From a virus, in the IMG/VR virus record IMGVR_UViG_3300036046_000003, positions 8,428 to 72,427 of that record: DNA of 64,000 nucleotides; one strand, written 5' to 3'. Numbering within the stretch: the first letter of the stretch is position 1; the number at the start of each line of letters is the position of its first letter. The notes under the pieces were generated by a model. That model did not search any database. It saw nothing but the letters and a program-made list of their open reading frames with translations, and was not told the origin of the DNA. The translations under genes were made by a program, and so were the position numbers. Positions 1 through 64,000 of the stretch are shown here, piece after piece.

Positions 1-3
1 CTA

Positions 4-1248
4 ATGGCGACGATTAAAGACGCCTTTAATCGTTACTGGCTAGATAAGATCCTAGAGACAACGTATCATAAAAAGCAGGCGTACTTGCGCCAAGGCGTTC
101 CGTTCTTGCAGGGCGTTCCGCGTTACGGGTATGTGCGCCAGGGGAAGCGGGGCGCGGCGATTGCGGCGATAGACGAGGAAGTACGGCCTGTTATACAGCG
201 CATTTACGATCTAGCAGACGCAGGATTTAGTGGGCACGCCATAGCAAGGCAATTGAGTGACGCGCCAACCCCACAGCAGCGCCGGTCGAAAACGTCCCGC
301 AAAGGCAAATGGGGACTTACCGCCGTAATGAGTATTCTACGGGACGAGATTTATGCGGGAGTATTTTACGGAAACCGCACAAGTACCGTTACCGTTGACG
401 GTAAGCGTATCCGTAGTTGGAGACCCAAAGAGGAGTGGATACGGGTAGAAGTACCCGCAATTATTTCAAGGGAACAGTGGGAGCGCGTCCAACAAAAACT
501 AGACGCGGCTAATTCGGACAAGCCAAAATGGCACGCGAAGCACGAGTATCTGCTGGGTCGGCGCGTTCGCTGTGGGCGATGCGGGCGGCGAATGACTTCC
601 TATCCAGGTAGACACGACGGAAAAGGACGGCTGTACTACCGCTGCGTCAACGCGGCCAACCCACGGGTCGCCGTAACCGCTTGTGACCTTACCACGGTCT
701 TTCGTGCTGATCTCGTAGACGCGGCGGTTTGGGAGCGTCTATGCGGCTTTGTACGCCAACCGGAGGCGTTTCTTATCCGGTTGGAGGACGCACAAGAGGG
801 CCGCCGCGAGAGTACGGAGCGGGCGCAAGCTCAGCTAGACGAAACGGCGGCCCTCCTGGCCGAAAACGAGACACAGGTTGCCACTCTCGTACGTGAACTC
901 GCTAAGTATGCGGGTAGGTTGCCGGTGGTGGCCGCCGCTATCGAACAACAACTAGAGCAGCTAGGAGCTACCGAAGCCGCCTTAGCAGATCGTAAACGCC
1001 AGCTAGAGGCTCGCCTCAAACAGAAAGCGGCAGCCGAAATTGAACTAACGTCACTGGCGGACGTAGCGGCGCGCATTGCACCCCTGCTAGACCGCGCTGA
1101 CTTTCAAACAAAACGAACCGCTGTAGAGCTTTTACAGTGGCAATTTGAACTGGACGTGGTGGAAGGGCGGCGCTCTGTCGCGGTGCTCTGGTTCGACGTT
1201 CGTAGCGAGTTTTTTGTGGAGCACGCAAAAAAGCCAAAACAGCCGTAG
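4..1248 (+). CDS. Large serine recombinase/integrase (recombinase domain, Zn ribbon, coiled coil); N-terminal catalytic domain probably lies before the window
   Basis: PRYGY motif, IL.DEIYAG, VPAIISREQW, LLGRRVRCGRCGRRM...YYRC zinc ribbon, C-terminal coiled coil. Confidence 0.9.
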   Translation: MATIKDAFNRYWLDKILETTYHKKQAYLRQGVPFLQGVPRYGYVRQGKRGAAIAAIDEEVRPVIQRIYDLADAGFSGHAIARQLSDAPTPQQRRSKTSRKGKWGLTAVMSILRDEIYAGVFYGNRTSTVTVDGKRIRSWRPKEEWIRVEVPAIISREQWERVQQKLDAANSDKPKWHAKHEYLLGRRVRCGRCGRRMTSYPGRHDGKGRLYYRCVNAANPRVAVTACDLTTVFRADLVDAAVWERLCGFVRQPEAFLIRLEDAQEGRRESTERAQAQLDETAALLAENETQVATLVRELAKYAGRLPVVAAAIEQQLEQLGATEAALADRKRQLEARLKQKAAAEIELTSLADVAARIAPLLDRADFQTKRTAVELLQWQFELDVVEGRRSVAVLWFDVRSEFFVEHAKKPKQP

Positions 1249-1343
1249 GTGAGGACTTTGGTGCTTGGTGAAGTAACAAAGCGCCCACCTACGCTGTCTT
1301 AGCTTTTCTTTGTTTGGGGCTATCCGAGGCTGAACCCGGTGAC

Positions 1344-1367
1344 GCCGCCCGCAAGGGTGGTTTTTTT
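1344..1367 (+). terminator. Intrinsic terminator
   Basis: GCCGCCC-GCAA-GGGTGGT followed by a T run. Confidence 0.6.
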
Positions 1368-1388
1368 GTTGTGTACCAGGAGGGTGCC

Positions 1389-1634
1389 TTGCTGACCGAA
1401 CACGACAACGCCTGTGCCGTTTGTGGTCGCCCGGTTCGCCTGCGTCTCGGAGGGATACCAACGTACTACTGCACGCCCTGCTTTAACCAGCACGAGCGGG
1501 AAATTATGGCGGGAGCGCCCTGGTGTAGGTATGTAATGAACGCAGAGCGCCAGCGACGTAAACGACGCAATAGGCTCATCAAAGCGGGAGTTTCGTTTTA
1601 TTCGGTCAGTTTAGATAGGCGTCCGCCGCAGTAA
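1389..1634 (+). CDS. Small Zn-finger protein
   Basis: CAVC...CTPC; GGAGGG precedes TTG at 1389 (track ORF 1314..1634). Confidence 0.55.
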   Translation: MLTEHDNACAVCGRPVRLRLGGIPTYYCTPCFNQHEREIMAGAPWCRYVMNAERQRRKRRNRLIKAGVSFYSVSLDRRPPQ

Positions 1635-1642
1635 AGGTTGTT

Positions 1643-2275
1643 ATGGCAAAACGCCGCATTGTAGGCTCTCCGCGCTTTGTGCCGGACGGGGGTTGTCGTA
1701 TTTGCAAGGCACCCCTCGAAATTAAAACAGCGGTGGAAGATCGCATACGCACTACTCCGTACCGTCTGATTATAGAAGAGTACAACAATCACTCCGCCTT
1801 TGAAGGCAAGCTTACAAAGGTAATGATCTCTCGGCATAAAATCTATTGTCTTCGAGGGTCGCAAAAGATACACGTACCAGAAGTGCGTGTATTAGATCCG
1901 GTCAATAAAGCGGCGCTTACAAAGAGTGTGACCGCAATTGCAGGTTCCGCTATTCCAATTCCAGACGCCTTAATGGCGATGATCTCTGTAGGGTTGCACA
2001 ACCTTAAAGAGAACCCGCAACTAATGACCCCCTCCGTTACGCTACAGGCGATTGATATTCTACGTAAACTAGGTCTTGCGTCGGGAGCAAAAGACGCATT
2101 CGCGGACGCCTGGGGCGCGTTAGCAGAGGCACAGGCGGGTAAAACAAAGCGTAAGCGCCGAATAACCGTCGAAGAGGAAGTAACTTCGGAAGCGGACGCA
2201 ATTGTAATTAACCCGGTTCCTGACGAATGGGACGCGGACGAACTGGCCGGTATTGACAGCGAAGAAGAGGAATAA
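1643..2275 (+). CDS. Putative terminase small subunit
   Basis: CRIC...H motif, acidic tail, position upstream of terL; synteny-based call. Confidence 0.5.
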   Translation: MAKRRIVGSPRFVPDGGCRICKAPLEIKTAVEDRIRTTPYRLIIEEYNNHSAFEGKLTKVMISRHKIYCLRGSQKIHVPEVRVLDPVNKAALTKSVTAIAGSAIPIPDALMAMISVGLHNLKENPQLMTPSVTLQAIDILRKLGLASGAKDAFADAWGALAEAQAGKTKRKRRITVEEEVTSEADAIVINPVPDEWDADELAGIDSEEEE

Positions 2276-2278
2276 ATT

Positions 2279-2965
2279 TTGGCAGTGGTAAACCTCCCCC
2301 CCGGCGGCGAGATTTATGACGGTGCGGATTATTGGGTGCGGCCTGGGCGCGACGGTGCGCTGTACGTTGTGTACTGCGGCGTTCGCCCGAAGACGTTTTC
2401 AAACCCTGAGTTTGGCCCGCAGGCGTATCGCCTGCTGCCTGACGGGCGGGTAGAGTGGATTAACTTTGCAAAGCCGCCCCGTGAGGGCATTCGTCCTTCG
2501 GTTATCGAGTACCCCGACCGTGCCGAAGTTACGTGGCCGCTCAAAGGCGGAAGAGCCTTTGACCGCGTTCCTTTGCCGGGGTACGTTCCCGCTACGTTTG
2601 GGGGCACAGTAGTCGCTCCGGTTCCGGTACAGCCACTCCCGCAGCCTACACCAGGCGGCCCCGCAGTGGACGAGGAAGCCCGCCAGTACACCACGGCGGT
2701 CAAAAAGGAATTGAAGGCCGACGTAGCCGCCCTGGATAAGCGCCTGGGCGCGCTAGAGGCTCGCCCAACGACTTCTGTGGCTGGGATTAGCCGAGACGAG
2801 AGCTGGCAGTTGGCCCGCGATAGTGTGTACTTCGACGTACAGCGGCCAGATAGCGGCATTCGTGCGGAGATTGCGAAGCTTATTGACGCTCGCCCAGCGC
2901 CGACCGACCGAAACGGTTTGAAGGCCCTCGTGCGCGAGGTGTTGCTAGAACTGCTGGCCGATTAA
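2279..2965 (+). CDS. Hypothetical protein with Pro-rich linker
   Basis: 228-aa ORF abutting the previous gene. Confidence 0.55.
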   Translation: MAVVNLPPGGEIYDGADYWVRPGRDGALYVVYCGVRPKTFSNPEFGPQAYRLLPDGRVEWINFAKPPREGIRPSVIEYPDRAEVTWPLKGGRAFDRVPLPGYVPATFGGTVVAPVPVQPLPQPTPGGPAVDEEARQYTTAVKKELKADVAALDKRLGALEARPTTSVAGISRDESWQLARDSVYFDVQRPDSGIRAEIAKLIDARPAPTDRNGLKALVREVLLELLAD

Positions 2966-3164
2966 GGCGGCATTTCAGACAAGTTCCCCTCGTTAGGGGA
3001 CTTTGGTTCGGCGGCCACTAATGCCGCCGCCTGCGCAGCGACACGCGCTAGAGTGTCGCAAGACCGCCCCGCGCTCGCCGATATTGTGGACGTGATCACC
3101 CCTTATCGGCGGAGCTTCGCGGGGCGGTCTTTGCATTAAATGCAGAGGCTAGAGGAGGCTTCGC

Positions 3165-4745
3165 GTGGCCCGCAACAATACACGGGCGCGTAAAGAGGGG
3201 GCCGGACGGGTCGCCGCCTCTGGCGACGCGCAGGCTCCTAGCGCAATTATTAAAAAGACCTTGGCGGAAGCGCTGGTAGCGGGCTACGAAAATCCGGCAC
3301 AGTTTTGCAGGGACTTTCTCGATTTTAGTCCCTACCCCGAGCAAGAGAAGTTTTTGCTGGCGTCACGCGACTGCGTGGAAAGCAATCTGGCGGGCGGCAA
3401 CCGCGTTGGGAAGTCAGCCCTGGCCGGGGCGATTTTGTTGTGGCGGGCGTTCTACCGCTATATCTCTACGGTGACGCGCCCCGATTTGGTTAGCCCTCAC
3501 GTTACCTACAAAGCGGTAGCAACTTCACTAACGGCAGACCAAGCAAAATTGAGTTGGAATTACGCATACACCTACGCGAATAACAGCCCCCGGTTTAAGC
3601 CCTTTATCGCGGACGTTGTGCATAGTCCGTTCCCGACAATGCGCCTGTCTGTGCCGCAAGTTTCTGGGGGCTACGCGACGAGCGAGATTTGGGCACGGTC
3701 GCTCGCAAAGAACGGCCTGTATCTTCTCGGTCACTCCCTGAGTTTCGTTCTTATGGACGAATACGCTTTTATTAAGGGAGCTGACGTAATCGAAGATGAG
3801 GTTGTGCGTATGCGGTTGGCCGACCAGGGCGGCAATCTAATGCGGCTGTCGTCGCCCAACGGCAAAAACCACTTCTACGCCAAGTTTCAGAGCGGCATCG
3901 GCAACGCGCACACCTACTCACAGGCAATTCCTACGACGGCTAACCCCTACGTCAGCAAGGCGTATATTGAGGAGATGAAGCGGCTGATGCTGCCGGAGTA
4001 TTACCGGCAAAACGTTCTGTGTGAATGGGTTTCGTTAAGCGACTTCTTCAAAACAGAACACATTCAAGCGCTTTACGCCGAGCAAGAGTACGAACTTCCG
4101 ATGCCGCCCGTCACAAAAGGCGAATACGTATTAGGGGCCGACCTGGGCGCAATGCGCGACCCTACGGTTGTGTTTGTGCTTCGAGTAGACGTAACCCCGG
4201 CGCAGCTCGTCTACGTAATGACTGTTAAGAACGGCTCCTGGGCATCAAGTCGTGAAGCGGTACGCGCCGCGTACCAACGCTACGGGCCGGTCTCCTCGGT
4301 AATCGACGCTACGGGTGTTGGTGCCCCGGTAGCGCAACAGCTTATTGAAGAGGACGGCTTTCAAAACACAGAGGCGTTTGTATTTAGTTCTGCATCAAAG
4401 CCCGAGGTATTGACGGCGTTGCAGGACGCAGTGCAGCGCCGGTCGCTCGTTTTTCCCTTCACCACCGATACCCGAGAACTTGTCAACCAAATGGGCTTCT
4501 ACCGACTGGACGACAAGAGAATTGCGCAGGACTTTGTAATAGCACTCGCGCTGGTAAATCGCGCCCGAGAGCGTGCTAAAAAACAGAATGCTATGGAGAC
4601 GATGATCCCCGACGATTTGCAGATTGTACCTGTTTGGGGAACAAACAAAGTGCCCCTCGATTTGCTGTTGCCGGAGGACGAAGCGTTTAGTGGTGGTATT
4701 CGTTTTCGTCACGAAGCAGACGGCACATTTACCCTGGCAGAGTAG
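3165..4745 (+). CDS. terL: Terminase large subunit
   Basis: Walker A GGNRVGKS, Walker B VLMDE, SSPNGKNHFY, nuclease VLGADLG and IDATGVG. Confidence 0.93.
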   Translation: MARNNTRARKEGAGRVAASGDAQAPSAIIKKTLAEALVAGYENPAQFCRDFLDFSPYPEQEKFLLASRDCVESNLAGGNRVGKSALAGAILLWRAFYRYISTVTRPDLVSPHVTYKAVATSLTADQAKLSWNYAYTYANNSPRFKPFIADVVHSPFPTMRLSVPQVSGGYATSEIWARSLAKNGLYLLGHSLSFVLMDEYAFIKGADVIEDEVVRMRLADQGGNLMRLSSPNGKNHFYAKFQSGIGNAHTYSQAIPTTANPYVSKAYIEEMKRLMLPEYYRQNVLCEWVSLSDFFKTEHIQALYAEQEYELPMPPVTKGEYVLGADLGAMRDPTVVFVLRVDVTPAQLVYVMTVKNGSWASSREAVRAAYQRYGPVSSVIDATGVGAPVAQQLIEEDGFQNTEAFVFSSASKPEVLTALQDAVQRRSLVFPFTTDTRELVNQMGFYRLDDKRIAQDFVIALALVNRARERAKKQNAMETMIPDDLQIVPVWGTNKVPLDLLLPEDEAFSGGIRFRHEADGTFTLAE

Positions 4746-4753
4746 GAGCTACA

Positions 4754-6394
4754 ATGGGTTTTTTGGACGGGCTTTTTGGAAGAACGATGACGGAGGCCAA
4801 CAGCCCAAAACCCGAGCTGCCCGAAACGAAAACAGACGCGACCGGCTACGGGAACCAAATTGACCCGCTTAGTCAAAGCGACCGTAAAGACGTAGCGGCG
4901 GTAGTACAGGCAGCGCAGCAAACCTTGCAAGCGCGGGGGCGAGCGGCCAGGTATACGGTCTTCGATGAAATGGACGTTGAAGACGTAGCGGCTATGCTGG
5001 ACGCCGTGGTAGACGCCGCCGTTACGTTTGAAGACGTTTCGACCGGGCGCGGCTTTAAGGTAGAGGCTGACGACGCGACAATTCAAACGCTGCTGGACGA
5101 GGCCGTCAAGCGAGCCAGATTAAAGCCGCTGGTAGACGAGATTGCAAGAGACGTACTGAAATATGGGGACGCTTTTGTAGAGCCGGTGTTTGACCGGGGA
5201 CTGCTGGTGTGGGCACAAACATACCGCCCCTCCGAGATTTTTGTGACCCGCGACGACAAAGGCCGCCTTACTGTCGGGAAAGACGCGGACGGCTTTTTTG
5301 CAGCGTATCAGCAGAAGCGCCAAGGGTCTGTTGTCGCCGGTTGGCAGCCTTGGGAAATGGTTCACTTCAAACTAGTACCGTCTCGTAAGTTGATCTACAG
5401 CGCTAAGAGCTTGCTTGACCCCGTAGTACCCGCGTGGCGCAAGCTACAGCTCGTAGAACAGGGTATGGTGGTGGCGCGTGTAACGCGAGCCTACCCGAGA
5501 AAAACGCACTACGTTGATATGACCGGCAAAGACAGGAACGAGCAGGAAACTACGCTTCGGGCCTATATCAATCGGCTTACCAACCGGGTTATGGGCCGCC
5601 GCCCCACCGACACAAATACAAACCTGCCCACGGTAGACGTTTCGGAGGACTTGTACGTTGCGACCGGCTACACGACTGGCCCGGACGGAAAGCCGTACCC
5701 GAAGCTGAACAAAGTCGAAGTAGACGATCCCGCGATTGCCGGTTTGGCTGAGTTGGGCGACGTACACTACCTTCGGGCGAAAGTGTTTTCCACCGTTCCT
5801 TCGGATACGGTGGGGATTAAGCGAAATACCACCGCCGATGCAGACAGTCAGGATCTTGCGTATACGCGAATGCTGCGGCGGCTGCAAATTCAGCTCGAAG
5901 AAGGGCTTCGCGGTATTCTGGATCAAGTTCTTTTGTCCGCCGGAAAACTACCTTCAAAGACACCGTATCGAATTGTGCTACCGGCAGTAGATATTAAAGC
6001 AAGCTGGCGGTTCGCAGACGCTCGCTTTCGCGCCTCCCTTACGCTGCGCAACTACCTGGAAACCGGGGCTATTTCTCGGCGCTGGGCGGTAAAGCAGGCA
6101 TTTAACATCAGCGACCGCGAAGTAGACGCTATTTGGGATCAGGTAGCCGAAGAGGCAGCCAATCCTATTTTCCAGGTTGTGTTGGCCCCCGCAAGAAACG
6201 GCCAAGGGTCAGTAATGCCTACAACAGACGACCCTGACGGGGACGGGGAGACAGATACCGTACCTAGTGCGGCTGCGGTTATTCCGGCCACCGGGGCCGA
6301 CCCGACAAAGCCGGGGACTACGAAAAACGGTATAAGTCGCGGTACTGACCTGGGTAAGACACTCAGAGGCAGTAACAGCGGCGGAGCGGGCTAA
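4754..6394 (+). CDS. Portal protein, T4 gp20-like
   Basis: Follows terL; KYGDAF, VHFKL, SLL...WRKLQLVE.GMVVARVTRA pattern. Confidence 0.85.
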   Translation: MGFLDGLFGRTMTEANSPKPELPETKTDATGYGNQIDPLSQSDRKDVAAVVQAAQQTLQARGRAARYTVFDEMDVEDVAAMLDAVVDAAVTFEDVSTGRGFKVEADDATIQTLLDEAVKRARLKPLVDEIARDVLKYGDAFVEPVFDRGLLVWAQTYRPSEIFVTRDDKGRLTVGKDADGFFAAYQQKRQGSVVAGWQPWEMVHFKLVPSRKLIYSAKSLLDPVVPAWRKLQLVEQGMVVARVTRAYPRKTHYVDMTGKDRNEQETTLRAYINRLTNRVMGRRPTDTNTNLPTVDVSEDLYVATGYTTGPDGKPYPKLNKVEVDDPAIAGLAELGDVHYLRAKVFSTVPSDTVGIKRNTTADADSQDLAYTRMLRRLQIQLEEGLRGILDQVLLSAGKLPSKTPYRIVLPAVDIKASWRFADARFRASLTLRNYLETGAISRRWAVKQAFNISDREVDAIWDQVAEEAANPIFQVVLAPARNGQGSVMPTTDDPDGDGETDTVPSAAAVIPATGADPTKPGTTKNGISRGTDLGKTLRGSNSGGAG

Positions 6395-6504
6395 AAAGTC
6401 TCACACAAACCAACGCAAGGGCTATTCCTGCGTATACGGCCCGCGTCCCTGAGTTCTGCATTAAACGCAGTTCTCAAACGCGGGCCTTTCTATTGGAGCT
6501 GACT

Positions 6505-7563
6505 ATGACGAAGCTACGGGCAGGCCGGTCTGATTTGCCTGCCCCTTTTATTGAGCAGCGCGTTAGCCTTGCCAAAGTAGTTGAACAGCAAGACGACGGT
6601 ACTCTTGTCTTTGAAGCCGTTGTATCCGAGACGGATTACGTCAACGAAAACAGGCGGATATACCCGTTGGAAGTTCTTTGGCCCGCCTTTGAACGGCTGA
6701 AACTGCGGCTGGAAAACCACCCCGGCGCGGTAGACCACCCGGATTATGTTGCCCCGGTAAGTGTGGACGACCTGGGTATTTTCTGGCTGGACTTCTGGCG
6801 CGAGGGTAACTTGATTGTCGGTCGGGGGCGCATTATCCCAACGGTGAAGGGAAACAACCTTCGAGCCGTTATCGAGGCGGGCGTCTCAGTGGGCTTTTCA
6901 ACCCGTGGCTACGGCGAAGCCGAGGAAGAAACCCGAAACGGGCGCACCGTTTCGGTTATGCGCAAGTTTGATTTTGAGCCGGACGGGTCGATTGACGCGG
7001 TTGTGCGCCCCTCAGTGCGCCACGCGAGAACCCGTACCTACCGTAAGGAGAGCGAAGACTTGGACATTGAGACGCTGACCGCTGAGCGCGACGAACTGCG
7101 TCAGAAGCTCGAAGCTGCCGAGGCCGCCGCACAGGCCGCCCACGAGAAGGCAACCGCAGCGGAGGGCCGCGCAGCCCAGGCAGAAAGCAAGCTGACGGAA
7201 GCCGACGAGCGCCTGACCGCCCTAGAGAATGAGGCTTTGACGCTTCGACTGGAGGCGGCAAAGGTTGCCCTGGAAAACAAGATTACTGGCCTGATTGGCG
7301 AGCACCGCTTTGCGGCCACTATTCGCGGTGAGCTTGCGGAGCTGCGCACTGCCGGGGTGGTAGTTACTGCGGAGAACGCCGAGGCAATTGTGGGTCGCCT
7401 GAAAAATCTGGTGGAAAGTTCGGCTACAGCGTCCGCCGAGGGCGCGCCGCGTGGCGTGTTGGCAAACGACGAGGACAGCCCCGCCGAAACCCCCAACTCG
7501 CAGCCGGGTAGCGGCTTTTTGACGGAAGAGCAGCAGGCCGACCTGCGGGCAATGGGTCTGTAA
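6505..7563 (+). CDS. Prohead protease (T4 gp21-like) fused to scaffold
   Basis: NENRRIYP, DHP, VGFSTRGYG, DAVVRPS; coiled-coil C-terminus. Confidence 0.88.
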   Translation: MTKLRAGRSDLPAPFIEQRVSLAKVVEQQDDGTLVFEAVVSETDYVNENRRIYPLEVLWPAFERLKLRLENHPGAVDHPDYVAPVSVDDLGIFWLDFWREGNLIVGRGRIIPTVKGNNLRAVIEAGVSVGFSTRGYGEAEEETRNGRTVSVMRKFDFEPDGSIDAVVRPSVRHARTRTYRKESEDLDIETLTAERDELRQKLEAAEAAAQAAHEKATAAEGRAAQAESKLTEADERLTALENEALTLRLEAAKVALENKITGLIGEHRFAATIRGELAELRTAGVVVTAENAEAIVGRLKNLVESSATASAEGAPRGVLANDEDSPAETPNSQPGSGFLTEEQQADLRAMGL

Positions 7564-7615
7564 TTTTTGAAACAGTTCGGGCCGAGCGCGGCCCTTTAAG
7601 GAGTGTTGGTTACTA

Positions 7616-8791
7616 ATGGAAGAGCAGTTTCGGCCCGCCGCTGTAGAAGCATTTGAGCGTTCGCTGGTTGAACAGAACGCACCCCTCATTGAGAGCTGGA
7701 AGCACGTACTCGATAGCGACAAAGCACCTGTTGTTAAGGGCGCGTATAGTCGATACGCCCTGGCGCGTCTGCTGGAAAGCACAAACAGGGTACTGGCCCG
7801 CGAGGCGACGCAGACGACAACCGTTTTTGGTACGAACTACCAGAAGACGATGCTGGGTATGACCCGCCAGATTTGGCCCCGTATGTTTGGTCAGCAGCTT
7901 GTGTCGGTTCAGCCGATGGATCGTCCCACCGGCCAGATTTTCCACCTGGCACTGACCCGCGATGACGGTTCGACCGAGGGAGTGCGGCCCACGGACGACG
8001 CTTCTACGTGGAACGCCAGCCGATACGGCGTTTCACGCACCTACAGCGACCACACGACCGGCGAGGGGGGCGAAATTCAGAAGGGTATGGCCCTTTCGAT
8101 CACTAGCTCCTCGGTTGAGGTTACGAAGGTTAAGAAGCTAAAGGTGGCGGCCAGCTGGGAGCTTGAAACCGACCTGGCGGCCTACCACAACCTGAACGCA
8201 CTGGATCTGTTGCAGGGCGCGGCTACTGACCAGATCGCCTACGAGATTGACGCGGATATTGTGCGCGCCGTTCGCAACGCGGCCATTGCGCACCGGACGG
8301 TTACGTTCGGCCCCGCGCCTTCCGGCTATCCGGTTGAGAAGTGGCCCACCCGTTTGCAGCGGGCCATTCTTATGGCTGACCGCGCCGTTAACAAGGCCAG
8401 CCTGCGTCAGCCGAACGTTATGGTGGTCGGCTACGACGCAATGACCGAGCTAATGGATTTAAACACCTTTATCTTCGCACCTGCCCCGGGTTGGGATCAG
8501 GGTAGCTACGGCCTTGTGCCGGTGGGTTCGTTTAACGGCGTTTACAACGTCTTCCTGAGCCGGACGATCCCCGACAACGAGATTTTGCTGGGCCGGAAGG
8601 GTAGCGGCTTTTTGGACGCGGGTATTGTCTACGCGCCGTATGTGGCGCTGTTCATTACAGACCGCTTCTTTGACGTAGAGACGCAGAAGACGACGCAGAG
8701 CTTCGCCAGTCGTTATGACCTGTTTACTATGAGCAACACGAGCTACGCTCGCGTGGTACTTGACCCGAATGCCCCTGCTGGAATTGCCTAA
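7616..8791 (+). CDS. Major capsid protein, T4 gp23-like
   Basis: VSVQPMDRPTGQIF, KLK.A.SWELE.DL.AYH.L.A, DAGIVYAPYV, SRY. Confidence 0.92.
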   Translation: MEEQFRPAAVEAFERSLVEQNAPLIESWKHVLDSDKAPVVKGAYSRYALARLLESTNRVLAREATQTTTVFGTNYQKTMLGMTRQIWPRMFGQQLVSVQPMDRPTGQIFHLALTRDDGSTEGVRPTDDASTWNASRYGVSRTYSDHTTGEGGEIQKGMALSITSSSVEVTKVKKLKVAASWELETDLAAYHNLNALDLLQGAATDQIAYEIDADIVRAVRNAAIAHRTVTFGPAPSGYPVEKWPTRLQRAILMADRAVNKASLRQPNVMVVGYDAMTELMDLNTFIFAPAPGWDQGSYGLVPVGSFNGVYNVFLSRTIPDNEILLGRKGSGFLDAGIVYAPYVALFITDRFFDVETQKTTQSFASRYDLFTMSNTSYARVVLDPNAPAGIA

Positions 8792-8840
8792 ATCATAGGC
8801 GTTCCGCTCCCGAGAGACCCTTTGCTAGAATACAAACAGA

Positions 8841-8882
8841 AGGAGCCGATACCTACCTGGGTGTCGGCTCCTTTTGTTTTTC
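8841..8882 (+). terminator. Intrinsic terminator after capsid gene
   Basis: AGGAGCCGATACC...GGTGTCGGCTCCT followed by T-rich tail. Confidence 0.75.
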
Positions 8883-8901
8883 TCGTGTAAAGGAGCCAGC
8901 T

Positions 8902-9237
8902 ATGCGCGGTGTGTATCAAATCACAGTCAAACGACCGGACAAAGAAGAATTAGTGTACGTAGGCCAAGCAAAGAACGTCCGTTCGCGATTTAACGCCCAC
9001 CGGCGCGGCCTTGTGGCGGGCAGGCACGCGAACAAACACCTTCAAAACGCCTACGACAAATACGGGGCGCGTGCCTTTTCTTTCACTTTGCTGGAGCTAC
9101 TGGACGCCGTAGAAGATATGACGCTGTACGAGGCGGAATGGTTCGATACGTTAGTGACGCGCTATGGACGACAAAACGTAGCCAATCACTACCGACCGGG
9201 CGCGCTGCCTGTCGGCAAAGTAAAAGAGGCCGCCTAA
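8902..9237 (+). CDS. GIY-YIG endonuclease
   Basis: GVYQI...YVGQAKN...R...H...N.HLQ.AYDKYG. Confidence 0.85.
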   Translation: MRGVYQITVKRPDKEELVYVGQAKNVRSRFNAHRRGLVAGRHANKHLQNAYDKYGARAFSFTLLELLDAVEDMTLYEAEWFDTLVTRYGRQNVANHYRPGALPVGKVKEAA

Positions 9238-10028
9238 TGGCTAGCATTCCTTTTGGGCCGGTGACGACCCGCGTACCTTCTGTTGATTGGCTATTGGAGT
9301 ACAATCGCGCAGGTCGCTTTTCCGCCGCGCTGGTACGTACCGCCCACGGAGTTGACGGCGGGTGGAACGAGAAAAACCGGCGCGCCCTTTTGCGCGGCGT
9401 TGAAACCGTAGTAGTCGGCTCCACCAACGGCGACCCCTCGTATGGTGGTATCGCTAAAAAGTTCTGGTATCCCGAACCTGCTGCAACCCTGGCAGAGCTT
9501 CGCCCGTGGCTGCGTTTGCGGCCTACGCTTACCGTGAAAATTGGTAACGAGCCGGACGTAATTTGGGAGCAATTGGGCCAGGACGAAAAACATTGTTGGG
9601 TTTATCACTACTTTCTTGATCAAACGATTACTGATATTCGCGCTGAGTTCCCGCAAGCTAAAATCATCGCCCCCGGCCCCCGCATCGGTACGCCGAACTG
9701 GCATCGCTGGCTCGAAATTAGGGCCGACGTTTACCGGCGATGCGACTTTGTAGGTCTACACGTATACGGGTGGTGGCAGATTGTAGGCGACGGAAAGCGC
9801 GAGCTAGAGACGGCGCTGCCGGTATACAATCGTTTGTTCCCCGACAAGCCTATCTGGATTACGGAGCTAGGCATTAACGCGGGCGCGCTGTCGGCTCGTG
9901 AAAAGCTGGCACGCTATCGAGCTACCTTACCTTTGCTGCCGTCCCGCGTAGCGGGGGTGGCTTTCTATAATGTACATACGCCTGCGGAGTTTCACACGGA
10001 ATACGCCATTCCGCGAGAGGCATTGTAA
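9237..10028 (+). CDS. Putative glycoside hydrolase (clan GH-A TIM barrel)
   Basis: IGNEPD acid/base, DFVGLHVY, KPIWITELG nucleophile; TAATG overlap with upstream gene. Confidence 0.75.
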   Translation: MASIPFGPVTTRVPSVDWLLEYNRAGRFSAALVRTAHGVDGGWNEKNRRALLRGVETVVVGSTNGDPSYGGIAKKFWYPEPAATLAELRPWLRLRPTLTVKIGNEPDVIWEQLGQDEKHCWVYHYFLDQTITDIRAEFPQAKIIAPGPRIGTPNWHRWLEIRADVYRRCDFVGLHVYGWWQIVGDGKRELETALPVYNRLFPDKPIWITELGINAGALSAREKLARYRATLPLLPSRVAGVAFYNVHTPAEFHTEYAIPREAL

Positions 10029-10043
10029 AAGAAAGGAAACCTA

Positions 10044-10148
10044 ATGGACGGCTGGCTACTCGTGGTCACATTGGTGTACGTGGGTATTTTGGTGGTCGGT
10101 ATTTTCGCATTGGCCGACACCAAAGACGTAGATACGCGAGACGAGTAA
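10044..10148 (+). CDS. 34-aa single-TM peptide
   Basis: AAAGGA RBS; MDGWLLVVTLVYVGILVVGIFALADTKDVDTRDE. Confidence 0.5.
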   Translation: MDGWLLVVTLVYVGILVVGIFALADTKDVDTRDE

Positions 10149-10202
10149 TACCCGGGGCGGTGTAATTCGCAGAAAAGCAGCCCTTCGCGGGGCTGCTTTT
10201 TC

Positions 10203-11450
10203 GTGCGCAATAAAGGAGGGCGCTTGTTTACAGTAACCTACACCGGGCCGGGGGTTTACGGTATTCCTGGGATTGGAGAAGTGCTTCCAGGTCAGCAGTT
10301 TGCGGCTGCCCCAAATTTGCTACCTTGGCTAACCTCGAAACCCGATATTTTCTCTGTGGAAACCGACACCTACGCCACGTTAGCTGAAAAGCGCCTGGGC
10401 TACTTTGGCCCGGTTTCGGCGGCCTTTGGGTACGGTGGGGCGGGTATTACGATTTTGCGGGCACTTTCGTTGCTGGACTACGAAGCCCGCGTAGCGCCGC
10501 ACTACGCCGATAGCGCGCAATGGGGGGTTGTCAATACAACCGATCTACCTGCGGACGCGGCTATACAAATCGCACACCGGGATTGGCTGCCTGAACTTGA
10601 TATAGTTCATTGTTTGCCGGACGATCTGCCCCGCGCTAAGGCAAAGCGCCGCGTTATGTGGACGATGTTTGAAAGCGACCGCGTACCTGACGGCACTATT
10701 TCCGGCTTTGGCAACTGGCCGGAGCTTATTAACCGGGGTGCGGAGCGGCTAATCGTCCCCTGTCGGCACAACGCAGAGGCTTTTGCAAACGGCGGGGTCG
10801 AAGTCCCAATTACAGTAGTTCCTTACGGACTTGATACGGACGTATGGCCGTATATGGAGCGCCCCGAACGCGATACGTTTACGGTGGTGCTATTCGGAGA
10901 CCTGACCAATCGAAAAGGGCCGTTTGAGGCAGTAGAAGCGTTTCAATTGGCCTTTCCGAACGAGCGTAACGTCCGGCTTGTCTTGAAAACGCAGCACGGC
11001 GTACTTGGAAACCGTATGCGCGTAATCCCCACTTTCGCCGACACCCGCATTTCTGTGGTGTCTGAGACCTGGACGCGGGCACAGTTAAAAGCTTGGCTGT
11101 ACGACGCGGACTGCTTTATCTGGCCGAGCCGGGGGGAGGGTTGGGGGCTTTGCCCGCTCCAAGCAGCGCTTACCGGGCTTCCCCTAGTAACAACTACGCA
11201 TACGGGTATGGCCGAGTGGTACAACCCCCTTTACTTCTACGGGATTAAGGACTCCGGCACAAGCGAAAGTCCACTCGGCGGTCTTTGGTTTGAGCCGGAC
11301 GTAGAAGACGCAGCCTTTCAGTTGCGGTCGGTTTATGAAAATCGCAAGAAAGCGCTATCCAAAGCAAAACGCGGAGCCGCTTACGTCAGGAAAAACTTTA
11401 GCCTGGAAGCGTTCGCGAGGCGTTTAGGTTCGCTCCTCACAGAACTTTAA
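10203..11450 (+). CDS. Glycosyltransferase, GT4/GT-B family
   Basis: TMFESD, RKG, ADCFIWPSRGEGWGL..LQA...GLP. Confidence 0.88.
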   Translation: MRNKGGRLFTVTYTGPGVYGIPGIGEVLPGQQFAAAPNLLPWLTSKPDIFSVETDTYATLAEKRLGYFGPVSAAFGYGGAGITILRALSLLDYEARVAPHYADSAQWGVVNTTDLPADAAIQIAHRDWLPELDIVHCLPDDLPRAKAKRRVMWTMFESDRVPDGTISGFGNWPELINRGAERLIVPCRHNAEAFANGGVEVPITVVPYGLDTDVWPYMERPERDTFTVVLFGDLTNRKGPFEAVEAFQLAFPNERNVRLVLKTQHGVLGNRMRVIPTFADTRISVVSETWTRAQLKAWLYDADCFIWPSRGEGWGLCPLQAALTGLPLVTTTHTGMAEWYNPLYFYGIKDSGTSESPLGGLWFEPDVEDAAFQLRSVYENRKKALSKAKRGAAYVRKNFSLEAFARRLGSLLTEL

Positions 11451-11475
11451 AAGACGCTCTTTTGCTGGGGAACGT

Positions 11476-12084
11476 ATGAACGACCGGCTATCACTTCTTA
11501 TTGTCGCCCACAACGAAGAGGCGCTTCTAGCCGAAGCTATTCTGGCAGGGCGCGTGTACGCAAATGAAGTTGTAGTAGTAGTGCAACAGTCCAATGACCT
11601 TACCCTCAAAATCGCCTGCGAGCTGGCCGACACCGTGCTGGAACAGCCGAAAATGGGGGGCTGCGAGTTTAGCCGCAAAGCCGGAATTGAAGCCTGCCAG
11701 GGGGCCTGGGTATTGCAGCTAGACGCAGACGAGCGGCTAACCGACTACGGTCAGTCGCAGTTGCGAACCCTCCTGCGCGCCCCCAACACCGCTTATGCCC
11801 TGCGCCGCGTAACGACCGTAGACGGCCAGCTTATCGAGGACGCCTACCATCTGCGGCTACTTCGACCCGACCAATGGGACGGGGACTACTTGACGGTACA
11901 TCGCGCTCTTGGGGTAAACCACACCATTGAGGTAGGCACGGTGGGCGCTTTGCCAGTGATTGACCACCACAAAAGCGGCACGCGCCAGGCCGAGGCCGAC
12001 GAACGTTACCGCCGCTACGGCTATACACGAAGCGAGGCTCGCCCCGAGTGGGCAAATATCGCCTGGACGGTGCGGCATAAATAA
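11476..12084 (+). CDS. Glycosyltransferase, GT2/GT-A family
   Basis: LSLLIVAHNEE, WVLQLDADERL (DxD). Confidence 0.85.
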   Translation: MNDRLSLLIVAHNEEALLAEAILAGRVYANEVVVVVQQSNDLTLKIACELADTVLEQPKMGGCEFSRKAGIEACQGAWVLQLDADERLTDYGQSQLRTLLRAPNTAYALRRVTTVDGQLIEDAYHLRLLRPDQWDGDYLTVHRALGVNHTIEVGTVGALPVIDHHKSGTRQAEADERYRRYGYTRSEARPEWANIAWTVRHK

Positions 12085-12094
12085 GGAGGCTACT

Positions 12095-12343
12095 ATGGAG
12101 TTTGAAGGCATTACGGAGTATACCTACACCGAAGCAGACGTTCGCCGTCTGGACGCGACCTTTACCTATCACGAACCAAAGGGAGACCAGGCCCGCCGTT
12201 ACGCCTTACTTCGGGCCAGCGCTCGCGCCTTTGCAGAAGCGATGCTGACGTATTGTCCGCCCTCTAGGGAGCGTTCCCTTGCGCTTACCGAGTTGGAGAT
12301 TGCGCTGATGCAGGCAAACGCCGCCATTGCCCGAAACGAGTAA
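12095..12343 (+). CDS. Acb2/Tad1-like cyclic-nucleotide sponge family protein
   Basis: FTYH.P...Q..RY..LR...CP.SRERSLALT.LE...M.ANAAIAR; AAGGAGG RBS. Confidence 0.7.
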   Translation: MEFEGITEYTYTEADVRRLDATFTYHEPKGDQARRYALLRASARAFAEAMLTYCPPSRERSLALTELEIALMQANAAIARNE

Positions 12344-12346
12344 TGT

Positions 12347-12724
12347 ATGGCCGAGGTGAACCTTACAATTCAAACAAACGCAACGTTTGACCGGCTCTTC
12401 GTATGGACGAATACGGACGGGTCACGACGTTCGTTGGCGGGCTACAAAGCGCAAATGCAAGTGCGCAAAGCGCCCGGAAAAGCGCTGCTGCTTAACCTTA
12501 CTAGCGCAGGGGGCGCAATTAGGCTAGAGCAGGACGACCACCAAAATAGCGTGGTGGGTGTGTTTCGCGTCGTAATACCCGCTGCGCTGACTGCAAATAT
12601 ACTTTCCACCGGGCCTTTTCCGTACGACCTGCGTATATGGGCTGACAATTCGCTACAAGAGCCTGCGTACCGTTTGCTGGAAGGGCTAGTCACCTTCGAC
12701 GTAGGAGTGTCGATCAATGAGTGA
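12347..12724 (+). CDS. Virion fibre-anchor/baseplate-upper-like protein
   Basis: TF.R.F.W...L.GY.A.MQVR...YDL...LLEG pattern, upstream of collagen fibre. Confidence 0.6.
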
Positions 12725-13610
12725 CCCGGTTATTGTAGTGGCCCCCCCGGCAACCGTTTTAGCTGTGTCCGGGCCAACAGGAGCACAAGGCCCTGCGGGG
12801 CCTGCTGGGGCCGTAGGGCCTGCCGGGGCTGTAGGGCCTGCTGGTGCCGTAGGGCCAACAGGAGCACAAGGCCCACAGGGAGAACCCGGCCCTGCGGGGC
12901 CTGCTGGGGCCGTAGGGCCAACAGGAGCACAAGGCCCACAGGGAGAACCCGGCCCTGCGGGGCCTGCTGGGGCTGTGGGGCCACAGGGAGAACCCGGCCC
13001 TGCGGGGCCTGCTGGGGCTGTGGGGCCACAGGGAGAACCCGGCCCTGCGGGGCCTGCCGGTCAAACAGTAGCTGCGGGTCGGGCGCGGGTGTCAGGAGAA
13101 AACGCGCACTTAGGTTTGCCCGGTATTTTGTTTACTGGCGTAGGGACGGTCACGCTGGCCGCCAACCGGCTTTTGTACGCCCCGCTTGTGTTGCAGCATT
13201 CGCTGACCATAGACCTGCTTAGCGTAGAGGTTACTACAGCCGGGGCTGCGGGGGCGCTCATTCGTCTAGGTTTGTACCAGGCGGATATAGACAACCAACC
13301 AACAGACCTTGTGCTGGACGCGGGGGAAGTGGACGGCGCAAGTGTCGGCGTAAAGACGATCAGCGTAAACATCTCTCTTTCTGTGGGGCGCTATTTATTG
13401 GTGCTTAACACCAACGCAACCCCTACGTTGCGCACTTTTCGTTCTGGTTCGCCCTTTGTGAATAGCGTGCTTGGCGCGACCCCGTTTTTCTCGGCGCTAC
13501 GTAGGTCGGGCACCACCTACGCGGTTTTTCCAGCTACCGGGGTCGGCTGGAACAACACGAGCGCGAGTAGCGTAGGTTTTGAACACTATATTCTTTTGCG
13601 GAGCCAATAA
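12717..13610 (+). CDS. Collagen-like fibre protein
   Basis: Long Gly-X-Y run ([18 protein letters not shown]) at ~12770-13060. Confidence 0.85.
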
Positions 13611-14146
13611 TGTATACCTGGGAACAGTACAAACGCGCCGCGCTCGAATACGCCAAATTGCGCCCGCTGCTCGTTCCAACAACGTTCAGCCCCGCGCCAA
13701 ACGTCGTTTCGCCGCATTCATACCCGGCGGGAGTAATTGGGGTCGAATACCTTGATTATGGCTCCGAGTTTACGCTAATTGAGCTAATGGGCGCGCCGAG
13801 CGGCGAACAGGGCTGGGCGCGTCTTTCGGCGGGGCTGTACTTGACCCCGGCCCCAAGTACAACTACTCCAATTCGCGTAGTCTGGCAAAAGGCTCACGAG
13901 GCCGACGAGGTTCAAGAAACTTTTCCAACAATCCCTGACGTAGACCGCCCGTTGGTAGCCGACCTGGCGACAGCGCTGCAACTAGACGCCGAGGCAGACG
14001 AGATCGCCACAGGCCCGTTAACCTACAGCTTTGGGCAATCGGAAGTAGACCGCTCTAAGGCGCTGGCCGACCTACGAAGCCGAGCGGCGGCGTTGCGAGA
14101 GCGCGTACATCAAAAGCTTGGCGGCCCACTTGCTGTTTGGAGCTGA
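13610..14146 (+). CDS. Putative head-tail adaptor
   Basis: Position and size; TAATG coupling. Confidence 0.5.
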   Translation: MYTWEQYKRAALEYAKLRPLLVPTTFSPAPNVVSPHSYPAGVIGVEYLDYGSEFTLIELMGAPSGEQGWARLSAGLYLTPAPSTTTPIRVVWQKAHEADEVQETFPTIPDVDRPLVADLATALQLDAEADEIATGPLTYSFGQSEVDRSKALADLRSRAAALRERVHQKLGGPLAVWS

Positions 14147-14553
14147 GAATGCCCCCGTATCAAAATCAAGCACAATCAAGGCGCGCTTCGGATATGCGCC
14201 GTATTGTGGCCGACAATCCCGCGACGCTTACGCGCTACCGCAAGCACAGCCCCGACCAGTTTCGAGACGCAATTACGCTGGTGTACGGCCCGCTGACAGT
14301 AGCACTAGCCCCTTTTCGTGCCACTCGTATTCCGGGTGCGTTTGACGAAAAAGGCACGGGGGCCACCTCCGCCTTTGTGCTAGGCGGCGTAGATATTCCG
14401 CGTATCGTTAGAGACCCACAACTTAACGTAGACGTACCTACGTTGCAACTAGCAGACAGACTAACTGACGCGGACGGAAATACGTTTGAAGTTACATCGC
14501 CGCCTTTTTGGAGCGGCGGAGTGGTAGAGGCCAACCTAGAGCTTCGAGGCTGA
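14137..14553 (+). CDS. Putative head closure protein
   Basis: Synteny; DRL.D.DGNTFEV C-terminal pattern. Confidence 0.5.
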   Translation: MELRMPPYQNQAQSRRASDMRRIVADNPATLTRYRKHSPDQFRDAITLVYGPLTVALAPFRATRIPGAFDEKGTGATSAFVLGGVDIPRIVRDPQLNVDVPTLQLADRLTDADGNTFEVTSPPFWSGGVVEANLELRG

Positions 14554-14555
14554 TT

Positions 14556-15107
14556 ATGAAGTTTGCGGTCAGTTCGCGCTTTCAACAGCGTATCGCCGCC
14601 GCGAAGCTTGCTGTAGAAGCCGCCGCCGAAAAGGGAATGCAGACCGTGATTGAGCTGGCCGAGGAAGACGCACAAGCCCTAGCCGGTTGGAACGCGGCAG
14701 GGCCAGCTAGCGGCACCTATGGGGACGTTCAGTGGGAATGGGAAGTAACCGATACGGCGAGACGCAGTATTAGTGGCTATGTTGTGCCTAGACGGCGCTT
14801 AAACAGTATTTCGTCCAAAATAACGTATTCTACGCGCACCAATGTAAAAACGGGCTACAGCCGCCGCTTAGAACACCGTCACGAACTTGATACAGGGCTT
14901 GCAAAACCGCACAGTCAGGTACCTGGAAAGGTTATTGGCGTCCTAACGATGCCCGTCGCGTATGGCCCACACCTACAGAAGTGGGAGCGACAAGGGGGCG
15001 GTACCCCGGTGACGCTTGCCGTCTTTCGCGCTAATTGGGCCGCGCTGTACTTTCGCCTAATTGCGCTAGAGCTAGAACGCGCCTGCAAGCGCGCCTTGTC
15101 CTCATAG
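14556..15107 (+). CDS. Putative neck/tail completion protein
   Basis: Synteny; TDTARRSI...V.YGP.L pattern. Confidence 0.5.
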   Translation: MKFAVSSRFQQRIAAAKLAVEAAAEKGMQTVIELAEEDAQALAGWNAAGPASGTYGDVQWEWEVTDTARRSISGYVVPRRRLNSISSKITYSTRTNVKTGYSRRLEHRHELDTGLAKPHSQVPGKVIGVLTMPVAYGPHLQKWERQGGGTPVTLAVFRANWAALYFRLIALELERACKRALSS

Positions 15108-15144
15108 CGCGCAAAAAGGGCAATTCGGATACTAGGAGGGACGA

Positions 15145-15618
15145 ATGTATACCCCACAGCCCGGAGACGAGGGGCTGGGATTATTGTTAGTGGCGCTCCG
15201 CGACTACCTGGCCGCCGACGAGGCCATTCTTGAACTGTTGCCCGCACGCGAAAAGGGTATCGTAGCGGAGGGCTTTCTGACCAACGATACGCCCACGCCC
15301 TTTATTATGCCCACGGTTATTGGGGACGGTGAAAGCGCGTGGGGCGTAGACGCGCAATTGGTGCGTCTGCTCATTTACGCGGGCGACCGGGGGCGTGGCT
15401 ACAGTCGAATTGAGCGGCTGCTAAACCGAATACGGCGGCGTATCAATAACTCCCCCGCTGCGCAGGTCTTTTTTACGTTCCCTTCAACAGAGCCAATGCA
15501 TCTGCTTTCAATTGAAGTCAGCGGCTCTTCGGCCAGCGCCACACTGCCCGCGTGGCGCGCCGAGCTGCGTGGCCTCTTTGTATTTGCTCATCTGGCCGGT
15601 ATGCGTCATTCAGATTAA
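15145..15618 (+). CDS. Putative tail terminator
   Basis: Immediately upstream of the tail tube gene; GGAGG RBS. Confidence 0.55.
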   Translation: MYTPQPGDEGLGLLLVALRDYLAADEAILELLPAREKGIVAEGFLTNDTPTPFIMPTVIGDGESAWGVDAQLVRLLIYAGDRGRGYSRIERLLNRIRRRINNSPAAQVFFTFPSTEPMHLLSIEVSGSSASATLPAWRAELRGLFVFAHLAGMRHSD

Positions 15619-15662
15619 GCGGCGTAAACGTCGCTACTTAGTGTACAGAGGAGTTAGCTTCA

Positions 15663-16217
15663 ATGCCTTCGACCCGACAGCCGTATACTGGCTTTGGCAT
15701 CCGCCGCGTAGAAATTGCGCTTGCGCCCACCGCGCCCAACACAACCCCGGATTGGGTTCACGTACCTTCCGTGGAAAGCGCCGCGTTTAAAATGGACGTG
15801 GAAAAGGTCGATCAGTACGGCGACGATAAGCGCCAGGGGTCTTTCAATCACTCGCCCAAGGGTATGATCAATATCAAGGGCAATAAGCAGAGTATGCGCG
15901 TCTTCGAGCTGGTGAGCGGTAACGCCGTATCCAGCAGCGCAGGTAAAGAGATTATCGAGATTGGCACCGACGATGAGCTGATCCCGCCCCGGCTGATCGC
16001 CCGCACCTATACCCCTATCCGTAATGACGACGGAACGTCGGGTATGCAGATCGCGTATTTCTATAGCTGTGACGCAAAGACCACTTGGGACGGCGTTCCC
16101 GGCTCGGAGCGGGCAAAGCTGGCCGAGGTCTCTATTCAGCTTGATTGCTATCAGTCGGAAAAGGACGAGCGCGGGAACGCGCTCACAAGGCCCGCCTTTG
16201 GCCGCCTTGAAGTCTAG
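15663..16217 (+). CDS. Major tail (tube) protein
   Basis: 184 aa, FGI...YGDD motif, upstream of chaperone and tape measure. Confidence 0.75.
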   Translation: MPSTRQPYTGFGIRRVEIALAPTAPNTTPDWVHVPSVESAAFKMDVEKVDQYGDDKRQGSFNHSPKGMINIKGNKQSMRVFELVSGNAVSSSAGKEIIEIGTDDELIPPRLIARTYTPIRNDDGTSGMQIAYFYSCDAKTTWDGVPGSERAKLAEVSIQLDCYQSEKDERGNALTRPAFGRLEV

Positions 16218-16892
16218 TTCTGCACTAATTGCAGAACCTCACTGCGCGACACGCCCCTTCGCAAGTGCGAAGTAGAAGTACCCTACTCAGGTATACCCTT
16301 CTGGTTCTATCGCCGCTCCTGGGGCTTCCCAGGCCCCTTGTGGGGTCGCCTCGCCGGAACCCTTTACTTCCCGAAGTGGGCGTTGGAGGGAAAGAAGGTT
16401 CGGAATAAAGGGAACTGTACTAGCCTACACAACCCGAAGGGTCAGAGCGTGTCTTTGTGTTCTTCGGGCTTGTGTTGGGTAAACGAGGAGGGTTGTGAAA
16501 AGTATCACAACCCTATATATTTTCCGAGTTTCCCGCTTTGGGCCGCACAGGCCGACACTAGGCAGGGTAGGGGCAACACGTACAACTACGCGGGGCGCTA
16601 GCCGCGCCCCTGCACCCCCAGGCCCGTCTCGCTCCGCTCGACGGAAACGCTAACGCGTTTTCTAGAGGAGACATACTCCTACAACCCCACCTCCCTAAAG
16701 GCCCTCTTAGTATACCAGTTAAAAACAAGTTAGTGGGACAAAAAGAGGGGTGAAAGAGGGCAGTTTGGGGTACTTGTTTCGGTTTTGCCGCGTTCCAAAG
16801 CCAAACACACATTACAAAACTGTAATCGATTTTCTCATAAATCTCTTGACAAGGTTTTGGCGGAACGGGGCAACGTTCTGCATTTACTGCAC
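16218..16892 (+). repeat. Long non-coding repeat element, copy 1 (sub-module A inverted at ~16266-16347)
   Basis: ~16459-16854 is near-identical to ~23514-23909 and similar to the reverse complement of ~44583-45055. Confidence 0.95.
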
Positions 16893-16910
16893 ATCTCTTG
16901 AAAGGAGACA

Positions 16911-17384
16911 GTGATGAGCGACGCTACGCCAGGTCAGTCGGCTACGTTGGTGCCTTTGTTTGACCGAGTAACGATTGGCGATGAGACGTATACAATCGGA
17001 ACGTTCAGTCTGGCTCGTACCATTCGAGCCTTCGCGCTTTTGACGCAGCTGGCCGAAATTGCCGGACTAGGCAAAGAGCGGGACGAGCAGCAGCCGTCGT
17101 CCGTTTTCGGGGGAATTATTTCCGCGCTACCGACGCTGGTAAAGACGGGCACACCGGCCCTGTACAGTCTCCTGGGTCTGATTATCACACCAAACGTGCG
17201 CCTCCGAAAAATGGAGGAGGACGGGGAGGACGTAGACGAGTATTTGCTGCGCCAGGGGCGACGGCTTTCTCACGAGGCCAACACGCAGCAGTTCGTTCAG
17301 CTCTTGACGGCTGCGGTGAAGGCGATTGGCGTTGACACCGTTTTGGGGGAAGTAAGCGGCCTCCTAGCCGCCGTGAAGAGCTAG
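16911..17384 (+). CDS. Tail assembly chaperone (gpG-like)
   Basis: AAAGGAG RBS; between tail tube and tape measure; slippery GGGGGAA near 3' end. Confidence 0.75.
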   Translation: MMSDATPGQSATLVPLFDRVTIGDETYTIGTFSLARTIRAFALLTQLAEIAGLGKERDEQQPSSVFGGIISALPTLVKTGTPALYSLLGLIITPNVRLRKMEEDGEDVDEYLLRQGRRLSHEANTQQFVQLLTAAVKAIGVDTVLGEVSGLLAAVKS

Positions 17385-17674
17385 GAAGCGGCGGCCCGCT
17401 CGTGTGGTATCGCCTGATAGAGGTTTTAGCCGACGCATATGGGTGGACGTTTGATTATTGTCTCCACCGTTTGTCGTTTGCACAGGCAATTACCATACTG
17501 GACGCTCGCCACGAGCGGTTACGGCGCGCAAATGAGGCCGCCGAGCAAAGACAGCGCGAAAGCCAGCTAGACGGCTGGGAAGACCCGGCGAAGTACGCGG
17601 TTGACGAAGACGACGTGGAGAGCCTACCAACGCGGGACGATATACGCGCTACGTTGGCCGGACTGTTTGGCTAG
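17345..17674 (+). CDS. Tail chaperone -1 frameshift extension (gpGT-like)
   Basis: G GGG GAA at 17345-17351; -1 frame is open into ORF 17402..17674. Confidence 0.75.
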   Translation, partial: GGSKRPPSRREELGSGGPLVWYRLIEVLADAYGWTFDYCLHRLSFAQAITILDARHERLRRANEAAEQRQRESQLDGWEDPAKYAVDEDDVESLPTRDDIRATLAGLFG

Positions 17675-17677
17675 AAC

Positions 17678-17724
17678 AAAAAAAGCCCCTGCCCTGAAAA
17701 GGGGCGGGGGCTTCTTTTTATTTT
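17678..17724. terminator. Bidirectional intrinsic terminator just upstream of tape measure
   Basis: A run, GCCCCTGCCC-TGAAAA-GGGGCGGGGGC, T run. Confidence 0.65.
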
Positions 17725-17736
17725 CGGGAGGCGCAG

Positions 17737-20700
17737 GTGGCGGAAGAGCTTTTTGAGGGCCGGGCGGAAGTTAATATTGCCCCGTTTGTGGCAAACCTTG
17801 AACAAATGGAGCGTCGGGCGCAGGCCGCAGCCGCCGCGATTAAGGCGCAGTTTGACGGGCTTGCGGCGGATATAAGGAAGTCATTTCAGTCCGTCGCCGC
17901 TGGCGGCGTTCCTATTCAGCTGACAACGAACCAGGTGGCCGCGCAGGTACGAACGGTGCGTCAGGGAGTGCAGGATCAGGTAAAAGCACTCCAACAGTTG
18001 TCCGCCATTGAAAAGGCAACTCGACAGAAAGCCGCGCAGGACGCGCTTACTATTGAGCGGGGCCGTTCCCGCGACCTGCTGGCCCAACTGCGCTACGCTC
18101 AGGGAGAAGAAGTTAAGGTAGTGCAGGCCGCCGCCGCTGCCCGAGCAAACGCACTGCGGGCCGCAGTTGCCGAGCAGCGGCGCGTAGAAGCGGAGGCCCG
18201 CACACAGGCAGCCGCGCAGCTTCGGGCCGCCTCCGGTTTTGAAGGGGCGGGGGAGGGGGCGAATGCTGCCGGGGCAAGGGCACAGGCGCTTGCGTCTATC
18301 CAGGTCGCCGAAGAAAGTGTGCAGAAGCGTTCGTCGCTAGAACGCGAGCTAACGGAGGTAGCCCGTGCTGAGAATGCGGCGAGAACAAAGCTTGCGGAAG
18401 ACGGCGCTCGGCGTATGGCGGAGGCCCAGCAAGGCGCTATCCGCAGTTTTAATTTGTCCGGGCGGGCGGGGCTGGATCAGTTTGCAACTGCTTTCGAGGA
18501 GACCATTCGACAAGTAGAAGATCGTTGGAACAGCGTCTTTCGAGCGGGTACGCAAATTCAGTCGGTCGGTCAGGGATTTGTGCAGTTTGCGAGCAACGTA
18601 AAAAACGCGGGAATGGCGTTGACCGACAACGCGGGTGACTTTGACTTCTGGATTGCCCGTACAAAAGCGGCGATGCAATCCGCAGGCAGTAACGAGGCCG
18701 TTACGCAAATTGAAGAATTGCAAAGCCGAACGCTAGACCTGGGTCGGGAACTAGGCTCCCTTGATCCAGAAGAACTAGCTACGGGTTGGTTTACGTACCA
18801 GGCGGCGCTTGGCGAAACGATCAACACTACGGAGGACTTGGAAGAAACGCAAAACGCGCTCCGTGTAATGCTACAGGCCGGAATTATTTCCGACAGTACC
18901 CCGGAGACCGTTATGCGCGGCGTCGCGGGTGTGTTGGCGTCGTACCGGCTCGAAACGGAGGACAGCGCGTATGCGACCTCCGTACTGATGAACGTTACGC
19001 AGCGGACGCAAGCTGAGTTTATCGACTTGTTGGAAGCGTATAAAATGATCGGCTCGCAGGGGCCGGTTATGAACGGGTCTATTGCTGAAACGTCTGCATT
19101 GTTGGCAGCAATGGCAACGCAGAACATTAAGGGGTCGCAGGCTGGACGGTCGCTAAATATGGTGTATTCCCGCCTCAATGATATGACGCGGGAAGGTGCC
19201 GAAGTTCTAGACGAAATTCTTGTTTCTTCGCAGGGGCTTCAAGGCTCCTGGGAAGACATTGCGTTTGCGGGCGGGCCGTTTATTGGACTTTTGGGTGAAA
19301 TTGACGAACAGGGAAACGTCGTCAAAGAAGGGTTCATCGAAAAATTCGTAGAACCCTTTATGCAGCTTCCCAAAGAGATCCGAGACGTAGAGCTTGCGCA
19401 GGCAATTGGTAAAATTTTCCCCGAGAACGCGGCACGCGGTTTTATTCCGCTGGTTCAATCCTACGCGGACGGGCTGGACGCGGTACGATCCGGCGCTGAC
19501 GGGGCGCAAAACGAACTGCTCACACTGTACGCGGAGTTTCAGGACGGCAACGAACAAGCCCGTTTGTTTGACGCGCAGTGGAAAACAATCTTTGAAAGCC
19601 TGCGCCAACAGATAGACCGGGCGACGTATGGGTTTCGACAGGGCTTTACGCGCATCGGTGTGCTGACTGCCGAAGTTTTTATCCCGGTAATCGGCTGGGT
19701 AGGCGGTTTGGTAGAGCGGCTGGCCCTGTTTGCGGAGAACAACCCAACCGTCGCAAAGTCGGTGTTGGCCGTTGTCGGTACTTTGGCGGCGCTTGCGGCG
19801 GTGATTGGGCCGCTGCTTATCGCCGTAGGCTTGATGCTTACGGGTATTTCGGGTTTCTCAGTTGCCGCTGCTTCGCTGGCCGGGTTAAAAGGGGCATTTG
19901 TAGGACTGCTCACTACGCTGGGCGTTACGGCACCGCCGCTGGGGATTTTGCTGGGGTTGCTCGCCGCAGTCGCGTTGGGCGCGTATCTCCTCACGAACAA
20001 CGTGAGTGGTCTGCGCGACGCGCTGGGCGGCTTGGGCGGGTCGCTGGGTACGCTGCTGGGCGGCCTGGGCGAGTTTGGTATCGGTCTGGTGGAGGCGCTG
20101 GAAGGCGCGTTAACCGGGTCTGAGGAGAAGTTCCAAGAGGGTATGCGCCGCGCAGCAGAAGGCGGTATTGCTGTTCTTGTGCTTTTCCCCCAGCGCGTAG
20201 GGGAGGTATTTGCACAGTTTCAGCAGGACTTCTACGTTTGGGGATTTAACTTAATGATCAGCCTGCGGGACGGCATTTACGCCGCCGGGGAATATTTGTT
20301 GCAGGCGGCGTCCGATATTGCCGCCGGTATTGCGCAGTATTTCGAGAGTTTTTCACCCCCGAAAGTTGGCCCCCTGCGCGGGATCTATGTTTGGGGGCGC
20401 AATCTTATTCGTACCTTTATCGAGGGTATGAGCGCCGCTGATATTACGGCAGTGTCGGATATTGCGGGTCGTATCGGGGACGCGCTTCAACTGACCAAAG
20501 ATTTTGGCGGCGGCGAAGAAGGATTGGACGTACTAGGCCTTTCCAACGAAGCCAATGAACTGGCGGCGCAAATGGTAGGTATCCTACAGCGTGGCGGGCG
20601 CGTAAGCGATACGTTCTTTGAAGGACTTCGCAGCGGCCTAGGCGCGTGGTACGAGGATATACAGAATATCCTGTTTGCGTACCAAGATATGTACCTGGCG

Positions 20701-23214
20701 GAGCGGGCGCTTACCGCCGAGCAGAAGAAGCTTGACCTGCTAAAGAAGCAGAGGGAGGAGCTTGAAAAGCAATACGGGCTGCGAGAAGCCGCCTTTAGCG
20801 CCGAGCTGGGTAATTCTAACGACTTTAGCCTAGAAGCTAATCGTGACGCAATGGTAGACCCCACCACCGAAGCGGGGAAAGCCAAAATCGCGCAAATGCG
20901 TGCGTCATTGTCTACGGAAGACTTTCAGGCGTGGATTGCGTTTCAACAGCAACTTTGGAACGCGCAGAAGGAAGCAGACGACCGCAGTTTGGCCGTTCAG
21001 GAAGAAGCGGCAGACGCAGCGGTTGCGGCGCTACAGCAGCAACTCGACTTGGTGAGGGCACAGTACGAGTATTACGTCAAGATTTACGAGTACGCAAAGG
21101 GGCTGCTGTCGGCCAACAAAGAGGAAGAAAAAGCCGGGGGCGGCGGCGGAGGTGGCGGAGCAAAGAAAGACGTACTTGGCGACCCTGCCGCGCTAGAGGA
21201 AGCTCGCAGGCGGGTTAGAGAAATTGTCGGCGCTGACGGCGCTATCTATGACGAAGCGCAACTAGCTGACAACCTGGGGGGCGACCTTCCCGCGCTGGGT
21301 GGAGCCGACCGTCAGGAAGAGACAGAACAGGACAGAATTGACCGACTTGACGCGGAGAACCGTCGCCGCCGCGCCAAGTACGAAACAGACCTCATTAACG
21401 CCACGTCGGAAGAGGAGCGCGACGCGCTAAAGAAGCAACAGGACGCCTGGGACGCTGCCTACAAAGAGGAGAAGGCGCGATTGCAAGAGCGCCTTGGGCT
21501 AACCTCGGATATTACGGAAGCGGCTGACCAACAGGCTGAGCTATCCAGTAGCGAACGTATTCAGGCGGCCCGTGCCGAAGCGGAGAAGGTAATCCGCGAA
21601 GAAATGGGAGGCCAGCTCGAAACGGCGGGCGACCTAAAGAGCGAGGAGCGCGAGCTTCAAGACCTTCGCAATATCGGCGACCGGAAGCGGTTAGAGTTTG
21701 AGAAGCGCCTGCGCGAGGCAAAGGGCGACGAAGAAGCTACGCGACGTATTAAGGAGGAGCAGCAAGCCTGGGAAGAGGCGTATAAAGCGGCGCTACAACT
21801 GCAAGAGGAGCGCGTAGAAGCCCTGCGCCGAGTAGAGCAGGAGAAGAAAGAGGCGGCAGCAGAAGCGGCAAAAGCTTCCAAGGGCGGCGGCTACGGTATC
21901 CCCGACCGCGACGACTTCCCCGGATATGTGCCTCCAACGCAGCGCGATCCAGATACAGACGATACAGACGGTCTGTATGGCCCGCCCACAGCCGAACAAG
22001 CGGGGTATCGTCCGCCAAACGAAGCCACTAAACTACTGGACGACTTTAACCGCGCACTTGACTTCTTAGGAAGCACAAGCGTAACCAGCAAAGAGAAAGT
22101 AGAAGAATTAGATCGGGCGGTAGCTGAGTTCTTTGGCTGGGCGGATACGAAGGGCGATTTTGATTGGAAAAAGGTACTTGGGCTTATTGAACTAGAAAAC
22201 GCAGCAATCGGGCTAGGCGGCAAACTACGCGGGCTGTGGCAATCTATTTCAGAAGGTATTGGGGGCGCGCTACTTGCGCTCGACAACTTCAATGTTGAGA
22301 CCTGGGCAATGGCGCGAACCTGGGCGCAGGGCGTGTGGGAGAGGCTACAGTCCGGCTGGACGGAGTTTGTTAACAACCCCGCTCCGACGCTATGGGCGGC
22401 TTTCTGGACGGCGCTTGGGCTTGGCTGGGTCGCCAGTGTGGTCGGCCCCGCGCCCGAACTGTGGGGAACCTTCTGGACGGCGGTACAGGAGGGCTGGACG
22501 CGGCTGGTAGCAACCCCCGCCCCCGAACTATGGGCAACGTTCTGGACGGCGCTTGGCCTCGGCTGGGTCGCCAATGTGGTTACGCCGACACCCGACCTTT
22601 GGACGACCTTCTGGACGGCGCTTGGGCTTGGCTGGGTAACAAACGTCATTACACCGACACCCGAACTTTGGTCGAACTTTTGGCCCAACCTGAAAAAAGG
22701 ATGGGACGAATTCGTAGCCAAACCAGGCGAGACGCTAGCAAAAGCGTTTGCCCCGCTAGTATCCGCGTTTGACGGGCTGCGCACTAAAATCGACGGCTTT
22801 GTCGGCTGGCTCAAAAGCCTCAGCTTTGGCGGCAATAAAAAGGAGGACGGCGGTCGCGTCGGTGGCTCCTACAAAACGGGGCTTGCGTCCGTCCCCTACG
22901 ACGGCTTCATCGCAGAACTGCATCAAGCGGAGCGCGTCCTAACCGCCGAGGAGGCGGTTAGGTATAACCAACTCGAAAGCGCCGGACTACTCGGCGCGCT
23001 CCCTCAGATCGGGGCTGCCGTATCTGCCGCCGTACAGGGTGCCCAATCCCTAATGGGAGAAGTCCTAGCGCGGGCCGCCAACGCGGGTTCCTCTATGTAC
23101 TCCAACACTACCAATAGTTCCCGCGTAACCAACCTGTCTATCGCCAGAGTAGACGCGAACGATCCTACCGCCGGGCGCGCCTTGCTGGAAAAGCTGGCGT
23201 TCCACGGGCAATAG
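17737..23214 (+). CDS. Tape measure protein
   Basis: 1825 aa, Ala-rich helical, GS.AG.SL motif, TM segments, Trp-rich repeats, C-terminal TGL..VPYDG..A.LH..ERVLT. Confidence 0.92.
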   Translation: MAEELFEGRAEVNIAPFVANLEQMERRAQAAAAAIKAQFDGLAADIRKSFQSVAAGGVPIQLTTNQVAAQVRTVRQGVQDQVKALQQLSAIEKATRQKAAQDALTIERGRSRDLLAQLRYAQGEEVKVVQAAAAARANALRAAVAEQRRVEAEARTQAAAQLRAASGFEGAGEGANAAGARAQALASIQVAEESVQKRSSLERELTEVARAENAARTKLAEDGARRMAEAQQGAIRSFNLSGRAGLDQFATAFEETIRQVEDRWNSVFRAGTQIQSVGQGFVQFASNVKNAGMALTDNAGDFDFWIARTKAAMQSAGSNEAVTQIEELQSRTLDLGRELGSLDPEELATGWFTYQAALGETINTTEDLEETQNALRVMLQAGIISDSTPETVMRGVAGVLASYRLETEDSAYATSVLMNVTQRTQAEFIDLLEAYKMIGSQGPVMNGSIAETSALLAAMATQNIKGSQAGRSLNMVYSRLNDMTREGAEVLDEILVSSQGLQGSWEDIAFAGGPFIGLLGEIDEQGNVVKEGFIEKFVEPFMQLPKEIRDVELAQAIGKIFPENAARGFIPLVQSYADGLDAVRSGADGAQNELLTLYAEFQDGNEQARLFDAQWKTIFESLRQQIDRATYGFRQGFTRIGVLTAEVFIPVIGWVGGLVERLALFAENNPTVAKSVLAVVGTLAALAAVIGPLLIAVGLMLTGISGFSVAAASLAGLKGAFVGLLTTLGVTAPPLGILLGLLAAVALGAYLLTNNVSGLRDALGGLGGSLGTLLGGLGEFGIGLVEALEGALTGSEEKFQEGMRRAAEGGIAVLVLFPQRVGEVFAQFQQDFYVWGFNLMISLRDGIYAAGEYLLQAASDIAAGIAQYFESFSPPKVGPLRGIYVWGRNLIRTFIEGMSAADITAVSDIAGRIGDALQLTKDFGGGEEGLDVLGLSNEANELAAQMVGILQRGGRVSDTFFEGLRSGLGAWYEDIQNILFAYQDMYLAERALTAEQKKLDLLKKQREELEKQYGLREAAFSAELGNSNDFSLEANRDAMVDPTTEAGKAKIAQMRASLSTEDFQAWIAFQQQLWNAQKEADDRSLAVQEEAADAAVAALQQQLDLVRAQYEYYVKIYEYAKGLLSANKEEEKAGGGGGGGGAKKDVLGDPAALEEARRRVREIVGADGAIYDEAQLADNLGGDLPALGGADRQEETEQDRIDRLDAENRRRRAKYETDLINATSEEERDALKKQQDAWDAAYKEEKARLQERLGLTSDITEAADQQAELSSSERIQAARAEAEKVIREEMGGQLETAGDLKSEERELQDLRNIGDRKRLEFEKRLREAKGDEEATRRIKEEQQAWEEAYKAALQLQEERVEALRRVEQEKKEAAAEAAKASKGGGYGIPDRDDFPGYVPPTQRDPDTDDTDGLYGPPTAEQAGYRPPNEATKLLDDFNRALDFLGSTSVTSKEKVEELDRAVAEFFGWADTKGDFDWKKVLGLIELENAAIGLGGKLRGLWQSISEGIGGALLALDNFNVETWAMARTWAQGVWERLQSGWTEFVNNPAPTLWAAFWTALGLGWVASVVGPAPELWGTFWTAVQEGWTRLVATPAPELWATFWTALGLGWVANVVTPTPDLWTTFWTALGLGWVTNVITPTPELWSNFWPNLKKGWDEFVAKPGETLAKAFAPLVSAFDGLRTKIDGFVGWLKSLSFGGNKKEDGGRVGGSYKTGLASVPYDGFIAELHQAERVLTAEEAVRYNQLESAGLLGALPQIGAAVSAAVQGAQSLMGEVLARAANAGSSMYSNTTNSSRVTNLSIARVDANDPTAGRALLEKLAFHGQ

Positions 23215-23246
23215 AAACAGGGCCGTTTTCTTTTGAGAACGGCCCT

Positions 23247-23909
23247 TCTCCTAGAATGACCTACAAGGGGGCTGGGAAGCTCCAGGAGCGACGATAGAAC
23301 CAAAAGGGTACTCTGAGTAGGGTACGTCTACTTCGCAACTGCGGAAAGACGCGCCGCTTCTTCCAGAGTTCTGCATTAACTGCACAAGGCTGTGAAAAGT
23401 TTCACAATCCAAATAGTTGAACAGAGAGGATCTTTAGGAGAGAGTTCTCGGAAGAGCGGGAGCTGGAATAGCCTACACAAGCCCGATAGGGCGAGTGGGG
23501 ATCTTGTCCTCTTGTTCTTCGGGCTTGTGTTGGGTAAACGAGGAGGGTTGTGAAAAGTATCACAACCCTATATATTTTCCGAGTTTCCCGCTTTGGGCCG
23601 CACAGGCCGACACTAGGCAGGGTAGGGGCAACACGTACAACTACGCGGGGCGCTAGCCGCGCCCCTGCACCCCCAGGCCCGTCTCGCTCCGCTCGACGGA
23701 AACGCTAACGCGTTTTCTAGAGGAGACATACTCCTACAACCCCACCTCCCTAAAGGCCCTCTTAGTATACCAGTTAAAAACAAGTTAGTGGGACAAAAAG
23801 AGGGGTGAAAGAGGGCAGTTTGGGGTACTTGTTTCGGTTTTACCGCGTTCCAAAGCCAAACACACATTACAAAACTGTAATCGATTTTCTCATAAATCTC
23901 TTGACAAGG
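23247..23909 (+). repeat. Long non-coding repeat element, copy 2
   Basis: Direct repeat of copy 1 core and of 63722-64000. Confidence 0.95.
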
Positions 23910-23919
23910 CGAGGAGCCA

Positions 23920-25932
23920 ATGGCATTTTTAACGAGTTTTCGCTTTAAGGGGGTGGAGTTCAACGACGGAACTAACTTCCTTTTAGATACTCGCGGGTCG
24001 AACTTTGACGATCAGAACCCGGTGGAGGCGACGTATGCGCCACGCAAAGGGAATACCCCACAAGTAGTGGGGGCGACGCAGCGGGAAACCACCGTACAGC
24101 TAAGTATCAATTTGGTGGCGCGAACCGCAGCCGATCTGGACGCGAGAATTGCGACGCTTCGGCGCGTCTTTGACCCAACCGACACACGCGAGTTTCTGTT
24201 AGAGCGGAAGCGCCCTACTGAGGCCGCTTATCGGACGCTGCGCGTAGCGGTACGCGGGCTGAACATTGACCGTACCGGGCGGAAGGCTACAGCGACGCTA
24301 CAGACGGCGGATATGCGCTGGGAAGAGCCGACAACCGCCAGCGCGTTGCGTACCGCGTTCAGTTCCGGCTTCGTTGAAGAGTGGTTCCTTACGTATAACG
24401 GCAATCAGCCGGTAGAGCCGGTGCTTGAAGTCACGCCGCTTACGGTGGGTAGTGACGGGCCGTTACCTCTGTACTATCGGGAAATAAATGTGTGGGCCTG
24501 GGAACCGGCGCGGGTGCTCGGCTATCCTATACGGCTTGCAACCGATTGGGACGTAAACGCAGAAATTGCCGCCGGAAAAATACGAACTGATTTAGCTGAT
24601 ATGTCGATTACGGTGGGTGGTCAGCCGCAGCCGCATCGGATTAGTCGGCGGGGAACTACTAGCCGTATCGATATTTGGATACGTCCGGTCAATTGGCCGG
24701 ATTATGGCAAACCAATGGTGGGGCGGCGCGTAGACGGAGCGCCCATTTCTACAATAGGCGCAGGCGACCCTACCCCGTTTACGTTATTGGTGCGTCTGAA
24801 CCAGGGTAATTATTTCCCGCTACCTTCGACTAGTACAATTAAAATTGGGGACGAGTTCTTTGTTTACGACAGTCCAGTGCGTATTGATGAGTTTTATTAT
24901 AGCGTGCGCATTACACAGCGCGGCGTCTATGGCTCGCCGGTACAAACTCACGATTTTGGCGCGCCTGTTCTATTGCCGACTGTTGTGCGGGTCAACTACG
25001 GCTACGCACCCGGATTTGCGCGCACCTTCCCGTGGTTAATGGGTGACAACTGGCCGGATATTAATTACGAAACCTCGTCTAACGCGGAATGGCACTTTGA
25101 CCGGGGCACTACCCGGCAGCAGCTTAACGCCTGGGGTGAAGTTCGCAACGGACTGAATTGGCGAATTGAACGCACACCCGGAACGCCCACTACACGATTA
25201 CGGGCGCAGGCAATTTCTACGGCTGACCCGCTCCACGGAATTAGAGCGGGCTTTGAGACGTGGTATCCCTCCGCTGCGGGTAGCGATACGTTGCGCCGCC
25301 TCGTGCTCGACCACGCAGGTGGAAACTCCCTGCGCGTAATTAACCAGATACGGCTTTGGTATCAAGCCCCGGCGGGCACCACTACGCAGTTGCGCCGGAT
25401 TAGAAGTGGCTATGGAACCGCGTTTGAGACCGGCAATCAGCTTTGGAGCGGTTTTTCTATTAACGGCAACTCAACTCTAGACACGGGCTGGGTGGTTACT
25501 GACGCTTGGGGCACCGTCCCAACGCACTTCGTTTTTGAGAACCTGGCCCCTGTTACCGGACAGGCGGTTAGGGCACTGCTTGTGACGAGCTTTTCCCTGC
25601 GATGGGACGCGGGATTTGCGCCGACACCCAGCGGGATTGGCGGCGAGCAGGGAATAGGCACCGGGGAGTTTCCTGTTTCCTTTTCCCTCGAAAACGTAGC
25701 GGACGGCCTACGCAGCGGCCCGTTTCACATTACCGCTCGAATGAGCGTCAATCAGACGGGGCGCATTGATTGCGCCACGCGAGCCGTTACCGGGGATCTC
25801 CAGACGAAAGAAGTGTCGTATCAACTGTCCTCCTGGCTGCGGCTTGTTCCGGGCGAGAATAGAATTGTGTGTCGCACAAGCGCGGGTAGCGGGCAGGTGA
25901 GGCTGCTGCTTACCTGGCAGGCACGCCACTAG
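23920..25932 (+). CDS. Distal tail protein (Dit-like) with inserted domains
   Basis: Follows tape measure; YNGN.PVEPV and C-terminal WLRLVPGENRI. Confidence 0.7.
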   Translation: MAFLTSFRFKGVEFNDGTNFLLDTRGSNFDDQNPVEATYAPRKGNTPQVVGATQRETTVQLSINLVARTAADLDARIATLRRVFDPTDTREFLLERKRPTEAAYRTLRVAVRGLNIDRTGRKATATLQTADMRWEEPTTASALRTAFSSGFVEEWFLTYNGNQPVEPVLEVTPLTVGSDGPLPLYYREINVWAWEPARVLGYPIRLATDWDVNAEIAAGKIRTDLADMSITVGGQPQPHRISRRGTTSRIDIWIRPVNWPDYGKPMVGRRVDGAPISTIGAGDPTPFTLLVRLNQGNYFPLPSTSTIKIGDEFFVYDSPVRIDEFYYSVRITQRGVYGSPVQTHDFGAPVLLPTVVRVNYGYAPGFARTFPWLMGDNWPDINYETSSNAEWHFDRGTTRQQLNAWGEVRNGLNWRIERTPGTPTTRLRAQAISTADPLHGIRAGFETWYPSAAGSDTLRRLVLDHAGGNSLRVINQIRLWYQAPAGTTTQLRRIRSGYGTAFETGNQLWSGFSINGNSTLDTGWVVTDAWGTVPTHFVFENLAPVTGQAVRALLVTSFSLRWDAGFAPTPSGIGGEQGIGTGEFPVSFSLENVADGLRSGPFHITARMSVNQTGRIDCATRAVTGDLQTKEVSYQLSSWLRLVPGENRIVCRTSAGSGQVRLLLTWQARH

Positions 25933-25940
25933 GAGGTCGA

Positions 25941-26972
25941 ATGCCACAAACGGTGCTTGCGTACACGCTCCCTGACGGCAGCGACCTTCGCGTTAGCCCT
26001 TTTGCCACGAACGTCAGCCGCGCCTGGGTTCTTAATGACGTAGGAACCGCAACCTTCGACCTTCCCGCAGAAACGCCTGATTTAGCCCGCGTCTGTCAGT
26101 TCGGCGCACTACACTGGCTCTACGAAGACGGTGTTCCTCCGTTTGTTGGCGAAGTAGAACAGGTTTCCTTTAGCGATACCGGAACCGTGAGCGTCGGCCT
26201 CCGTAGCGCCGAATACCTCTTGCGCGGCCAGATTACGCGACAGTCCGTTCTGTTCGGGGAAAGTAGCCCGGTCTCTGCGGGGGCCGTAGCTGCGGGGGTC
26301 TTTGAGAGCGCGGTTACGCGCAACGGGCGCTCCCCGTTGCGCCCTGGTGTATTTGACGCAGAAAACGCTACGTTTCTCAAAGCGACGTATGCGGATTGCT
26401 TCGACGTTTTCTCCAAACTGACGGAGGATCACAAAGCCGCTTTTTGGGTAGACGACCATCTGCGCGTCCACTTTCGGGGGCGGCGCGGGTCAGATAAGCG
26501 GGACAGCGTATTGCTCTTCCAGGGGCGCAATCTGCTGTCGGCGACTGTTACCGGGTCGGTAGCCGACACGATCAACGCGGCGGTGGTGGTGGCTGACAGC
26601 AACAATCCGGCTGACGGACGCACAGCCGCCCTGCGCTACGATACAACAGGTCAATTTAGAGCGGCGGTACTGACCCTAAGCGGTGCAAAAGACCAGGCAC
26701 AAGCACGACAGTTTGGTGTTGATACCCTGCGGGAACGTCGTTGGCCGACAATGACCCTGGAAGGCTACGTTCCCCGAACGGCGGCTGAGTGGGGTAGTTT
26801 CTTTCTCGGAGATATTGTGCGCGTAGTGACGCCGCTTGTGCCCTGGAAAAACGAGCACATCTGCCGCGTTATCGCAGCTGAGCTAGGCCCGCAAGAGGAT
26901 CAAATGCGGTTTGTCTTTTCGATTATTAATGAGACAGCCGCAGAGACCCCAGCAACCTGGGTGCTTACGTAA
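25941..26972 (+). CDS. Baseplate hub/Tal-like minor tail protein
   Basis: Follows Dit; LN.VG.A.FDLP, FFLGDIVRV. Confidence 0.65.
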   Translation: MPQTVLAYTLPDGSDLRVSPFATNVSRAWVLNDVGTATFDLPAETPDLARVCQFGALHWLYEDGVPPFVGEVEQVSFSDTGTVSVGLRSAEYLLRGQITRQSVLFGESSPVSAGAVAAGVFESAVTRNGRSPLRPGVFDAENATFLKATYADCFDVFSKLTEDHKAAFWVDDHLRVHFRGRRGSDKRDSVLLFQGRNLLSATVTGSVADTINAAVVVADSNNPADGRTAALRYDTTGQFRAAVLTLSGAKDQAQARQFGVDTLRERRWPTMTLEGYVPRTAAEWGSFFLGDIVRVVTPLVPWKNEHICRVIAAELGPQEDQMRFVFSIINETAAETPATWVLT

Positions 26973-27035
26973 TAGCAGTGCGTTTAGTGCAGAAGGCCCA
27001 CTCCGTTCGGGGTGGGCTTTTTCTTTGGAATACTT

Positions 27036-29645
27036 ATGAGTTCTATTTCGCAGCTAGACCTTGTACTTTTAGGCCGACGAGGACTAACGGCTCGCCTGGG
27101 TGGGGTTGAACGCGCCATTCGTGACCTTTCGTTGGGCGTCGCACAAGAGGCAGTAGGCGCGGTTACGGGGGTGCGCCCTAATCTCCTTTCAAACGGCTCC
27201 TTCGAGTTCTACAATCGAGGCGAAACGAAACCAAACGAGTGGGCCGCGAGTGGTACGGTGTCTGTAGCGTCGGGGACGCTGGGCGCTGACGGTAGCGTGG
27301 TAGTGTTGCTTTCAGCGGGGGCCTCTATTAGTCAGTCTGTAGACGGGGGTCAACCGCAGAACGTTGGCGCGGGTACGCTGTCCCTGGCGGTTCGGGCCAC
27401 CGCACCTGCGACAATTACGTTGGCGGTTAACCACAGCGCCGCCACAAGCGGGCCAATCATTCGGTTGGGGCTTGACGGGGTAGAGGTCGAAACAAACGAA
27501 CATCCGGGCGACGGTACTTGGTATCGTTTCTTTCGGCAGTATCTCTTAACCGCCGCTGGTGCGGCTTCTGTGTCGGTGGGCTGCTCTGCCGGTTCTGTTG
27601 AAGCTGATGCCGTTAAATATGAGCGAGAAGACGGTACGGGTACGTTTATCGAACCCACGGCGTTTGTGGGAGGCGATTGGGGGGCTGCCGTCCAGCTACG
27701 CACCCTCAAAGCTGAGAATATTATTTCAGGCCAACTCACGGTTGGCGGGGCGGACAGTAACAACCCACGAATTAGCGTCCTTAACGGGGACAACGCCGAG
27801 ATTGTGACGATAGGAGACCCTGCAAGTGGGTTTCTTGGTATTGAGGTTAAGGACGCGGGGGGTATGCGGGTGAGTGGCAGCGGAGACGTGGCCGTTGTCG
27901 GCGGGGGGCGTATTTACGCGGGTATGCCCGCCGGGGGGCGGACTGAGCTGGCCGCCGCCGGGTTGGCGGGCTACAACGCGGCGAACGAGAAACAGGCGGA
28001 GCTGCAAAGCGCTACTGGTAAACTGCGCATTCTTGGGGTCGGCGGTCTGTCGGTAGAGAATGGGGCGTCCGTCGAAATTAAAGGCGGCGGCCATTTGCTT
28101 GTGGGTACGCCCGACGCGCAGCGTACCGAGGTTCGTAATTACGGGGTTGTTGGATACAACAACGACAACGAAGTTATTTTTGCGCTGAATGAGGCCGGTG
28201 TCGTCAATGGGGTCAACGTAGACGACGGCGATGTATTGATCGGCAACGCAGGCAACAATTACGCGCTTTGGGATAATTCTGCGGGCGAGCTTACTATTGT
28301 CGGAACAGTAATCGCGGGCGAAGGTAACGTCGAAATAGGTACGGCGGGTGTTACCTTGCTGAGTAGCGGCGTTAACTACAACGCACGAAACGCCGTGACC
28401 TGGGTAACTGACCTTTCCGAACCAAATACGGACTTTCCCGTAGCTGTGGTTTTTGGTGGAAGGCAAGAGGTTAGCCAGACAAATCCACGGGTACGCAAAA
28501 TTCTTGACCTGTACAGCGGGTCAATAAACGACGTGTTCTTCTCCCGCCCCGCCGGTAGCCCACAGGAAGACGGAAAGCTTACCTGTATCGCCATTGGCAC
28601 AAAAGACGGCGGACAAGCCAGTGCGTTTTACGGCGCGTTTGCTGGTACTGCCGCAGAAATGATATTCCATTCAGTTGCGCGGCGTATTGAAATTGGCGGA
28701 TCGGGCCTTTGTCGGAAAAACTCGACAAACACAAACCCGGCTTTTTTGCAGTGGGAAGCCGGGTTCGTAGAGTTGGGCGGAGAGGGCCATTCGGCGGGGG
28801 TGCGTACCCGTGGAACCCTCGACGTAAGAAAGCTGAACGCTGCGGGTGGTAGTAACGTTCAACTCGAAGGGCGCACCGCTCTCACCGACATAAACGACGG
28901 CTTTTTGCGGGTCAATCACGGCGAGCAGTACAGTGAAGGTGTTGCGGTGTCGGGCCGCTTACGCGCATTCGGCTGGCTCAGTGTCGGCAATGACGCGCTC
29001 AACTTCACACCCACCGGGTCTACCTGGGCTACAGGTGGGGCTACCTTACTCCTGAACGGCCTGGATACTACCTCGATTGTTTTCCACGACGCCAATAACC
29101 GCGTAGACGCGATTGTGGCGGGCGGGGGACTTCTGCGTATTGGGCCGGACATTGGCTTTGGCCCTGCGAATGTGGAGTTCTCAGGAACTACGGCATTCGG
29201 ACGCGCCCCTGTTTCAAACGTCCGGGCGGTTATGTTTGCGACAACGAATGACAGTAACGGACATAGCCTGTTTTGCGCGAACAACGGCTGGACGCAAAAC
29301 CACTTGTATATTCGCGGAGACGGCTTGCCCTGGGTCAATCAAGCCTGGGTTGTCGGTTCCGACGAACGCCTGAAAGAAGACATAGCCGACGTACCAAACG
29401 CCCTAGACCGTCTTCAAGGCGTTCGGCCCCGCTCCTACTACCTTCGAGCCGACGAGGCCCGTCAACGAAGGCGTCATTACGGCGTAGTCGCTCAGGAGTT
29501 GGTAGAGGTACTACCTGAACTGGTGTCAGAAGGGCAGGACGGCACACTGGCGGTGGCGTATGAAGAGCTGATCCCCCTGCTTGTGGGGGCCGTAAAAGAG
29601 TTGTCAGCGCGGGTTACAGCCCTTGAAGCGCGCCTGCGCTCGTAA
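27036..29645 (+). CDS. Tail fibre/spike with C-terminal intramolecular chaperone (peptidase S74)
   Basis: NLL.NGSFE carbohydrate-binding-like start; SDERLKEDI...YGVVAQEL...V.Y..L...LV.AVKEL. Confidence 0.85.
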   Translation: MSSISQLDLVLLGRRGLTARLGGVERAIRDLSLGVAQEAVGAVTGVRPNLLSNGSFEFYNRGETKPNEWAASGTVSVASGTLGADGSVVVLLSAGASISQSVDGGQPQNVGAGTLSLAVRATAPATITLAVNHSAATSGPIIRLGLDGVEVETNEHPGDGTWYRFFRQYLLTAAGAASVSVGCSAGSVEADAVKYEREDGTGTFIEPTAFVGGDWGAAVQLRTLKAENIISGQLTVGGADSNNPRISVLNGDNAEIVTIGDPASGFLGIEVKDAGGMRVSGSGDVAVVGGGRIYAGMPAGGRTELAAAGLAGYNAANEKQAELQSATGKLRILGVGGLSVENGASVEIKGGGHLLVGTPDAQRTEVRNYGVVGYNNDNEVIFALNEAGVVNGVNVDDGDVLIGNAGNNYALWDNSAGELTIVGTVIAGEGNVEIGTAGVTLLSSGVNYNARNAVTWVTDLSEPNTDFPVAVVFGGRQEVSQTNPRVRKILDLYSGSINDVFFSRPAGSPQEDGKLTCIAIGTKDGGQASAFYGAFAGTAAEMIFHSVARRIEIGGSGLCRKNSTNTNPAFLQWEAGFVELGGEGHSAGVRTRGTLDVRKLNAAGGSNVQLEGRTALTDINDGFLRVNHGEQYSEGVAVSGRLRAFGWLSVGNDALNFTPTGSTWATGGATLLLNGLDTTSIVFHDANNRVDAIVAGGGLLRIGPDIGFGPANVEFSGTTAFGRAPVSNVRAVMFATTNDSNGHSLFCANNGWTQNHLYIRGDGLPWVNQAWVVGSDERLKEDIADVPNALDRLQGVRPRSYYLRADEARQRRRHYGVVAQELVEVLPELVSEGQDGTLAVAYEELIPLLVGAVKELSARVTALEARLRS

Positions 29646-29655
29646 GGAAAACCAA

Positions 29656-30456
29656 ATGAAGGATACTCTTCCCGAAGCGGGAGCAATTGATATTCGCTCC
29701 CGGCTTTCTGTGCGCCCACGCGAGGCGGGTACGCCCTACAGTCGGGTACGTCGGCGGGGCAGCCCACTTGGAGGCGCGCTGCACTATAACGGCCCTAAGC
29801 TGCTTGTGTATGGCAACCCGGAAAAAGAACTGCGGTTTGTCGAAACGGTAGTTTTACGGGAACACCAGAACCGGCTTGGAGCCGACAGTGTGCAGTATCA
29901 CTACGTAGTGCTTTCTAACGGACAGCGCTATCAGACGCGGGGTCTAACCCTAACCGCGTGGCACTGCGGTAACGGCTATGGTAATGACCGCCACCTGGCC
30001 GTACACTTGACGCTGGGTAAGGGCCAAACACCCACGGCGGAACAGTGGGCCTCCACTGTCGAACTGTTTGATATTCTCGGCGCGGCTTTCGGCTGGGGGC
30101 GGCGCTCGGTGTTCGGCCACAATGAGTATCCACGTTCGTCGGGGTTTCCGCGAGCGCAGGAACGCTACGCGCTTTTGCCGAAGCAATCCGAATGCCCCGG
30201 CCCTATTCTGCATCAGTTGCTTGTGGAGTGCCGTACCGCTGAAACGCAACTACAGCGCGTGCGCGTAACCGCCGCAGCGGGACTGACCATTCGGCAAGGG
30301 CCAGGACGCGAATACCCCCGTGTGGCCGCACTTCCGGCGGGAACGATTGTGGAGACGCGGCGGCAGCCAAAGACGGAAAATGACGGCCCCTGGCTGTGGT
30401 TGACGGACGGGCGTGGTTTTATCGCACGCTGGTTTACCGAGCCAGTGGCAGAATAG
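29656..30456 (+). CDS. Endolysin: N-acetylmuramoyl-L-alanine amidase + SH3
   Basis: LHY, QYHYVV..NG, AWHCG, VFGH, CPG; C-terminal GLTIRQGPG. Confidence 0.85.
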   Translation: MKDTLPEAGAIDIRSRLSVRPREAGTPYSRVRRRGSPLGGALHYNGPKLLVYGNPEKELRFVETVVLREHQNRLGADSVQYHYVVLSNGQRYQTRGLTLTAWHCGNGYGNDRHLAVHLTLGKGQTPTAEQWASTVELFDILGAAFGWGRRSVFGHNEYPRSSGFPRAQERYALLPKQSECPGPILHQLLVECRTAETQLQRVRVTAAAGLTIRQGPGREYPRVAALPAGTIVETRRQPKTENDGPWLWLTDGRGFIARWFTEPVAE

Positions 30457-30465
30457 AGGGCCATT

Positions 30466-30873
30466 ATGCGGCGAGCGCTAATGCTTACCGACTTTCGAGC
30501 GTTTGAACTATTTACCGTTTGCCTCGAAATTGGCTGGGGTTTGCTTTTGCTCAACCCCTGGGTAGGAATTTTTAGTACCAGCCCCTCTTTCGCCGGTATG
30601 CGGCAGCTCGTGCCGTATGAGTGGGCCTGGGGGTTGTTCTTCCTCTTGTTTGGCCTTTTCCACGGGGCTTTATTTTTATCTGCTAGCGGGAGGTTTGCGC
30701 TGCTACCCGTTTTTCTGTGGGTATTTATCGTAATCCTTCTGCTGGAAGCCAATCCCTTTACGACGGGCGCGGTAGTGTACAGCCTGGTGGCGGTTTTTAA
30801 TTGCTGTGCGTTTCTGCGCTCGTATCTCTGGCGGCGGCAAACAGCCCGCATTAAAGGAGACCTGCGCGAATGA
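30466..30873 (+). CDS. Multi-TM membrane protein (lysis cassette)
   Basis: ~4 hydrophobic segments; paralog of next gene. Confidence 0.65.
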   Translation: MRRALMLTDFRAFELFTVCLEIGWGLLLLNPWVGIFSTSPSFAGMRQLVPYEWAWGLFFLLFGLFHGALFLSASGRFALLPVFLWVFIVILLLEANPFTTGAVVYSLVAVFNCCAFLRSYLWRRQTARIKGDLRE

Positions 30874-31274
30874 GAAACGCAGCGATACGCTTTCTTGCCG
30901 GTAACTCCTTTTGGGTCTTCGAGCTTTTTACCTCGCTGCTTGCCCTCGGCTGGGGTTTTGTGTTTGCCTTTATTGACCGCGTTTCGTACACCTCCGCCTT
31001 TCGCGTTCTCGACCAGGCCGTTGCGGGTAAAGAGTTCGTATGGGGTATGTTCTTTTTGGCCCTTGGGAGCTGCCAACTCGCCAGCGTCCTTAGCAACAAT
31101 CACCACTGGCGCGAAACCGTTTCTTTCTTTGCCGGGGTAGCCTGGACGTTTGTAGCCCTCGCGTTGTTTGGTGCGACGGGGTTTTCCACTGGCGTCTACT
31201 GTTACGGGTTAGTAGCACTCTTTAACGGCCTCGCCTCGTTACGGCAGCGCCTTGCACAGAAAGCGGGGCTGTAA
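30870..31274 (+). CDS. Multi-TM membrane protein (lysis cassette)
   Basis: FELFT....GWG and WG.FFL..G shared with previous gene; ATGA overlap. Confidence 0.65.
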   Translation: MRNAAIRFLAGNSFWVFELFTSLLALGWGFVFAFIDRVSYTSAFRVLDQAVAGKEFVWGMFFLALGSCQLASVLSNNHHWRETVSFFAGVAWTFVALALFGATGFSTGVYCYGLVALFNGLASLRQRLAQKAGL

Positions 31275-31654
31275 TGAATGATGTGCTGTGGGCCGCAATC
31301 GGGGCGGGTCTTGCAGCGCTGCTCACCCGGTTGGCGGGCAAATTCATTGACCGCGACAGCGACGTTATTTCTCAGGGTAAGTCGCTTAGGGACGAGTTAC
31401 GCGAAGACATTGATCGCCAGGAACTACGCCTAAAAGAACTAGGCGACCGCGTAGTTCGCCTGGAAGAAGAAGTAGAAACCTGGAAAGCTCGCGTGGACGA
31501 TTGGCGTACAAAGTATTATGTACTCTACGAGGAAAATCAGTCGTTACGCCTACAGCTAACCGTACATACGCAGAAGATCCAGCAACTCGAAAGCGAGTTG
31601 GCTGTGTTTGAGCGGAAAGTGTTTTTTGTTCCGCCGACCGAGAAGAAGGACTAA
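31274..31654 (+). CDS. N-terminal TM + coiled-coil protein
   Basis: Hydrophobic N-terminus, heptad repeats. Confidence 0.6.
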   Translation: MNDVLWAAIGAGLAALLTRLAGKFIDRDSDVISQGKSLRDELREDIDRQELRLKELGDRVVRLEEEVETWKARVDDWRTKYYVLYEENQSLRLQLTVHTQKIQQLESELAVFERKVFFVPPTEKKD

Positions 31655-31657
31655 TCA

Positions 31658-32041
31658 ATGGAGCGGCTTATCCCGTATGTCCCCTACCTGGCCGGAACCG
31701 CCCTGGTGTCGGGGGTGGTGCTTGTTCTCTTGGCAAGTGCCACCGTCCGACGTTTTGCCCACCAGACGGTGGCAGCTGTGTATCGCGCCGCCCTTGTGAC
31801 CGCCGCTGAGTACGGCGACGAGGCTCTAGAATGGTTGCGCTCCCCTGCCGGTATTCGCTACAGAAAAGCGCTGGCAGAACGCGCATATGACGTTTTGCCC
31901 GCCACAGTCGGCCCGGTGCCTGTCGGCGTCGTGAAACTTTGGCTGTCGCGGGAACGCTGGTGCGTTCTTGTCGAAACTGCATTTAATGCAGTTGTCTCTC
32001 TGGCCGACGATATTCGAGAACCTTCGACTATCGCCCAATAA
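31658..32041 (+). CDS. Holin-like single-TM protein
   Basis: N-terminal TM, last gene of the lysis cluster. Confidence 0.5.
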   Translation: MERLIPYVPYLAGTALVSGVVLVLLASATVRRFAHQTVAAVYRAALVTAAEYGDEALEWLRSPAGIRYRKALAERAYDVLPATVGPVPVGVVKLWLSRERWCVLVETAFNAVVSLADDIREPSTIAQ

Positions 32042-32091
32042 AAAAAAGACCGCTTTACCAGAAAAACAACTGGTAAAGCGGTCTTTTTTTT
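32040..32091. terminator. Bidirectional terminator between the convergent arms
   Basis: A run, GACCGCTTTACCAG...CTGGTAAAGCGGTC, T run. Confidence 0.85.
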
Positions 32092-32093
32092 AT

Positions 32094-32288
32094 TTATCGA
32101 AACAGGGCGAGTACGACTTGATAGCTGACCATCAATACAGCCGTCGCCCCAAAGAAAAAAGCCTGTTCGTGGCGATACATAAACTGAAACGTAGCGCTAA
32201 GGCTGGCGAGAAACCAAATAAGCCAAACCCACAGCGCGAAAAGTATCACCCCAAACCAGGCGGCCAGCAGTGCTTCTTTCATTTGCTT
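32094..32288 (-). CDS. Small membrane protein
   Basis: Two TM segments. Confidence 0.45.
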   Translation of the reverse strand, partial: KQMKEALLAAWFGVILFALWVWLIWFLASLSATFQFMYRHEQAFFFGATAVLMVSYQVVLALFR

Positions 32289-32448
32289 TGTCCCTTCCAA
32301 TCCAAACGAAGGGATTTGAGTGCCGCCTTTTTATCCAAGATAGGCGGCACTATTGGTTTTCGTTCTCCACACACCAAACACGGCGTATCGGCCCATTCAT
32401 TCTTTCGACGGGCACCGCAGGAGCACAGATACCAATCCAAATAGCGCT

Positions 32449-32973
32449 TCAATGCGACGCCTCCAATACGCGGACGATTGCTGCGGCGACCTGTCGGCAG
32501 AGCCGAGAACCGTTTGAACCGAACGCGGTTTCAATCTCTTTGGGCCGATACCCTTTGATCAACGCATAGGCTACTTGCCGCTCCTGTTCAAGCAGCCTCG
32601 GCAGGGCGTTCGATACGTCCACGTACACCAGTTGCTCGTCACTTCCCAACGGCGCGTTCTTAAACGCAAGGTAATGAACTTGCAGTACCGCCCGAACGGT
32701 CGCCTGGGTATAGCCGTTCTGGTCTATGTGGGCCAGTAGCGTAGCCGGGTCTCTTAAACGGTCGCTCGCGGCGCGGCTTACGGCGCGTGCAAGCCCTTCC
32801 GTACCTTGACCGTTGCGAATAGCGATACCCGCCGACACAAACGGGTCTTGTACGTCGCCACAACCATTAGCCAGCGCCTCTAGCAGACGCTCGGCTTCTG
32901 GCGGTGCGTCTGCGGAGCTGCGCCGATAAAGCCAAAGCACGAGACGGCCTACTTCTGAAATATCCCGACGCAT
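32449..32973 (-). CDS. Protein with C-terminal sigma70 region-4/LuxR-type HTH
   Basis: LPRL..QERQV......GY..KEI; AAGGAG RBS; TAGACA-N17-TATACT promoter upstream. Confidence 0.6.
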   Translation of the reverse strand: MRRDISEVGRLVLWLYRRSSADAPPEAERLLEALANGCGDVQDPFVSAGIAIRNGQGTEGLARAVSRAASDRLRDPATLLAHIDQNGYTQATVRAVLQVHYLAFKNAPLGSDEQLVYVDVSNALPRLLEQERQVAYALIKGYRPKEIETAFGSNGSRLCRQVAAAIVRVLEASH

Positions 32974-33131
32974 TGGATCTCCTTACATAGATACCCTCCT
33001 CTCTACCTTGGTTGCCTGACGGCGATTGTTGCGAAGCTCCCGTAGTATAGAGGACGTTCTATTAGCTGTCTACTTCCGCGTTGTATTGCTTCGCAGCTCC
33101 CCACCAACGCAGGTGTCGCCCCGCGATCAAG

Positions 33132-33662
33132 TCAAGCACAAACGGCACTTCCTGCCAGCCGCGCACGCGCCAGCGGGGGGGCTGTACAGAGCGCGTTATG
33201 TGGACGGCTAAAGAGAATGGTTGGCGTATTGTGGGGCGCATCGTCAATGAGCACGTCAAAACGAACAGCGGCCCATTTCTGCTTTGCCAACACCAGGAAC
33301 AGTCTGTGTTTTGGAAAGTAACGGTCAAGCCAGCGCTGTTTTGCGGCGGCGTAAGGTTGTGTATCACTTGACACGACAACGACCCGGTGGCCCTGCGCCA
33401 AAATAGAAGCCACACCTTCCTGTGCGCCTGGAAGCGGTAACACGGCGTCGTAAAGCTGCGGCGTTCTTACGGAGAAGAAAGCGTCCCGTTCCGCGTCAGG
33501 TAAACAACTAAAGTGCCAGTCTGTTACCTGGGCAGGTGTAACCCGCGAGCCGCCCGCTCCGTAATGAGCGCCCAGCCAGGCGGGGATCAGCGCCGCTAGT
33601 ACGTCGTCAAAGTCCACACCAATGAGCACTTTTAGCTTCCTTTCAACTAAAAGAGGTAGCAC
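33132..33662 (-). CDS. 5'(3')-deoxyribonucleotidase (HAD); C-terminus apparently frameshifted
   Basis: IGVDFDDVLA, KQRWL, DVLIDD.PHN; expected RV..W.E tail sits in another frame after a C7 run. Confidence 0.8.
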   Translation of the reverse strand: MLPLLVERKLKVLIGVDFDDVLAALIPAWLGAHYGAGGSRVTPAQVTDWHFSCLPDAERDAFFSVRTPQLYDAVLPLPGAQEGVASILAQGHRVVVVSSDTQPYAAAKQRWLDRYFPKHRLFLVLAKQKWAAVRFDVLIDDAPHNTPTILFSRPHNALCTAPPLARARLAGSAVCA

Positions 33663-33699
33663 TCGGCGACCTCTTTTGAAGTATTTTCGTGGCAGAGAG

Positions 33700-34047
33700 C
33701 TACCCCGTGGTGGATTTAATGTCCTTTATCCCCTTTTGGTACGCGGCGTCAATCTGATGCCTTGCGTTAAGGTATGCGTCATAGGCCGCTTTTAACTGCA
33801 ATTCTTTGTGTTGGTACAGCGCGTCGTATTTTTCGTAGTCGGCTTCTGTTGCGTCAAACAGCAATACACTGTCTTTAGCGACGTAAAGCCCGCCGCGAGC
33901 CTTCGTACCGTGAAGAGACCCCCCCCCCGGCGTGCGCCGTCCCGCTGCGTTCCTGACCGGCTCGACGTAGTAACGCGCCTCGGTTTCTCGCAGCACGCGA
34001 ACAAGTGCCCCGGCGCGATAGCTATCCTCTTTGGTGATAATTAGCAT
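33700..34047 (-). CDS. Hypothetical protein
   Basis: Translationally coupled ORF. Confidence 0.55.
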   Translation of the reverse strand: MLIITKEDSYRAGALVRVLRETEARYYVEPVRNAAGRRTPGGGSLHGTKARGGLYVAKDSVLLFDATEADYEKYDALYQHKELQLKAAYDAYLNARHQIDAAYQKGIKDIKSTTG

Positions 34048-34850
34048 TAGTGCTTCTCCGTATTACGAACCTTATCCTTGCCGCGCAGTTCCTCAAAGTT
34101 CGTCTTCTCCATAACCTGCCCGCGCAAAGCGATTGCTTCCAGCAGCCGTTCACCCGAATAAAACTCTAGCGAAGATAGCACCACTGTCTCGCCGTCATCC
34201 CCAATAACCCACAGTCGAGAAGGTACCGCCTTTTCGACCTTACCGCTCAACTGGTCTACAAGCGCTTTTGTATCTTCGACTGCGATACCCCCAGCCGGAA
34301 GGCGCGGAGGGCGACCGACAACCGCCACGTACAGTTCCGCCTCGTGGTGAAGGCCACGCGCTAAAAGCAGTTCCCGCGTTTCCTCCGACCCCAGGCCGGT
34401 ACGCTGCGTTTCTACTGGCGCGTTCACCAGGGCGGTCACTACCTTAACCACAGCCTCAAACTGTACCGCACCCAGCTTACCCTCTTTCTCGGGGTCGGCC
34501 CGAAGTTCCCCTGTCTTTCGGTCGCGGTCGGCCAGCCGCAAAAGCAACTGCAAGTGCGTAACGGCTGCCAGCGCCTCTTCGCCTTCCAGTTCTAGTCCGT
34601 CCAGGTATACTTCCACAAAGGCCAGGTAGCCGCGAATTGTTCTAGCAGACCCCCAACCGACTGCCTCTGTCATTCGCAGCAGCTCTGGAAGAAAAGCATT
34701 GAACGAGCCAAAATCCAGCTCTCGATAAAGCTCCTGCTGCTTAATCGCCTGCACAATCCTAGCGGCCCGCAGCTTCCCGCTTTCGGTATTCTCCAACAGC
34801 TCGAAAAGCGCTGCGGTGGCCGTCTTTAGATTAGGATACTTCTCTAGCAC
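34047..34850 (-). CDS. Hypothetical protein
   Basis: 267-aa ORF in operon. Confidence 0.6.
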   Translation of the reverse strand: MLEKYPNLKTATAALFELLENTESGKLRAARIVQAIKQQELYRELDFGSFNAFLPELLRMTEAVGWGSARTIRGYLAFVEVYLDGLELEGEEALAAVTHLQLLLRLADRDRKTGELRADPEKEGKLGAVQFEAVVKVVTALVNAPVETQRTGLGSEETRELLLARGLHHEAELYVAVVGRPPRLPAGGIAVEDTKALVDQLSGKVEKAVPSRLWVIGDDGETVVLSSLEFYSGERLLEAIALRGQVMEKTNFEELRGKDKVRNTEKH

Positions 34851-35371
34851 TCGTCGTCCTCCTCTTCCTCAACTGTCTTCCGCTCGGTGTCTACAAAATC
34901 CATCAATACGTCCGGGTGGCGCTCCAACAGGTACGCCCGCAATCGAACGTTCTCCCGTTTCGCCTCCAACAAAGAACAGACATACTCCAACGGAAAGGCT
35001 ACCCAGGAACGGGGTACGCGACGCTTACCGTCTCGTGTCGGTACCCACTCTGGTGCGTTATCCGCCAGCGCAAAACAAAAAGCAGGGGCGCGCTTCCATT
35101 CGTGACTGATGCGAACCAACTGCAAAAGCGCTTTTAACGCCTCGGCCCCCAGCGTTGTCTTACGTCGTTTACTCTCCCCCACTAACGCCGTACCCGTTTC
35201 CGGGTTGCCGATAAGAAGGTCAAAGCCGAGGGAGGTCAGCTCCCCAACGCGCCCGGTGGAGGTAACGACATTGCGAAGAACAGGGTCTTCGACCCGTCCG
35301 GCGGCGCGTTGAAGGGCTTTTGCGAAGCCCCGTTCAGCGCGAATACCTGCGTCTCTAGCGGCGTTAGGCAT
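34844..35371 (-). CDS. PD-(D/E)xK nuclease / Holliday junction resolvase-like
   Basis: G..AER, FDLL, GESKR. Confidence 0.65.
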   Translation of the reverse strand: MPNAARDAGIRAERGFAKALQRAAGRVEDPVLRNVVTSTGRVGELTSLGFDLLIGNPETGTALVGESKRRKTTLGAEALKALLQLVRISHEWKRAPAFCFALADNAPEWVPTRDGKRRVPRSWVAFPLEYVCSLLEAKRENVRLRAYLLERHPDVLMDFVDTERKTVEEEEDDEC

Positions 35372-35684
35372 TACTGCCTCCTAGAAGCGGGCGGCGCTGT
35401 AGTGCCCGGTGGATAGACGACCTTCCGAGACCGACCAAAGCGGAGAGCTGGCTGATTGTGTAGGGCTGAGCTGAGGCGAGGTCAGCGGCAGTTAGATTAA
35501 TGTCGGCCACTTCTTCGCGCCGTACTGGTTCGTCTAGGCCGAAGTCAGCCGCCATTAACAGTAACGCCTCGGCCAAGAGTGGACTTACCGACCGCTGCTT
35601 CTCTGCGTCCCGACAAGCGGCGGGTTGGCGAGCACCGGCGGCAACGACATAATTCAACAGCCGGTCAAGCGGGCCTGGGTTCAC
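35364..35684 (-). CDS. Small HTH protein
   Basis: YTISQLSALVGLGRSSIHRAL. Confidence 0.55.
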   Translation of the reverse strand: MNPGPLDRLLNYVVAAGARQPAACRDAEKQRSVSPLLAEALLLMAADFGLDEPVRREEVADINLTAADLASAQPYTISQLSALVGLGRSSIHRALQRRPLLGGSNA

Positions 35685-37075
35685 TTGCGCCCTCCTTTCT
35701 TCGCTGGTTCTTTTTTAGCGGTAGGCAAGTCTAAATAGTCGCTGGTACCTTTCCAGCACTTCACTTTGCCGGTGGTCTCATACAGTTCGGCGTATACGGT
35801 TTGCCGCGCCGCGTTGCGCGCTTTCTTAACGGCCAACCCTACCTCTTTGTGCCCAATCGACGGGTCGAAAAATAGTTCGATGCCGATGTGGGCGGCTGCG
35901 CCCCAGGCTCCACTTCCTTTAGCGGCCACCTGGCCGGGGGCTGAACCGAACTTAATGGTGTCATTGGCGAGCTGCGCAATTTCGATAAGACCAACCTCAT
36001 TGCGGGCCGCGAAGGCGCGAAGTCCGTAAGCGTGGGCTTCGAGCTGCTGTGTATCCCCCGGCCAAGCCGTCACATAGTCAATAATCGTATGGGTCGTTTT
36101 ATAAAGTGCTCGGTCTAGCTGCATCAACTCTAGGGCGTCTCGGTAGTCAAAGATATTCAGGTCTGCGTTACCGTCGTAAATTCGCAAACGCCCTTCCAGC
36201 CCCCGCCACCAAGCAAGCCCCCGTTCGCACTTCTCTGTGTCGGCTGCCGCTTCCGCGCCGAGAAATACGCAAGCGCCCGTAGCGAACTGTTCTATCTTCC
36301 AAGGCTCTACGTTCTCTTTGATAGCGATCAAGCGGGTGGCAAACGATACGTCGTCATCTTCCAGGGCGACCATTGCCACAGAGGCTCCCTGTTCCAACAA
36401 CTGCACCACCCAATTATTGACGATACGGGTTTTGCCGCCCCCATACTGCGCGGCCAACACCAGAATTTCACCCTGCGCCAGGAGACCGTCACCGGGCTGG
36501 CCGTCCGGGCCTACCCCGCGAAACGCAAAGTCCAGATCGGCGCAGCCGGACTTCCAACGAATGTGTTTACTCGTCTGCCCTAGTCGGCCAGCAATGCCGG
36601 TAGCCGTGTGGTCGCGCCCAATTCGCGCCCTGGTGTAGGCGTCAATCTCCTGGCGCAGCTTAGCTACCGCCAGCTCGTCATTGCTCCCCAGCAGGTCTAC
36701 TGCCGCCGAAGCCCGCCCTTTGAAGCTACGTCCCGCAGCCGCCCGCTCTACCTGCGCCTTTAGCTCGTGTACTTCCGCAATACGCACCTCGTCAGGGTGA
36801 GGTGCGTTCATAATGATCTCTTCAACGCCCTCCAAACTGGCAGTATCCCCGCGCAAGTCTCTTAGAGCGGCTATCAAGGGGCCGGGACGCGCTATTGCTG
36901 GCCCCTCGGCGGCGAGCACGCGCATAACGGCCCTGGCCGTTTCGTCCTCGATAGCACCAGCCGAGGGGCCGAGCGTAGATACAAGTTCGGGCTTTGCGTA
37001 AAGCAAAGAGACAAGCAAGCGTTCCCTGCGGTGTAGATCGTGCATAGACGGCTCCAAATAAAAAAAAGTGGGCAA
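35681..37075 (-). CDS. DnaB/RecA-fold replicative helicase
   Basis: Walker A AQYGGGKT, ALED, IIDYV, IAQL, KGSG, KKARN. Confidence 0.82.
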   Translation of the reverse strand: MPTFFYLEPSMHDLHRRERLLVSLLYAKPELVSTLGPSAGAIEDETARAVMRVLAAEGPAIARPGPLIAALRDLRGDTASLEGVEEIIMNAPHPDEVRIAEVHELKAQVERAAAGRSFKGRASAAVDLLGSNDELAVAKLRQEIDAYTRARIGRDHTATGIAGRLGQTSKHIRWKSGCADLDFAFRGVGPDGQPGDGLLAQGEILVLAAQYGGGKTRIVNNWVVQLLEQGASVAMVALEDDDVSFATRLIAIKENVEPWKIEQFATGACVFLGAEAAADTEKCERGLAWWRGLEGRLRIYDGNADLNIFDYRDALELMQLDRALYKTTHTIIDYVTAWPGDTQQLEAHAYGLRAFAARNEVGLIEIAQLANDTIKFGSAPGQVAAKGSGAWGAAAHIGIELFFDPSIGHKEVGLAVKKARNAARQTVYAELYETTGKVKCWKGTSDYLDLPTAKKEPAKKGGRK

Positions 37076-37195
37076 CGGCCCCGCGCAAACTGCGCAAAGC
37101 CGTGCCCGTTCCGTATCGTTGGCCGGATAGTGCTTCCTGCAAAGCCACTATACGCACCTGCTAAGCGTACGTCTACTTGTGCAGTTAATGCACAA

Positions 37196-38053
37196 TCAAC
37201 GAAAGGCCGGGGAACCCGCCTGCCGCCAACGCGCAAAGTCGCTGGCAATCTGGCGGAGGTCTGCGGTAGCCTGCTCAGGTGTAGGCGCGCCCGCAGCGAC
37301 CGTACCTGCGGGCGGTTCTCCGCCATACTCGTGAAGCCACCGTCTCATTCGCAGCTCCCAACTAGCGCGGTCAGCAAACAAACGCTCGTTTTGTTGCGCG
37401 TCTTCGTCCGGGGCGTTTTCGGGGCGATACCCTTTACCCCGACCGATTGCGATAGGCAGCAACTCCGCGAGGGGGTCGCCCTCGAATTGCGCGTGCGCGT
37501 ATTCCAACAACAGTAGCGCCGCCGCGTCTGTGCCTAACGCCTGTGCAATCTTGCCGAGAACGCCAAAGAACTGACCTGCGTTTCGTCGCGGGTGTCCGGC
37601 CCCGTACAAAAGCGCGTAGACCTGGGCCAGCCCCGCTGCCGGTGTTTTTTCTGCCCTCGCCATAGACACCACGCGCTGGCGCATTGGCTTAAAAACGAGC
37701 TTCGGCTCCGGCGGCAGCGTCGGCGCTACAAACGCCTCTTCTTCGCTTTCCACCCGAAGAGCTGACAGCGCCGGTAGGCTAATCGTATCGCCGTCCAGCG
37801 CGAGAAGACCTTTAGTCTGTAGGCTTTGCCTAGCGTAAGGCAGCAGGGACGCCTGACAGCCTTGTGCAGCCGCCAACCGCTCGGCGGAGGCCAACCCCGC
37901 TTCTTTTTCAATAAGGCAGGCAGCAAAAAGCCGCACTTCGGGTGGCGTCAGTCCGTATTCGGCTAAAACACTATCGTCTAGCAGTTGAAGAAGGTCGCGG
38001 CGCGAGGTAAACAATTCTCGCGCCCGCTCCAACAGATAGGTGTTGTTGCGCAT
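37196..38053 (-). CDS. Putative replication initiator/helicase loader (winged helix)
   Basis: Upstream of helicase; SLQTKGLL wHTH-like segment. Confidence 0.45.
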   Translation of the reverse strand: MRNNTYLLERARELFTSRRDLLQLLDDSVLAEYGLTPPEVRLFAACLIEKEAGLASAERLAAAQGCQASLLPYARQSLQTKGLLALDGDTISLPALSALRVESEEEAFVAPTLPPEPKLVFKPMRQRVVSMARAEKTPAAGLAQVYALLYGAGHPRRNAGQFFGVLGKIAQALGTDAAALLLLEYAHAQFEGDPLAELLPIAIGRGKGYRPENAPDEDAQQNERLFADRASWELRMRRWLHEYGGEPPAGTVAAGAPTPEQATADLRQIASDFARWRQAGSPAFR

Positions 38054-38059
38054 AGGCGC

Positions 38060-38584
38060 TTACTCCTCCGCGTCCTCACTCAGTAAAGCCGCCGTCGTCA
38101 ACTTCCCGATACGCTCTAACGCCCCGTACAGATAATCCGCATACGCATCGGCTTCGGTTACGCGCCGCTCTAGCTCGGCTATTGTGCGCGCTTGCTCTCG
38201 ATTTGCCGACACAAGCGCGGTGTTCCGGCGCAGTACGTCCGCGTCCAGAAGCGTAACCACTGACAGCAGTTCGCGTGCGCGGGCCGCTCCGATCTCACGC
38301 GCAGCTTCAAGGTCACTCCGCATCTGCGCGCCCGCCTGCTCCGCTGCTCGAAGCGCGTCCCTGGCCGCCTGCGCAGCCGTACCCGCCTCCATACAGAGCC
38401 GCTTATGATGCTCGGTCTGGTGGCGGCTCGCCACGAGCGCCTTGCCCAGCGCGTAGACCGCTGCTGAAAGCGCCTGTTCCAACGAAAGCGCCCCCGCTGC
38501 GTACTCTTTCAACGGGCCTTGCAGTTCGCTTACTTCACGGGACAATTCGGCTAATGCCCCTAGCGGAGGAACGGTCATCATTCG
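38060..38584 (-). CDS. Coiled-coil hypothetical protein
   Basis: Ala/Glu-rich helical ORF. Confidence 0.55.
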   Translation of the reverse strand, partial: RMMTVPPLGALAELSREVSELQGPLKEYAAGALSLEQALSAAVYALGKALVASRHQTEHHKRLCMEAGTAAQAARDALRAAEQAGAQMRSDLEAAREIGAARARELLSVVTLLDADVLRRNTALVSANREQARTIAELERRVTEADAYADYLYGALERIGKLTTAALLSEDAEE

Positions 38585-38902
38585 GCATTCTCCTCGTAAA
38601 CGAGTAACCATTCGGGAATATCTCGAATAGCTTGACTTAGTACGTCCGTACTCACCGAAGCAGCCTCCTCGTAAGGAAGCAAGCTCGCGGTTTCAATTAC
38701 TGTTTGCAGACCCGCCAGAAAACGAACCCGTTCCGTCGCCGTCAGAACGCCCCTGCTTTGCCTCGCCGACAGTAGCCGGTCGAATTGCGCCACCAAACCA
38801 GCGGCCTCTACTCGTAGTCTGCGCTGCGGCCAACGCATTTACTGCAAATCTTTCTAGTCCGGGCCAGCCGGACAGTTAGGCCACTTCACCGGGTCGAACG
38901 CT

Positions 38903-39937
38903 CTACGTACCGCCTGCCGCCTTCCAGGCGCTTCTAATATCCGCCCGCTTTAGCAGACGTTCAAACTCAGGTCTCCGCCAGCCCGCGTTCCACAAGTCCC
39001 GAACGTCGCCCTTGCCACCCAACACCAACGGCAGGCTAACCGGACGCGCCCAGGTAAAACGTTCTGTTAGACGCGCAACCATTCGTTGCCCTGCTTGATC
39101 GGCGTCGCCCAAGACGTACAGTTTGCGCGCAGTAGCTACGTAGTCGTCAAACTCGCCGCGCCAGTGACCCGCGCCGTTGGTGGAAGTTACAGCAACAATA
39201 CCCGCCTGCCAGAGACAAACCGCGTCGGCCCACCCCTCCGCAATCACTACGGTGTCGGCCCCAACGGCAGTGTCAGCTCCAAAAAGCCAACTACCCGCGC
39301 CGGTCTCCATTTGTATCTTTGGGCCGCGTTGCTCGGGTAAACTGGCGCGATAGAGTATCTGCCGCAGTTGACCGCCGACAAAGACGGGTATAGCAAAGCG
39401 CTCTTGCTGTTCGTAAACGCCGTCTGCTACCTCCACCCCAACCGTAGCCAGCCCTACGCGCCACTGCCGAATAGCCGCTTTGGTAAGTCCATATGCGAGC
39501 AGCCGCGCTAGGGCGTCTGTATTTTCCACGAGCGCGAAGTGGTATTTGACCGCAAGGCCCTGGTCTAGCCGTCGAACTTCGGCCCGGCGGTGAGGAGTAT
39601 CCGCGTCGGTCAGTGCATAGTCCCCGGCCAACAGAGCTTCGCAGGCGGCGCGTACCGAGACGTGTTCGTTAAAAAGCCGATAAACGTCGATTGCGTCTGC
39701 TTTGTACCCGCACGCGGTACATACACACCCGTCAGGGTAGACCATCATTGACGGCGCGCTATCCCGGTGGTCAGGCGCAATACAGCAGGCACGAATGTAG
39801 CGGCCAAATTCACGGGTGTTTTCCAGCCTACCTGCCAGCAGTTTTTGTAGGTCTACCTCCTGTTTTGTTCGGGCGATAAGATCCGACAACGAACTACGCG
39901 CCCCCTCGGCGCGGCCTGCGGACAGGGGTAGCAACAT
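38903..39937 (-). CDS. DNA primase (CHC2 Zn finger + TOPRIM)
   Basis: C...H.D..PS...C..CG; IAEGWAD; LGDADQAG; KGDVRD. Confidence 0.88.
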   Translation of the reverse strand: MLLPLSAGRAEGARSSLSDLIARTKQEVDLQKLLAGRLENTREFGRYIRACCIAPDHRDSAPSMMVYPDGCVCTACGYKADAIDVYRLFNEHVSVRAACEALLAGDYALTDADTPHRRAEVRRLDQGLAVKYHFALVENTDALARLLAYGLTKAAIRQWRVGLATVGVEVADGVYEQQERFAIPVFVGGQLRQILYRASLPEQRGPKIQMETGAGSWLFGADTAVGADTVVIAEGWADAVCLWQAGIVAVTSTNGAGHWRGEFDDYVATARKLYVLGDADQAGQRMVARLTERFTWARPVSLPLVLGGKGDVRDLWNAGWRRPEFERLLKRADIRSAWKAAGGT

Positions 39938-40021
39938 TATTGCTGTCCCGACAAATAAAAAGAGCGGCGAACAAGCCCTTCAAACCGGCTTGTTCGCCGT
40001 ACCCGTTTGTTTACTGGTACT

Positions 40022-40237
40022 CTACCGTTGCGAAGCGTCTTTGTCTACCGAGCCGCCTAGTTCCCGCTCTCGCGCAGCCTGCTTATCGCCGAGGATCTTC
40101 CAAAGCGCCCGCTCGGCCTGTACGCGGTCGGTGGTGTAGGCAATCGGTCGATTGTTAATCAGCAAAACATAGATGGTAGGCTCACCGGGGCGGTTCGGCG
40201 GCTCGGTAGTAATGTATCCGTACAGCAGTTCCGCCAT
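40022..40237 (-). CDS. Hypothetical protein
   Basis: GGAGGG RBS, small ORF. Confidence 0.5.
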   Translation of the reverse strand: MAELLYGYITTEPPNRPGEPTIYVLLINNRPIAYTTDRVQAERALWKILGDKQAARERELGGSVDKDASQR

Positions 40238-40304
40238 ACAGCCCTCCAAAGAGACGTAAAAGCCGCCCCTCTTTGGAAGGGGCGGCTTTGAAAAGGCGGT
40301 CAGG

Positions 40305-40496
40305 TTATGCGGCTTCGCGGAAATACTCCCCGTTCATCAGCTCGTATACAAGCTCGTCCAGGGCAATCTCCGCTTCCCGAAACGTGCGCGTAAAGCCGAC
40401 CAACTCACCGTCCAAGTACATAGCAAAGTCACGGGTCTCAGGATCGTACACAATCGACTTCTCGTACAGAGGCGTCCAGGTTTTTGTAGGCTCCAA
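40305..40496 (-). CDS. Small conserved protein resembling a Chloroflexota family
   Basis: IVYD.ETRDFAMYLDGELVGF.RT..EAE..LD.LV.EL...YFREAA (recalled similarity, unverified). Confidence 0.6.
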   Translation of the reverse strand: MEPTKTWTPLYEKSIVYDPETRDFAMYLDGELVGFTRTFREAEIALDELVYELMNGEYFREAA

Positions 40497-40508
40497 AAAG
40501 ACCCCCTT

Positions 40509-40703
40509 CTATACTTCCCAACCCCAATTTAGGATACTAGACAACGCCTCTTCTGCAATAATGTCTCGGGCTTCGTCGTCCAGGTCGTTCCATTCAGCCC
40601 AGGACAGCCCTGTATCAAACAGCGTTTCAACCCGGCTACCTGTACGGTTAATAATCACGTAAACCGTAATAAACACGGTCTCGTTTTCGTCTGGATCCAT
40701 CAA
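40509..40703 (-). CDS. Small acidic hypothetical protein
   Basis: GTGA/ATGA-type coupling with the MazG-like gene. Confidence 0.5.
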   Translation of the reverse strand: MMDPDENETVFITVYVIINRTGSRVETLFDTGLSWAEWNDLDDEARDIIAEEALSSILNWGWEV

Positions 40704-41038
40704 ACCCCCTCCTCGTCTACGCGGCGCAGACTGTCAACGCTCGAAAAGCCGTTAGGGTAGCGGCGGCGCAGCTTATCAAGGTTGCCTTGCATAACCTCCC
40801 CCAACGTTGCACCAAGCGCGGCTGCCGCCAGAGAGCAGTACCACAGAACGTCACCCAACTCTTTATGAAGGGCCGCTTCGTCAAGCACGTGCCCGTGGAA
40901 GCGGCTCTTTTTAAGCGCTTCGATAAATTCTCCGGCCTCACCCGCAAGCCCCATCGCCGCGTTTAACAGTCGCTCGTCTCGCCCCGAAAGAGTAGCTGCC
41001 GTCCGAAGCGCTTGCCGCTGATACTCGTTTGCGTCCAC
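40700..41038 (-). CDS. MazG-like NTP pyrophosphohydrolase
   Basis: YQ..A..T, GL.GEAGE, KELGDVLWY, N..KL..RYP.GF. Confidence 0.9.
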   Translation of the reverse strand: MDANEYQRQALRTAATLSGRDERLLNAAMGLAGEAGEFIEALKKSRFHGHVLDEAALHKELGDVLWYCSLAAAALGATLGEVMQGNLDKLRRRYPNGFSSVDSLRRVDEEGV

Positions 41039-41358
41039 TGTAATGTTTCCTTCACTATTGAGGATTGCCCCGCTACCCCTTCTTCTTAGCCTGCTCCTGT
41101 ACCCGGCGCGTGGCCTCAGCTGCGCTAATCCCTTCCCGTTTTGCCAGGGCCGCGATCTTAGCGGCCAGTTCTTTTAGTGCGCTCACTTAGGTTCCTTCTC
41201 AATTGACTTACGTAAACGGCGAATCTGGCTTTGAAGTTGTTTTTTACAGCCGCCAAAACAGACGTACTCCGCCGCGCCCACTCGATTACTGACGCTTCGC
41301 ATAAGGGTTACTTCCCCGGCACGGCTACCGCAGAGGGAGCATTGCTGCTTCCGTTTTT

Positions 41359-42027
41359 CTACGCTAACGAGGTCTCGTACTGTTCGTCCTCGCATTGAAC
41401 CACCTTCTTTCGGCTCGGGCGCGACCAATGAAGCGTCGTAAGTACGGCTGGCCCCGCGTAACCGTTCTCAAATACAAACAAGCCGTAATCGGTACTGTCG
41501 GTATTGCCGTTCTCGGTAAAACTAGGCCTCGGCGTAATTACGGCCAGCTCGCGGAGCGGAGCCATACTCCAAAGACCGCCGTCCGGTTTGTTTCGCTCTT
41601 GCGAGGCACGAAAGCCAAGAGGCAGCAGAAAAGCGGCCCGCCCACCGGGGGTCAGTAGACGCAGCGCCAATCGTACAAAGGCCTCGGCGGAGCTGTAGGG
41701 TGGGTTAGCAAGGATAAGTCCGTAGCGCGTTGTAAAGTCGGCGGCAAGTACGTCCTCTGTCCACCAGCCGTCATAATGCGTTGGTTTTGGCGAAGGCCGA
41801 AGTTCGTACCCGTCTAACCAGGCGCTCCAATAAATTGCCCTCGCCGCCCTTCCCCAAACCCCGTTGCCTGCGCCCAGGTCAAGTACGTTTCGCGCCCGAA
41901 GGCCTGACAGCGGCGCGGCTTCCCCGGTCAGGGTCGCTGCTCTGCCTACACAAGCCAGCGCTAACGCAAACGGAGTAGGATAGTGGTCACGCTCTTTGCG
42001 CGGTTCTTTGTTGGCTGGCTTATTCAT
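41359..42027 (-). CDS. DNA amino-methyltransferase (N6-adenine type)
   Basis: DHYPTP, VLDLGAGNG, LANPPY, RPSF. Confidence 0.85.
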   Translation of the reverse strand: MNKPANKEPRKERDHYPTPFALALACVGRAATLTGEAAPLSGLRARNVLDLGAGNGVWGRAARAIYWSAWLDGYELRPSPKPTHYDGWWTEDVLAADFTTRYGLILANPPYSSAEAFVRLALRLLTPGGRAAFLLPLGFRASQERNKPDGGLWSMAPLRELAVITPRPSFTENGNTDSTDYGLFVFENGYAGPAVLTTLHWSRPSRKKVVQCEDEQYETSLA

Positions 42028-42260
42028 TCAGTCTCTTTCCCACTGCCAAAAACAACCCAAAAGAACGCCAGCAACGGAAGGGACAGACCCCAGGCGGGGT
42101 GTACTACCCCGGCAATCGATAGCGCCGCCACTACTAGCAAAACCGACAAAAGCGTAGGAAAACTAAGAGCGCGCCACAGCGGCGGTTCCTCGGCGCTGTG
42201 TTTTGTTTCTAGCTCTCGATAGCGCTGAAATAGTTCCCGTTCGTGCTCAGTCAGTTTCAT
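42024..42260 (-). CDS. Small membrane protein
   Basis: Two TM segments. Confidence 0.5.
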   Translation of the reverse strand: MKLTEHERELFQRYRELETKHSAEEPPLWRALSFPTLLSVLLVVAALSIAGVVHPAWGLSLPLLAFFWVVFGSGKETE

Positions 42261-42266
42261 TTACCC

Positions 42267-42761
42267 TCACTTTCGATTGGCCTTCAATTGAAGTGCTAAC
42301 GCACCCGCGTACTCGCGCTTAGAATATGCGGGCCGTGTGTAGTCGAAACCGAACAAGCGCCGTACTGCTTCCCGCTCGTATTGGCGTGCGTCCCGTTCGT
42401 CGGGGGCGTTTTCGTAGCCCCAACGCCGCACCGGCCCCCGCTTCTCAGGAACGTACACTGACCCGTTCCAATACCAACCCCAGCGCCGATGCGACGCGCA
42501 GTACCGATAGTCGAGTACCCCCGTCACTTTTTGCCACAAGTGACGGCACTCGTGAGCAAGTGTCGAAAGTAGTTCGTCCTCCGAATAAGCGGTCGCCAGC
42601 CGGATCGTGTAGTCGCCTCCCCTCCAAGAAAACTCACCGCAACTATTTCTAGACCCGGGAACAGTTCGCCCCGGATAGAACTCCCAAGAAAGCGAAACCC
42701 CGGATAAACCAAGGTCTGCCAATACTTTATTGCGGTTGTCCTCTCCTAAAATGCCGTGCAT
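42267..42761 (-). CDS. Zincin-like metallopeptidase
   Basis: TLAHECRHLWQ (HExxH) and Y...P.E.DA. Confidence 0.75.
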   Translation of the reverse strand: MHGILGEDNRNKVLADLGLSGVSLSWEFYPGRTVPGSRNSCGEFSWRGGDYTIRLATAYSEDELLSTLAHECRHLWQKVTGVLDYRYCASHRRWGWYWNGSVYVPEKRGPVRRWGYENAPDERDARQYEREAVRRLFGFDYTRPAYSKREYAGALALQLKANRK

Positions 42762-42924
42762 TGCTCGCCTCGCTAAATAAAATTGCCGCAGAGTTCCGTT
42801 TTATACAAACCTGTGCGCCCACGAGCTTGTTACGGTAACGATCCGCTCTCTGCGGGATTTACCGACTGTTCACCAGACACGCGCCTCGCGTAAAGCGCTT
42901 CCGTGTCGAACGGCTGGCCGGTAG

Positions 42925-43038
42925 TGGTCGGAAGACTAGGATTTGAACCTAGACGACGCTCACCCATATACGCCCCTGGGCTGTTGGCGTCACCCCTTCC
43001 AAGCGTGGGGCGCGGCTGCCAGATTTCGCCACCTTCCG
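42925..43038 (-). tRNA. Atypical 114-nt tRNA-like RNA, probably Pro(TGG)
   Basis: Acceptor CGGAAGG/TCTTCCG + A + CCA; D arm GCG..TGG..CGC; T arm CTAGG-TTCAAAT-CCTAG; CT-TGG-AA in an irregular anticodon arm; ~37-nt variable arm. Confidence 0.75.
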
Positions 43039-43074
43039 TAGCCAGGGGCCGGTCAAAACGGCCCCCGTAGCGCG

Positions 43075-43626
43075 TTACTGGCCTTGCAGCTCCGCCAAAC
43101 GGCTCTGCGCTTCGGCCAGCTCCCGTTCTCGGCGCGCCACTACTTGCCGCGCCGCGATTACTTCCCGCGTTTCATTACCCATTGCCCGGTCGTAATCCCG
43201 CAGCGCCGCTTCAACTTCGCCAGCGGTCAATCCTACCTCGCGACGCACTTCCGAAATTGCGGCTGCGATAGACACAACTTCGTTTCGCAAAAAGGCGCGA
43301 CAAACCTCCTCTTGCTCCAAAAGCGCCCCAACAAACTCTTGGGCCGCAGCGTAGGAAAGTCCCCGGCAGCGCCGCGCCGCCGCGATTACCGGACTTTCAG
43401 CCGCCGTAACGCCGCTCGTCTTTTGCAACCAGTCGTAGGCCGTTACAATGGCGGCACCCTCCAACACTGAAAGATACCTGTCTTCCAGCGCCGTTTGCAA
43501 TTTTGACCTATCCGCCCCGGACTTCACCGCCAGAAGGTCGGTAAGCTCGCGGACGGCCCCCTCGTCCTCGTAACTACTCGTATCGACACCCCCGGCAATC
43601 CAACGCCGTACCGCGTCTATACCCAT
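43075..43626 (-). CDS. Hypothetical helical protein
   Basis: 183-aa ORF. Confidence 0.55.
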   Translation of the reverse strand: MGIDAVRRWIAGGVDTSSYEDEGAVRELTDLLAVKSGADRSKLQTALEDRYLSVLEGAAIVTAYDWLQKTSGVTAAESPVIAAARRCRGLSYAAAQEFVGALLEQEEVCRAFLRNEVVSIAAAISEVRREVGLTAGEVEAALRDYDRAMGNETREVIAARQVVARRERELAEAQSRLAELQGQ

Positions 43627-43684
43627 TGGAGTTTCCTGTGTCTGAGGGGCCGCTGTTACGCGGCCCCGCTATTCTTCGTCGGCG

Positions 43685-44476
43685 CTACGCCTTCGGGGCT
43701 GCCTCTGCCTGCGCCTTCGCCTGTAGATAGAACTTGCGGCCAAACGGCGGGGCAAAGAACTGGCCGGGGAACTCGGAGAACACATACACCGCCGCCGTCC
43801 CCAGCTTGTCGGCCTGCATAGTCGCCCACTTCTCGTTCGACACCCACTCCTCGTCAGCCTGCCCCCGGTTCCGCGCCCAACCGTTAATCTGCTCACCAGT
43901 TACCGAACACAACACCAGCGGGTTGTCGGTGGCCTCGCGGGGGTCTGCTGCGCGCTCGGCAGGAACCCACTTTGGAAGCAGTTCGTCCTCGGGAACGCGG
44001 CTGATTACCTTATCAAGCCAGTTCTTCGTTCCGTTTCCGTCCAGAAGGGCGTAATACTGCGGCTGGTCTACTTCAAGCTGATTGACAATATTCACGAGGT
44101 CGTTCAGTTGCGCGTCCGTCAGGTCAGCGCCGTCATTCAGCAGCCGACAGAGAAGCAAATAGGCATTAGATACCTTCTGACCCTCCTTCGGGCGACCCAG
44201 GTACTTTGGTCGGTTCACGTCAATCCAGAAGAAGCGACCGTGACCCTTATCCTCGTTCTTATCGGGCCGCACATACGCGAACTTAAACGAAAACTTAGGA
44301 ACCCACACAACGTCCGGGTCGCTATCGACCAGGGTACGGGTCTCGTAGGACTTTTCCGTCTTCTCCGTCACTGACAAAAACTGATAGACCCCCTGCCCCA
44401 GACGCAGATAAGGCCGCTGAATACGAGGCCGCGTCTGAGTAGCCTGTGTGTTGATTGCGTCTCCTGCGAGTGCCAT
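43685..44476 (-). CDS. Putative ssDNA-binding/recombination protein
   Basis: First gene of the replication arm; AAGGAG RBS before MALAG; function is inference only. Confidence 0.45.
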   Translation of the reverse strand: MALAGDAINTQATQTRPRIQRPYLRLGQGVYQFLSVTEKTEKSYETRTLVDSDPDVVWVPKFSFKFAYVRPDKNEDKGHGRFFWIDVNRPKYLGRPKEGQKVSNAYLLLCRLLNDGADLTDAQLNDLVNIVNQLEVDQPQYYALLDGNGTKNWLDKVISRVPEDELLPKWVPAERAADPREATDNPLVLCSVTGEQINGWARNRGQADEEWVSNEKWATMQADKLGTAAVYVFSEFPGQFFAPPFGRKFYLQAKAQAEAAPKA

Positions 44477-44582
44477 TCGTTCAATCTCCTTTTGTTGGCT
44501 TTCTTGCCGCGTCGCCCTCACTTGTGGCGACCGCCGCAGTGTAGCGCGCCCCTCCGCAAGCGTCTACTAGTACGCCGCACTC

Positions 44583-45280
44583 GTGCAGTAAATGCAGAAC
44601 TTTTCTCCGTTCCGCCAAAACCTTGTCAAGAGATTTATGAGAAAATAGATTACAGTTTTGTAATGTGTATTTGGCTTTGGAACGCGGTAAAACCGAAATA
44701 GGTACCCCGAACTACCTGCTTCTACCCCTCTTTTTGTCCCATTAACTTGTTTTTAACTGGTATACTAAGAGGGCCTTTAGGGAGGTGGGGTTGTAGGAGT
44801 GCGTCTCCTCTAGAAAACGCGTTAGCGTTTCCGTCGAGCGGAGCGAGACGGGCCTGGGGGTGCAGGGGCGCGGCTAGCGCCCCGCGTAGTTGTACGTGTT
44901 GCCCCTACCCTGCCTAGTGTCGGCCTGTGCGGCCCAAAGCGGGAACTTCGGAAAATATATAGGGTTGTGAAAAGTATCACAACCCTCCTCGTGTACCCAA
45001 CACAAGCCCGAAGAACACAAAGACCGCTCTAACCCTACGGGTTGTGTAGGCTATTCCAGTTCCCTCTTCTTCCTATAGCTCTCTCTCTTAAAGAACCTTC
45101 TCTGTTCAAGTATATGGATTGTGAAACTTTTCACAGCCTTGTGCAGTTAATGCAGAACTCGGGAAGAAGCGGCGCAGTTTTTCGCAGTTGCGAAGTAGAA
45201 GTACCCTACTCAGGTATACCCTTCTGGTTCTATCGTCGCACCTGGAGCTTCCCAGGCCCCTTGTAGGTCATTCTAGGAGA
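44583..45280 (-). repeat. Long non-coding repeat element, copy 3 (inverted)
   Basis: Reverse complement aligns to copies 1 and 2 with scattered substitutions. Confidence 0.95.
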
Positions 45281-45317
45281 GAGCGGCGACAGAGAGTAAA
45301 CGCACGAGGAGGGGCAC

Positions 45318-45362
45318 AAAAAAGAGACCCCCCTGAGAAAGGGGGGGGGTCTCTTTTTTATT
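45318..45362. terminator. Bidirectional terminator
   Basis: AAAAAAGAGACCCCCC...GGGGGGTCTCTTTTTT. Confidence 0.75.
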
Positions 45363-45367
45363 TGCTT

Positions 45368-46204
45368 TTAGACGTTGCGATTGCGGCAGCTCGCGCAACG
45401 TAGCTTTCCGTCAGCGCCCGCTTTGCGTGCTTGTTTGATCGCCGCTCCTTTCGCGCCGGGGTTCAACGCGACGCCACAGTCCGCGCAGACCTCGTTCGGA
45501 ATTACTTCAACGGGGGCCGGGAAGCTTTCAGCTTCGCGTGGAAGCGTCAACACGGACGGGGGCGCAGCGTCTACCGGGCCGAAAGGTACGGCTGGTGCTG
45601 GCAACTGTGAAAGAAGTTTCGCCGCGAACGCACGGCGCTGCTCTACCAGGGCTTCCATTTTTCGGTCAAGTTCCTGCTGAAAGGCCAGTTCCGCCGTAAT
45701 CGGCGCGAGACGCCGCTCTACAGCGGAAGTGGGAGTTTGTTCTAGCTCTAACTCTCGATGTCGCTTTACCCAGCCGGACAGACTTAGGTATACCCCAAAC
45801 GGAGGAAGCGCCGCCCATACACCTACCAACAACGCCGCGCCTGCGGGCACTCCCCACAGAGAAAAATCGCGTACCGCTGCCCAGGCCGAAGCTACCTCGG
45901 TTGCTCGGTACAGCGCCGACCAGCCCTCCACAAAGTTGGGCAGTACCGCAGCCGTCAACAGGCCGCGAGCCAACCAATCTAAGGGCTTATCCCATAGCAG
46001 GTAGAACCGCGTAAGGATTTTTGCGCCAAAGGCCATACCCTCGAAGATAAGTACCACGAGTGCTGCGCCGAGGGCGGAGCTGTGCGTAAGCGCGGCGACG
46101 CCGTATGTGGCCGGTACACTGACGGCCAAGCAGATAAGCGCGAAGATAAGCAGGAAACTAGAAAGCGCGTCCAGCGAACGTTTTTTGTGGGCAGGGGGCT
46201 GCAT
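45368..46204 (-). CDS. 4-TM membrane protein with coiled coil and C-terminal Zn ribbon (SpdB/DUF2637-like architecture)
   Basis: Four hydrophobic helices, WAALPP, Pro-rich linker, CADC...CASC. Confidence 0.6.
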   Translation of the reverse strand: MQPPAHKKRSLDALSSFLLIFALICLAVSVPATYGVAALTHSSALGAALVVLIFEGMAFGAKILTRFYLLWDKPLDWLARGLLTAAVLPNFVEGWSALYRATEVASAWAAVRDFSLWGVPAGAALLVGVWAALPPFGVYLSLSGWVKRHRELELEQTPTSAVERRLAPITAELAFQQELDRKMEALVEQRRAFAAKLLSQLPAPAVPFGPVDAAPPSVLTLPREAESFPAPVEVIPNEVCADCGVALNPGAKGAAIKQARKAGADGKLRCASCRNRNV

Positions 46205-46212
46205 TGCTTCTC

Positions 46213-46632
46213 CTAGTGAATAGGGACTAGCGCGGCGGGCTGCGCAGCGAACCACAGCCAAAGTAGCGCCAACGCGCAGAGGATTACAAGAAACAGTTTG
46301 AACCCTACTTTAAGCCGTCGCAAAAGCTTGCGAAGTCGCCGCTCTAACGGGTGCTGCGCTTGATTGATCGCGTCGTCCAGGGCGGCTACTGCGAACGCGG
46401 GGTCTACATTGAACCATTCTCCAGCAAGCCGCCATTTGGCAAGGCGTCTGTGTGTAGCTGCTTCGATTTCAAACGGCTTTGCGACAGGACGCCAGCCGCG
46501 TAAGTAGAGCCGCTGGCTATTCCCCGTTTGCAGTTGGCTCCGCCGACCGCCCTTGCTTTCCGGGTGTCGGTTCGCTTTGCCGACCTTTACCGGGCCGTTA
46601 TTACCTTCCTGGTAGACGTAAATACCTGCCAT
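46213..46632 (-). CDS. GIY-YIG (T5orf172/MUG113-like) domain with C-terminal TM
   Basis: IY...VKVG...R.SQLQTGN...E...H..L...GEWF; hydrophobic tail. Confidence 0.8.
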   Translation of the reverse strand: MAGIYVYQEGNNGPVKVGKANRHPESKGGRRSQLQTGNSQRLYLRGWRPVAKPFEIEAATHRRLAKWRLAGEWFNVDPAFAVAALDDAINQAQHPLERRLRKLLRRLKVGFKLFLVILCALALLWLWFAAQPAALVPIH

Positions 46633-46637
46633 TGCCT

Positions 46638-46934
46638 TTACAAACCCCCTATCCAGTCAGAAATACGCCCGTTGTGGTGTGCGTCCCATAGTGCGTGTAC
46701 AAAGCGCTCCACTTCGTCCCGCCAAGACCACCACTTGTCTACAATCCTTACCCAACCCTCGGGCAGCTCCGCCTCGTCGTCGAAAGAACCGTACTCCCCG
46801 GTAGCGGGGTTATACCCGGCGGTGTAGCCCCCAGGTTCTCTTCCGGTCAGAAGCTCGTCCAGAGTAAACAACTCACGAATAACGGGCTTTCCTAGCTCCG
46901 CCGCTTGTGCCGCGAACTCCGATTGAAAACTCAT
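46638..46934 (-). CDS. Hypothetical protein
   Basis: AAAGG RBS, 98 aa. Confidence 0.55.
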   Translation of the reverse strand: MSFQSEFAAQAAELGKPVIRELFTLDELLTGREPGGYTAGYNPATGEYGSFDDEAELPEGWVRIVDKWWSWRDEVERFVHALWDAHHNGRISDWIGGL

Positions 46935-47017
46935 TGTTTACGCCTTTCTATTGGCTTAGAACCCGCTTATTTGTTACGCTTGTCGTTCTTCTCAGCGAAA
47001 TACGCCAACACAACGGC

Positions 47018-47224
47018 CTAGAAGGACGTAGCGACGAAGGTGTACACAAGGTAACAATTCAGGCAGAGCAGCGCCCATAGAACGGGAACCCAGGCGGGCA
47101 CCAACGCGGCCAGGACGAACAAGAGCGTGGCGCACAGCCCGAAGGTCGCCACCAGCGCGAAGGGCAGCTCCGCGTTTGTCAGTTCGTTTAGAACGGTACT
47201 CATAAAACGATTAGCCTTCGGCAT
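47018..47224 (-). CDS. Small 2-TM protein
   Basis: Hydrophobic; TAATG coupling. Confidence 0.55.
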   Translation of the reverse strand: MPKANRFMSTVLNELTNAELPFALVATFGLCATLLFVLAALVPAWVPVLWALLCLNCYLVYTFVATSF

Positions 47225-47469
47225 TAACTACCCTTCTTATCCAGTGCCGCGTTTTCCGCTTCGATATACCTGATATACGCCGTCTCTAGGTCACGCGCCG
47301 CCTGCGCTGCTTTTAGCAGAGCCGCCGACAGTTGCTCGGCTTCCTCGAAGGAAAGTCCGCAGTATACGATCTCGCCAGTTTCAGCCCTTCCCTGTAGGCA
47401 TACGTCGGTGGGGCCGAGACCCCACTCGCAGGCGACGACAAACACGGGAACTGAGAGTAAGCGCGCCAT
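47224..47469 (-). CDS. Hypothetical protein
   Basis: 81-aa ORF in operon. Confidence 0.5.
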   Translation of the reverse strand: MARLLSVPVFVVACEWGLGPTDVCLQGRAETGEIVYCGLSFEEAEQLSAALLKAAQAARDLETAYIRYIEAENAALDKKGS

Positions 47470-47492
47470 TGGACAAATCGCTTTCTGTGCTA

Positions 47493-48029
47493 TTAGGGAG
47501 TTTCGGAAATCTTTTTAACTAATGTACAGACTTTACGGTAGCGGTCGCCCCCGGTGGCCCCAAACACAAGGCGTATAGCCTCTGTTTTACTAGCCCCGCG
47601 ACCTATTAGCGTGCGGACTTCCCTTGCCCCCGCTTCGTCCAAGGGCCGTGACGCCGCCGCTTCACTTACCAGTTTTCTTTCGCGGTCAACCCGCCCCCTT
47701 GCTTTAGCGGTACGAAACGGTGGTTCAGTCGCCGTGCGTGTTCCTAACTCCGCGTCCAGGCGCGCCATTGCGTTCCCCAAATGAAACAACTGCTCTACGC
47801 GGTCTTTAGGCCCGCTAAACCACTCATTGCGAAATCTATAATCCTGCAAAAGTTCGTGAACTTCCCGCTCCACTCGGTACGGATTGGGCTGTTCGTAAGT
47901 GGCAACGACAGACTGCACGAGCGGGCAACCCGTTTGAAGGGTTTTCGTCCTTTGAAGCGCGTCGCTGTCTGTGACCCCAATCTTAAAATAGTCCGTATCG
48001 CCCATTTGAATTAAATAAACAAGCCCCAT
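47493..48029 (-). CDS. GIY-YIG (T5orf172-like) domain + C-terminal HTH-like domain
   Basis: VYLI...FKIG...LQTG.P...E..VH...NEWF; SKTEAIRLVFGATGG.RY. Confidence 0.8.
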   Translation of the reverse strand: MGLVYLIQMGDTDYFKIGVTDSDALQRTKTLQTGCPLVQSVVATYEQPNPYRVEREVHELLQDYRFRNEWFSGPKDRVEQLFHLGNAMARLDAELGTRTATEPPFRTAKARGRVDRERKLVSEAAASRPLDEAGAREVRTLIGRGASKTEAIRLVFGATGGDRYRKVCTLVKKISETP

Positions 48030-48033
48030 TAGC

Positions 48034-49854
48034 TTATTCCTGACTTTTGTGTTGCTGCGCGGTTTCCACAACAATTTTTACCGCCTCAAACTCGTATCGA
48101 AGCCGCTGGTACGCACGTCCGCCGGTAACGCCTGTAGTCTTTTTTAGCGCCGTTGCTACCTCATTTCCGTTTGTTTTGTAGACCTGCAAAGTTTTGACTA
48201 GTACCTTCCGGTTTTCCGCAGATAGCCTTCGAAACACCAAAAGCGCCTCCTTAAAGCTAGTTGGTACAAACTGACCTTCCCCCCTGAAAGGGCCGGAAGG
48301 CGCATTGTTACGCCTTGGAAGGTCATCGGAAGAGGAAGGCGACCCAGCTACCGCCAAGTTACCCACAGGTCTACCTTCCGCCTTGCCTTCCGTGTTATTT
48401 ACCGACCCTTCCAACAGTTCCGCCAGAAGGCATAGGCTATCCTCCGAAACCTCCCTGTTTGGCGCTTCGTTCGCTTGTACCCCCGCGAAGCCTGGATACG
48501 CAGGTGCCGCTATACTTTTCCGTGGAAGTCCCTCTACAATTTCGTCAAATCGGTCTTCGTTTGCTTCGGGGTCGCCGCGAAATATCGGCGTTCGCAGCAG
48601 CGTAAACTCCCCGCGAACTTTTGCCACAAAAACCCCCCGCTCCTGTGGCGGCGGTGGAATTTTGCTCGGTCGAAACGGCAGTGCGGTAGTGTCGCGTACT
48701 CCTAATGCTGGGCCGTCCTGAGAGCCGTCCACTAGCGCCCCAGCAAGCACCGTAGAGAGGTTCATTCGCCAATCCAGACCCTTTCCTGTTGGCGTTTGCA
48801 TAGATACCAACACCCGGATACCCAACGACCTCGCTTTGCTGACCAGGGCCGCCAAAAGCGCTTCCACTTCCCCTGTTATCGCGTCCATTACGTCCGTGAC
48901 CACCACCACAAGCAGCGGCAGCTCAGCGACCCCGCCTTGCGCCGCCCGTTTGTTGTACTGTTCTCGCGTTCGGCAGCCCGCCGAAACAAGCAACTCCTGG
49001 CGGCGCTCGGCCTCGGCGTCAATGACCTTGCAAGCCATTAGAATAGCTTCGCGGCCCTTTTTACCGTAGCCCCCCGCAGGCGGAAAGAACATATGAGACA
49101 GCCCCGACAGGGCGGGCACTAACCAATCTGATTTACCGTCCAGGAACGCAAACTGTAGCGTTTCCGGCCCGTTTCGGCTCGCCAAAAGCGCGAACCAACA
49201 GCGCAAGAGTGCGTCTTTTCCCGCCCCGCTCGTACCGTAAATACCTATATGAAGCAAATCCAGGGCAAGATCGCCCCACACCTGCTTTCCGAGATAATCT
49301 GTGCCCAACGGCACTGCGGTTGTGCTGGCAGGAAACGGCTGAAACTCACCCAAAAGCACGCGCTTTGGAAGTGCGTTTAGTGCAGAAGCCATTGACGCCG
49401 AGGGGCTTTGCAAGCCAGCAGGACGGCTTGCCGCGCCTTTTAGACCGTCGTCATCTTCCCGGCCACGCCCCTTCGACCTCTCCGGGGGCACAGCCGAGGT
49501 TTGAGCCGTTGCTACGGCTTGCGAAGTCGTAGCGCTGGGCGGCGTTTTTGCCGCTAGTTCTTTTCGAGCGGGGGCGGACAAGCGCGCCGGTGTAGTCTCT
49601 ACCAGCCGCACCAATCCCGGCCAGGAACCTTGCGCGTACGTATTCCGGGCCACCTGACGTGGGTCAATGGCTAAGGCTTTGCAAACGGCGGCGGCGACGG
49701 AGGGCGAACGGCGAAGAAAGTATTGACCGAGCGGCAGCAGGAAAAGAGGAGCTGCCCCAGCGGCTCCCCCTGCCACACCGATAGCCGCAAGCAAAATATC
49801 GGTCGCGTCGAATGGAGGTGGGTTTTTTGGCTTGTTCTCTATCGAAGTTTCCAT
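48034..49854 (-). CDS. FtsK/SpoIIIE/TraB-family ATPase with N-terminal TM
   Basis: HIGIYGTSGAGK, FAFLDGK, E.ERR, LPLLVVVVTD, KARSLGI.V..SMQ.P. Confidence 0.85.
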   Translation of the reverse strand: METSIENKPKNPPPFDATDILLAAIGVAGGAAGAAPLFLLPLGQYFLRRSPSVAAAVCKALAIDPRQVARNTYAQGSWPGLVRLVETTPARLSAPARKELAAKTPPSATTSQAVATAQTSAVPPERSKGRGREDDDGLKGAASRPAGLQSPSASMASALNALPKRVLLGEFQPFPASTTAVPLGTDYLGKQVWGDLALDLLHIGIYGTSGAGKDALLRCWFALLASRNGPETLQFAFLDGKSDWLVPALSGLSHMFFPPAGGYGKKGREAILMACKVIDAEAERRQELLVSAGCRTREQYNKRAAQGGVAELPLLVVVVTDVMDAITGEVEALLAALVSKARSLGIRVLVSMQTPTGKGLDWRMNLSTVLAGALVDGSQDGPALGVRDTTALPFRPSKIPPPPQERGVFVAKVRGEFTLLRTPIFRGDPEANEDRFDEIVEGLPRKSIAAPAYPGFAGVQANEAPNREVSEDSLCLLAELLEGSVNNTEGKAEGRPVGNLAVAGSPSSSDDLPRRNNAPSGPFRGEGQFVPTSFKEALLVFRRLSAENRKVLVKTLQVYKTNGNEVATALKKTTGVTGGRAYQRLRYEFEAVKIVVETAQQHKSQE

Positions 49855-49880
49855 TTGCGCGTTTCCTTATGCGGCTGCTT

Positions 49881-50460
49881 GCAAGTCACTCTAGTGGCTT
49901 GCGCGCCTCGTCTTGGTGGGTGCATTGTATCCTTTCGCGCCGCAGCTGTCTACTATATCTCCGCAACCCGTCGCGTTTTAAGCCACTCTAGTGGCTTGCA
50001 AGCCGTTTTACCCCGGTAGTGCGCTCAAATCGGGGTTTAAGCCACTCTAGTGGCTTGCAAGGTCGCTTGCAGCCGTCGATTTTCACCGCCACCAGGCCCC
50101 AAAACGGGCTTTTCGTGCGTTTCCCTGGTGGTAGGCCCACAAAGAACGCCTCTCGGGGGCTGTCCCAAGAGGCGTTTTAAGCCACTCTAGTGGCTTGCAA
50201 GCCGTTTTACCCCGGTAGTGCGCTCAAATCGGGGTTTAAGCCACTCTAGTGGCTTGCAAGGTCGCTTGCAGCCGTCGATTTTCACCGCCACCAGGCCCCA
50301 AAACGGGCTTTTCGTGCGTTTCCCTGGTGGTAGGCCCACAAAGAACGCCTCTCGGGGGCTGTCCCAAGAGGCGTTTTAAGCCACTCTAGTGGCTTGCAAG
50401 CCGTTTTACCCCGGTAGTGCGCTCAAATCGGGGTTTAAGCCACTCTAGTGGCTTGCAAGG
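49881..50460. repeat. Array of seven 18-bp palindromes AAGCCACT-CT-AGTGGCTT within a 199-bp tandem repeat
   Basis: Copies at 49883 (variant), 49980, 50039, 50179, 50238, 50378, 50437. Confidence 0.95.
49924..49952 (-). promoter_or_regulatory. Sigma70-type promoter for the FtsK operon
   Basis: TAGACA-N17-TACAAT on - strand. Confidence 0.65.
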
Positions 50461-50464
50461 ACTC

Positions 50465-51160
50465 TTAGGCCCGCCCGGCGGTGCGTGCGTCGCCTCGCCC
50501 GGTTTCTGGCGCGCCTTTCATTGCGTTCAGAATAAGCACAATACCGGCGGCAAGAAACAAAATAAAGGCCATTTCCATAACCAGGGACGCGATTAACGTC
50601 ATTACGAGCTTGGCGGCAATACCAAGACCGCCAGCAAACGGCCCCGCCCACAAGAGCGCGCCCCGGTCAATGTACGTCTGGACGAAGAGCGCCGAACGCT
50701 CTAAGTCGGTGATAAAATCAAACACGATAAAGGCGTACACGAGCCATTCAATAAAGGTAATCCCCGCCCGCGCCAACCGCGCCCCGAACAATTCCAACAG
50801 CGTTGGAAACAACGAAACGAGGGTGCCCACCATAACGGCCCACTGTGGCGAAACCAAACCGTAGCTGCTTTCCACCGCCCGGCGGGCTTCGGCCAGCCAA
50901 TCGTAGGTACTCTCCAAGTCAAAGTAGTAGGCAAGGCCACCACAGATACTAGCGATAGCGAGAAACGCGATACCGCTAATCATCGCCGAACGCCCTGTAG
51001 TACCGCGTACCGCCTTGAACGCTCGTTCAAGATTTTCGCTCAGGTCAAGCCAGCCGAGAAAGTCCCCGTTTCTGCCAAAAGCCGCATAGAGCAAACCCGC
51101 AATCGCCAAAAAAACAAGCCAATCGAAGGGGCCGTAACCGTTAAAAGGATTGTACAGCAC
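50465..51160 (-). CDS. Multi-TM membrane protein
   Basis: ~5 hydrophobic helices; GAGGAG RBS. Confidence 0.7.
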   Translation of the reverse strand: MLYNPFNGYGPFDWLVFLAIAGLLYAAFGRNGDFLGWLDLSENLERAFKAVRGTTGRSAMISGIAFLAIASICGGLAYYFDLESTYDWLAEARRAVESSYGLVSPQWAVMVGTLVSLFPTLLELFGARLARAGITFIEWLVYAFIVFDFITDLERSALFVQTYIDRGALLWAGPFAGGLGIAAKLVMTLIASLVMEMAFILFLAAGIVLILNAMKGAPETGRGDARTAGRA

Positions 51161-51245
51161 TGAGTTCTCCTCTGGTTTTGCGAAGTATTACTCCGCAGGT
51201 ACGATAAGTAAAGAGCGCCCCTTTCGGAGCGCCGGAAGGTTTAGC

Positions 51246-51761
51246 TTACTTTTGTAGGTCTGCCTTCGCCAACTGAACGATAGCGAGCATAAGCGCCACC
51301 ACCTTGCGGCGCTCGCCAATCGGAATATCGTCCAGTTCTCGGGCTACTGGACTAAAATCCCCGGCGCTAGGTAGCTTGTAATTGCGTATGTCAACCTCAT
51401 CAAACCACCCATCAGCTAAGCCAAACTCTAGTGGATTACAGCCAATAACCTCCGCAATCCTGCGGAACGTTTGCGGTTTTGCTTTAGAGCGGCCACTAAG
51501 AATGGCCGACAAAAAGCCCCGCGAAAGCGGTTCCTCCACCACGGTCGCGGCTTCCCCCTCTACCCGGGTATCAACAGGCCGCTTTGCCCTGGCGGCCACG
51601 TCCGATACGTTCAACCCCAGCGTTCTGTCGGCGTATAAGAGCCAATAGCCCAGGCAGAGGGTTAAGTCCTCTAGCCGATGTTCGTGAAGGTACGCGAACA
51701 GCGCGTCGGTATTGCGCCCATAGGTCGCCTCTGCGGCGCGATATTTACTTTCTACTGCCAC
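51246..51761 (-). CDS. XRE-like HTH regulator
   Basis: LSRGFLSAILSG...P...T..RIA..IG; GGAGGAGG RBS. Confidence 0.7.
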   Translation of the reverse strand: MAVESKYRAAEATYGRNTDALFAYLHEHRLEDLTLCLGYWLLYADRTLGLNVSDVAARAKRPVDTRVEGEAATVVEEPLSRGFLSAILSGRSKAKPQTFRRIAEVIGCNPLEFGLADGWFDEVDIRNYKLPSAGDFSPVARELDDIPIGERRKVVALMLAIVQLAKADLQK

Positions 51762-51774
51762 CTCCTCCTACTTT

Positions 51775-52659
51775 CTACACCGGAACAGAAACCGCAGCGG
51801 GTCGCGTCGCCGGTTTCTCGCCGCGCCGCCGCAAATACAAACCCTCTAACCGCGCCGTTGCCTGCGCCGTATAGCGCTGCGTCGTCTCACAACGCTTATG
51901 CCCTGCTATACGCCGTACCGCGTCAATATCCCCCCCGTTGGGGTCGTCCAGCAACTCGGTAAGCAGTTGGTGGCGGAACAAATGAGGGTGAACGTCCGGG
52001 CGACCTACAACCGCGCCCAGCTCTGTAACAAGCTGCCGTACCCGTTGGTCGCTCAACTCAAACAAGCGCCCCGTTTTCGGAAAGCCGCGCAGCGCAAGAT
52101 AATGCCGAAGCGCCCCGGCTGTCTGGTGATCGAAATAGACTAGTCGCTCGTCTCCGCCTTTCCCCATTACCGTCGCCTTGCCCGCTTCGTCCGCGTGGCG
52201 GGGAAACTGCACGTTTTCGATACACAAACCCACGACTTCGCTTACGCGCCCGCCTGTGGCCCGCAACACCAGCAAAAGTGCCAGGTTACGCGCCCCCGCT
52301 ACCGTAGTGGTGTCGCAAGCACAGCACATTCCCTCAAACTCTTCCGGCGAAAGCAACTGCGGAAGTACCAGCGGTACTTTAACCCCGCGAACGGCAAGCG
52401 CCGCCAATACGTCGCCGCTTAGTAGCTCCTCCGCCACCGCCCAGGTCAAAAACGCACGTGCTGCCGACAGTCGCCGGTTCACCGTCGCCGGTGCGTAACC
52501 CTGCTGTAGTGCTTGCCGGTACGCGGCTAGTTGCTTTGGTCGCAACTCCTCTACGCTGTATCCGTTATCGGATAACCACTGAGAGAAGGCGCGGAGGTCA
52601 GCGGCGTAGGCGCGGCGGGTCTGCGGGGACTGTAGGGTATCGAGAAACCGGGGGAGCAT
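51775..52659 (-). CDS. Tyrosine recombinase (XerC/D-like)
   Basis: T.RAY..DL, TG.RVSE, GKG..ER, HPHLFRH, GH....T.RY. Confidence 0.93.
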   Translation of the reverse strand: MLPRFLDTLQSPQTRRAYAADLRAFSQWLSDNGYSVEELRPKQLAAYRQALQQGYAPATVNRRLSAARAFLTWAVAEELLSGDVLAALAVRGVKVPLVLPQLLSPEEFEGMCCACDTTTVAGARNLALLLVLRATGGRVSEVVGLCIENVQFPRHADEAGKATVMGKGGDERLVYFDHQTAGALRHYLALRGFPKTGRLFELSDQRVRQLVTELGAVVGRPDVHPHLFRHQLLTELLDDPNGGDIDAVRRIAGHKRCETTQRYTAQATARLEGLYLRRRGEKPATRPAAVSVPV

Positions 52660-53059
52660 AAAAGGAGCCTTTGCACTAACTGCACAAGTAGTATACGCGG
52701 TCTGTCAACTCTGCGCAACTGCGGCGTACTTTAGTCGGCGGGCGGCGGCGCGATCCCGTTCCTGGGCGCGGCGTTCTTTTGAGCGGGACGCCTCTACCGG
52801 CGGGTCTTCGTCCACGTACTCTTCTGCGGGGTTGTTTCGTTCACGCAGGCGGGGTTGCCGTTCTTTGCGAAGCACCAGTGTCTCCTTTCCTACCGCCGCG
52901 TACGGGGCGGCTAGCTCGAAAAGTATACAGTTGCTTCGCAGCGGCGTCTATCGAACGGGTCGGAATTGAACCTATTGCTAGTCGTTATCTCCGTAGACCG
53001 CCGAGGGGCTATTCCCTCTTGTGGGCAACCTAATGCGGGTTGCGTATACGGAGGGACGA

Positions 53060-54595
53060 ATGCCAGACGAGACAGTCAACGGGAACCTTACGGTGACGGG
53101 GACGGTGTACGCCGATAACTTTAGAACAGCGGCGTCTGGTTTGCTTTCTATCGAAAAAGATAACGCTAAACTAAACCTGTCACGCAGCTCTAATGTTACA
53201 ACGGCAAGCCTTAGTGTGGCTACTTCGGGCAGTATCGCGCTTGTCGCGGATAATGGAGAGACTATTGCTTCGTATCGTGCTTTGGCACACCGCTTCTATT
53301 TGGGCGGCTCTGCGCAACCCTTTTTCATCGCGGATAACAACCGACTAGAGTATGTCACCTCCTATTACGACAAGTATAGCGTTACCGGCGATAATGAAGC
53401 CGGTCAGATTGAAGTAAACGCCGTAACAAGCGGAGGGGCAGAGGCGGTACTCCAATCATACGCTGCGCGCCACGATTTTTTTGTTTTAGGCAACCACCGG
53501 GCTGCCTTTACCTCCGGATTAGAGCTTTATGGCGGGCAGGGAGCGGCCAGTGTCTCGGCGCGTAGTAATTCGGGTGGGGCCGCAATCCCGCTGGTGCTAA
53601 ACGGCAGTGACGTTGCTGTTACTGCCCCTTTTAGTGCCCCGTCCGTGTTGGTTTTCGGCCAGGTCAGCGCTGGTAATCTAAGTACGGTTGGTTCGATTGC
53701 TGCGCCGGGTGTGCTTATCCAGAACCAAAATATCCAGGCAAACGGTTGGCTGGCCTCTCAGTCTTTGTCGGCAGACCAGCGGATTGAACTGCGATCTATT
53801 GACGGCGGTGGCGTTCGCGTTCGCGCCAGTAACTTTGCAAACAACGCGCTCCGTCCGCTAGACCTGGAAGCTAGTGTAGTGAGAACGCCAGGGTGGGTCT
53901 CTGTCGGAAGTGGCACACAGAACTATACGCCAACTGGCTCCACCTGGGCTACCGGCGGCGCTACCTTGCTGCTGAATGGCCTGGATACGACTTCGATTGC
54001 TTTTCACGACGCCAATAACCGCGTGGACGCAATTGTAGCGGGCGGCGGTCTGATGCGCGTTGGGCCGGATACCGGCTTTGGCCCTGCGAACGTTCAAACC
54101 TACGGCTTTACCGGCGCGGGCGGCGTTCCTCTTGCGAACCAGCGTATGCGCGTCTATTCTAGCGGCGATAACAGCGGTCACTTCCCTCTCGCCGTTGTGA
54201 ATAGCGCAGGCAGCGCGGCGCTGATGTACGTTCGCGGCGATGGTTACGCCTGGACGAGCCAGCCGTGGGCTGTTGGCTCCGACGAACGCCTGAAAGACAA
54301 GGTTGAGCCGCTTGACGCTACCGCGCTAGAGAAGTTGGCCCAGGTTACGTTCCACCGCTACCAGCTTCGCGCAAACGGCCTCCCGCAAGTCGGGGTCATA
54401 GCGCAGGAGCTACAGCAGGTGTTCCCTGAACTGGTGAGCGAACACCACGACCCGGCCAACCCGAACGAGGCACCGCTGCTGGCGGTCAACTATCAGGGTC
54501 TCGCGGTCTACCAGGGAGCCGCAATCCAGCAACTCGCCGCAAAGGTTGCGGGCTTGGAAGAGCGTCTGGCCGCACTCGAAAAGCGCTTTGCCTAG
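53060..54595 (+). CDS. Second tail fibre/receptor-binding protein with S74 chaperone
   Basis: SDERLKD..., GVIAQELQ.VFPELV; ~60-aa block near-identical to 27036..29645. Confidence 0.85.
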   Translation: MPDETVNGNLTVTGTVYADNFRTAASGLLSIEKDNAKLNLSRSSNVTTASLSVATSGSIALVADNGETIASYRALAHRFYLGGSAQPFFIADNNRLEYVTSYYDKYSVTGDNEAGQIEVNAVTSGGAEAVLQSYAARHDFFVLGNHRAAFTSGLELYGGQGAASVSARSNSGGAAIPLVLNGSDVAVTAPFSAPSVLVFGQVSAGNLSTVGSIAAPGVLIQNQNIQANGWLASQSLSADQRIELRSIDGGGVRVRASNFANNALRPLDLEASVVRTPGWVSVGSGTQNYTPTGSTWATGGATLLLNGLDTTSIAFHDANNRVDAIVAGGGLMRVGPDTGFGPANVQTYGFTGAGGVPLANQRMRVYSSGDNSGHFPLAVVNSAGSAALMYVRGDGYAWTSQPWAVGSDERLKDKVEPLDATALEKLAQVTFHRYQLRANGLPQVGVIAQELQQVFPELVSEHHDPANPNEAPLLAVNYQGLAVYQGAAIQQLAAKVAGLEERLAALEKRFA

Positions 54596-54600
54596 ACCGT

Positions 54601-54660
54601 AAAAAAGAAGCCCCCTTTACAGAGAACGAAACGTTCTGTAAAGGGGGCTTCTTTTTTTTT
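54601..54660. terminator. Bidirectional terminator
   Basis: AAAAAAGAAGCCCCCTTTACAGA...TCTGTAAAGGGGGCTTCTTTTTT. Confidence 0.85.
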
Positions 54661-54708
54661 GTTAGCGGCTCCCCGCTACAAAGGCTACCGGCGGTTAGGC
54701 CGCTCTTT

Positions 54709-54978
54709 CTAAAGGGTCACTCCTATGGCCTGACACAACGATCCCGCCGTCCGCCTAAGAGCTTTTAGGCTTTCGCCGTTACAGGGGCGCACTTCCGCCG
54801 AGTAGAAGTTGACAAGATAACCCGCCATTAGAAATAGCGTTCGACTGTCGTCCGTCTCGATACGCACGCCGTCAGCGCCGGGGTGGCTCGAATAGCAGCC
54901 CCCAAAGCCCAGGGAAAGTATCGCGTTGACCGTGTGTACGTCAAATCCAGGGTAATACCGAACGAAGAAGCTGTACAT
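54709..54978 (-). CDS. Hypothetical early protein
   Basis: TAATG coupling. Confidence 0.5.
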   Translation of the reverse strand: MYSFFVRYYPGFDVHTVNAILSLGFGGCYSSHPGADGVRIETDDSRTLFLMAGYLVNFYSAEVRPCNGESLKALRRTAGSLCQAIGVTL

Positions 54979-55346
54979 TAATAGGTCTCCTTAACTTCTA
55001 CAAAATTCACACCCTCACTGTAGTAGCCGTTACTTTCGCCATACCAACGAAGCGTAACGTACCCCTTAATAGTGGCGAACTTATAGAACGTCCAAGTATA
55101 GCTACCCCAGTCATTTGTTCCGCCCTCGGAGACTTCCTCCGCCTGCAAAATCGGAGCGTCGGTAAGATCGTCCAAATTACCGATAACGTCCTCTAGGGTA
55201 ACACTTTCGCAGCAGTCCTGGTCGTGAAACATTTTCCAGCGGCGTCCGTCCTTGCAGATAAACACCAACTCGTCGCCGTCCGTACTGCGGTGAATGGCCT
55301 CTAGCGTTACGCCCACCAATACACTAACGTCCTGATACTGCTGCAC
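54978..55346 (-). CDS. Conserved phage protein
   Basis: H.QDCCE.V...D..G, TWTFY...T.KG....RW.G.SNGYYSE signature. Confidence 0.75.
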   Translation of the reverse strand: MQQYQDVSVLVGVTLEAIHRSTDGDELVFICKDGRRWKMFHDQDCCESVTLEDVIGNLDDLTDAPILQAEEVSEGGTNDWGSYTWTFYKFATIKGYVTLRWYGESNGYYSEGVNFVEVKETY

Positions 55347-55673
55347 TACCCGACCTCCCCTTGGTAAGTAAATTCGGCTGCGTCGAAGTCATTTTTCAGC
55401 TCGTCCAACGGGCGACGGTAAGGCGGTTCGTCTCCCGAATACGAATAGTCTAGCTCGCTCGGCTCAGTCCTACGGCGGCCACTGACAGGGAACTCACAAA
55501 AGGTAGTCGCGGGTTGACCTTCCATAGCGCCTCCAAGTCCGAAACTTTTTCGCTGCGGCCAATACCCGATAGATACGTAACCACAAGTACGCGCCTTACG
55601 TTCCCCTTCCTCATTAGTCCTACACCCACGAGAAGGGCCGCCGAGGGCCGCCCCTCTACGTTGATGTACGATC

Positions 55674-56201
55674 TTACTCCCCGGCACAACGGCGAATGTC
55701 CTCTAGCGCCTCCTCTGTACTTGCAAACCAGTTGGGGATACGCTCTAGGTTCGGGTCGCTGGCCTGATAAATCAGGGCCGCTGCCGCGTTTGTTCCCAGC
55801 CGCGCCTCTAACGCCGCCCCGGCTTGCCCGGCGAGTGTTACTACCCAACCGGCCCGACAGTGGGTTGTCCCGCAGTGCCAGCTACCCATATCCAGCCCGC
55901 CTGTAGAGACCGCTTCAAGCAGTGCCCGGTGAATATTTGGCACTACGGGAATAACCGCAGGTAGAATGGCCCCGCTCAGGTTGGCCTCACACAGGTCGGC
56001 CCCGTTCAGGTCGGCGTTGCGCAGGTCGGCCCGGCGCAGGTCGGCCCCGCTCAGATTAGCCCCGCTCAGGTCGGCCCAGTACAGGTCGGCCCCGCTCAGG
56101 TCGGCCCCGCCAAGGTCGGCGTTGCTCAGGTTGGCGCGCGCCCCGTTCGGGTGGTCGTTCAGCCAAAGCTGATGGTTAGCGATCACTTCTTCGATATTCA
56201 C
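55674..56201 (-). CDS. Pentapeptide repeat protein
   Basis: A(D/N)LxG repeats; C-terminal CGTTHCRAGW. Confidence 0.9.
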   Translation of the reverse strand: MNIEEVIANHQLWLNDHPNGARANLSNADLGGADLSGADLYWADLSGANLSGADLRRADLRNADLNGADLCEANLSGAILPAVIPVVPNIHRALLEAVSTGGLDMGSWHCGTTHCRAGWVVTLAGQAGAALEARLGTNAAAALIYQASDPNLERIPNWFASTEEALEDIRRCAGE

Positions 56202-56445
56202 GGTCAGTAGCCTTTCTGTAGGTTGCTTCTCGAATAATCCAGTATCCAGACGCCCAATACCCCGCAGCGCAACGCGCGGTTAAAGGGCGAGTGTAGGTCA
56301 GCGTAATCATTTCTCCCGCGCCGTTGACCTCGCCGGTAAGATCAGCGCCGGATACAGTGGCCGCGCTAGGGCTGGTTTGTTCTACGATCCACTGACCTAG
56401 CCCGTACTCCCGAAGGGCCGCTAAAGCCTGCGTGAATTCGTACAT
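56176..56445 (-). CDS. Hypothetical early protein
   Basis: Coupled ORF. Confidence 0.45.
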   Translation of the reverse strand: MYEFTQALAALREYGLGQWIVEQTSPSAATVSGADLTGEVNGAGEMITLTYTRPLTARCAAGYWASGYWIIREATYRKATDREYRRSDR

Positions 56446-56843
56446 TAGGCGCTCCGTTGCCGATTAGCTTTGCGCGTAGCCGACACCAGGGCACGCGCCC
56501 GGTTGGCCGCTACTTCGACGCTGCGCGAAACCTCTTCAAGGGTTCCGATTTTAGCGAGCTTACCTACGAGCTGCCACGCCGCGATAGCGTCCTCGTGGTG
56601 CGCACCTACGCCGCGTTCGGCGGCCCGTCGAAGCTCGTTTACTACCTCGGCGGCTGCGGCCCGGATATTCGCGCCGTAGTGCGGGGATACCTCGTCTCGG
56701 ATAACGACACGACAGTTGGAGGCCCCCCGAGCCTCCGCAATCGTTTCGGCCCGACGCGCATCTGCGCGTTCCCACAGCTCTAAAATCCCTTCGACAGTGG
56801 CGACGCGGTTAGAGATCAGGGTCAACGCTACGTTGGTTTGCAT
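56445..56843 (-). CDS. Hypothetical early protein
   Basis: Part of track ORF 56445..56960; start uncertain. Confidence 0.45.
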   Translation of the reverse strand: MQTNVALTLISNRVATVEGILELWERADARRAETIAEARGASNCRVVIRDEVSPHYGANIRAAAAEVVNELRRAAERGVGAHHEDAIAAWQLVGKLAKIGTLEEVSRSVEVAANRARALVSATRKANRQRSA

Positions 56844-56938
56844 TCGAGTGTACTCTCTACGAAGGGCGGCGTCCTTCGCCGCCGTGCTCTGATTGTAGGG
56901 GGACGTTACACAGCGGTCTACTAACGCTTCGCGGCGGC

Positions 56939-57295
<357 letters not shown>

Positions 57296-57575
57296 CTATC
57301 GGGTGCGCGCCAAAGAGTAGCGCCGCTAAGGTACTGCGTTTGGTAGAGCCAATCGCCCTGCCCTCTCGCCACGAGAACAAGCGCCGTCGTGATAATGTTC
57401 TGGTTGTACGCGCCCTCTTCGCTAAGGTTCTGCGATAGTGTTTCCGCCGTTCGTTCCGTTCGCGTGAAGTCCGCAAGCTGTCGGTTACGCATTTTCACGG
57501 TTAGTGCCCTCTTGCTAGTCCTACGCCCACGAGAAGGGCCACCACGGGGCGGCCCCTCTACGTTGACGTACAACC

Positions 57576-58328
57576 TTACTCGCCCGCACAACGGCGAATA
57601 TCCTCTAGCGTCTCTTCGTTACTCGCGAACCAGTTAGGAATACGCTTTAGAGACGGGTCGCTGGCCTGATAAATCAGGGCTGCTGCCGCGTTCGTTCCTA
57701 ACCGCTCCTCTAATGCCGCCCCCGCTTCTCCTGCCAGCATTACAATCCAGCCCGCCCTACAATGGGTTGTCCCGCAGTGCCTTCTACTCATAGCTAGCCC
57801 GCCCGTAGAGACCGCTTCGTAGAGCGCCTGGTGAATGTCGGGCACTACGGGGATACCGTCAGGGAGAAAGGCCCCGCTCAGGTCGGCCCCGCTCAGGTTG
57901 GCCCCGCTCAGGTTGGCGTAGCGCAGGTTGGCGGCGCTCAGGTCGGCGTCGCTCAGGTTGGCCCCGCTCAGGTTGGCCCTGCTCAGGTTGGCGTTGCGCA
58001 GGTTGGCCTCGCTCAGGTAGGCGTAGCGCAGGTCGGCCCCGCTCAGGTAGGCGTCGCTCAGGTTAGCCCCGCTCAGGTTGGCCCCGCTCAGGTTGGCGGC
58101 GCTCAGGTTGGCCTCGCTCAGGTAGGCCCCGCTCAGGTCGGCGTCGCGCAGGTTGGCGGCGCTCAGGTTGGCCTCGCTCAGGTAGGCCCCGCTCAGGTCG
58201 GCCCCGCTCAGGTTGGCCCCGCTCAGGTTGGCGTAGCGCAGGTTGGCGTAGCTCCGGTCGGCGCGAATGCCGTTAGGGTCGCCGTTCAACCAGAGCTGAT
58301 GGTTAGCGAGCACTTCGGTGATATTCAC
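57576..58328 (-). CDS. Pentapeptide repeat protein (longer paralog)
   Basis: More A(N/D/Y)LSG repeats, same N- and C-terminal domains as 55674..56201; GTG start at 58328. Confidence 0.9.
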   Translation of the reverse strand: MNITEVLANHQLWLNGDPNGIRADRSYANLRYANLSGANLSGADLSGAYLSEANLSAANLRDADLSGAYLSEANLSAANLSGANLSGANLSDAYLSGADLRYAYLSEANLRNANLSRANLSGANLSDADLSAANLRYANLSGANLSGADLSGAFLPDGIPVVPDIHQALYEAVSTGGLAMSRRHCGTTHCRAGWIVMLAGEAGAALEERLGTNAAAALIYQASDPSLKRIPNWFASNEETLEDIRRCAGE

Positions 58329-58356
58329 GACTAGGTACCTTTCTGTAGGTTGCTTC

Positions 58357-58725
58357 TTACGTAGACCGGGGGCGAACGTCGTCCGCTGAAACCCAACCCT
58401 CTTCTTCGGGCGCTTCGGGCCAATGAACCAGATACGGGAGGTCTCTATCGCAATCATCTACCTCTACAACCTCCCCGGCGATCCAACTGCCCTTGACGTA
58501 TACCTCTACGGCGTCTCCCTCTTCGTAAAGCAGCGCGTCCGGGTAATCCCCGTCCGCGTTCGCGTCCGGGTCAGGAACAAATTCGTTCCTGACGGCCCAC
58601 TCTACCGCGTCCGAAAAAGACAGTTCGTAAACGAGTGAGCTAATCAAGTTCTGCGCAGTTGCGTTCAGGCCCGCGTGGTTGTCGAACAGCGATCCTAGCA
58701 AGTCTTCTCGATTGACGTAGACCAT
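58357..58725 (-). CDS. Hypothetical protein with Tudor/SH3-like C-terminus
   Basis: GD.VEV...G.W..GEV......YLVHW......WV....VRP. Confidence 0.6.
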   Translation of the reverse strand: MVYVNREDLLGSLFDNHAGLNATAQNLISSLVYELSFSDAVEWAVRNEFVPDPDANADGDYPDALLYEEGDAVEVYVKGSWIAGEVVEVDDCDRDLPYLVHWPEAPEEEGWVSADDVRPRST

Positions 58726-58744
58726 AGTCGTAGTCTCCTCTTTT

Positions 58745-59158
58745 CTACTCAGCCGCTACAAACGTTACACGACCGACGCGGGCCAACACGTCCACCGGGC
58801 AACGTAGCGCGTAATCCGGGTACCAGAACAGCGTAGTGACTTTCCAAAGTCGCCCGGTTTTCGTTCGGTGTACGTTGTCTGACTTAGCCAGAATAGGCGC
58901 GTCTGTGAGCGCCCCCACTTCTTCGGGGGCGATAAACTCCCACCATCCACCCGTAATGTGGTCTTCTAGAAGCTCGGCCAGCTTCGTATCGCTTACCCAT
59001 TCGCGGGAGTTGACGTATTCGATTACTTCCCGTCCCTCTTCGGTAAGCTCTAGCGTCATCGAATAGAGCTTTCCGGCTGTTCGGCGCACAATCAGGTTGA
59101 CGTAGCGGCCCTCTTCCAACGTCTCCGTTCCCAGATCCTCTAGCTGTAGCGTTGTCAT
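58745..59158 (-). CDS. Hypothetical early protein
   Basis: AAGGAAG RBS before MTTLQ. Confidence 0.55.
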   Translation of the reverse strand: MTTLQLEDLGTETLEEGRYVNLIVRRTAGKLYSMTLELTEEGREVIEYVNSREWVSDTKLAELLEDHITGGWWEFIAPEEVGALTDAPILAKSDNVHRTKTGRLWKVTTLFWYPDYALRCPVDVLARVGRVTFVAAE

Positions 59159-59230
59159 TGCAGCTTCCTTACTGGTTAGTCCTAAGCCCATAAGTGCGCT
59201 CTTCGCAGAGCGCACCCTATCGGCCTACAA

Positions 59231-59713
59231 CTAGGCGGGCCACTCTTCCAAAAGCGCTTGCGCCTGTTCGCCGTGATATACTTTGTTGCGAGCCTTTTCG
59301 CGTTGCCAGTAACTTACAGAGCGGTTATCGTCCGACGCCCAACTATCCAGAAGCGCCGCAGAAGCAATACCTTCTGCTAGAACCAGTTCCAATTCGGCGC
59401 GTAACTCTCTAACCGCTTCGGCTACTAAGTCCTCGTAATAGCCACCCGTCTTAAAGTCCTGTTCGTTCAGGTAAGAGCACCCGCCACGAAACGCGGTTCC
59501 TATGGCAACTTTTCCACTAACGCCGACGGCCCCGCTGTATGCCACCGCCTGAACGGACACGGAAGTCCACGCCCATTCGTTGCCCCGCGCCAACTGGTTC
59601 CGCACCCAATGAAGAGTGTCCGCGTCCTCAAAGTGGTCATCAGGGCGGTGGTCGTACTCTGGTTCAAGGCAAACGTCGATTTCTACAAAGGCGGGGATTG
59701 TGTCGGCGCTCAT
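59231..59713 (-). CDS. Hypothetical early protein
   Basis: 160-aa ORF with RBS. Confidence 0.55.
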   Translation of the reverse strand: MSADTIPAFVEIDVCLEPEYDHRPDDHFEDADTLHWVRNQLARGNEWAWTSVSVQAVAYSGAVGVSGKVAIGTAFRGGCSYLNEQDFKTGGYYEDLVAEAVRELRAELELVLAEGIASAALLDSWASDDNRSVSYWQREKARNKVYHGEQAQALLEEWPA

Positions 59714-59759
59714 TGGTTTGTCCTGTTTCTAGCCGCGTTTGCGGCGTATTACTTCGCAA

Positions 59760-60083
59760 TTAGTCGTTGTTGGTCTTCGCATAGGCCAGAACCTCTGCCG
59801 CCGTCCAAACCAGAACCGATACCAGCAAGCCAGCCGAGTCAGTACACCTATTTTGCGCCGCCAGGAACGCGGGAACACTGTCATACCCCGCAGAACCTAC
59901 CGCGTATTCGTAGACGAGATCGTAAATCTCTTCGTCAAACTTATTCCAGAGGGCTTTCAAGTCCGAAGAATAGGTAAGGCCCGCGTATCCGGTATCGGCT
60001 CCGTGGTTGGTTATGTCTGCAAGCTCACTGCGAGTGAAATTGGCTGAAAGCCAGCGGTCAAACGACGTTGCGCGGATAATCAT
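59760..60083 (-). CDS. Small acidic phage protein
   Basis: DI..HG.D.G..GL.Y..D pattern. Confidence 0.6.
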   Translation of the reverse strand: MIIRATSFDRWLSANFTRSELADITNHGADTGYAGLTYSSDLKALWNKFDEEIYDLVYEYAVGSAGYDSVPAFLAAQNRCTDSAGLLVSVLVWTAAEVLAYAKTNND

Positions 60084-60151
60084 TGGGGTATATCCCTTCT
60101 CTACTATTGTGCGGTTAGTGCAGAACTACGTTAGAGGACGGTAGGGTCTAG

Positions 60152-60748
60152 CTAGTCCTCCCAACTATAGCCGAGTGCTTCCAACGCTTTGGCTAGTTCG
60201 TCATCGTTCGGGTATCCGCCCTGATCGTCGCGATTGTCAATCGCTCCCGGGTCGTGATTCCACAACCAGCGAATTACCCCTTCGGCAGCGGCGTCGGCTT
60301 CATCGGCGCTGAAATAGAAGGGCGACATTCGCAGACCTTGACAGACGTTTTCGTACAGCGCTTCGCGTTCGCGCTCGCTGTAATCGTCCTCGTCCAAGAC
60401 CGGATAATCGTCTAGTCGCGCTTGCAGCTCGCAATACGTTGCAAACGCGGGGGTAATCGCGCCGCCCGTGGCGTATACCCGCAACTCAAAACCGTCTACG
60501 TACCCTACCGCCCAATGCGAATGGCAAATCTCTACTACGTCGTCCGGGAAGCGTGCCAGCGCCTTTGCAATCGCCGCCGCGTTGCTTTGGTCTAGCAGCC
60601 CGCTATCGCGATTGTGCGTGTAGACGATAGCCCAGCTAGCGTCTTTGTCGCCAAAGTAGGCGAAGTTGGTAAAGCGGCGAAAGTTTCCGGTAAGTGCTAC
60701 GGCGGCGGCTTCAACGTCGTTCCAGTTGGTTCCTGCGTAGGCGCTCAT
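60152..60748 (-). CDS. Conserved phage early protein
   Basis: RDS..L..SN, HWAVG, L.DYPVLDEDDYS.RE. Confidence 0.65.
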   Translation of the reverse strand: MSAYAGTNWNDVEAAAVALTGNFRRFTNFAYFGDKDASWAIVYTHNRDSGLLDQSNAAAIAKALARFPDDVVEICHSHWAVGYVDGFELRVYATGGAITPAFATYCELQARLDDYPVLDEDDYSEREREALYENVCQGLRMSPFYFSADEADAAAEGVIRWLWNHDPGAIDNRDDQGGYPNDDELAKALEALGYSWED

Positions 60749-60821
60749 TAGTGTTGTCCTTCTGTGATAATTCCTCGACCCATAACGGCGCTTGTGCAAG
60801 CGCCGCCTATCGGGCGACAAA

Positions 60822-61277
60822 CTACGCGAGCTGTAGCGCGGATACCAAGATCCGCGCAGGATCGAATTCGTCCGGGTCTACGTCGTCAAATTGGACAAAC
60901 ACCACTTCTTCGTTCGTGTGGCTGTGCCCGGTTACAACGCCGAGGGCGTCGCCATACGCGACGCGGGAACCGACAGGGAAATCTACCGACGTGACACGCC
61001 CCTCTAGTTCCTCTTCTTCCGCGTCGGGGTCGCCGTACGCGCTTTCGATCTCTGCGTTGCAATCTTCGCAGTAGACAATCGGCCCTTCGTAGTAGACTTC
61101 ACCGGCTTCCAAACCGCCAAAGTCGGCAGGGGCGTCTGCGTCTACCGAACGCGCACAAGCAGGGCAGATCCAGCAACCGTCGTCAGTGACGTACAAAACC
61201 GGGTAGCAACCTGTCTCGGTGTAGCTCATCAGTTGCCCGTCACGGTCGCGATAATTCTTCAACTTGTCGGCGCTCAT
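60822..61277 (-). CDS. Cys-rich early protein
   Basis: YP......DG...CP.C...YYEG....C..C...IESAYG. Confidence 0.6.
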   Translation of the reverse strand: MSADKLKNYRDRDGQLMSYTETGCYPVLYVTDDGCWICPACARSVDADAPADFGGLEAGEVYYEGPIVYCEDCNAEIESAYGDPDAEEEELEGRVTSVDFPVGSRVAYGDALGVVTGHSHTNEEVVFVQFDDVDPDEFDPARILVSALQLA

Positions 61278-61727
61278 AGGGGTGTATCTCCTGTTGGTCG
61301 CGGCGCATTTGCGACGCCGCGACCGTAGATAGCGGCAGGGTCTTAACCTAACCTAGCCAGCCGGGGCGGCAAATTTCGTGCGGGAAGTGATAGTTTTCGT
61401 CGGAGGGATCGTCGTTCGGGGCCGTGATAATCAGCACTTCCCTTGTTACCGGGTGGAAGCTGTAACCAACTACCTGACTGTAGCGATACGGCTTTTTGCC
61501 GTAGCGCTTGCGTACCTCTGTACCGATAGGCCACGCCTGTGCGGTTAGGTTCAGGTGGATAAGGTCGGTGGAGCGGATAACCACAGGCACCTCACTAGTC
61601 GAGAAGCCGCCACAACGCGCCGACAACGAACGGCACAAGCACGAAGGCGAACAGGAACCAGATCGCAAGCGTCATAGTAAATTGTCCTGTGATTGTGCGC
61701 TAGCGCGTTGTGTTACTTCGCAGCGCT

Positions 61728-62039
61728 TTAAAAGTCGTCATCGTCAATCCGCCAGAAACCGAAGTCCGCACCGTCGCCAGGGTGTGCGCCGAAGCAGTAA
61801 CCGTCTGGCGCGTTCGCGTGCAGCGCGTCGATCAGATACTCAACTAGTTCCGTCGCCTCGGCGTACAAATCCTCTGGAAAGTACACAGCTTCCAGACCCG
61901 CGTATACGTCGTCCCACCTGGCCGCGTACCGCGACGCAGTTGTCGGCGCGAGACTTTCCAGAACGCGGGTAAACTCTGGAATAAGATCCTCGCTGCGCAG
62001 CGTCCCACAGATAACGGTGCCGCCTTCGAACCTGCTCAT
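61728..62039 (-). CDS. Conserved phage early protein
   Basis: GTLR..DLI..F, AP.GY.FGAHPGDGADFGFW. Confidence 0.65.
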   Translation of the reverse strand: MSRFEGGTVICGTLRSEDLIPEFTRVLESLAPTTASRYAARWDDVYAGLEAVYFPEDLYAEATELVEYLIDALHANAPDGYCFGAHPGDGADFGFWRIDDDDF

Positions 62040-62618
62040 TGCTGATCCTCTCTTGCGTAGCATTTGTACACCAATGGCCCTGCGTTTTGTTGTTCCGATT
62101 ACGCAGGAAACGGATTGCGCTACTTTAGCCTTAGCGCCGTTAGGCCAATGCGTTTCCTTCTAGCTGTATTGTCGGTTTGCCGTTCTGTCCTACTCTGTCT
62201 CCAGAGCTAATGACGTACTAGGTACCTATTTGCTACAGCACTTAACGTACAGGGTTAAGGCTAGAAGAGAGAGCCGTAAGAGTAGCGTACACTCACTAGG
62301 CCGGTTCTCTGTTGTGTGTTTCGTATGTTTGCGCGTCACCCCTTGCGTTTGTTGGCCGTTTGTGTTGGCCGCGTTTGTTTCGTGAGTGCATCATAGCATA
62401 ATGCCCCGCTAGACAGCCTTTACCGCGTTGCAAAGCAGTAAAACGCTGTTGCTGATAATTTCTCCGCAAACGCGGTTTAACGCTTTGCAACGCCGTAAAG
62501 CGGGGCTTGTATTTTGACCTACACTGCTCCGTGTAAAAGATTAGAGGAACCTGATAGGAAGGTGATATTTTGAGGGAAAACGGCCTTTGCCTAGCCGACA
62601 ACAGGTACCGACCGGCCC

Positions 62619-62806
62619 GAGGGCAGCTCTGCGAGAGGGCGACGTTGGCGAGAGGGCAGCTCTGCGAGAGGGCGACGTTGGCGAGAGGGCAGCTCTGCGA
62701 GAGGGCGACGCTGGCGAGAGGGCGACGCTGGCGAGAGGGCGACGTTGGCGAGAGGGCAGCTCTGCGAGAGGGCGACGTTGGCGAGAGGGCAGCTCTGCGA
62801 GAGGGC
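62619..62806 (+). repeat. Tandem array of 16/17-bp units (GAGGGCAGCTCTGCGA / GAGGGCGACGYTGGCGA) next to an AT-rich tract
   Basis: 11 units, order ABABABBBABA, followed by AT-rich 62810-62860. Confidence 0.92.
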
Positions 62807-63423
62807 GGGTTAATTGTTGAGTAACTTACGTAAATAAGTAACTTAAGTGATTTACTTAAGAACGCTTCGTGGCGCAAAGTCAACGTAGGCGGCCCGCCCC
62901 ACCCCGCAATGACGCGCTGCGTTATGGCGCTCCGCTGGGAGGGCGATGCGCAGCAACGAAAAGCAGCGCGGCGCGGCACCGCGTTTAGCGCGTCCTAATG
63001 CGGAGAACTGATGATAATAGACATTATCAGAAGGCAACCGCCAAAACGCGGCTTTCCGCATTAGGACGCCTTAAACCGCGCAGGTGGGGTATAGGGGGTA
63101 GTAGGGAGGGGGCGCGGGCGCGTAGGGCCGGTCGCCTCCAATTTTCAAAATCCCTTTTTGCGCGTATACCGCATTAGGACGCCTAACACAAAGTTTCGGC
63201 CCAAATAAGGTACGCAGGCGGGCGTTTCCACTAAAAGAAAGCCCACTTGTAGGCCGACAGAAACACAAAAAGCGCCCCTTGCCAGTGAGAGTGCGAAACG
63301 AGAGACGTTTCACTGGCAAGGGGCGCTCGAAAAGAGCCGTTTGCGCGGTACCGTCGCGCTATTCGATTCTTATTTTCAAAAAGGGGGGCGTTTCCGCCCA
63401 GGACTACCAAAGCGATACCCCGG

Positions 63424-63513
63424 CTCCTAGAATGACCTACAAGGGGGCTAGGAAGCTCCAGGAGCGACGATAGAACCAAAAGGGTACTCTGAGTAGGCTA
63501 CTTCTACTTCGCA
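63424..63513 (+). repeat. Stand-alone sub-module A of the long repeat element
   Basis: CTAGAATGACCTACAAGGGGGCT...CTACTTCGCA matches 23251-23338. Confidence 0.9.
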
Positions 63514-63721
63514 TTCGCGAAGAGGGACTACAGGGTCAACCTGTTCGGGGAAAAGGGGATCGGGGTCGGAGAGGGCGTCATCGCGGGTGATCCTCCCTGG
63601 AAAGTGCGCCCAGGCGGAGGTCGCTTGTTTTACCGGCGCGGGCCTCGTTTTGACGTTCGCAGCAGACAACGGCATAAAACCTCCTTTTGCACTAACTGCA
63701 CTTCTTACAGAGACACACGCG

Positions 63722-64000
63722 CTAGAATGACCTACAAGGGGGCTAGGAAGCTCCAGGAGCGACGATAGAACCGGAAGGGTACTCTGAGTAGGGTACGTCT
63801 ACTTCGCAACTGCGAAAAGACGCGCCGCTTCTTCCAGAGTTGTGCATTAACTGCACAAGGCTGTGAAAAGTTTCACAATCCAAATAGTTGAACAGAGAGG
63901 ATCTTTAGGAGAGAGTTCTCGGAAGAGCGGGAGCTGGAATAGCCTACACAAGCCCGATAGGGCGAGTGGGGATCTTGTCCTCTTGTTCTTCGGGCTTGTG
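63722..64000 (+). repeat. Long non-coding repeat element, copy 4 (cut by window end)
   Basis: Near-identical to 23251-23529. Confidence 0.95.

Follow-up and report, generated by a model that had tools for sequence, protein, structure and literature searches.

A tRNA-like gene with a leucine-type front and a proline-type end in a temperate phage: a candidate non-decoding tRNA mimic

Does a phage gene that folds like a tRNA, and carries an abnormal arm where the anticodon should be, encode a working tRNA, a broken one or an RNA that imitates one? The question arises from the sole tRNA-like gene, present in a single copy, of a complete 72,427-bp temperate phage genome (IMG/VR record IMGVR_UViG_3300036046_000003). 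The window analysed was a 64,000-nt stretch of this record (positions 8,428 to 72,427). A sequence-only reading had described the gene as a chimeric tRNA-like RNA with proline identity elements, a leucine-like D arm and a giant variable arm, and had suggested that it might serve as a nuclease-resistant or decoy tRNA, a frameshift suppressor or a tRNA-scaffolded ncRNA. Every feature that it named (C1:G72, A73, CCA, CCCC/GGGG, ACG and the variable-arm stems) was found to be present, on the minus strand.

The gene specifies a 114-nt cloverleaf, encoded CCA included, running from 43038 to 42925 on the minus strand of the window (RNA position 1 is window base 43038). The 5' strand of the acceptor stem, CGGAAGG (43032–43038, beginning with C1), forms 7/7 pairs with UCUUCCG (42929–42935, ending in G72), of which the last is G.U. 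Discriminator A73 and the CCA follow directly (42928–42925), completing a 3' segment that spans 42925–42935. The D arm, GGCGAAATCTGGCAGCCGCG (43030–43011), is of the class II (Leu) type, with a 3-bp stem GCG/CGC and a 12-nt loop containing A14, A15, G18 and G19 (43012–43029). Hairpin A (42992–43011) occupies the anticodon-arm position. Its 5-bp stem, GCCCC/GGGGU, consists of CCCC (43010–43007) paired with GGGG (42996–42993) plus a flanking G.U pair, and its 10-nt loop, ACGCUUGGAA (43006–42997), reads ACG and then CTTGGAA; alternatively, the loop can be read as 8 nt closed by an A.A mismatch. The extra nucleotides sit 5' of position 32, neither within nor after the anticodon. Hairpin B (42955–42991) is a 37-nt variable arm in two tiers, with an outer stem GACGC/GCGUC, a 5-nt internal loop, an inner stem GCCCA/UGGGU and a 10-nt loop, GGGGCGUAUA. 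The T arm, CUAGG-UUCAAAU-CCUAG (42936–42952), gives the element a 7/5 acceptor/T arrangement. None of the 29 cloverleaf pairs is disrupted, and the element has U8, A14, A15, G18 and G19 together with C61 and a UUCAAAU T loop. The element is intergenic, as no ORF of 60 or more amino acids overlaps it.

Single-sequence statistics for the element are weak, and the case was built on comparison instead. The unconstrained minimum-energy fold is the same four-arm cloverleaf (-43.8 kcal/mol), but with G7-C11 taken into a longer D helix. Its energy was no better than that of shuffled sequences (z-score -0.93; 31/200 shuffles as stable or more). ARAGORN called no tRNA genes and no tmRNA, Rfam at gathering thresholds gave no match in the whole window, and RF00005 had no matches over the whole phage genome. 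When a 601-base region was searched, RF00005 matched 42928–43038 with 27.6 bits (E 0.0014), below the gathering score of 29, in an alignment that included the T arm and left out the anticodon arm. The check by tRNA finders and covariance models proposed in the sequence-only reading therefore yielded a sub-threshold likeness and no gene call. Of the traits of a canonical elongator tRNA, the element has the 7-bp acceptor stem, 5-bp T stem, conserved D/T-loop nucleotides, A73 and CCA; what it lacks is the canonical anticodon arm with a 5-bp stem, 7-nt loop, U33 and purine 37.

Other RNA classes were considered and rejected. An intron-bearing tRNA, in which removal of an insert (in bacteria and phages, a group I intron) would restore a canonical anticodon arm, was dismissed, as no Rfam intron family matched. 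The intron mode of ARAGORN forces a tRNA-Gly(gcc) in which loop position 33 is A and a 23-nt 'intron' starts at a non-canonical place; on look-alike sequences this mode returned unrelated isotypes. A tmRNA found no backing from either ARAGORN or Rfam. YrlA-type Y RNAs (RF02553) are likewise non-decoding mimics of the tRNA acceptor/D/T body, and their RNA ends do not lie within the acceptor-like helix. No Rfam match to YrlA was obtained in the 601-base search even at E values up to 10, and no Ro/TROVE protein was recognised among the ORFs scanned.

Comparison with called tRNA genes supported the description of the gene as a chimera. The D arm resembles those of ARAGORN-called phage tRNA-Leu, Terriglobia tRNA-Leu and the annotated tRNA-Leu of Salmonella phage smaug. 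The T arm and 3' acceptor strand are identical to those of an ARAGORN-called Clostridiaceae tRNA-Pro(UGG), and the tRNA-Pro genes compared likewise typically finish in ...CCGACCA. Judged by these likenesses, this is a tRNA-like gene of mixed ancestry, of Leu type in its D arm and the first part of the stem that follows, and of Pro type in its C1:G72/A73/CCA end and T arm. The Leu likeness does not extend throughout: the D arm and A73 match class II tRNA-Leu, but there is no Leu anticodon, the variable arm has 37 nt versus approximately 12–16 in the tRNA-Leu genes compared, and the first pair is C1:G72 rather than G1:C72.

The claim of Pro identity held in part. The bacterial Pro identity set comprises G72, A73, G35, G36, G15:C48, G37, G49 and U17a (consulted sections of PMC9976931). 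G72, A73, U17a and the letters of G35/G36 are present, the last within a UGG inside the expanded loop, but A15:U48 replaces G15:C48, A37 replaces G37 and C49 replaces G49; moreover, the UGG is absent from the only homologue. Leucine identity in Escherichia coli depends mainly on A73 and A14, with the anticodon arm dispensable for leucylation, and A73, A14 and U8 are listed as Leu determinants (same sections of PMC9976931). All three are found in both the window element and its homologue.

The only full-length homologue found (L053/L490, hereafter L053; positions 1943–1841, minus strand) lies in an unrelated phage contig. Its presence in a second phage indicates that the chimera is not an assembly artefact. 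The same division recurs there: the 5' third matches annotated phage tRNA-Leu genes (93% over positions 2–30) and the 3' quarter is tRNA-Pro-like. Comparison of the 29 stem pairs gave 18 unchanged, five changed on both sides, three changed on one side, two broken and one absent. Both central hairpins are kept in L053. Hairpin A shows one compensatory C-G to A-U change, and hairpin B has three pairs altered on both sides and two on one side. The giant variable arm is accordingly a conserved two-tier hairpin with compensatory changes and not random filler. The homologue covariation that the sequence-only reading proposed as a check was seen in five of the 29 pairs, within a single homologue that also has two broken pairs and one absent pair. 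The hairpin A loop of L053, AAGUGUA, has neither U33 nor UGG and hence no usable anticodon loop. The broken pairs are G.A in the acceptor stem and G.G in the T stem, and the score of this copy is only 22.3 bits. As L053 is the lone close homologue found and has these two defects, both copies could be decaying. The argument that intact acceptor and T stems speak against decay was reasonable for the window element, whose stems are intact, but is not decisive in view of this homologue. An ordinary class I tRNA-Pro(UGG), near-identical to the L053 copy in T arm and 3' acceptor strand, lies 3 nt downstream of it, indicating that decoding is supplied separately there.

Wider pattern searches added little. 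Exact DNA patterns from the element had no matches. A 3'-end pattern found only the contig of the known homologue in the viral collection, and one tRNA-Pro and one fragment in genomes. With a 16-base pattern (two N and 14 specified bases), 237 of the 239 matches listed were chance matches without tRNA-like character, and no listed match coincided with a tRNA called by ARAGORN; the sole gain among these listed matches was a further C1:G72/A73 look-alike (L291) with a different centre.

A counterpart of this body with a canonical anticodon arm does exist. Class II-bodied tRNA(UGG) genes with canonical loops were found at several loci (L074, L042, L218/L230 and L494). One of these (L074) is the sole tRNA gene in a complete phage genome of 61 kb and had no match in a blastn search against cultured phages, whilst L494 is from a Terriglobia MAG and adjoins an IS1595-family transposase. 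Shared features of these genes are the Leu-type D arm, A73, a G26.U44-type closing pair, the T arm and UUGG in the loop. Their anticodon arms have a 5-bp stem (6 bp with G26.U44) and a 7-nt UGG loop, and they score 47.8–52.7 bits with RF00005, above the threshold. Their variable arms, of approximately 27–31 nt, are laid out unlike that of the window element, and their Leu-like acceptor stems open with G1.U72 or G1-C72 as against C1:G72. Neither the chimeric type nor a Leu-bodied tRNA(UGG) is described in the consulted portions of the literature searched, including PMC7609411, PMC10690425, PMC5389517 and PMC7824862, supplements aside; Leu-bodied tRNA(UGG) genes are so far undescribed in those papers.

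These relatives bring in the strongest rival to a functional non-decoding RNA, namely that the element is a recently inactivated class II-bodied tRNA(UGG) in which small indels in the anticodon arm have left a neutral relic. The anticodon loop of L494, CUUGGAA, is identical to the last 7 nt of the hairpin A loop, so that a recent break or residual decoding fits this loop as well as mimicry does. Relative to the canonical genes the arm has changed little (about +2/-1 nt, or +1 nt together with the A.A mismatch), and loss would be cheap since CCA is the least used Pro codon of the phage (121/780). The broken pairs of L053 also fit a history of decay. Opposed to this are the undamaged state of the rest of the 114 nt, with all pairs and elbow nucleotides preserved, and the five double compensatory changes between two copies of which L053 has no anticodon, which point to long-term upkeep of a non-decoding form. 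A further objection comes from the body type itself. Among 78 unique class II-bodied 'long' tRNA-like sequences, 73, including the window element, have no arm with a 5-bp stem and a 7-nt U33/R37 loop, so that most phage copies with this body type are anticodon-less. Many of the phage look-alikes sit in tRNA gene rows, and in the class as a whole the central parts are hypervariable while the body is constant. On this balance, recent inactivation is considered unlikely, though it is the foremost of the alternatives.

Decoding in an unusual manner was also weighed. The element might be charged with Pro or Leu and read CCN codons poorly, or might use its enlarged loop for four-base +1 frameshift suppression. 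The 3' side of the loop (a U33-like U, UGG, A, A and the GGGG strand) has the canonical form and is shared letter for letter with a bona fide relative, the Pro determinants G72, A73, U17a and G35/G36 letters coexist with the Leu determinants A73, A14 and U8 (PMC9976931, as consulted), and the phage has no other tRNA-like gene. Counted as 8 nt closed by the A.A mismatch, the loop equals known frameshift-suppressor loops in size. Frameshift suppressors with 8-nt loops include Salmonella sufA6 and sufB2, which derive from tRNA-Pro. Nevertheless, the extra nucleotides of the window element lie 5' of position 32, outside and not after the anticodon, the L053 loop has neither U33 nor UGG, and the arm is accepted by neither ARAGORN nor RF00005. 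A working odd decoder is therefore regarded as improbable.

Anticodon-less RNAs with tRNA-like bodies have precedents in cultured phages. Phage T5 encodes RNA1, RNA2 and RNA3 (AY543070: 30501–30644, 32959–33083 and 33877–33949); RNA1 and RNA2 are annotated as 'tRNA-like stable RNA with unknown functions', and the label 'putative tRNA-like RNA' also occurs within the set. Like the window element, the T5 RNAs are phage-encoded and have an acceptor-like terminal helix, a GGTTC..A.TCC T loop and a long non-anticodon centre, and RNA1 also has a Leu-type D arm (..GGAATTGGTAGAC..). They differ in being part of a row of tRNA genes in a virulent phage, whereas the window element is a solitary gene of a temperate phage, and in sharing no central sequence homology with it; the terminal helix of RNA1 is imperfect. 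According to the record annotation the T5 RNAs were seen as stable RNAs, whereas the window element is known here from sequence alone. Phage T4 rnaC and rnaD (species 1 and 2 RNAs; AF158101: 70908–71046 and 71053–71171; 139 and 119 nt), each annotated as 'small, stable RNA', adjoin tRNA genes. T4 rnaC terminates with a T arm, CCGGG-UUCGAAU-CCCGG, and, as in the window element, two long hairpins replace its anticodon arm. In contrast to the window element, rnaC and rnaD fold without a class II D arm or a clean 7-bp acceptor stem, and they show no sequence similarity to it. The element nonetheless shares the defining plan of the T4/T5 RNAs, being phage-encoded with a tRNA-like acceptor/T (and D) body and without an anticodon arm. 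A further comparison is with the allo-tRNAs and 'irregular tRNAs' described from Acidobacteria and phages (Mukai et al. 2017, consulted sections of PMC5389517), which similarly have a long variable arm and an anticodon mismatched to the body identity. They are associated with mobile elements, and some of them have been proposed to be unused in translation. Allo-tRNAs combine serine identity with an 8/4 or 9/3 acceptor/T split, and the wider allo-tRNA/tRNA-Sec-like arrangements are 8/4, 9/3 or 8/5 (PMC5389517, same sections); the window element is 7/5 with A73.

The genomic setting was examined for signs of expression, function and host. The element lies within a replication-gene operon. Upstream is a 183-aa minus-strand ORF (43075–43626) whose stop is 37 nt before the RNA 5' end; it has no Pfam or PHROG family and only one other protein, 99% identical, among 5.8 billion. 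Downstream, a 164-aa minus-strand ORF encoding a SprT-like/DUF6782 putative metallopeptidase (42267–42761) starts 163 nt past the CCA, and a second structured RNA in this 163-nt spacer was unsupported (z -0.93). No sigma-70-like promoter and no intrinsic terminator was detected on the element's strand in its intergenic gap; the one listed minus-strand terminator-like site (42717–42695) falls inside the downstream ORF. A G+C-rich minus-strand hairpin of nine pairs with a GGGGCCG/CGGCCCC core (43043–43067) ends 4–6 nt before RNA position 1, is followed by no T run and is absent from the terminator list. A comparable hairpin occurs at 43646–43667, after the next gene upstream. A Pfam scan of 58 window ORFs recognised no tRNA-related enzyme, reverse transcriptase or Ro protein, and thus the context suggests no partner for the RNA.

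Relatives of the phage itself were scarce: the neighbour proteins had none in viral contigs, the terminase had only two matches (25–36% identity), and a 2.6-kb segment gave no blastn match to cultured phages. The capsid protein had no match in genome contigs and one weak match (26%) in 401 Acidobacteriota genomes. An acidobacterial host, an idea prompted by the shared D arm and by L494, is unsupported by this capsid search.

A different purpose altogether, either as a tRNA scaffold for a functional hairpin (antisense or protein-binding) or as a tRNA-Pro-derived attachment or recombination site for an integrase, would suit the hypervariable centres and constant bodies of the class. The phage encodes a tyrosine integrase and a serine recombinase, and tRNA-Pro 3' fragments do occur as genome remnants (L531). 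The integrase gene is, however, approximately 9 kb from the element, which is a complete cloverleaf with co-adapted acceptor strands and not a 3' fragment. Antisense pairing was examined with two patterns and rejected, as neither loop has a complementary target in the window beyond chance: one pattern had a single match (itself) versus 5.0 expected, and the other had 10 versus 4.5 expected, all of which except itself carry a mismatch. Purposes of this kind are judged very unlikely.

The interpretation that we favour, with about even confidence, is that the element is a processed, non-decoding tRNA mimic of the T4 rnaC/T5 RNA1 kind. It draws on the intactness of all 29 pairs and the elbow nucleotides beside a non-canonical anticodon arm, on the retention of both central hairpins in a homologue without U33 or UGG, and on the prevalence of look-alikes without an anticodon arm. 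The lack of a promoter or terminator of its own suggests co-transcription with the minus-strand replication genes. From its anatomy, the tRNA-like top half (acceptor stem and D/T elbow) would direct a 5' cut by RNase P, and the encoded CCA would provide the mature 3' end. The RNA is predicted to adopt an L-shaped fold whose elbow and acceptor end resemble a Leu/Pro hybrid, and the 10-nt loop (or 8 nt with the A.A closing mismatch) would bar normal codon reading. Most likely, proteins that recognise the tRNA body would bind it and might also charge it, making it a competitor or decoy. Candidate binders are LeuRS, ProRS or a defence or toxin nuclease of the host that is directed at tRNA, and the choice among them is a guess.

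The hairpin A loop may additionally pair with the loop of the variable arm, a weakly indicated contact. In the window element, loops A and B can form six contiguous pairs (ACGCUU with GGGCGU), a complementarity spotted post hoc and equalled by 3.8% of loop shuffles. L053 allows five pairs (equalled by 0.9% of shuffles), partly overlapping a possible extra U.G closing pair. As a class-wide rule, kissing loops were rejected: only two of 24 two-hairpin members reached p<0.05, versus approximately one expected. A bolder and rather doubtful version of the mimic interpretation would have the RNA locked, with a host-processed and perhaps charged Leu/Pro body, an anticodon-side loop in kissing contact with the variable-arm loop and no decoding at any time. 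Such an RNA might divert, as a decoy, a host factor that targets tRNA-Pro or tRNA-Leu, or might supply an activated amino acid, and would be an offshoot of the Leu-bodied UGG lineage carried by phages and insertion-sequence-linked loci.

Anticodon-less, tRNA-shaped phage RNAs were already known from T4 and T5, where the record annotation assigns them no function, and this body type is common among the sequences collected from uncultured phages. The ancestry of the present gene is readable, with a Leu-type front, a Pro-type end, sister genes with an intact UGG and one homologue beside a normal tRNA-Pro. It is thereby a convenient case for studying how a decoding tRNA becomes a mimic and which host protein such a mimic addresses. 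Should LeuRS charge the canonical Leu-bodied tRNA(UGG) relatives, leucine would be inserted at proline codons, amounting to deliberate mistranslation via mobile elements.

The 114-nt tRNA-like gene lies on the minus strand of the window (43038 to 42925, RNA position 1 being 43038) and, as read from the sequence, has a class II tRNA layout. A 7-bp acceptor stem (CGGAAGG/UCUUCCG, with C1:G72 as the first and G.U as the last pair) is followed by U8 and G9 and then by a D arm, whose 3-bp stem closes a 12-nt loop containing A14, A15, G18 and G19. The anticodon position is occupied by hairpin A, with a GCCCC/GGGGU stem and a 10-nt loop (ACGCUUGGAA). The variable arm (i.e. hairpin B) is 37 nt long: its outer stem (GACGC/GCGUC) leads through an internal loop of 5 nt to the inner stem (GCCCA/UGGGU), which closes a 10-nt loop. 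A 2-base linker leads to the T arm (CUAGG-UUCAAAU-CCUAG), and the gene ends with A73 and an encoded CCA. Each structural detail of the sequence-only reading was correct on re-reading, the minus strand being absent from it. The four-arm cloverleaf was the unconstrained minimum-energy structure (-43.8 kcal/mol; ViennaRNA), at an energy no better than that of shuffled sequences (z -0.93; 31 of 200 shuffles folded as well).

ARAGORN called neither a tRNA nor a tmRNA in the 64-kb window, and Rfam 15 gave no match there at gathering thresholds. A permissive RF00005 search of 601 bases located the element at 42928-43038 (minus strand) with 27.6 bits (E 0.0014), below the threshold of 29 bits. The acceptor, D and T arms were well covered by this alignment, with 35 nt at the anticodon arm, and also the variable arm, placed as insertions. 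When introns were allowed, ARAGORN forced the element into a 'tRNA-Gly(gcc)' that has an A at position 33 and a non-canonically placed intron of 23 nt, and look-alikes in other phages were given scattered, unrelated isotypes; an intron-bearing tRNA was rejected on these grounds.

Relatives were sought with a degenerate exact pattern (i.e. a Leu-type D loop, 50-80 free bases and a T loop), which matched 95 stretches in IMG/VR; a tighter pattern matched 32 metagenome contigs and 2 genomes. Divergent relatives lie outside the reach of such exact-pattern scans, within which L053, from another phage contig, was the only close, full-length homologue. Its sequence was recovered again as L196, L221 and L487, and its 7.8-kb contig was read as L490. 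The first 30 and last 27 nt of L053 are nearly identical to those of the window element, and the likeness extends into the central stems (..GGTGAYG...ACAGC..). Both sequences were placed on the cloverleaf and cut into segments by coordinates, giving 29 pairs, 18 of which were unchanged. Five pairs were changed on both sides and still pair (one in the acceptor stem, one in hairpin A and, within the variable arm, two in the outer stem and one in the inner), three were changed on one side only, two were disrupted in L053 (by G.A in the acceptor stem and by G.G in the T stem) and one was absent from it. The covariation proposed as a check was found, in this one homologue. An alternative inner hairpin of 6 pairs is possible in L053, with loss of the outer stem. 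Its loop A is AAGUGUA, with neither U33 nor UGG. An ordinary class I tRNA-Pro(UGG) (43.4 bits, called by ARAGORN) lies 3 nt after L053 and has almost the same T arm and 3' acceptor strand. Upstream of L053, two further T-loop-like motifs (CAGGTTCAATTCCTGG and GAGAGTTCGAATCTCTC; L490:1944-2080, minus strand) occur in a stretch with no tRNA call and may be further tRNA-like pieces.

Positions 2-30 of L053 matched annotated tRNA-Leu genes of Salmonella phage smaug and Escherichia phage ESCO40 (93%; E 6e-3), the smaug alignment covering the D arm and first bases of the next stem that are common to L053 and the window element. Other phage contigs and a Terriglobia genome also have this D-arm type, in tRNA-Leu genes called by ARAGORN. 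Over its 3' 27-28 nt, the window element was 89% identical to annotated phage tRNA-Pro genes, a match that is weak alone (E 1-4), and its T arm and ...CCGACCA end are the same as in a Clostridiaceae tRNA-Pro(UGG). Terriglobia tRNA-Pro genes start with CGGG.., have the T loop GGTTCAAATCC and end in ..CCCGACCA. The term chimeric is justified by this Leu-type D arm (smaug, ESCO40, Terriglobia) and Pro-type T arm and 3' end (Clostridiaceae, Terriglobia). The element is not a misassembly, since a second phage and an independent metagenome assembly both contain the same chimera. The claim of Pro identity elements held in part: from the Pro set in the available text of PMC9976931, G72, A73, U17a and the letters G35/G36 are present, and G15:C48, G37 and G49 are absent. 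That text gives A73 and A14 as Escherichia coli Leu determinants, with an anticodon arm that is dispensable for leucylation; A73, A14 and U8:A14 are present in both the window element and L053. An isolated 3' tRNA-Pro fragment (..GCAGGTTCAAATCCTAGCACCCCGACCA) without a 5' half, like integrative-element remnants, was seen in a Gammaproteobacteria MAG (L531).

From IMG/VR and metagenome loci (L004-L098 and L216-L247), 78 unique sequences that combine a 'long' class II body with 6 or all 7 of the acceptor pairs were collected. Five have a 5-bp stem with a 7-nt loop, U33 and a purine at 37, and three of these combine UGG with A73 (L074, L042 and L218/L230). A fourth UGG/A73 gene, found by the genome scan and outside the 78, adjoins an IS1595-family transposase on a 2.2-Mb contig of a Terriglobia MAG (L494:1494-1596). 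The Leu-bodied class II tRNA(UGG) genes, located at L494:1494-1596, L218:1494-1593, L488:4708-4805 and L489:4630-4730, share A73, and their variable arm is some 27-31 nt long; no description of such genes was found in searches of full-text papers. The four relatives scored 47.8-54.6 bits with RF00005 and, when aligned, have a consensus cloverleaf of 24 pairs, 9 of which show changes on both sides, with UUGG invariant in the loop. A complete 61-kb phage has L074 as its sole tRNA. Charging of these tRNAs by LeuRS would, if it occurs, cause mistranslation at Pro codons.

The window element differs from these four genes in its first pair, which is the Pro-type C1:G72 as opposed to G1.U72 or G1-C72, and in a small length change of the anticodon arm, reading either as 3 extra 5' nt or as 1 extra nt plus an A.A mismatch at 31-39. 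The L494 loop, CUUGGAA, is identical to the last seven letters of window loop A. Set beside these shared letters on one side and the paired changes between the window element and L053 on the other, a recently broken tRNA(UGG) is a possible but somewhat unlikely explanation. A poor or frame-shifting decoder, which would read codons through the retained UGG in an arm of altered length, is improbable.

In the window element, ACGCUU of loop A is complementary to GGGCGU of the variable-arm loop through 4 Watson-Crick and 2 G.U pairs (3.8% of loop shuffles do as well). In L053, GUGUA of loop A is complementary to UACGC of the variable-arm loop (0.9% of shuffles do as well), a pairing that overlaps a possible extra closing pair. 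The loop letters differ between the two RNAs and the complementarity is kept, which is suggestive of a loop-loop contact, as a hypothesis noticed post hoc in two sequences. Such pairing is not a general rule of the class (2 of 24 two-hairpin members at P < 0.05), and no complementary targets of either loop stood out in the 64-kb window.

The IMG/VR record of 72,427 bp, of which the window covers bases 8428-72427, has direct terminal repeats and is rated 100% complete; the element is single-copy in this genome, in which RF00005 matched nothing else. Genes for a serine recombinase, terminase, portal, protease, major head protein, tail fibres and a tyrosine integrase were present; the phage is tailed and probably temperate. 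The element sits in a 313-nt gap within a long minus-strand gene run, with a DnaB-like helicase, primase, MazG, methyltransferase and SprT-like peptidase on one side and two unknown ORFs, two T5orf172 proteins and an FtsK-like ATPase on the other. No ORF of at least 60 aa overlaps it, and on its strand the gap contains neither a sigma-70-like promoter nor an intrinsic terminator; given this and its place in the gene run, the RNA is most likely excised from a polycistronic transcript. A G+C-rich hairpin of 9 bp (43043-43067) stops 4-6 nt ahead of position 1, and no notable structure was seen in the 163-nt downstream spacer. This hairpin and a similar one at 43646-43667 (GGGGCCG.../...CGGCCCC), both lacking T runs, each lie just past the stop of a minus-strand ORF; the operon may use them as a recurring signal for processing or termination. 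Comparison of 58 window ORFs with Pfam revealed no synthetase, CCA-adding enzyme, RNA ligase, reverse transcriptase or Ro protein. Pro codon use was unremarkable (n = 780; CCA 121, CCC 207, CCG 285, CCU 167).

Other features of the genome were also recorded. Two T5orf172/MUG113-domain proteins are encoded close together upstream of the operon segment of the RNA (46213-46632 and 47493-48074, both minus), and two pentapeptide-repeat proteins (PF00805) in the early region (55674-56201, minus, E 7.7e-25; 57576-58457, minus, E 3.1e-48). A tyrosine recombinase adjoins a second tail-fibre-like gene, which is oriented opposite to the surrounding genes and whose C-terminal part shares its PHROG tail-fibre family matches with the main fibre gene (loci 51775-52659, minus; 53021-54595, plus; and 27012-29645, plus); the arrangement may be a host-range switching cassette.

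The window phage is nearly an orphan and synteny was therefore of no use. Both proteins flanking the element had no relatives in IMG/VR, the upstream ORF had a single 99% twin among 5.8 billion proteins, the terminase had two matches (25-36% identity), the capsid protein had no match in the genome collection, and blastn of the region against cultured phages gave none. A test of Acidobacteriota as hosts gave 1 weak capsid match in 401 genomes. The phages bearing L053 are unrelated to the window phage.

The remaining 73 of the 78 collected sequences have no canonical anticodon arm; their acceptor stem, Leu-type D arm and T arm enclose 36-80 nt whose hairpins are very diverse, and the presence of these D and T arms in all 78 is a consequence of the search-pattern design. 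Many of the 73 lie among ordinary tRNA genes and most were missed by ARAGORN. For the window element, a scaffold with hairpins as its cargo, or a recombination site, is very improbable. Many of the 78 have the acceptor AGTCAGG/CCTGACT plus A and lie in rows of tRNA genes, in some cases as tandem pairs (L014, L017). The D arm of the window element (GGCGAAATCGGCAGCCGCG) recurs in 24 metagenome loci (L216, L217, L220, L222-L226, L228, L229, L231, L232, L234, L236-L244, L246 and L247), a conserved family of tRNA-like genes with a long stem and 5-nt loop at the anticodon-arm position (GAG..GCGC-NUUAR-GCGC..CUC), a short second hairpin and a ..CGCCA end.

The observation in the sequence-only reading was confirmed and its interpretation was partly supported. 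Judged from sequence, the parts used by RNase P, the CCA end and body-reading synthetases are intact, and the part required by the ribosome and ProRS is not. The preferred reading, at about even odds, is that the RNA is processed and mimics a tRNA without decoding; it may be leucylated or prolylated and would work through occupation of a tRNA-binding protein, although naming any one protein would be a guess. Named precedents exist in the T5 record, where RNA1 and RNA2 are 'tRNA-like stable RNA with unknown functions' and RNA3 a 'putative tRNA-like RNA', RNA1 having D and T arms of the same kind as the collected class, and in the T4 record, where rnaC, with a T arm at its end, and rnaD are small stable RNAs beside tRNA genes. 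The window element, a Leu/Pro chimera whose UGG loop is expanded and whose variable arm reaches 37 nt, is a new variant of this known, unexplained kind of phage RNA.

Follow-up and report, generated by a model that had tools for sequence, protein, structure and literature searches.

The Streptomyces plasmid pIJ101 carries tra followed by the co-oriented genes spdA, spdB, orf66 and kilB, each with a transmembrane (TM) segment. The repeats of clt are given as 8-bp direct repeats in an excerpt of one paper (PMC4447253), and a set of Int, Rep and FtsK/SpoIIIE at a tRNA 3' end operationally defines Streptomyces-type AICEs in the available part of another (PMC3218068). A preprint describes IME1, reported from Chloroflexota only, for which a role in egress was proposed; beside an integrase and regulators, it has an FtsK-family pI-like ATPase with five small TM proteins after it, as well as a primase-helicase (bioRxiv 10.64898/2026.09.15.751708).

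We analysed a 64,000-nt window, which is most of the genome of a complete, virion-encoding tailed phage of 72.4 kb (72,427 bp in the record, with 127-bp terminal repeats). An earlier note had described a TraB/Spd/clt-like dsDNA transfer module inside a virion-encoding phage. A large terminase and a tail fibre were found among the virion genes; the PHROGs scan of the phage covered 40 of its approximately 97 ORFs. The genes and repeats listed for the block were all present on the minus strand, at the coordinates given below, and relaxase or T4SS families, said to be absent, gave no match when ten block proteins were searched against Pfam, PHROGs, NCBIfam and PADLOC. The anchored FtsK-fold ATPase, its membrane partner and an occurrence on mobile replicons were borne out, whereas membership of the TraB, Spd and clt families was not. 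The block is an accessory region of the phage in which two genes form the conserved core, a membrane module made up of a polytopic membrane protein (mTM) and the motor.

The motor and its membrane partner

The motor gene (48034-49854, minus strand) encodes a 606-aa membrane-anchored P-loop protein of the FtsK/SpoIIIE fold, which matched PF01580 (FtsK_SpoIIIE) at 37.8 bits against a cut-off of 24 and phrog_1358 at 8e-19. In a model with an overall pLDDT of 80.4, an N-terminal helical hairpin or anchor is followed by a disordered linker, the motor domain (approximately residues 150-450), a second disordered linker and a C-terminal domain; hydropathy and the model place the hydrophobic anchor at residues 19-43. 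The best PDB folds were those of the FtsK motor with dsDNA (6t8o, 6t8b and 2ius; E 6e-15), at an rmsd of about 3 Å across about 310 columns. EccC/EssC (EccC 8e-14) and then the conjugative coupling protein TcpA (2.5e-12) came next, and a structure search of the Atlas also returned FtsK translocases. The motor is not a TraB member, as it reached only 15 bits on the TraB profile against a cut-off of 800; similarly, pIJ101 Tra scored -0.2 bits on the motor-family profile and had no match in the window.

The Walker motifs of the family are unusual. In all 70 of 70 members, Walker A reads GxxGxGKD, with GKD in place of GK[S/T], and Walker B reads hhhh[T/S]D[V/I], the strand having no Asp-Glu pair after it. 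The HMMER gapped alignment leaves the catalytic Glu without a counterpart in the motor; therefore, ATP hydrolysis by the motor may differ from that by FtsK. When, and only when, the alignment runs without gaps from the invariant Pro, D321 (E in Herpetosiphon) coincides with the catalytic Glu. These motifs speak against a translocase, and a KOPS-like skewed 8-mer, another point on that side, was looked for and not found.

The C-terminal domain of the motor (residues 534-605, four helices, pLDDT 92-97) is small, helical and HTH-like. It is homologous to the C-terminus (approximately residues 159-189) of the T5orf172/MUG113 protein encoded by the next gene, which the motor-family C-terminal profile matched at E 3e-7, 2e-6 and 5e-7; the next-best window protein had an E of at least 0.03.

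The mTM gene (50465-51160, minus strand) encodes a polytopic membrane protein whose family has no name and whose hydropathy profile shows approximately five hydrophobic segments. Its model is all-helical (pLDDT 87.5) and matched no PDB fold at E ≤ 0.001. At E ≤ 1e-3, 171 representatives of the family were collected; none of 60 members matched a Pfam family, and the Oscillochloris copy shares 36% identity with the window protein (1e-28). In 46 of 49 unique related loci, the gene immediately upstream of the motor encodes an mTM homolog. Relatives have the two genes abutting or sharing 4 nt (in 18 of the 18 loci scored, the mTM stop and motor start overlap by 4 nt); only in the window phage are they split. 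By this gene order, mTM is the conserved membrane partner of the motor.

Our best reading, a tentative one, is that the pair forms a conjugation-type DNA translocase module. We infer that the motor would assemble in a complex with mTM at the membrane, bind the element's own dsDNA as its substrate via the C-terminal domain and, with turnover of ATP, drive this DNA across the membrane or septum, and likewise infer the direction and purpose of transport. Like TraB, the motor could work unaided; alternatively, it could supply a host channel in the manner of the coupling protein TcpA. It is possible, by this analogy, that the module works like TraB or TcpA while standing outside the TraB, Spd and clt families. 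Cell-to-cell or septal spread of phage DNA is also possible.

Distribution of the pair on mobile replicons

The family comprised 17 loci in IMG/VR and 128 metagenome relatives, 80 of which were kept; among 185,579 species genomes, only four loci were found, in two MAGs. The replicons that carry the pair are mobile and linked to Chloroflexota: tailed phages, a tRNA-integrated element and, in a more distant form, plasmids. In the Oscillochloris MAG, it lies inside a 13.7-kb element integrated in tRNA-Phe and bounded by a 45-nt direct repeat identical to the 3' end of tRNA-Phe. The element encodes an integrase, an Xis-like HTH_17 protein, a Cro/C1 HTH protein, mTM, the motor, an MmeI-type RM protein and a RepB-primase-like Rep of 874 aa, and none of the 17 ORFs scanned matched a virion family. 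Its combination of integrase, Rep and FtsK-like genes at the 3' end of a tRNA gene is the one by which AICEs are defined (PMC3218068).

The distant form occurs on both Herpetosiphon aurantiacus plasmids. Haur_5007 and Haur_5297 (146 and 115 bits, respectively, on the motor-family profile) keep the GKD motif, have a small polytopic protein encoded directly upstream and form the sister group of the motor family in a quick tree. A VirB4-like gene is also present on pHAU02; the motor need not work by itself. Since filamentous Chloroflexota carry the pair too, on plasmids and in an integrated element, it may move DNA across membranes. In phages of approximately 30 kb, the pair sits within the replication module, among genes for a DNA polymerase, a Cas4-like exonuclease and a PAPS reductase. 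Relatives of either window recombinase were not found in the examined parts of these phages. Such a location fits an ordinary infection cycle, which counts against the translocase reading.

The same location tells against exclusion or defence, in which the membrane pair would keep out or eject foreign DNA, as in superinfection or entry exclusion. Phages, plasmids and integrated elements could all profit from such a function. We consider this reading unlikely. In the window, the pair lies by recombinase and regulator genes, a location typical of lysogeny-expressed morons, and PHROGs files phage FtsK/SpoIIIE-like proteins as morons; HicB-like and MmeI-type RM genes adjoin the pair in the Oscillochloris element, and HerA/FtsK domains recur in defence systems, as described in an excerpt of PMC10853773. 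PADLOC also gave weak matches to mad8 (1e-8) and SspH (9e-7), and of T5orf172 to PDC-S57 (1e-9), but these cover only the generic P-loop core, and a nuclease or effector is neither fused to the pair nor conserved beside it.

The block and the Oscillochloris element resemble IME1 in the order of gene types, a comparison made by description only and limited to the partial text of the preprint. The block would then be the egress module of a budding or filamentous-type virus, with an ATPase like the inovirus assembly and extrusion protein pI and with small hydrophobic proteins as structural components. This is very unlikely: no Zot (PF05707) match was obtained at E ≤ 0.1, the window phage is already equipped with a terminase and a tail, and the motor anchor is N-terminal, unlike in pI, whose TM segment comes after the ATPase domain.

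The palindrome array and promoter candidate

A 610-bp insertion, found in the window phage only, separates the mTM and motor genes and holds an array of seven 18-bp palindromes with 8-bp arms and a 2-bp centre (49883-50460, no strand assigned). At 49973-50460, a 199-bp unit is repeated 2.5 times at 100% identity and contains six perfect copies of AAGCCACTCTAGTGGCTT; the seventh copy, with one mismatch, is at 49883-49900, downstream of a promoter-like site. Only one further site occurs elsewhere in the window (49032-49049, three mismatches), whereas 0.04 such matches in total would be expected by chance. The palindrome was not found in IMG/VR.

The sigma-70-like promoter candidate for the motor operon (TAGACA-17-TACAAT, 49924-49952, minus strand; 49952-49924 on the gene strand) is a consensus match only, at 10 of 12 positions, and is located between the six perfect palindromes and the seventh. 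The scan returned five sigma-70-like sites against 2.3 expected; therefore, the candidate is weak evidence. The insertion splits the pair and would give the motor and the six following genes their own promoter amid seven palindromes. The simplest view takes the palindromes as putative operators to which a dimeric protein binds; the neighbouring HTH protein or the domain common to the motor and the T5orf172 protein are candidates. The array is more readily seen as a set of operators around a separate promoter than as a clt; its units are 18-bp palindromes, whereas the repeats of clt are 8 bp long and direct.

It is extremely improbable that the array serves as an RNA feature, whether a mini-CRISPR-like unit of repeat, spacer and repeat or a small structured RNA in three copies, and not as a site for protein binding. 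Two 27-28-nt repeats with a hairpin core do lie 59 nt apart, a CRISPR-typical spacing, and, on either strand, the 199-nt unit forms a more stable fold than its shuffled versions (z -3.9 and -3.7). However, the copies are 59 and 140 nt apart in alternation, every "spacer" has the same sequence, no Rfam family, including CRISPR-DR, matched at E ≤ 1, and searches of IMG/VR and of 401 genomes from the phylum to which the Oscillochloris MAG belongs did not recover the repeat. The seventh copy lies just 3' of the promoter-like site, as an operator might.

Genes flanking the pair

Six co-oriented genes follow the motor on the minus strand. The first (47493-48074) encodes a T5orf172/MUG113 protein (MUG113 1.2e-15, T5orf172 5.6e-12). 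An 81-aa protein with no assigned function (47224-47469; weak match to phrog_2870, 7e-4) is encoded next, and its stop overlaps the start of the gene for a 68-aa protein with two TM segments by hydropathy (47018-47224), which matched no Pfam or PHROGs family. A 98-aa acidic protein (46638-46934) matched no family in Pfam, PHROGs, NCBIfam or PADLOC. The fifth gene (46213-46632) encodes another T5orf172/MUG113 protein (T5orf172 5.4e-7) with a C-terminal TM anchor (residues 103-138 by hydropathy); we take both families to be members of the GIY-YIG clan, in line with the two putative GIY-YIG proteins listed earlier. The last (45368-46261) encodes a membrane protein with approximately four TM segments by hydropathy, a helical stretch rich in charged residues and, at the C-terminus, a CxxC...CxxC motif. 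The database gene call gives 278 aa, so its start is probably near 46204. This 297-aa protein has only two homologs (52-54% identity) in 5.8 billion clusters and no PDB sequence match, and neither it nor a 193-aa downstream protein has a close relative in IMG/VR. Five of the six downstream genes, a count that leaves out the 68-aa gene, had no relatives in 100 fetched loci.

With three of the six products bearing TM segments, the layout is analogous to that of pIJ101. The earlier note took the array as clt read by the motor and the downstream membrane proteins as Spd, and proposed that the genome may be pumped between cells of a filament without lysis. Although the family is linked to filamentous Chloroflexota, we find this reading decidedly doubtful. 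BLASTP of pIJ101 SpdA, SpdB and KilB against the window gave no match below E 0.1, and homology to Tra or the TraB profile is likewise lacking; the downstream genes mostly have no relatives in the fetched loci, and the array is confined to the window phage, where it splits genes that adjoin elsewhere.

Upstream of the pair, a 294-aa XerC/XerD-like tyrosine recombinase (51775-52659, minus strand; Pfam Phage_integrase 6.5e-20, with a SAM-like N domain) is the second recombinase of the phage, the other being a large serine recombinase at window positions 1-1248. It scored 155 bits on NCBIfam XerC (equivalog cut-off 335) and 150 bits on XerD, both too low for the cut-off, and no relatives were found in the 100 fetched loci. 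The ORF at 51246-51761 (minus strand) encodes a 171-aa candidate regulator; its presence agrees with the earlier list, but the Cro/C1-type (XRE) HTH call is weak (HTH_3, E 1.3e-3, 19.1 bits against a gathering score of 23). At the equivalent position, the Oscillochloris element carries a gene for a Cro/C1 HTH protein, without sequence similarity.

Plasmid centromeres such as R1 parC and F sopC contain repeats and resemble the array. The module might serve maintenance, segregating or unlinking plasmid-form prophage copies at division, with the Xer-like recombinase resolving dimers under the motor and the array acting as a centromere by the NTPase promoter. We regard this as improbable. The repeats flank the promoter of the NTPase operon, as in plasmid centromeres, the pair occurs on both Herpetosiphon plasmids, and the serine integrase elsewhere can handle integration, which would leave the XerC/XerD-like enzyme in the block for resolution; XerD is activated by the FtsK gamma domain, according to an excerpt of PMC3130261. 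However, the recombinase and array are not conserved with the pair, an integrated element and ~30-kb phages have little need of partition, and the motor C-terminal profile had no match in the one FtsK tested, which may or may not have a gamma domain.

The motor and downstream genes have the structure of an operon, co-oriented with the promoter candidate upstream and a strong bidirectional intrinsic terminator at the end (45318-45359, no strand assigned; 17-bp stem with T and A runs). An Rfam Thr_leader match (35 bits against a gathering score of 55) corresponds to this terminator hairpin.

Gene block and repeats of the phage

The block at window positions 45368-52659 consists of ten co-oriented minus-strand genes, read from 52659 down to 45368. 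The first encodes a XerC/XerD-like tyrosine recombinase and the second a 171-aa helix-turn-helix (HTH) protein with weak support (HTH_3, E 1.3e-3, below threshold). These are followed by a polytopic membrane protein, mTM (50465-51160), and by a 606-aa FtsK_SpoIIIE ATPase with an N-terminal membrane anchor, the motor (48034-49854; Pfam PF01580, 37.8 bits, above the gathering score of 24). The six genes behind the motor encode, in order, a T5orf172/MUG113 protein, three small proteins (81 aa; 68 aa with two TM segments; 98 aa), another T5orf172 protein whose TM segment is C-terminal, and a 297-aa protein with about four hydrophobic TM segments, a charged helical stretch and a C-terminal CxxC...CxxC motif. 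The genes from the motor to the last one are tightly spaced (-49 to +83 nt) and are followed by a bidirectional terminator, a strong one, at the end of the operon (45318-45359). An earlier note had read this region as a TraB/Spd/clt-like dsDNA transfer module by which the phage may spread along a host filament. The features listed there were recovered, namely the co-oriented genes, a palindrome array and a promoter-like site, with the HTH protein as the weakly supported member. Comparison of the block DNA with a phage collection by blastn gave no match, and no close relatives of the 297-aa protein or of a 193-aa protein were found in IMG/VR. The nearest motor relatives in the protein database, P0002-P0013, are 44-50% identical to it over almost the full length, and the 297-aa protein has just two relatives there, P0272 and P0273. 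For P0002, the closest to the motor, and for P0273, the longest contig is 14,234 bp in both cases, which may be one contig.

The record is 72,427 bp long with 127-bp direct terminal repeats and is rated complete; the window spans its bases 8428-72427. The plus-strand half of the window carries the large terminase, long structural ORFs and a tail-fibre gene (53021-54595), and the minus-strand half encodes a DnaB-like helicase, a primase, a RusA-like resolvase and a DNA methyltransferase; a family-A DNA polymerase, a Cas4-like exonuclease and a dNMP kinase lie just outside the window or at its start. A large serine recombinase of 557 aa (window 1-1248, genome 8002-9675) matched phrog_95 at 8e-67. 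Together with the tyrosine recombinase of the block, which is the second recombinase of the phage, it gives the phage two recombinases of different classes. The terminase, tail-fibre and recombinase genes therefore describe a tailed and probably temperate virus. The PHROGs scan covered 40 of about 97 phage ORFs, and statements on absence refer to those 40. Two proteins made of 15-bp (pentapeptide-type) tandem repeats, at 55674-56201 and 57576-58457, matched phrog_31265. In addition, perfect 45-bp and 63-bp tandem repeats occur at 12798-13057 within a structural-region ORF (12717-13610); these repeats may encode a collagen-like Gly-X-Y repeat. When the phage genome was searched for strand-skewed 8-mers resembling KOPS or TRS, the only ones obtained were due to the tandem repeats in the pentapeptide genes.

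No direct repeat of at least 10 nt flanks the block, its GC content is 0.574 compared with 0.572 elsewhere, and its tetranucleotide usage is no outlier. Thus, nothing indicates that the block was recently inserted by way of att sites, and an independent inserted element with its own att sites, which the earlier note had named as an argument against its reading, was not borne out. Two flanking inverted repeats, I20 and I22, were considered as att sites or element ends and rejected, as they are copies of a 17-nt motif, CTTGTGCAGTTAATGCA. This motif occurs eight times in the window (16879, 23372, 37176, 44580, 45138, 52672, 60106 and 63843), compared with 0.04 copies expected by chance. All copies lie between ORFs, by position in the ORF list, and each is antisense to the downstream operon; the motif is probably a phage-specific promoter or regulator site. 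Two of the copies fall in an ORF-poor stretch of about 850 nt behind the block (44522-45367), which also contains several hairpins and promoter-like sites and matched no Rfam family except for the terminator hairpin. This stretch could hold an origin, an att site or an unassigned RNA.

The 610-nt gap between the mTM and motor genes contains 2.5 perfectly identical 199-bp units and, at 49883-50460, seven copies of an 18-bp palindrome, AAGCCACTCTAGTGGCTT. Six copies are exact and one has one mismatch, whereas 0.04 matches are expected by chance in the whole window. A promoter-like site (10/12 positions; gene strand, 49952-49924) lies between the six exact palindromes and the seventh. As mTM and motor are normally joined in relatives, the 610-nt array is an insertion into that junction. 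We read the array as a candidate operator set round a promoter through which the motor operon would be expressed separately from the upstream genes; alternatively, the same repeats may form a centromere-like site. The clt-like reading in the earlier note was not supported, since clt loci are described as 8-bp direct repeats (PMC4447253), whereas the repeats here are palindromic and unique to this phage, with the palindrome present in no IMG/VR contig. A mini-CRISPR was also considered and rejected: the spacing alternates between 59 and 140 nt, the 'spacers' are identical, no Rfam CRISPR-DR match was obtained, and the repeat occurs in 0/401 genomes and 0 IMG/VR contigs. The sole other palindrome site in the window, with three mismatches, lies inside the motor gene (49032-49049) over the codons of a conserved peptide, and may be a chance occurrence or a weak extra binding site.

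Conserved pair of membrane protein and motor

We compared the block with relative loci, comprising 17 loci from IMG/VR, 4 in 2 MAGs among 185,579 species genomes, and 80 of 128 metagenome loci. In a BLASTP comparison of window ORFs of at least 55 aa, taken after a greedy overlap pick that possibly dropped the 68-aa gene, only four proteins had relatives in these 100 loci: the motor, with matches in 93 of them, the membrane protein, the RusA-like protein and the terminase. When every ORF was searched with a profile, an mTM homolog was placed immediately upstream of the motor in 46 of the 49 unique loci with at least 1400 nt upstream. The three others are two Gemmatales MAG contigs and locus L024, where a different four-TM protein precedes the motor. 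The mTM stop and motor start overlapped by 4 nt in all loci scored (18/18). The conserved unit is the pair of mTM and motor, not the block.

As a single query in a word-indexed search, mTM found no relatives; these emerged with profiles, giving a family of 171 representatives at E<=0.001 in 1.8 billion. A Pfam family was found in 0/60 members, and a PDB sequence search with mTM and the 297-aa protein returned nothing significant. The mTM model is all-helical and confident (pLDDT 87.5, pTM 0.80), and no PDB fold matched it at E<=0.001 (best E 0.99). The motor, likewise, had no close relatives in IMG/VR as a single-sequence query. Of 8000 candidates that were scored, 164 belong to its family at E<=0.001, and the family core is about 57% identical.

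The motor model, built on a 70-sequence alignment, has a mean pLDDT of 80.4. It predicts an N-terminal helix pair (17-31 and 35-49) followed by a disordered linker, a confident core at about 150-450, and a four-helix C-terminal domain at 534-605 (pLDDT 92-97). The top PDB fold match was the FtsK motor with dsDNA (E 6e-15, rmsd ~3 A, 22% identity), followed by EccC/EssC (8e-14 to 3e-13) and the coupling protein TcpA of pCW3 (2.5e-12), and an Atlas structure search was in agreement. Against curated profiles, the motor scored 38 bits for EssC, 36 for EccCa, 24.5 for FtsK and 15 for TraB.

K213, R342, R347 and Q353 are kept in 70/70 aligned members of the motor family. In the HerA-FtsK clade, the canonical features are a Walker A with GK[S/T], an Asp-Glu pair in Walker B, an arginine finger and a sensor-1 Gln. 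In the motor family, by contrast, Walker A ends in GKD, and [T/S]-D-[V/I] closes the Walker B strand (70/70 members); the two relatives from Herpetosiphon have S-E at the Walker B position. Where the acidic residue falls differs between alignments: the HMMER alignment is gapped and leaves the catalytic Glu without a counterpart, and an ungapped register from an invariant Pro aligns T/S with the Walker B Asp and D321 with the catalytic Glu. The ungapped register, with S-E in Herpetosiphon, suggests that the two Mg ligands may be swapped, as opposed to a dead site. Such a swap would cut both ways for the claim that the motor is an active pump. Whatever the function, the strictly conserved pair, the GKD / [T/S]-[D/E] motif swap in 70/70 members and the confidently predicted mTM membrane fold, which has no solved relative, can be re-used.

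A profile of the motor C-terminal domain matched the C-terminus of the T5orf172 protein encoded by the next gene (E 3e-7), with the next best window protein at E of at least 0.03; thus, a small domain is common to two proteins of the operon. This link was seen by profile only, as BLASTP of the motor against the T5orf172 protein was not significant, and no Pfam family was found for the domain. The same profile did not match the Latilactobacillus FtsK, and its matches to the Herpetosiphon proteins were weak (E 0.007 and 0.14).

Carriers of the pair

The pair is carried by viral contigs of about 30 kb. In one of them (L018), the gene order is a replication protein, DNA polymerase A, a Cas4-like exonuclease, small genes, mTM, the motor and a PAPS-reductase-like gene, with the terminase about 6 kb further on. 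No relatives of either window recombinase were found in the parts of the ~30-kb contigs that were compared. The mTM-motor pair itself is clearly portable.

A contig of an Oscillochloris MAG (L022) contains a 13.7-kb element at 2690-16468. The 3' end of tRNA-Phe forms the 45-nt direct repeat at its two boundaries. Housekeeping genes flank it, with a release factor and adenosine deaminase on one side and AFOR, GcvT and GAF proteins on the other. The element encodes an integrase, an HTH_17 Xis-like protein and a Cro/C1 HTH protein. It carries mTM (36% identity, 1e-28) and the motor (46%), and further encodes a HicB-like protein, an MmeI-type RM protein, two proteins without assignment and an 874-aa RepB-primase-like protein; no virion family was matched among the 17 ORFs scanned in the contig. 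According to the operational definition of Ghinet et al. (2011), an AICE comprises Int, Rep and a Tra of the FtsK/SpoIIIE kind, flanked by att sites that mostly lie at the 3' end of a tRNA gene, and the gene set is described there as found only in Actinomycetales (PMC3218068). The Oscillochloris element has all of these: Int, Rep, FtsK/SpoIIIE, an att repeat and a tRNA 3' end. The window block contains an integrase and an FtsK-like protein but no Rep inside it and no flanking direct repeat of at least 10 nt. The Oscillochloris element merits a separate report.

Both plasmids of the cultured, filamentous bacterium Herpetosiphon aurantiacus carry a distant form of the pair (pHAU01, locus L106, 674-2724; pHAU02, locus L109, 4978-6998). 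On the family profile, the motor relatives Haur_5007 and Haur_5297 reached 146 and 115 bits, and both show GKD as well as the N-terminal anchor. Each is encoded directly behind a small polytopic protein, the genes either overlapping by 4 nt or lying 2 nt apart, and the two polytopic proteins have no significant similarity to mTM. The plasmid pHAU02 also encodes a VirB4-like protein and M23 peptidases. In the motor tree, a quick search with long outgroup branches, the family has the Herpetosiphon proteins as its sister group. The window clade (13 rows, support 98) is sister to a clade of ~30-kb phages and Gemmatales, and the Oscillochloris protein falls in a third clade.

Comparison with known systems and possible function

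The Streptomyces systems of TraB, clt and Spd (pSVH1, pIJ101, pSAM2) share several features with the phage block: a membrane-associated FtsK-fold motor, co-oriented genes for small membrane proteins behind it, and the lack of a relaxase or T4SS, neither of which was found in the 40 phage proteins scanned, in line with the earlier note. As in AICEs, a motor relative lies within a tRNA-integrated element with Int, Rep and an FtsK-like protein, here in Oscillochloris. However, the motor does not belong to the TraB family by sequence. The TraB profile NF041214 (plasmid_TraB) scored the motor at 15 bits (E 0.0064; 15.9 bits in a six-frame search) against a cut-off of 800. Conversely, pIJ101 Tra scored -0.2 bits on the family profile, compared with 56.7 for the Latilactobacillus FtsK and 46.5 for a Streptomyces EccC-like protein, and its Walker A is the canonical GKS, unlike GKD here. 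In the Spd comparison, for which the set was pIJ101 proteins only, SpdA, SpdB, orf66 and KilB gave no BLASTP match below E 0.1 to window proteins and no match to the mTM profile. SpdB2 is an oligomeric pore former that combines four TM helices with a coiled coil; the 297-aa protein, for its part, shows about four hydrophobic segments and a charged helical stretch. TraB forms a hexameric pore, binds peptidoglycan and reads the 8-bp direct repeats of clt with a C-terminal wHTH, and at the C-terminus of the motor a four-helix domain is confidently predicted. Moreover, the conserved partner lies upstream of the motor here, not downstream, the carriers include tailed phages, and the phylum differs. 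Thus, the layout of a motor followed by co-oriented small membrane proteins is analogous to that of pIJ101, not homologous. The interpretation of the earlier note stands in part at the level of how the system may work; the family membership and the clt and Spd assignments are not supported.

For a function that would serve phages, plasmids and an integrated element equally, performed at the membrane by an FtsK-fold protein with a dedicated partner, movement of dsDNA is the simplest reading. Tentatively, and with more doubt than confidence, we propose that the pair moves the dsDNA of the element that carries it through a membrane or septum. Exclusion or defence is one of the main alternatives to such movement of DNA.

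Another main alternative is that the motor serves as a coupling protein for a helper T4SS. Coupling proteins of the TcpA type (pCW3, Tn916 family) operate together with a relaxase and a T4SS, including VirB4, encoded by the same or a helper element. They likewise combine an FtsK-like fold with an N-terminal membrane anchor, and the pCW3 TcpA structure matched the motor with TM 0.59 by target (E 2.5e-12). IMEs are described as carrying their own TcpA to exploit the channel of a helper (PMC5704250), and the VirB4-like gene of pHAU02 would fit such a system. However, scans of 40 phage proteins and of 17 ORFs of the Oscillochloris contig yielded neither a relaxase nor a T4SS, although a helper element could supply them, and FtsK itself is the better fold match.

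FtsK acting with XerCD-dif leads to a further main alternative, in which the motor serves maintenance together with the Xer-like recombinase. FtsK is the best structural match to the motor domain, and a Xer-like recombinase is encoded in the block. However, this recombinase is not conserved with the motor, the motor lacks the FtsK alpha and gamma Pfam domains, and its Walker motifs deviate. The membrane anchor of FtsK is a four-TM domain, whereas that of the motor is predicted to be a single hairpin. The families phrog_1358 and phrog_3551, FtsK/SpoIIIE-like proteins of Bacillus and Mycobacterium phages, are also phage-borne with no role assigned, but they are only 24-30% identical to the motor over the core. 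To our knowledge, neither an mTM partner nor a GKD motif has been described for them.

A lysogenic virus associated with Chloroflexi in hot-spring mats is described as carrying an integrase and an FtsK/SpoIIIE gene (PMC8597652). The IME1 elements of Dehalococcoidia have been proposed to be budding or filamentous dsDNA viruses, and pI-like egress, as suggested for these elements of Chloroflexota, is also among the main alternatives for the pair (bioRxiv 10.64898/2026.09.15.751708). As described in that source, IME1 belongs to the same phylum and carries an integrase, regulators, a membrane FtsK-family ATPase with small TM proteins and a primase-type replication gene. By the same description the IME1 ATPase is pI/Zot-like, which sets it apart from the motor, whose best match is FtsK; in addition, the motor gave no match to the Zot domain (PF05707) at E<=0.1.

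Returning to the movement of dsDNA, a broader version would be that mobile replicons of filamentous Chloroflexota (plasmids, small integrated elements and tailed phages) share a polytopic, channel-like protein and an FtsK-fold pump with swapped Mg-ligand motifs, which together transfer dsDNA between cells. We consider this unlikely. If it were true, TraB-style conjugation would exist outside Actinobacteria, and a phage that forms virions could pass from cell to cell of a host filament and leave the cells unlysed. Conjugation of dsDNA by a single protein is described as confined to multicellular Actinobacteria (PMC5704250, PMC3218068), so that a second, unrelated FtsK-fold module in another filamentous phylum, on plasmids, an AICE-like element and phages, would suggest that mobile elements use septal DNA pumps convergently or far more widely. 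The part of the literature surveyed did not tie TraB or AICEs to Chloroflexi, Chloroflexota or Herpetosiphon, which hints that this link is not in print. The general idea behind the spread of phage DNA through cross-walls is already in print, and such a second module would make this old suggestion testable. Experiments could start from the cultured strain Herpetosiphon aurantiacus DSM 785, as the pair is present on both of its plasmids.

Follow-up and report, generated by a model that had tools for sequence, protein, structure and literature searches.

The window, a stretch of 64,000 nucleotides (positions 8,428 to 72,427 of IMG/VR record IMGVR_UViG_3300036046_000003), contains a tandem array of palindromic repeats between two minus-strand genes of a phage, one for a protein with several hydrophobic segments and one for an FtsK-like ATPase. 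The features in and around the array are as follows, in order of position.

48034..49854, minus strand: FtsK/SpoIIIE-family ATPase gene, 606 aa, with a hydrophobic N-terminus
49023..49056, minus strand: diverged repeat copy in a conserved ATPase block of the FtsK-like coding sequence, encoding AILMACKV; inverted relative to the array
49403..49436, minus strand: diverged repeat copy in the linker of the FtsK-like coding sequence, encoding AASRPAGLQS; inverted relative to the array
49496..49529, plus strand: diverged repeat copy in the hypervariable linker of the FtsK-like coding sequence, encoding SQAVATA
49876..49909, plus strand: variant copy in the predicted FtsK leader (core 49883-49900, 1 mismatch)
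49924..49952, minus strand: promoter-like site TAGACA-17-TACAAT, a consensus match only (10 of 12 positions)
49973..50460: tandem array of a 199-bp unit, from Tandem Repeats Finder and a repeat search
49977..50002, plus strand: repeat RA1, TTT + AAGCCACTCTAGTGGCTT + GCAAG; identical RA copies at 50176-50201 and 50375-50400
50003..50035: short spacer S, 33 nt, with hairpin ACCCCG/CGGGGT; again at 50202-50234 and 50401-50433
50036..50061, plus strand: repeat RB1, 26 nt identical to RA1; identical RB copies at 50235-50260 and 50434-50459
50062..50175: long spacer L, 114 nt; again at 50261-50374
50089-50096 and 50124-50131: hairpin in long spacer L, CCACCAGG/CCTGGTGG
50145-50153 and 50168-50176: second hairpin of long spacer L, AACGCCTCT/AGAGGCGTT
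50465..51160, minus strand: protein of 231 aa containing several hydrophobic segments; in distant phages it is conserved as the partner upstream of the FtsK-like gene
51246..51761, minus strand: 171-aa helix-turn-helix (HTH) protein with a weak lambda-cI/Cro-like fold, a candidate binder of the repeats
51775..52659, minus strand: Xer-like tyrosine recombinase, 294 aa, 1.3 kb from the repeats

As assembled, the array at 49973-50460 consists of 2.45 copies of the 199-bp unit at 100% identity, a copy number that cannot be verified from sequence alone because the 288-bp exact repeat exceeds a k-mer of 127, the usual top value of short-read assemblers. Tandem Repeats Finder describes the same interval with a period of 199 bp, 2.5 copies, 100% matches and a score of 976. 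The layout is RA-S-RB-L-RA-S-RB-L-RA-S-RB, each unit carrying two copies of a 26-nt repeat at spacings of 59 and 140 bp. The repeat is an 18-bp palindrome, AAGCCACTCTAGTGGCTT, preceded by TTT and followed by GCAAG; the two repeats of one unit are direct rather than inverted and have 26 nt in common, with different flanks. Seven copies of the palindrome core were located by the repeat search, with start-to-start spacings of 97/59/140/59/140/59. The 59/140/59/140/59 intervals given in the preliminary description were borne out by this search, and the three spacer hairpins that it reported are present in the sequence as described. Five nucleotides separate the last RB copy from the stop codon (50465-50467) of the minus-strand gene upstream. 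Small open reading frames of 50-53 aa within the units look spurious, 199 not being a multiple of 3.

The array belongs to a family of ten copies, six in the array itself and four diverged ones close by; of these four, one lies in the FtsK leader and the other three, which were missing from the preliminary description, fall within the FtsK-like gene. All ten lie within 49023-50463, a zone of 1.45 kb. A search of both strands with the 18-mer, allowing up to three mismatches, returned 15 matches against 0.04 expected from shuffles, all of them inside 49032-50454. A covariance model built from the ten copies recovered no additional copy in the 64-kb window, its next best match having E 0.14, and the 72-kb phage genome holds no further relative of the 23-mer above shuffle level. 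The motif CTTGCAAG occurs nine times genome-wide, eight times within the repeat zone. The general form of the element is AAGCC-N8-GGCTT followed by GCAAG, and it is asymmetric, GGCTTGC being invariant on the 3' side only. The central CT is kept in five of the six distinct copies; the three intragenic copies depart from the array in their central 6-8 bp, and the leader copy retains the centre of the array. That leader copy has CTTGCAAG at its left and GCGCG at its right, and its orientation is ambiguous because it shows 3 mismatches in 23 positions on either strand. The copy at 49023-49056 matches RB at 23 of 26 positions by hand count. Minus copies lie to the left of about 49450 and plus copies to the right, a pattern drawn from about five independent sites. 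Because their central regions differ, the array and the inverted intragenic copies are rejected as partners in an inversion switch.

The element could not be traced to a known family. In an exact-match scan of one genome each of 185,579 species (GTDB), in which cores with mismatches are missed, the 18-nt core gave two single chance matches, and no genome held it more than once. Nine single exact matches in JGI metagenomes have unrelated flanks. The exact 23-mer has no match in IMG/VR; the looser pattern CTTGCAAGCC-N8-GGCTT occurs there at no fewer than 113 loci (at least that number), and among the matches listed there is no cluster, all being single sites except for one self-overlapping palindrome. 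When the region and the unit were compared with INPHARED and PLSDB by BLAST, no match had an E value under 0.1. Some architectural likeness to known repeats can nevertheless be described. REP/BIME elements also have a small palindromic unit, two alternating linkers and a position in an intergenic gap right after a stop codon. REP families are dispersed, with tens to hundreds of copies per genome, whereas the present copies occupy one 1.45-kb phage zone, are direct repeats in the array, and have a core that is not a family in any sequenced genome scanned; the confinement of all ten copies to 49023-50463 speaks against membership of this class. The sopC-type centromere of plasmid F is built of tandem units, each with one palindromic binding site, and likewise shows identical head-to-tail units around a short inverted repeat. 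Unlike sopC, the array has two sites and extra hairpins per unit, and no ParA/ParB-type genes were found among the 78 open reading frames by Pfam.

The diverged copies indicate that the motif has been maintained. Inner stem positions co-vary, with 95.8% of cells paired: four cells have changed on both sides and are still paired, two are unpaired, and all four single changes that still pair are G·U on the aligned strand. The observed covariation score was reached by 5 of 500 shuffles and rests on only four diverged sequences. In the copy at 49496-49529, two double changes preserve the stem. This copy lies in an otherwise unalignable linker, where the encoded QAVATA is found in 3 of 120 homologues, namely this phage and P0002 and P0005, two of the closest FtsK homologues. 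The copy at 49023-49056 overlies the conserved block AILxAIKA, which reads AILMACKV in this phage, an Ile-to-Cys change; the AC[KN] pattern occurs in 1 of 120 FtsK homologues, and the copy uses the rare codons GCT (14%) and CTA (12%). Because a unique Ile-to-Cys substitution and rare codons are found in a conserved protein block, the repeat motif is, judged by these comparisons, under selection. The array might still lack a function of its own, having arisen by slippage or unequal exchange at a hairpin, or its copy number might be an assembly artefact. Units that are 100% identical imply a recent origin, and the 127-bp direct repeat that ends the virus record suggests short-read graph assembly, in which a 288-bp exact repeat is uncountable. 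Such an explanation covers the copy number, however, and not the family, in which four diverged copies have been kept with compensatory changes, one of them despite the unique substitution that it imposes on a conserved block. Its probability is judged to be low.

Comparison with relatives identifies the array region as an insertion. Sixteen distant loci were fetched, one of which is cut by a contig end, and in 15 of the 15 evaluable loci the membrane-protein homologue stops at or past the point where the FtsK frame opens. Since the gene pair abuts in all of these relatives, the 610-bp gap with the array is a lineage-specific insertion. No repeat array was found in the 10 of the 16 loci that were scanned upstream. 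The loci came from an IMG/VR search with an alignment of FtsK proteins, which recovered only distant loci at 53-58% identity over the ATPase domain; a search of IMG/VR with the FtsK protein alone gave no relative and one with the HTH alignment gave none, and tblastn against cultured phages reached an identity of at most about 30%. The closest FtsK and HTH homologues are P0002-P0012, P0123 and P0124.

The sequence next to the FtsK-like gene suggests how the insertion might act. The reading frame opens at ATG 49854, preceded by AAGGAAA. A sigma-70-type scan of 49400-51900 found 2 sites against 0.7 expected, a count to be read with the possibility that the host promoter type differs, and found none on the plus strand. 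RA1 is situated about 24 bp upstream of the predicted -35. The variant copy falls in the interval from the predicted -10 to the ribosome-binding site, its centre about 25 nt past the predicted start site. A variant copy between the FtsK promoter and its start codon had been proposed previously, and the coordinates agree, the core at 49883-49900 falling between the predicted promoter (49952-49924) and ATG 49854. Folding of the predicted leader is not unusual (z -1.3). The 171-aa HTH protein has a weak HTH_3 match; its structural model (pLDDT 71.8) is closest to the lambda cI N-terminal domain, C.AhdI and 434 Cro (probability 0.97-0.99, E 0.17-0.4), and the fold search gave no match at E <= 0.001. 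Linkage to the pump gene is suggested by the two sole HTH homologues (P0123 and P0124): their longest contigs have the same lengths (20642 and 36408) as those listed for FtsK homologues P0005 and P0011, with which they therefore probably share contigs.

The explanation preferred here, held tentatively and at somewhat less than even confidence, is that the repeats control the FtsK-like gene in cis, as a cluster of sites to which a phage protein binds, perhaps the cI-like HTH protein encoded nearby. Within a family of ten oriented elements that form hairpins and are specific to this phage, the array would be the part that has been amplified. The 610-bp insertion would split a normally overlapping pair, a polytopic membrane protein gene followed by the FtsK-like ATPase gene, and would give the latter a promoter of its own. 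A sequence-specific phage protein, for which the cI-like HTH protein encoded 0.8 kb upstream is the best candidate, would bind at six strong sites immediately before the -35, at one in the leader and at three weaker ones within the first 830 bp of the FtsK-like gene. Through cooperative binding, looping or a roadblock, a membrane DNA pump that is potentially toxic could thereby be silenced or held to a strict timing. The analysis itself shows the repeats, their restriction to this zone, the insertion and the selection on the motif; we infer the promoter, the binding protein and the repressed outcome. The geometry fits an operator set, since sites with an 18-bp dyad lie at or near the predicted promoter, RA1 before the -35 and the variant copy in the interval from the -10 to the ribosome-binding site. 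Among the options offered by the preliminary description (an operator, centromere or clt array, a processed RNA array, or a CRISPR mimic), the operator-like position holds at the level of prediction, and the searches made for a CRISPR mimic came back negative.

A comparable arrangement may be the kil-kor pair traR-traB found on Streptomyces plasmids. According to the available portion of the source (PMC4447253), traB is probably toxic when unregulated and is restrained by traR, a dedicated DNA-binding repressor. As far as that portion describes the pair, it also involves a gene for a membrane FtsK-like translocase; in the phage, dyad sites lie upstream of, within and downstream of the predicted promoter. 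Unlike the plasmids, the phage has a weak cI/Cro-like HTH candidate instead of a GntR-type TraR, of which no homologue was found in the phage. Both kil-kor and operator sets with auxiliary intragenic operators differ further from the present locus, which shows hairpin complementarity at inner positions and six sites on 199-bp units with extra hairpins. Several observations count against the control cluster. A dimeric protein that binds double-stranded DNA needs no inner-stem covariation, and this covariation points, as far as the aligned copies tell, to a hairpin in RNA or single-stranded DNA. With its centre some 25 nt beyond the predicted start, the variant copy is more distant than is usual for a classical operator. 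The asymmetry of GGCTTGC, invariant on the 3' side only, the promoter known from consensus alone and the weak HTH fold match also argue against it.

The stem covariation bears most directly on the possibility that the hairpins act in RNA, where they might serve the FtsK-like mRNA in processing, stability, antitermination or same-strand antisense pairing. In a variant of this idea, a plus-strand transcript would be the decoy that captures a hairpin-binding factor. In the four diverged copies the stem is preserved by changes that are compensatory or G·U only, and the 199-nt unit folds stably on both strands (z -3.92 and -3.74, with 0 of 200 shuffles equally stable). On the minus (sense) strand the array starts 5 nt past the membrane-protein stop codon, and the FtsK-like mRNA carries inverted, hence complementary, copies in its coding region, of which the one at 49023-49056 is complementary to minus-strand RB over 26 nt with three non-Watson-Crick positions. 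However, because both orientations are present, no single transcript would hold all copies in the same sense, and the covariation is based on four diverged sequences, while folding does not distinguish the strands of the unit. No plus-strand promoter was found by the scan described above, and an Rfam search (E <= 10) gave no CRISPR-DR or other family (best E 0.56). The repeats have none of the long T runs seen in the clear terminator of the phage at 54601-54657; the hairpins of long spacer L are without a full T run on either strand, and a terminator scan made no call. An RNA function is given a modest probability, below that of the control cluster.

Some RNA-based systems have repeats of similar form. 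The geometry of a CRISPR repeat-spacer-repeat unit, noted in the preliminary description, is real: the repeat measures about 28 nt and has a 5-7-bp stem, the spacer is about 31 nt long (31-33 nt), and the period is 59 bp. The repeats could accordingly be imagined as a CRISPR-repeat mimic, either a Racr solitary repeat or a repeat-spacer-repeat Cracr or mini-array RNA, hijacking host Cas proteins. Viral RNAs of this kind are documented in the accessible parts of two reports (PMC10651486; bioRxiv 10.1101/2024.10.29.618823), and the present phage resembles them in having a repeat-spacer-repeat unit of CRISPR-like lengths. In this phage, unlike those, no likeness to CRISPR repeats and no spacer target were found, the units are exact tandem copies rather than repeats with different spacers, and copies lie inside a protein-coding gene. 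Nothing in its favour came from Rfam, from the 185,579 genomes and JGI metagenomes (exact-match scans, with no array containing the hairpin core), or from searches for a spacer match, a plus-strand promoter and cas genes, of which none was found among the 78 open reading frames (Pfam). The spacer, suggested earlier for BLAST, had no match in INPHARED or PLSDB (E <= 10), in IMG/VR (exact 20-mer) or in the phage's own genome. The two repeats have no more than 26 nt in common, and the proposal leaves unexplained why selected copies occur within the FtsK coding sequence. A CRISPR mimic is very improbable, and CRISPR-length repeat-spacer-repeat architecture in a phage need not signify one. Other classes were ruled out by gene content or position. 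A retron is excluded as no reverse transcriptase was found. Type III toxin-antitoxin systems have tandem repeats of about 35-45 nt directly upstream of a small endoribonuclease toxin gene; here the unit is 199 nt and the downstream gene encodes an FtsK-family ATPase, not such a toxin. A replication origin or packaging site is excluded by position, since 10-14 kb separate the array from the helicase and primase genes and 45 kb from the terminase gene.

The perfect identity of the units, bounded exactly by the repeats, could also reflect recombination. The copies might be crossover or binding sites of a recombinase, either 11+6+11 (dif/lox-like) sites for the Xer-like enzyme or 12+2+12 sites for a large serine recombinase around the non-palindromic CT, and exchange between direct copies would make and homogenise the tandem units. 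The Xer-like gene is nearby, and its product matches XerC/XerD models at E 1e-44 to 1e-45, below their cut-offs, and the XerD structure 1a0p at E 1.2e-20; a large serine recombinase gene is also present in the phage. The size of 26-28 bp, the better conservation of one arm and the central CT in five of six distinct copies fit formally, although such a fit holds for any palindrome. The three intragenic copies differ in the central 6-8 bp, so they would not recombine with the array, and a dimer-resolution or att site normally occurs once. More than 20 kb lie between the repeats and the serine recombinase gene, and no recombinase adjoins the gene pair in the two distant loci whose neighbours were scanned. 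Recombinase sites are considered unlikely.

The confinement of the cluster to the FtsK-like gene and its upstream region raises another explanation, in which the repeats are a clt-, KOPS- or centromere-like loading site of the FtsK-like pump and would mark phage DNA that the pump and its polytopic membrane partner translocate or segregate. The available parts of two reports describe TraB binding to clt adjoining its gene (PMC4447253; PMC3429521), clt consisting of direct 8-bp repeats bound by the TraB C-terminus (PMC4447253). As far as those parts go, clt resembles the present locus as a cis repeat locus next to the gene for a membrane FtsK-like ATPase with a membrane-protein partner, and the pairing found here recalls TraB with Spd membrane proteins. 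The elements are moreover oriented, with a switch near 49450, although this pattern comes from few independent sites. In contrast to clt, the elements here are 18-bp palindromes in 26-nt units, and the C-terminus of the pump has no recognisable DNA-binding fold: its last 108 aa fold as helices, the fold search gave no DNA-binding match (best E 1.0) and Pfam gave nothing. The distant loci also argue against a loading site, as no array was found in the 10 scanned and the 15 evaluable loci have no gap for one. A loading site is given only a small likelihood. A bolder form of it, for which the chance is slimmer still, is that the cluster is the recognition locus of a phage module for double-stranded DNA transfer of the TraB/Spd type, comprising the pump and its polytopic partner. 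If so, the oriented elements would load and direct the pump, and the phage genome could be pumped, with no need of virions, from one cell to its neighbour or into a chosen compartment.

The control cluster remains the preferred reading among these. The locus holds a private, selected set of hairpins around one phage FtsK-like gene, and the defined 26-nt site offers an experimental handle on the control of the pump or on its recognition of DNA. Annotations of FtsK-like genes in phages are common, though the accessible parts of the literature searched give no function or cis-acting site for them. Some homologues of the FtsK-like pump carry names from filamentous Chloroflexota.

The repeats form a real family of oriented hairpin elements, under selection and private to this phage, with an FtsK-like gene at its centre. 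Some of its members are amplified as a tandem array within a lineage-specific insertion, and the whole is best filed as a new form of the known cis-regulatory repeat clusters. On the minus strand, the elements and their neighbours lie in the following order:

51775-52659, minus: Xer-like tyrosine recombinase
51246-51761, minus: 171-aa HTH protein, followed by a terminator-like site
50465-51160, minus: 231-aa protein with several hydrophobic segments
49973-50460: repeat array, beginning 5 nt past the stop codon of the 231-aa gene
49952-49924, minus: promoter-like site
49883-49900: core of the leader copy, a diverged repeat
48034-49854, minus: 606-aa FtsK-family ATPase, hydrophobic at its N-terminus, with AAGGAAA ahead of its ATG (49854)

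Tandem Repeats Finder reports the array as a 199-bp unit in 2.5 copies with 100% matches. Each unit comprises two copies (RA and RB) of a 26-nt repeat in the order RA, short spacer (33 nt), RB, long spacer (114 nt), and repeat starts fall at the 59/140-bp intervals given in the preliminary description. The spacer hairpins named there are also present, and its variant copy does lie between the predicted FtsK promoter and the start codon. The 26 nt common to RA and RB consist of TTT, the 18-bp palindrome AAGCCACTCTAGTGGCTT and GCAAG; the 18-mer family matches 15 times over the two strands, where 0.04 would be expected. Compared with its shuffles, the 199-nt unit is much more stably folded (z of -3.9 and -3.7 on the two strands), as is expected for palindromic DNA, and folding does not distinguish the strands.

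The record is a tailed phage of 72,427 bp (the window being bases 8428-72427), with the following main features:

Plus strand: terminase (T4-type), portal, protease and capsid module with siphovirus-type tail genes
Minus strand: long run of early genes, including DnaB-like helicase, primase, methyltransferase and MazG
Straddling the window start: DNA polymerase A and large serine recombinase
Window 4-1248, extending upstream to genome 8002, plus: the large serine recombinase (Resolvase, Recombinase and zinc ribbon domains)

A Pfam scan of 78 ORFs gives no cas gene, reverse transcriptase or ParA/ParB. At its two ends (genome 1-127 and 72301-72427) the record has a 127-bp direct repeat, a length common as the top k-mer of assemblers; it looks like a sign of short-read graph assembly and probably marks a circular assembly, not physical terminal repeats. 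The array copy number is uncertain: a 288-bp exact repeat cannot be counted by such an assembly. Slippage or an assembly artefact accounts for the unit number but leaves the diverged, selected copies unexplained, and is very improbable as a full explanation.

Homologues of the FtsK-like protein are numerous, and the nearest show 45-50% identity over the full length. DNA-level comparison covered sixteen more distant IMG/VR loci. In each of the 15 that no contig end cuts short, the gene directly upstream of the FtsK gene encodes a homologue of the 231-aa protein (30-33% identity, E 1e-18 to 1e-21), and its stop codon is at or past the opening of the FtsK reading frame. The two loci read in detail have the ORFs overlapping by 4 bp. 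Since distant relatives normally have the two genes coupled, the 610-bp gap, with its array and predicted promoter, has been inserted into a conserved pair. Ten of the 16 distant loci were scanned for a repeat array upstream of the FtsK gene, and none has one. In two scanned distant loci the pair is flanked by DNA polymerase A and a PD-(D/E)XK nuclease, with no recombinase or HTH gene beside it.

Beyond the copies in the preliminary description, three diverged copies lie within the FtsK-like coding sequence:

49496-49529, plus: diverged copy in the N-terminal linker
49403-49436, minus: diverged copy
49023-49056, minus: diverged copy in the ATPase block

The covariance model of the six distinct copies recovers the ten known sites, which match it by construction, at E 1e-10 to 4e-7, and no other match in the window falls below E 0.14. 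Eight of the nine occurrences of CTTGCAAG in the genome are in the repeat zone. Together with the three intragenic copies, these results make the family private to a 1.45-kb zone that takes in the gap ahead of the FtsK-like gene and the 5' half of the gene itself.

In the six-copy alignment, 95.8% of stem cells are paired and two are unpaired; four cells, at three pairs, are altered on both sides with pairing kept. Shuffling matches the observed covariation in only 5 of 500 trials, and pairing is lost when partners are slid. Drawn from four diverged sequences, this covariation is suggestive of selection on the motif, short of proof. The 49023-49056 copy overlies a conserved block, AILxAIKA in homologues and AILMACKV in this phage; its Cys is unique (AC[KN] in 1/120 homologues), and rare Ala and Leu codons are used (GCT 14%, CTA 12%). 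There the FtsK-like coding sequence is bent so as to spell GGCTTGCAAG. The 49496-49529 copy encodes SQAVATA in an otherwise unalignable, hypervariable N-terminal linker. QAVATA (here 49503-49526) occurs in three of 120 homologues: this phage's own, P0002 (residue 130) and P0005 (residue 150), the latter two among the closest. This is a hint that relatives carry the site too; the shared peptide may also have a protein-level cause.

All four single changes that keep pairing give G·U on the aligned strand, and this pattern, with the covariation, favours an RNA or single-stranded DNA hairpin over a plain double-stranded operator. On the sense strand the array starts just past a stop codon, and its sequence complements that of the inverted copies carried by the FtsK-like mRNA, which makes a role in processing, stability, antitermination or same-strand antisense control plausible. 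Against action as RNA-level hairpins, which we consider unlikely but worth weighing, copies occur in both orientations, no known family is matched and the phage's clear terminator at 54601-54657 has long T runs that are absent from the array hairpins. The elements have orientation, since only their 3' side has the invariant GGCTTGC, and five of the six distinct copies keep the central CT. The array, the 49496 copy and probably the leader copy share one orientation; the 49403 and 49023 copies have the opposite one.

The phage carries two site-specific recombinases, the large serine type and the Xer-like tyrosine type, and the repeats can be read as 11+6+11 (Xer-like enzyme) or 12+2+12 around CT (serine recombinase). 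Any palindrome suits these schemes, however, and the three intragenic copies have centres unlike those of the array, which leaves recombinase sites quite improbable.

Our tentative preference, at somewhat below an even chance, is that the cluster controls the FtsK-like gene in cis. The repeats, their confinement to one zone, the insertion and selection on the motif are established; the promoter, the binding protein and the outcome are inferred. The insertion would separate this gene from its partner and bring its own promoter, with six strong sites just upstream of it, one in the leader and three weaker ones in the gene's first 830 bp. A sequence-specific phage protein on these sites may repress through cooperative binding, looping or roadblock. 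The 171-aa HTH protein is the nearest candidate binder. It matches HTH_3 weakly, and the structures closest to its model (pLDDT 71.8) are lambda cI NTD, C.AhdI and 434 Cro, with no fold match at E <= 0.001. The longest contigs of its sole two homologues agree in length with those listed for the FtsK homologues P0005 and P0011, which suggests shared contigs. The traR-traB kil-kor pair of Streptomyces plasmids, described in PMC4447253, in which the membrane FtsK-like translocase is probably toxic when unregulated, offers a precedent for such control. The gene pair also resembles TraB/Spd, as a clt-like loading site for the pump would have it, but the clt repeats described in that source are direct 8-mers and the C-terminal domain of the pump gave no DNA-binding fold (Pfam, fold search); we give a loading site little chance.

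Viral CRISPR-mimic RNAs are known (described in PMC10651486; bioRxiv 10.1101/2024.10.29.618823), and a repeat-spacer-repeat mimic was among the options first proposed for the array. Repeat and spacer lengths fit, but the defining likeness to a real CRISPR repeat is missing from the collections scanned. Rfam gives no match, and exact-match scans for the 18-nt hairpin core give just two single matches across 185,579 species, each represented by one genome, and nine single matches with unrelated flanks in JGI metagenomes, the same data type as the record. The suggested spacer search also came back empty in INPHARED and PLSDB, as it did in IMG/VR and the phage's own genome. No promoter is seen on the plus strand of the repeat region, and the mimic reading leaves the intragenic copies unexplained. 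On present evidence the array is not a CRISPR mimic; as the collection scans were exact-match, a very slight probability is retained.

Just downstream of the FtsK-like gene are two paralogous T5orf172/MUG113-domain genes, 47493-48074 (minus) and 46213-46632 (minus), the former overlapping the FtsK-like ORF 3' end by 41 nt as called. Two pentapeptide-repeat proteins are encoded in the early region, 55674-56201 (minus) and 57576-58457 (minus), near a DUF7448 gene (54978-55346) and a DUF7222 gene (59760-60083). Between capsid and tail genes, the structural module holds two glycosyltransferase genes and a collagen-repeat gene (10203-12084, plus; 12717-13610, plus). A second tail-fibre-like gene, whose product has an S74 intramolecular chaperone domain (53021-54595, plus; the other S74-domain gene is 27012-29645), stands isolated amid minus-strand early genes, distant from the tail module. 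Directly 3' of it, the perfect 23-bp inverted repeat at 54601-54657, with an 11-nt loop and A6/T6 flanks, resembles a textbook bidirectional terminator placed where genes converge.
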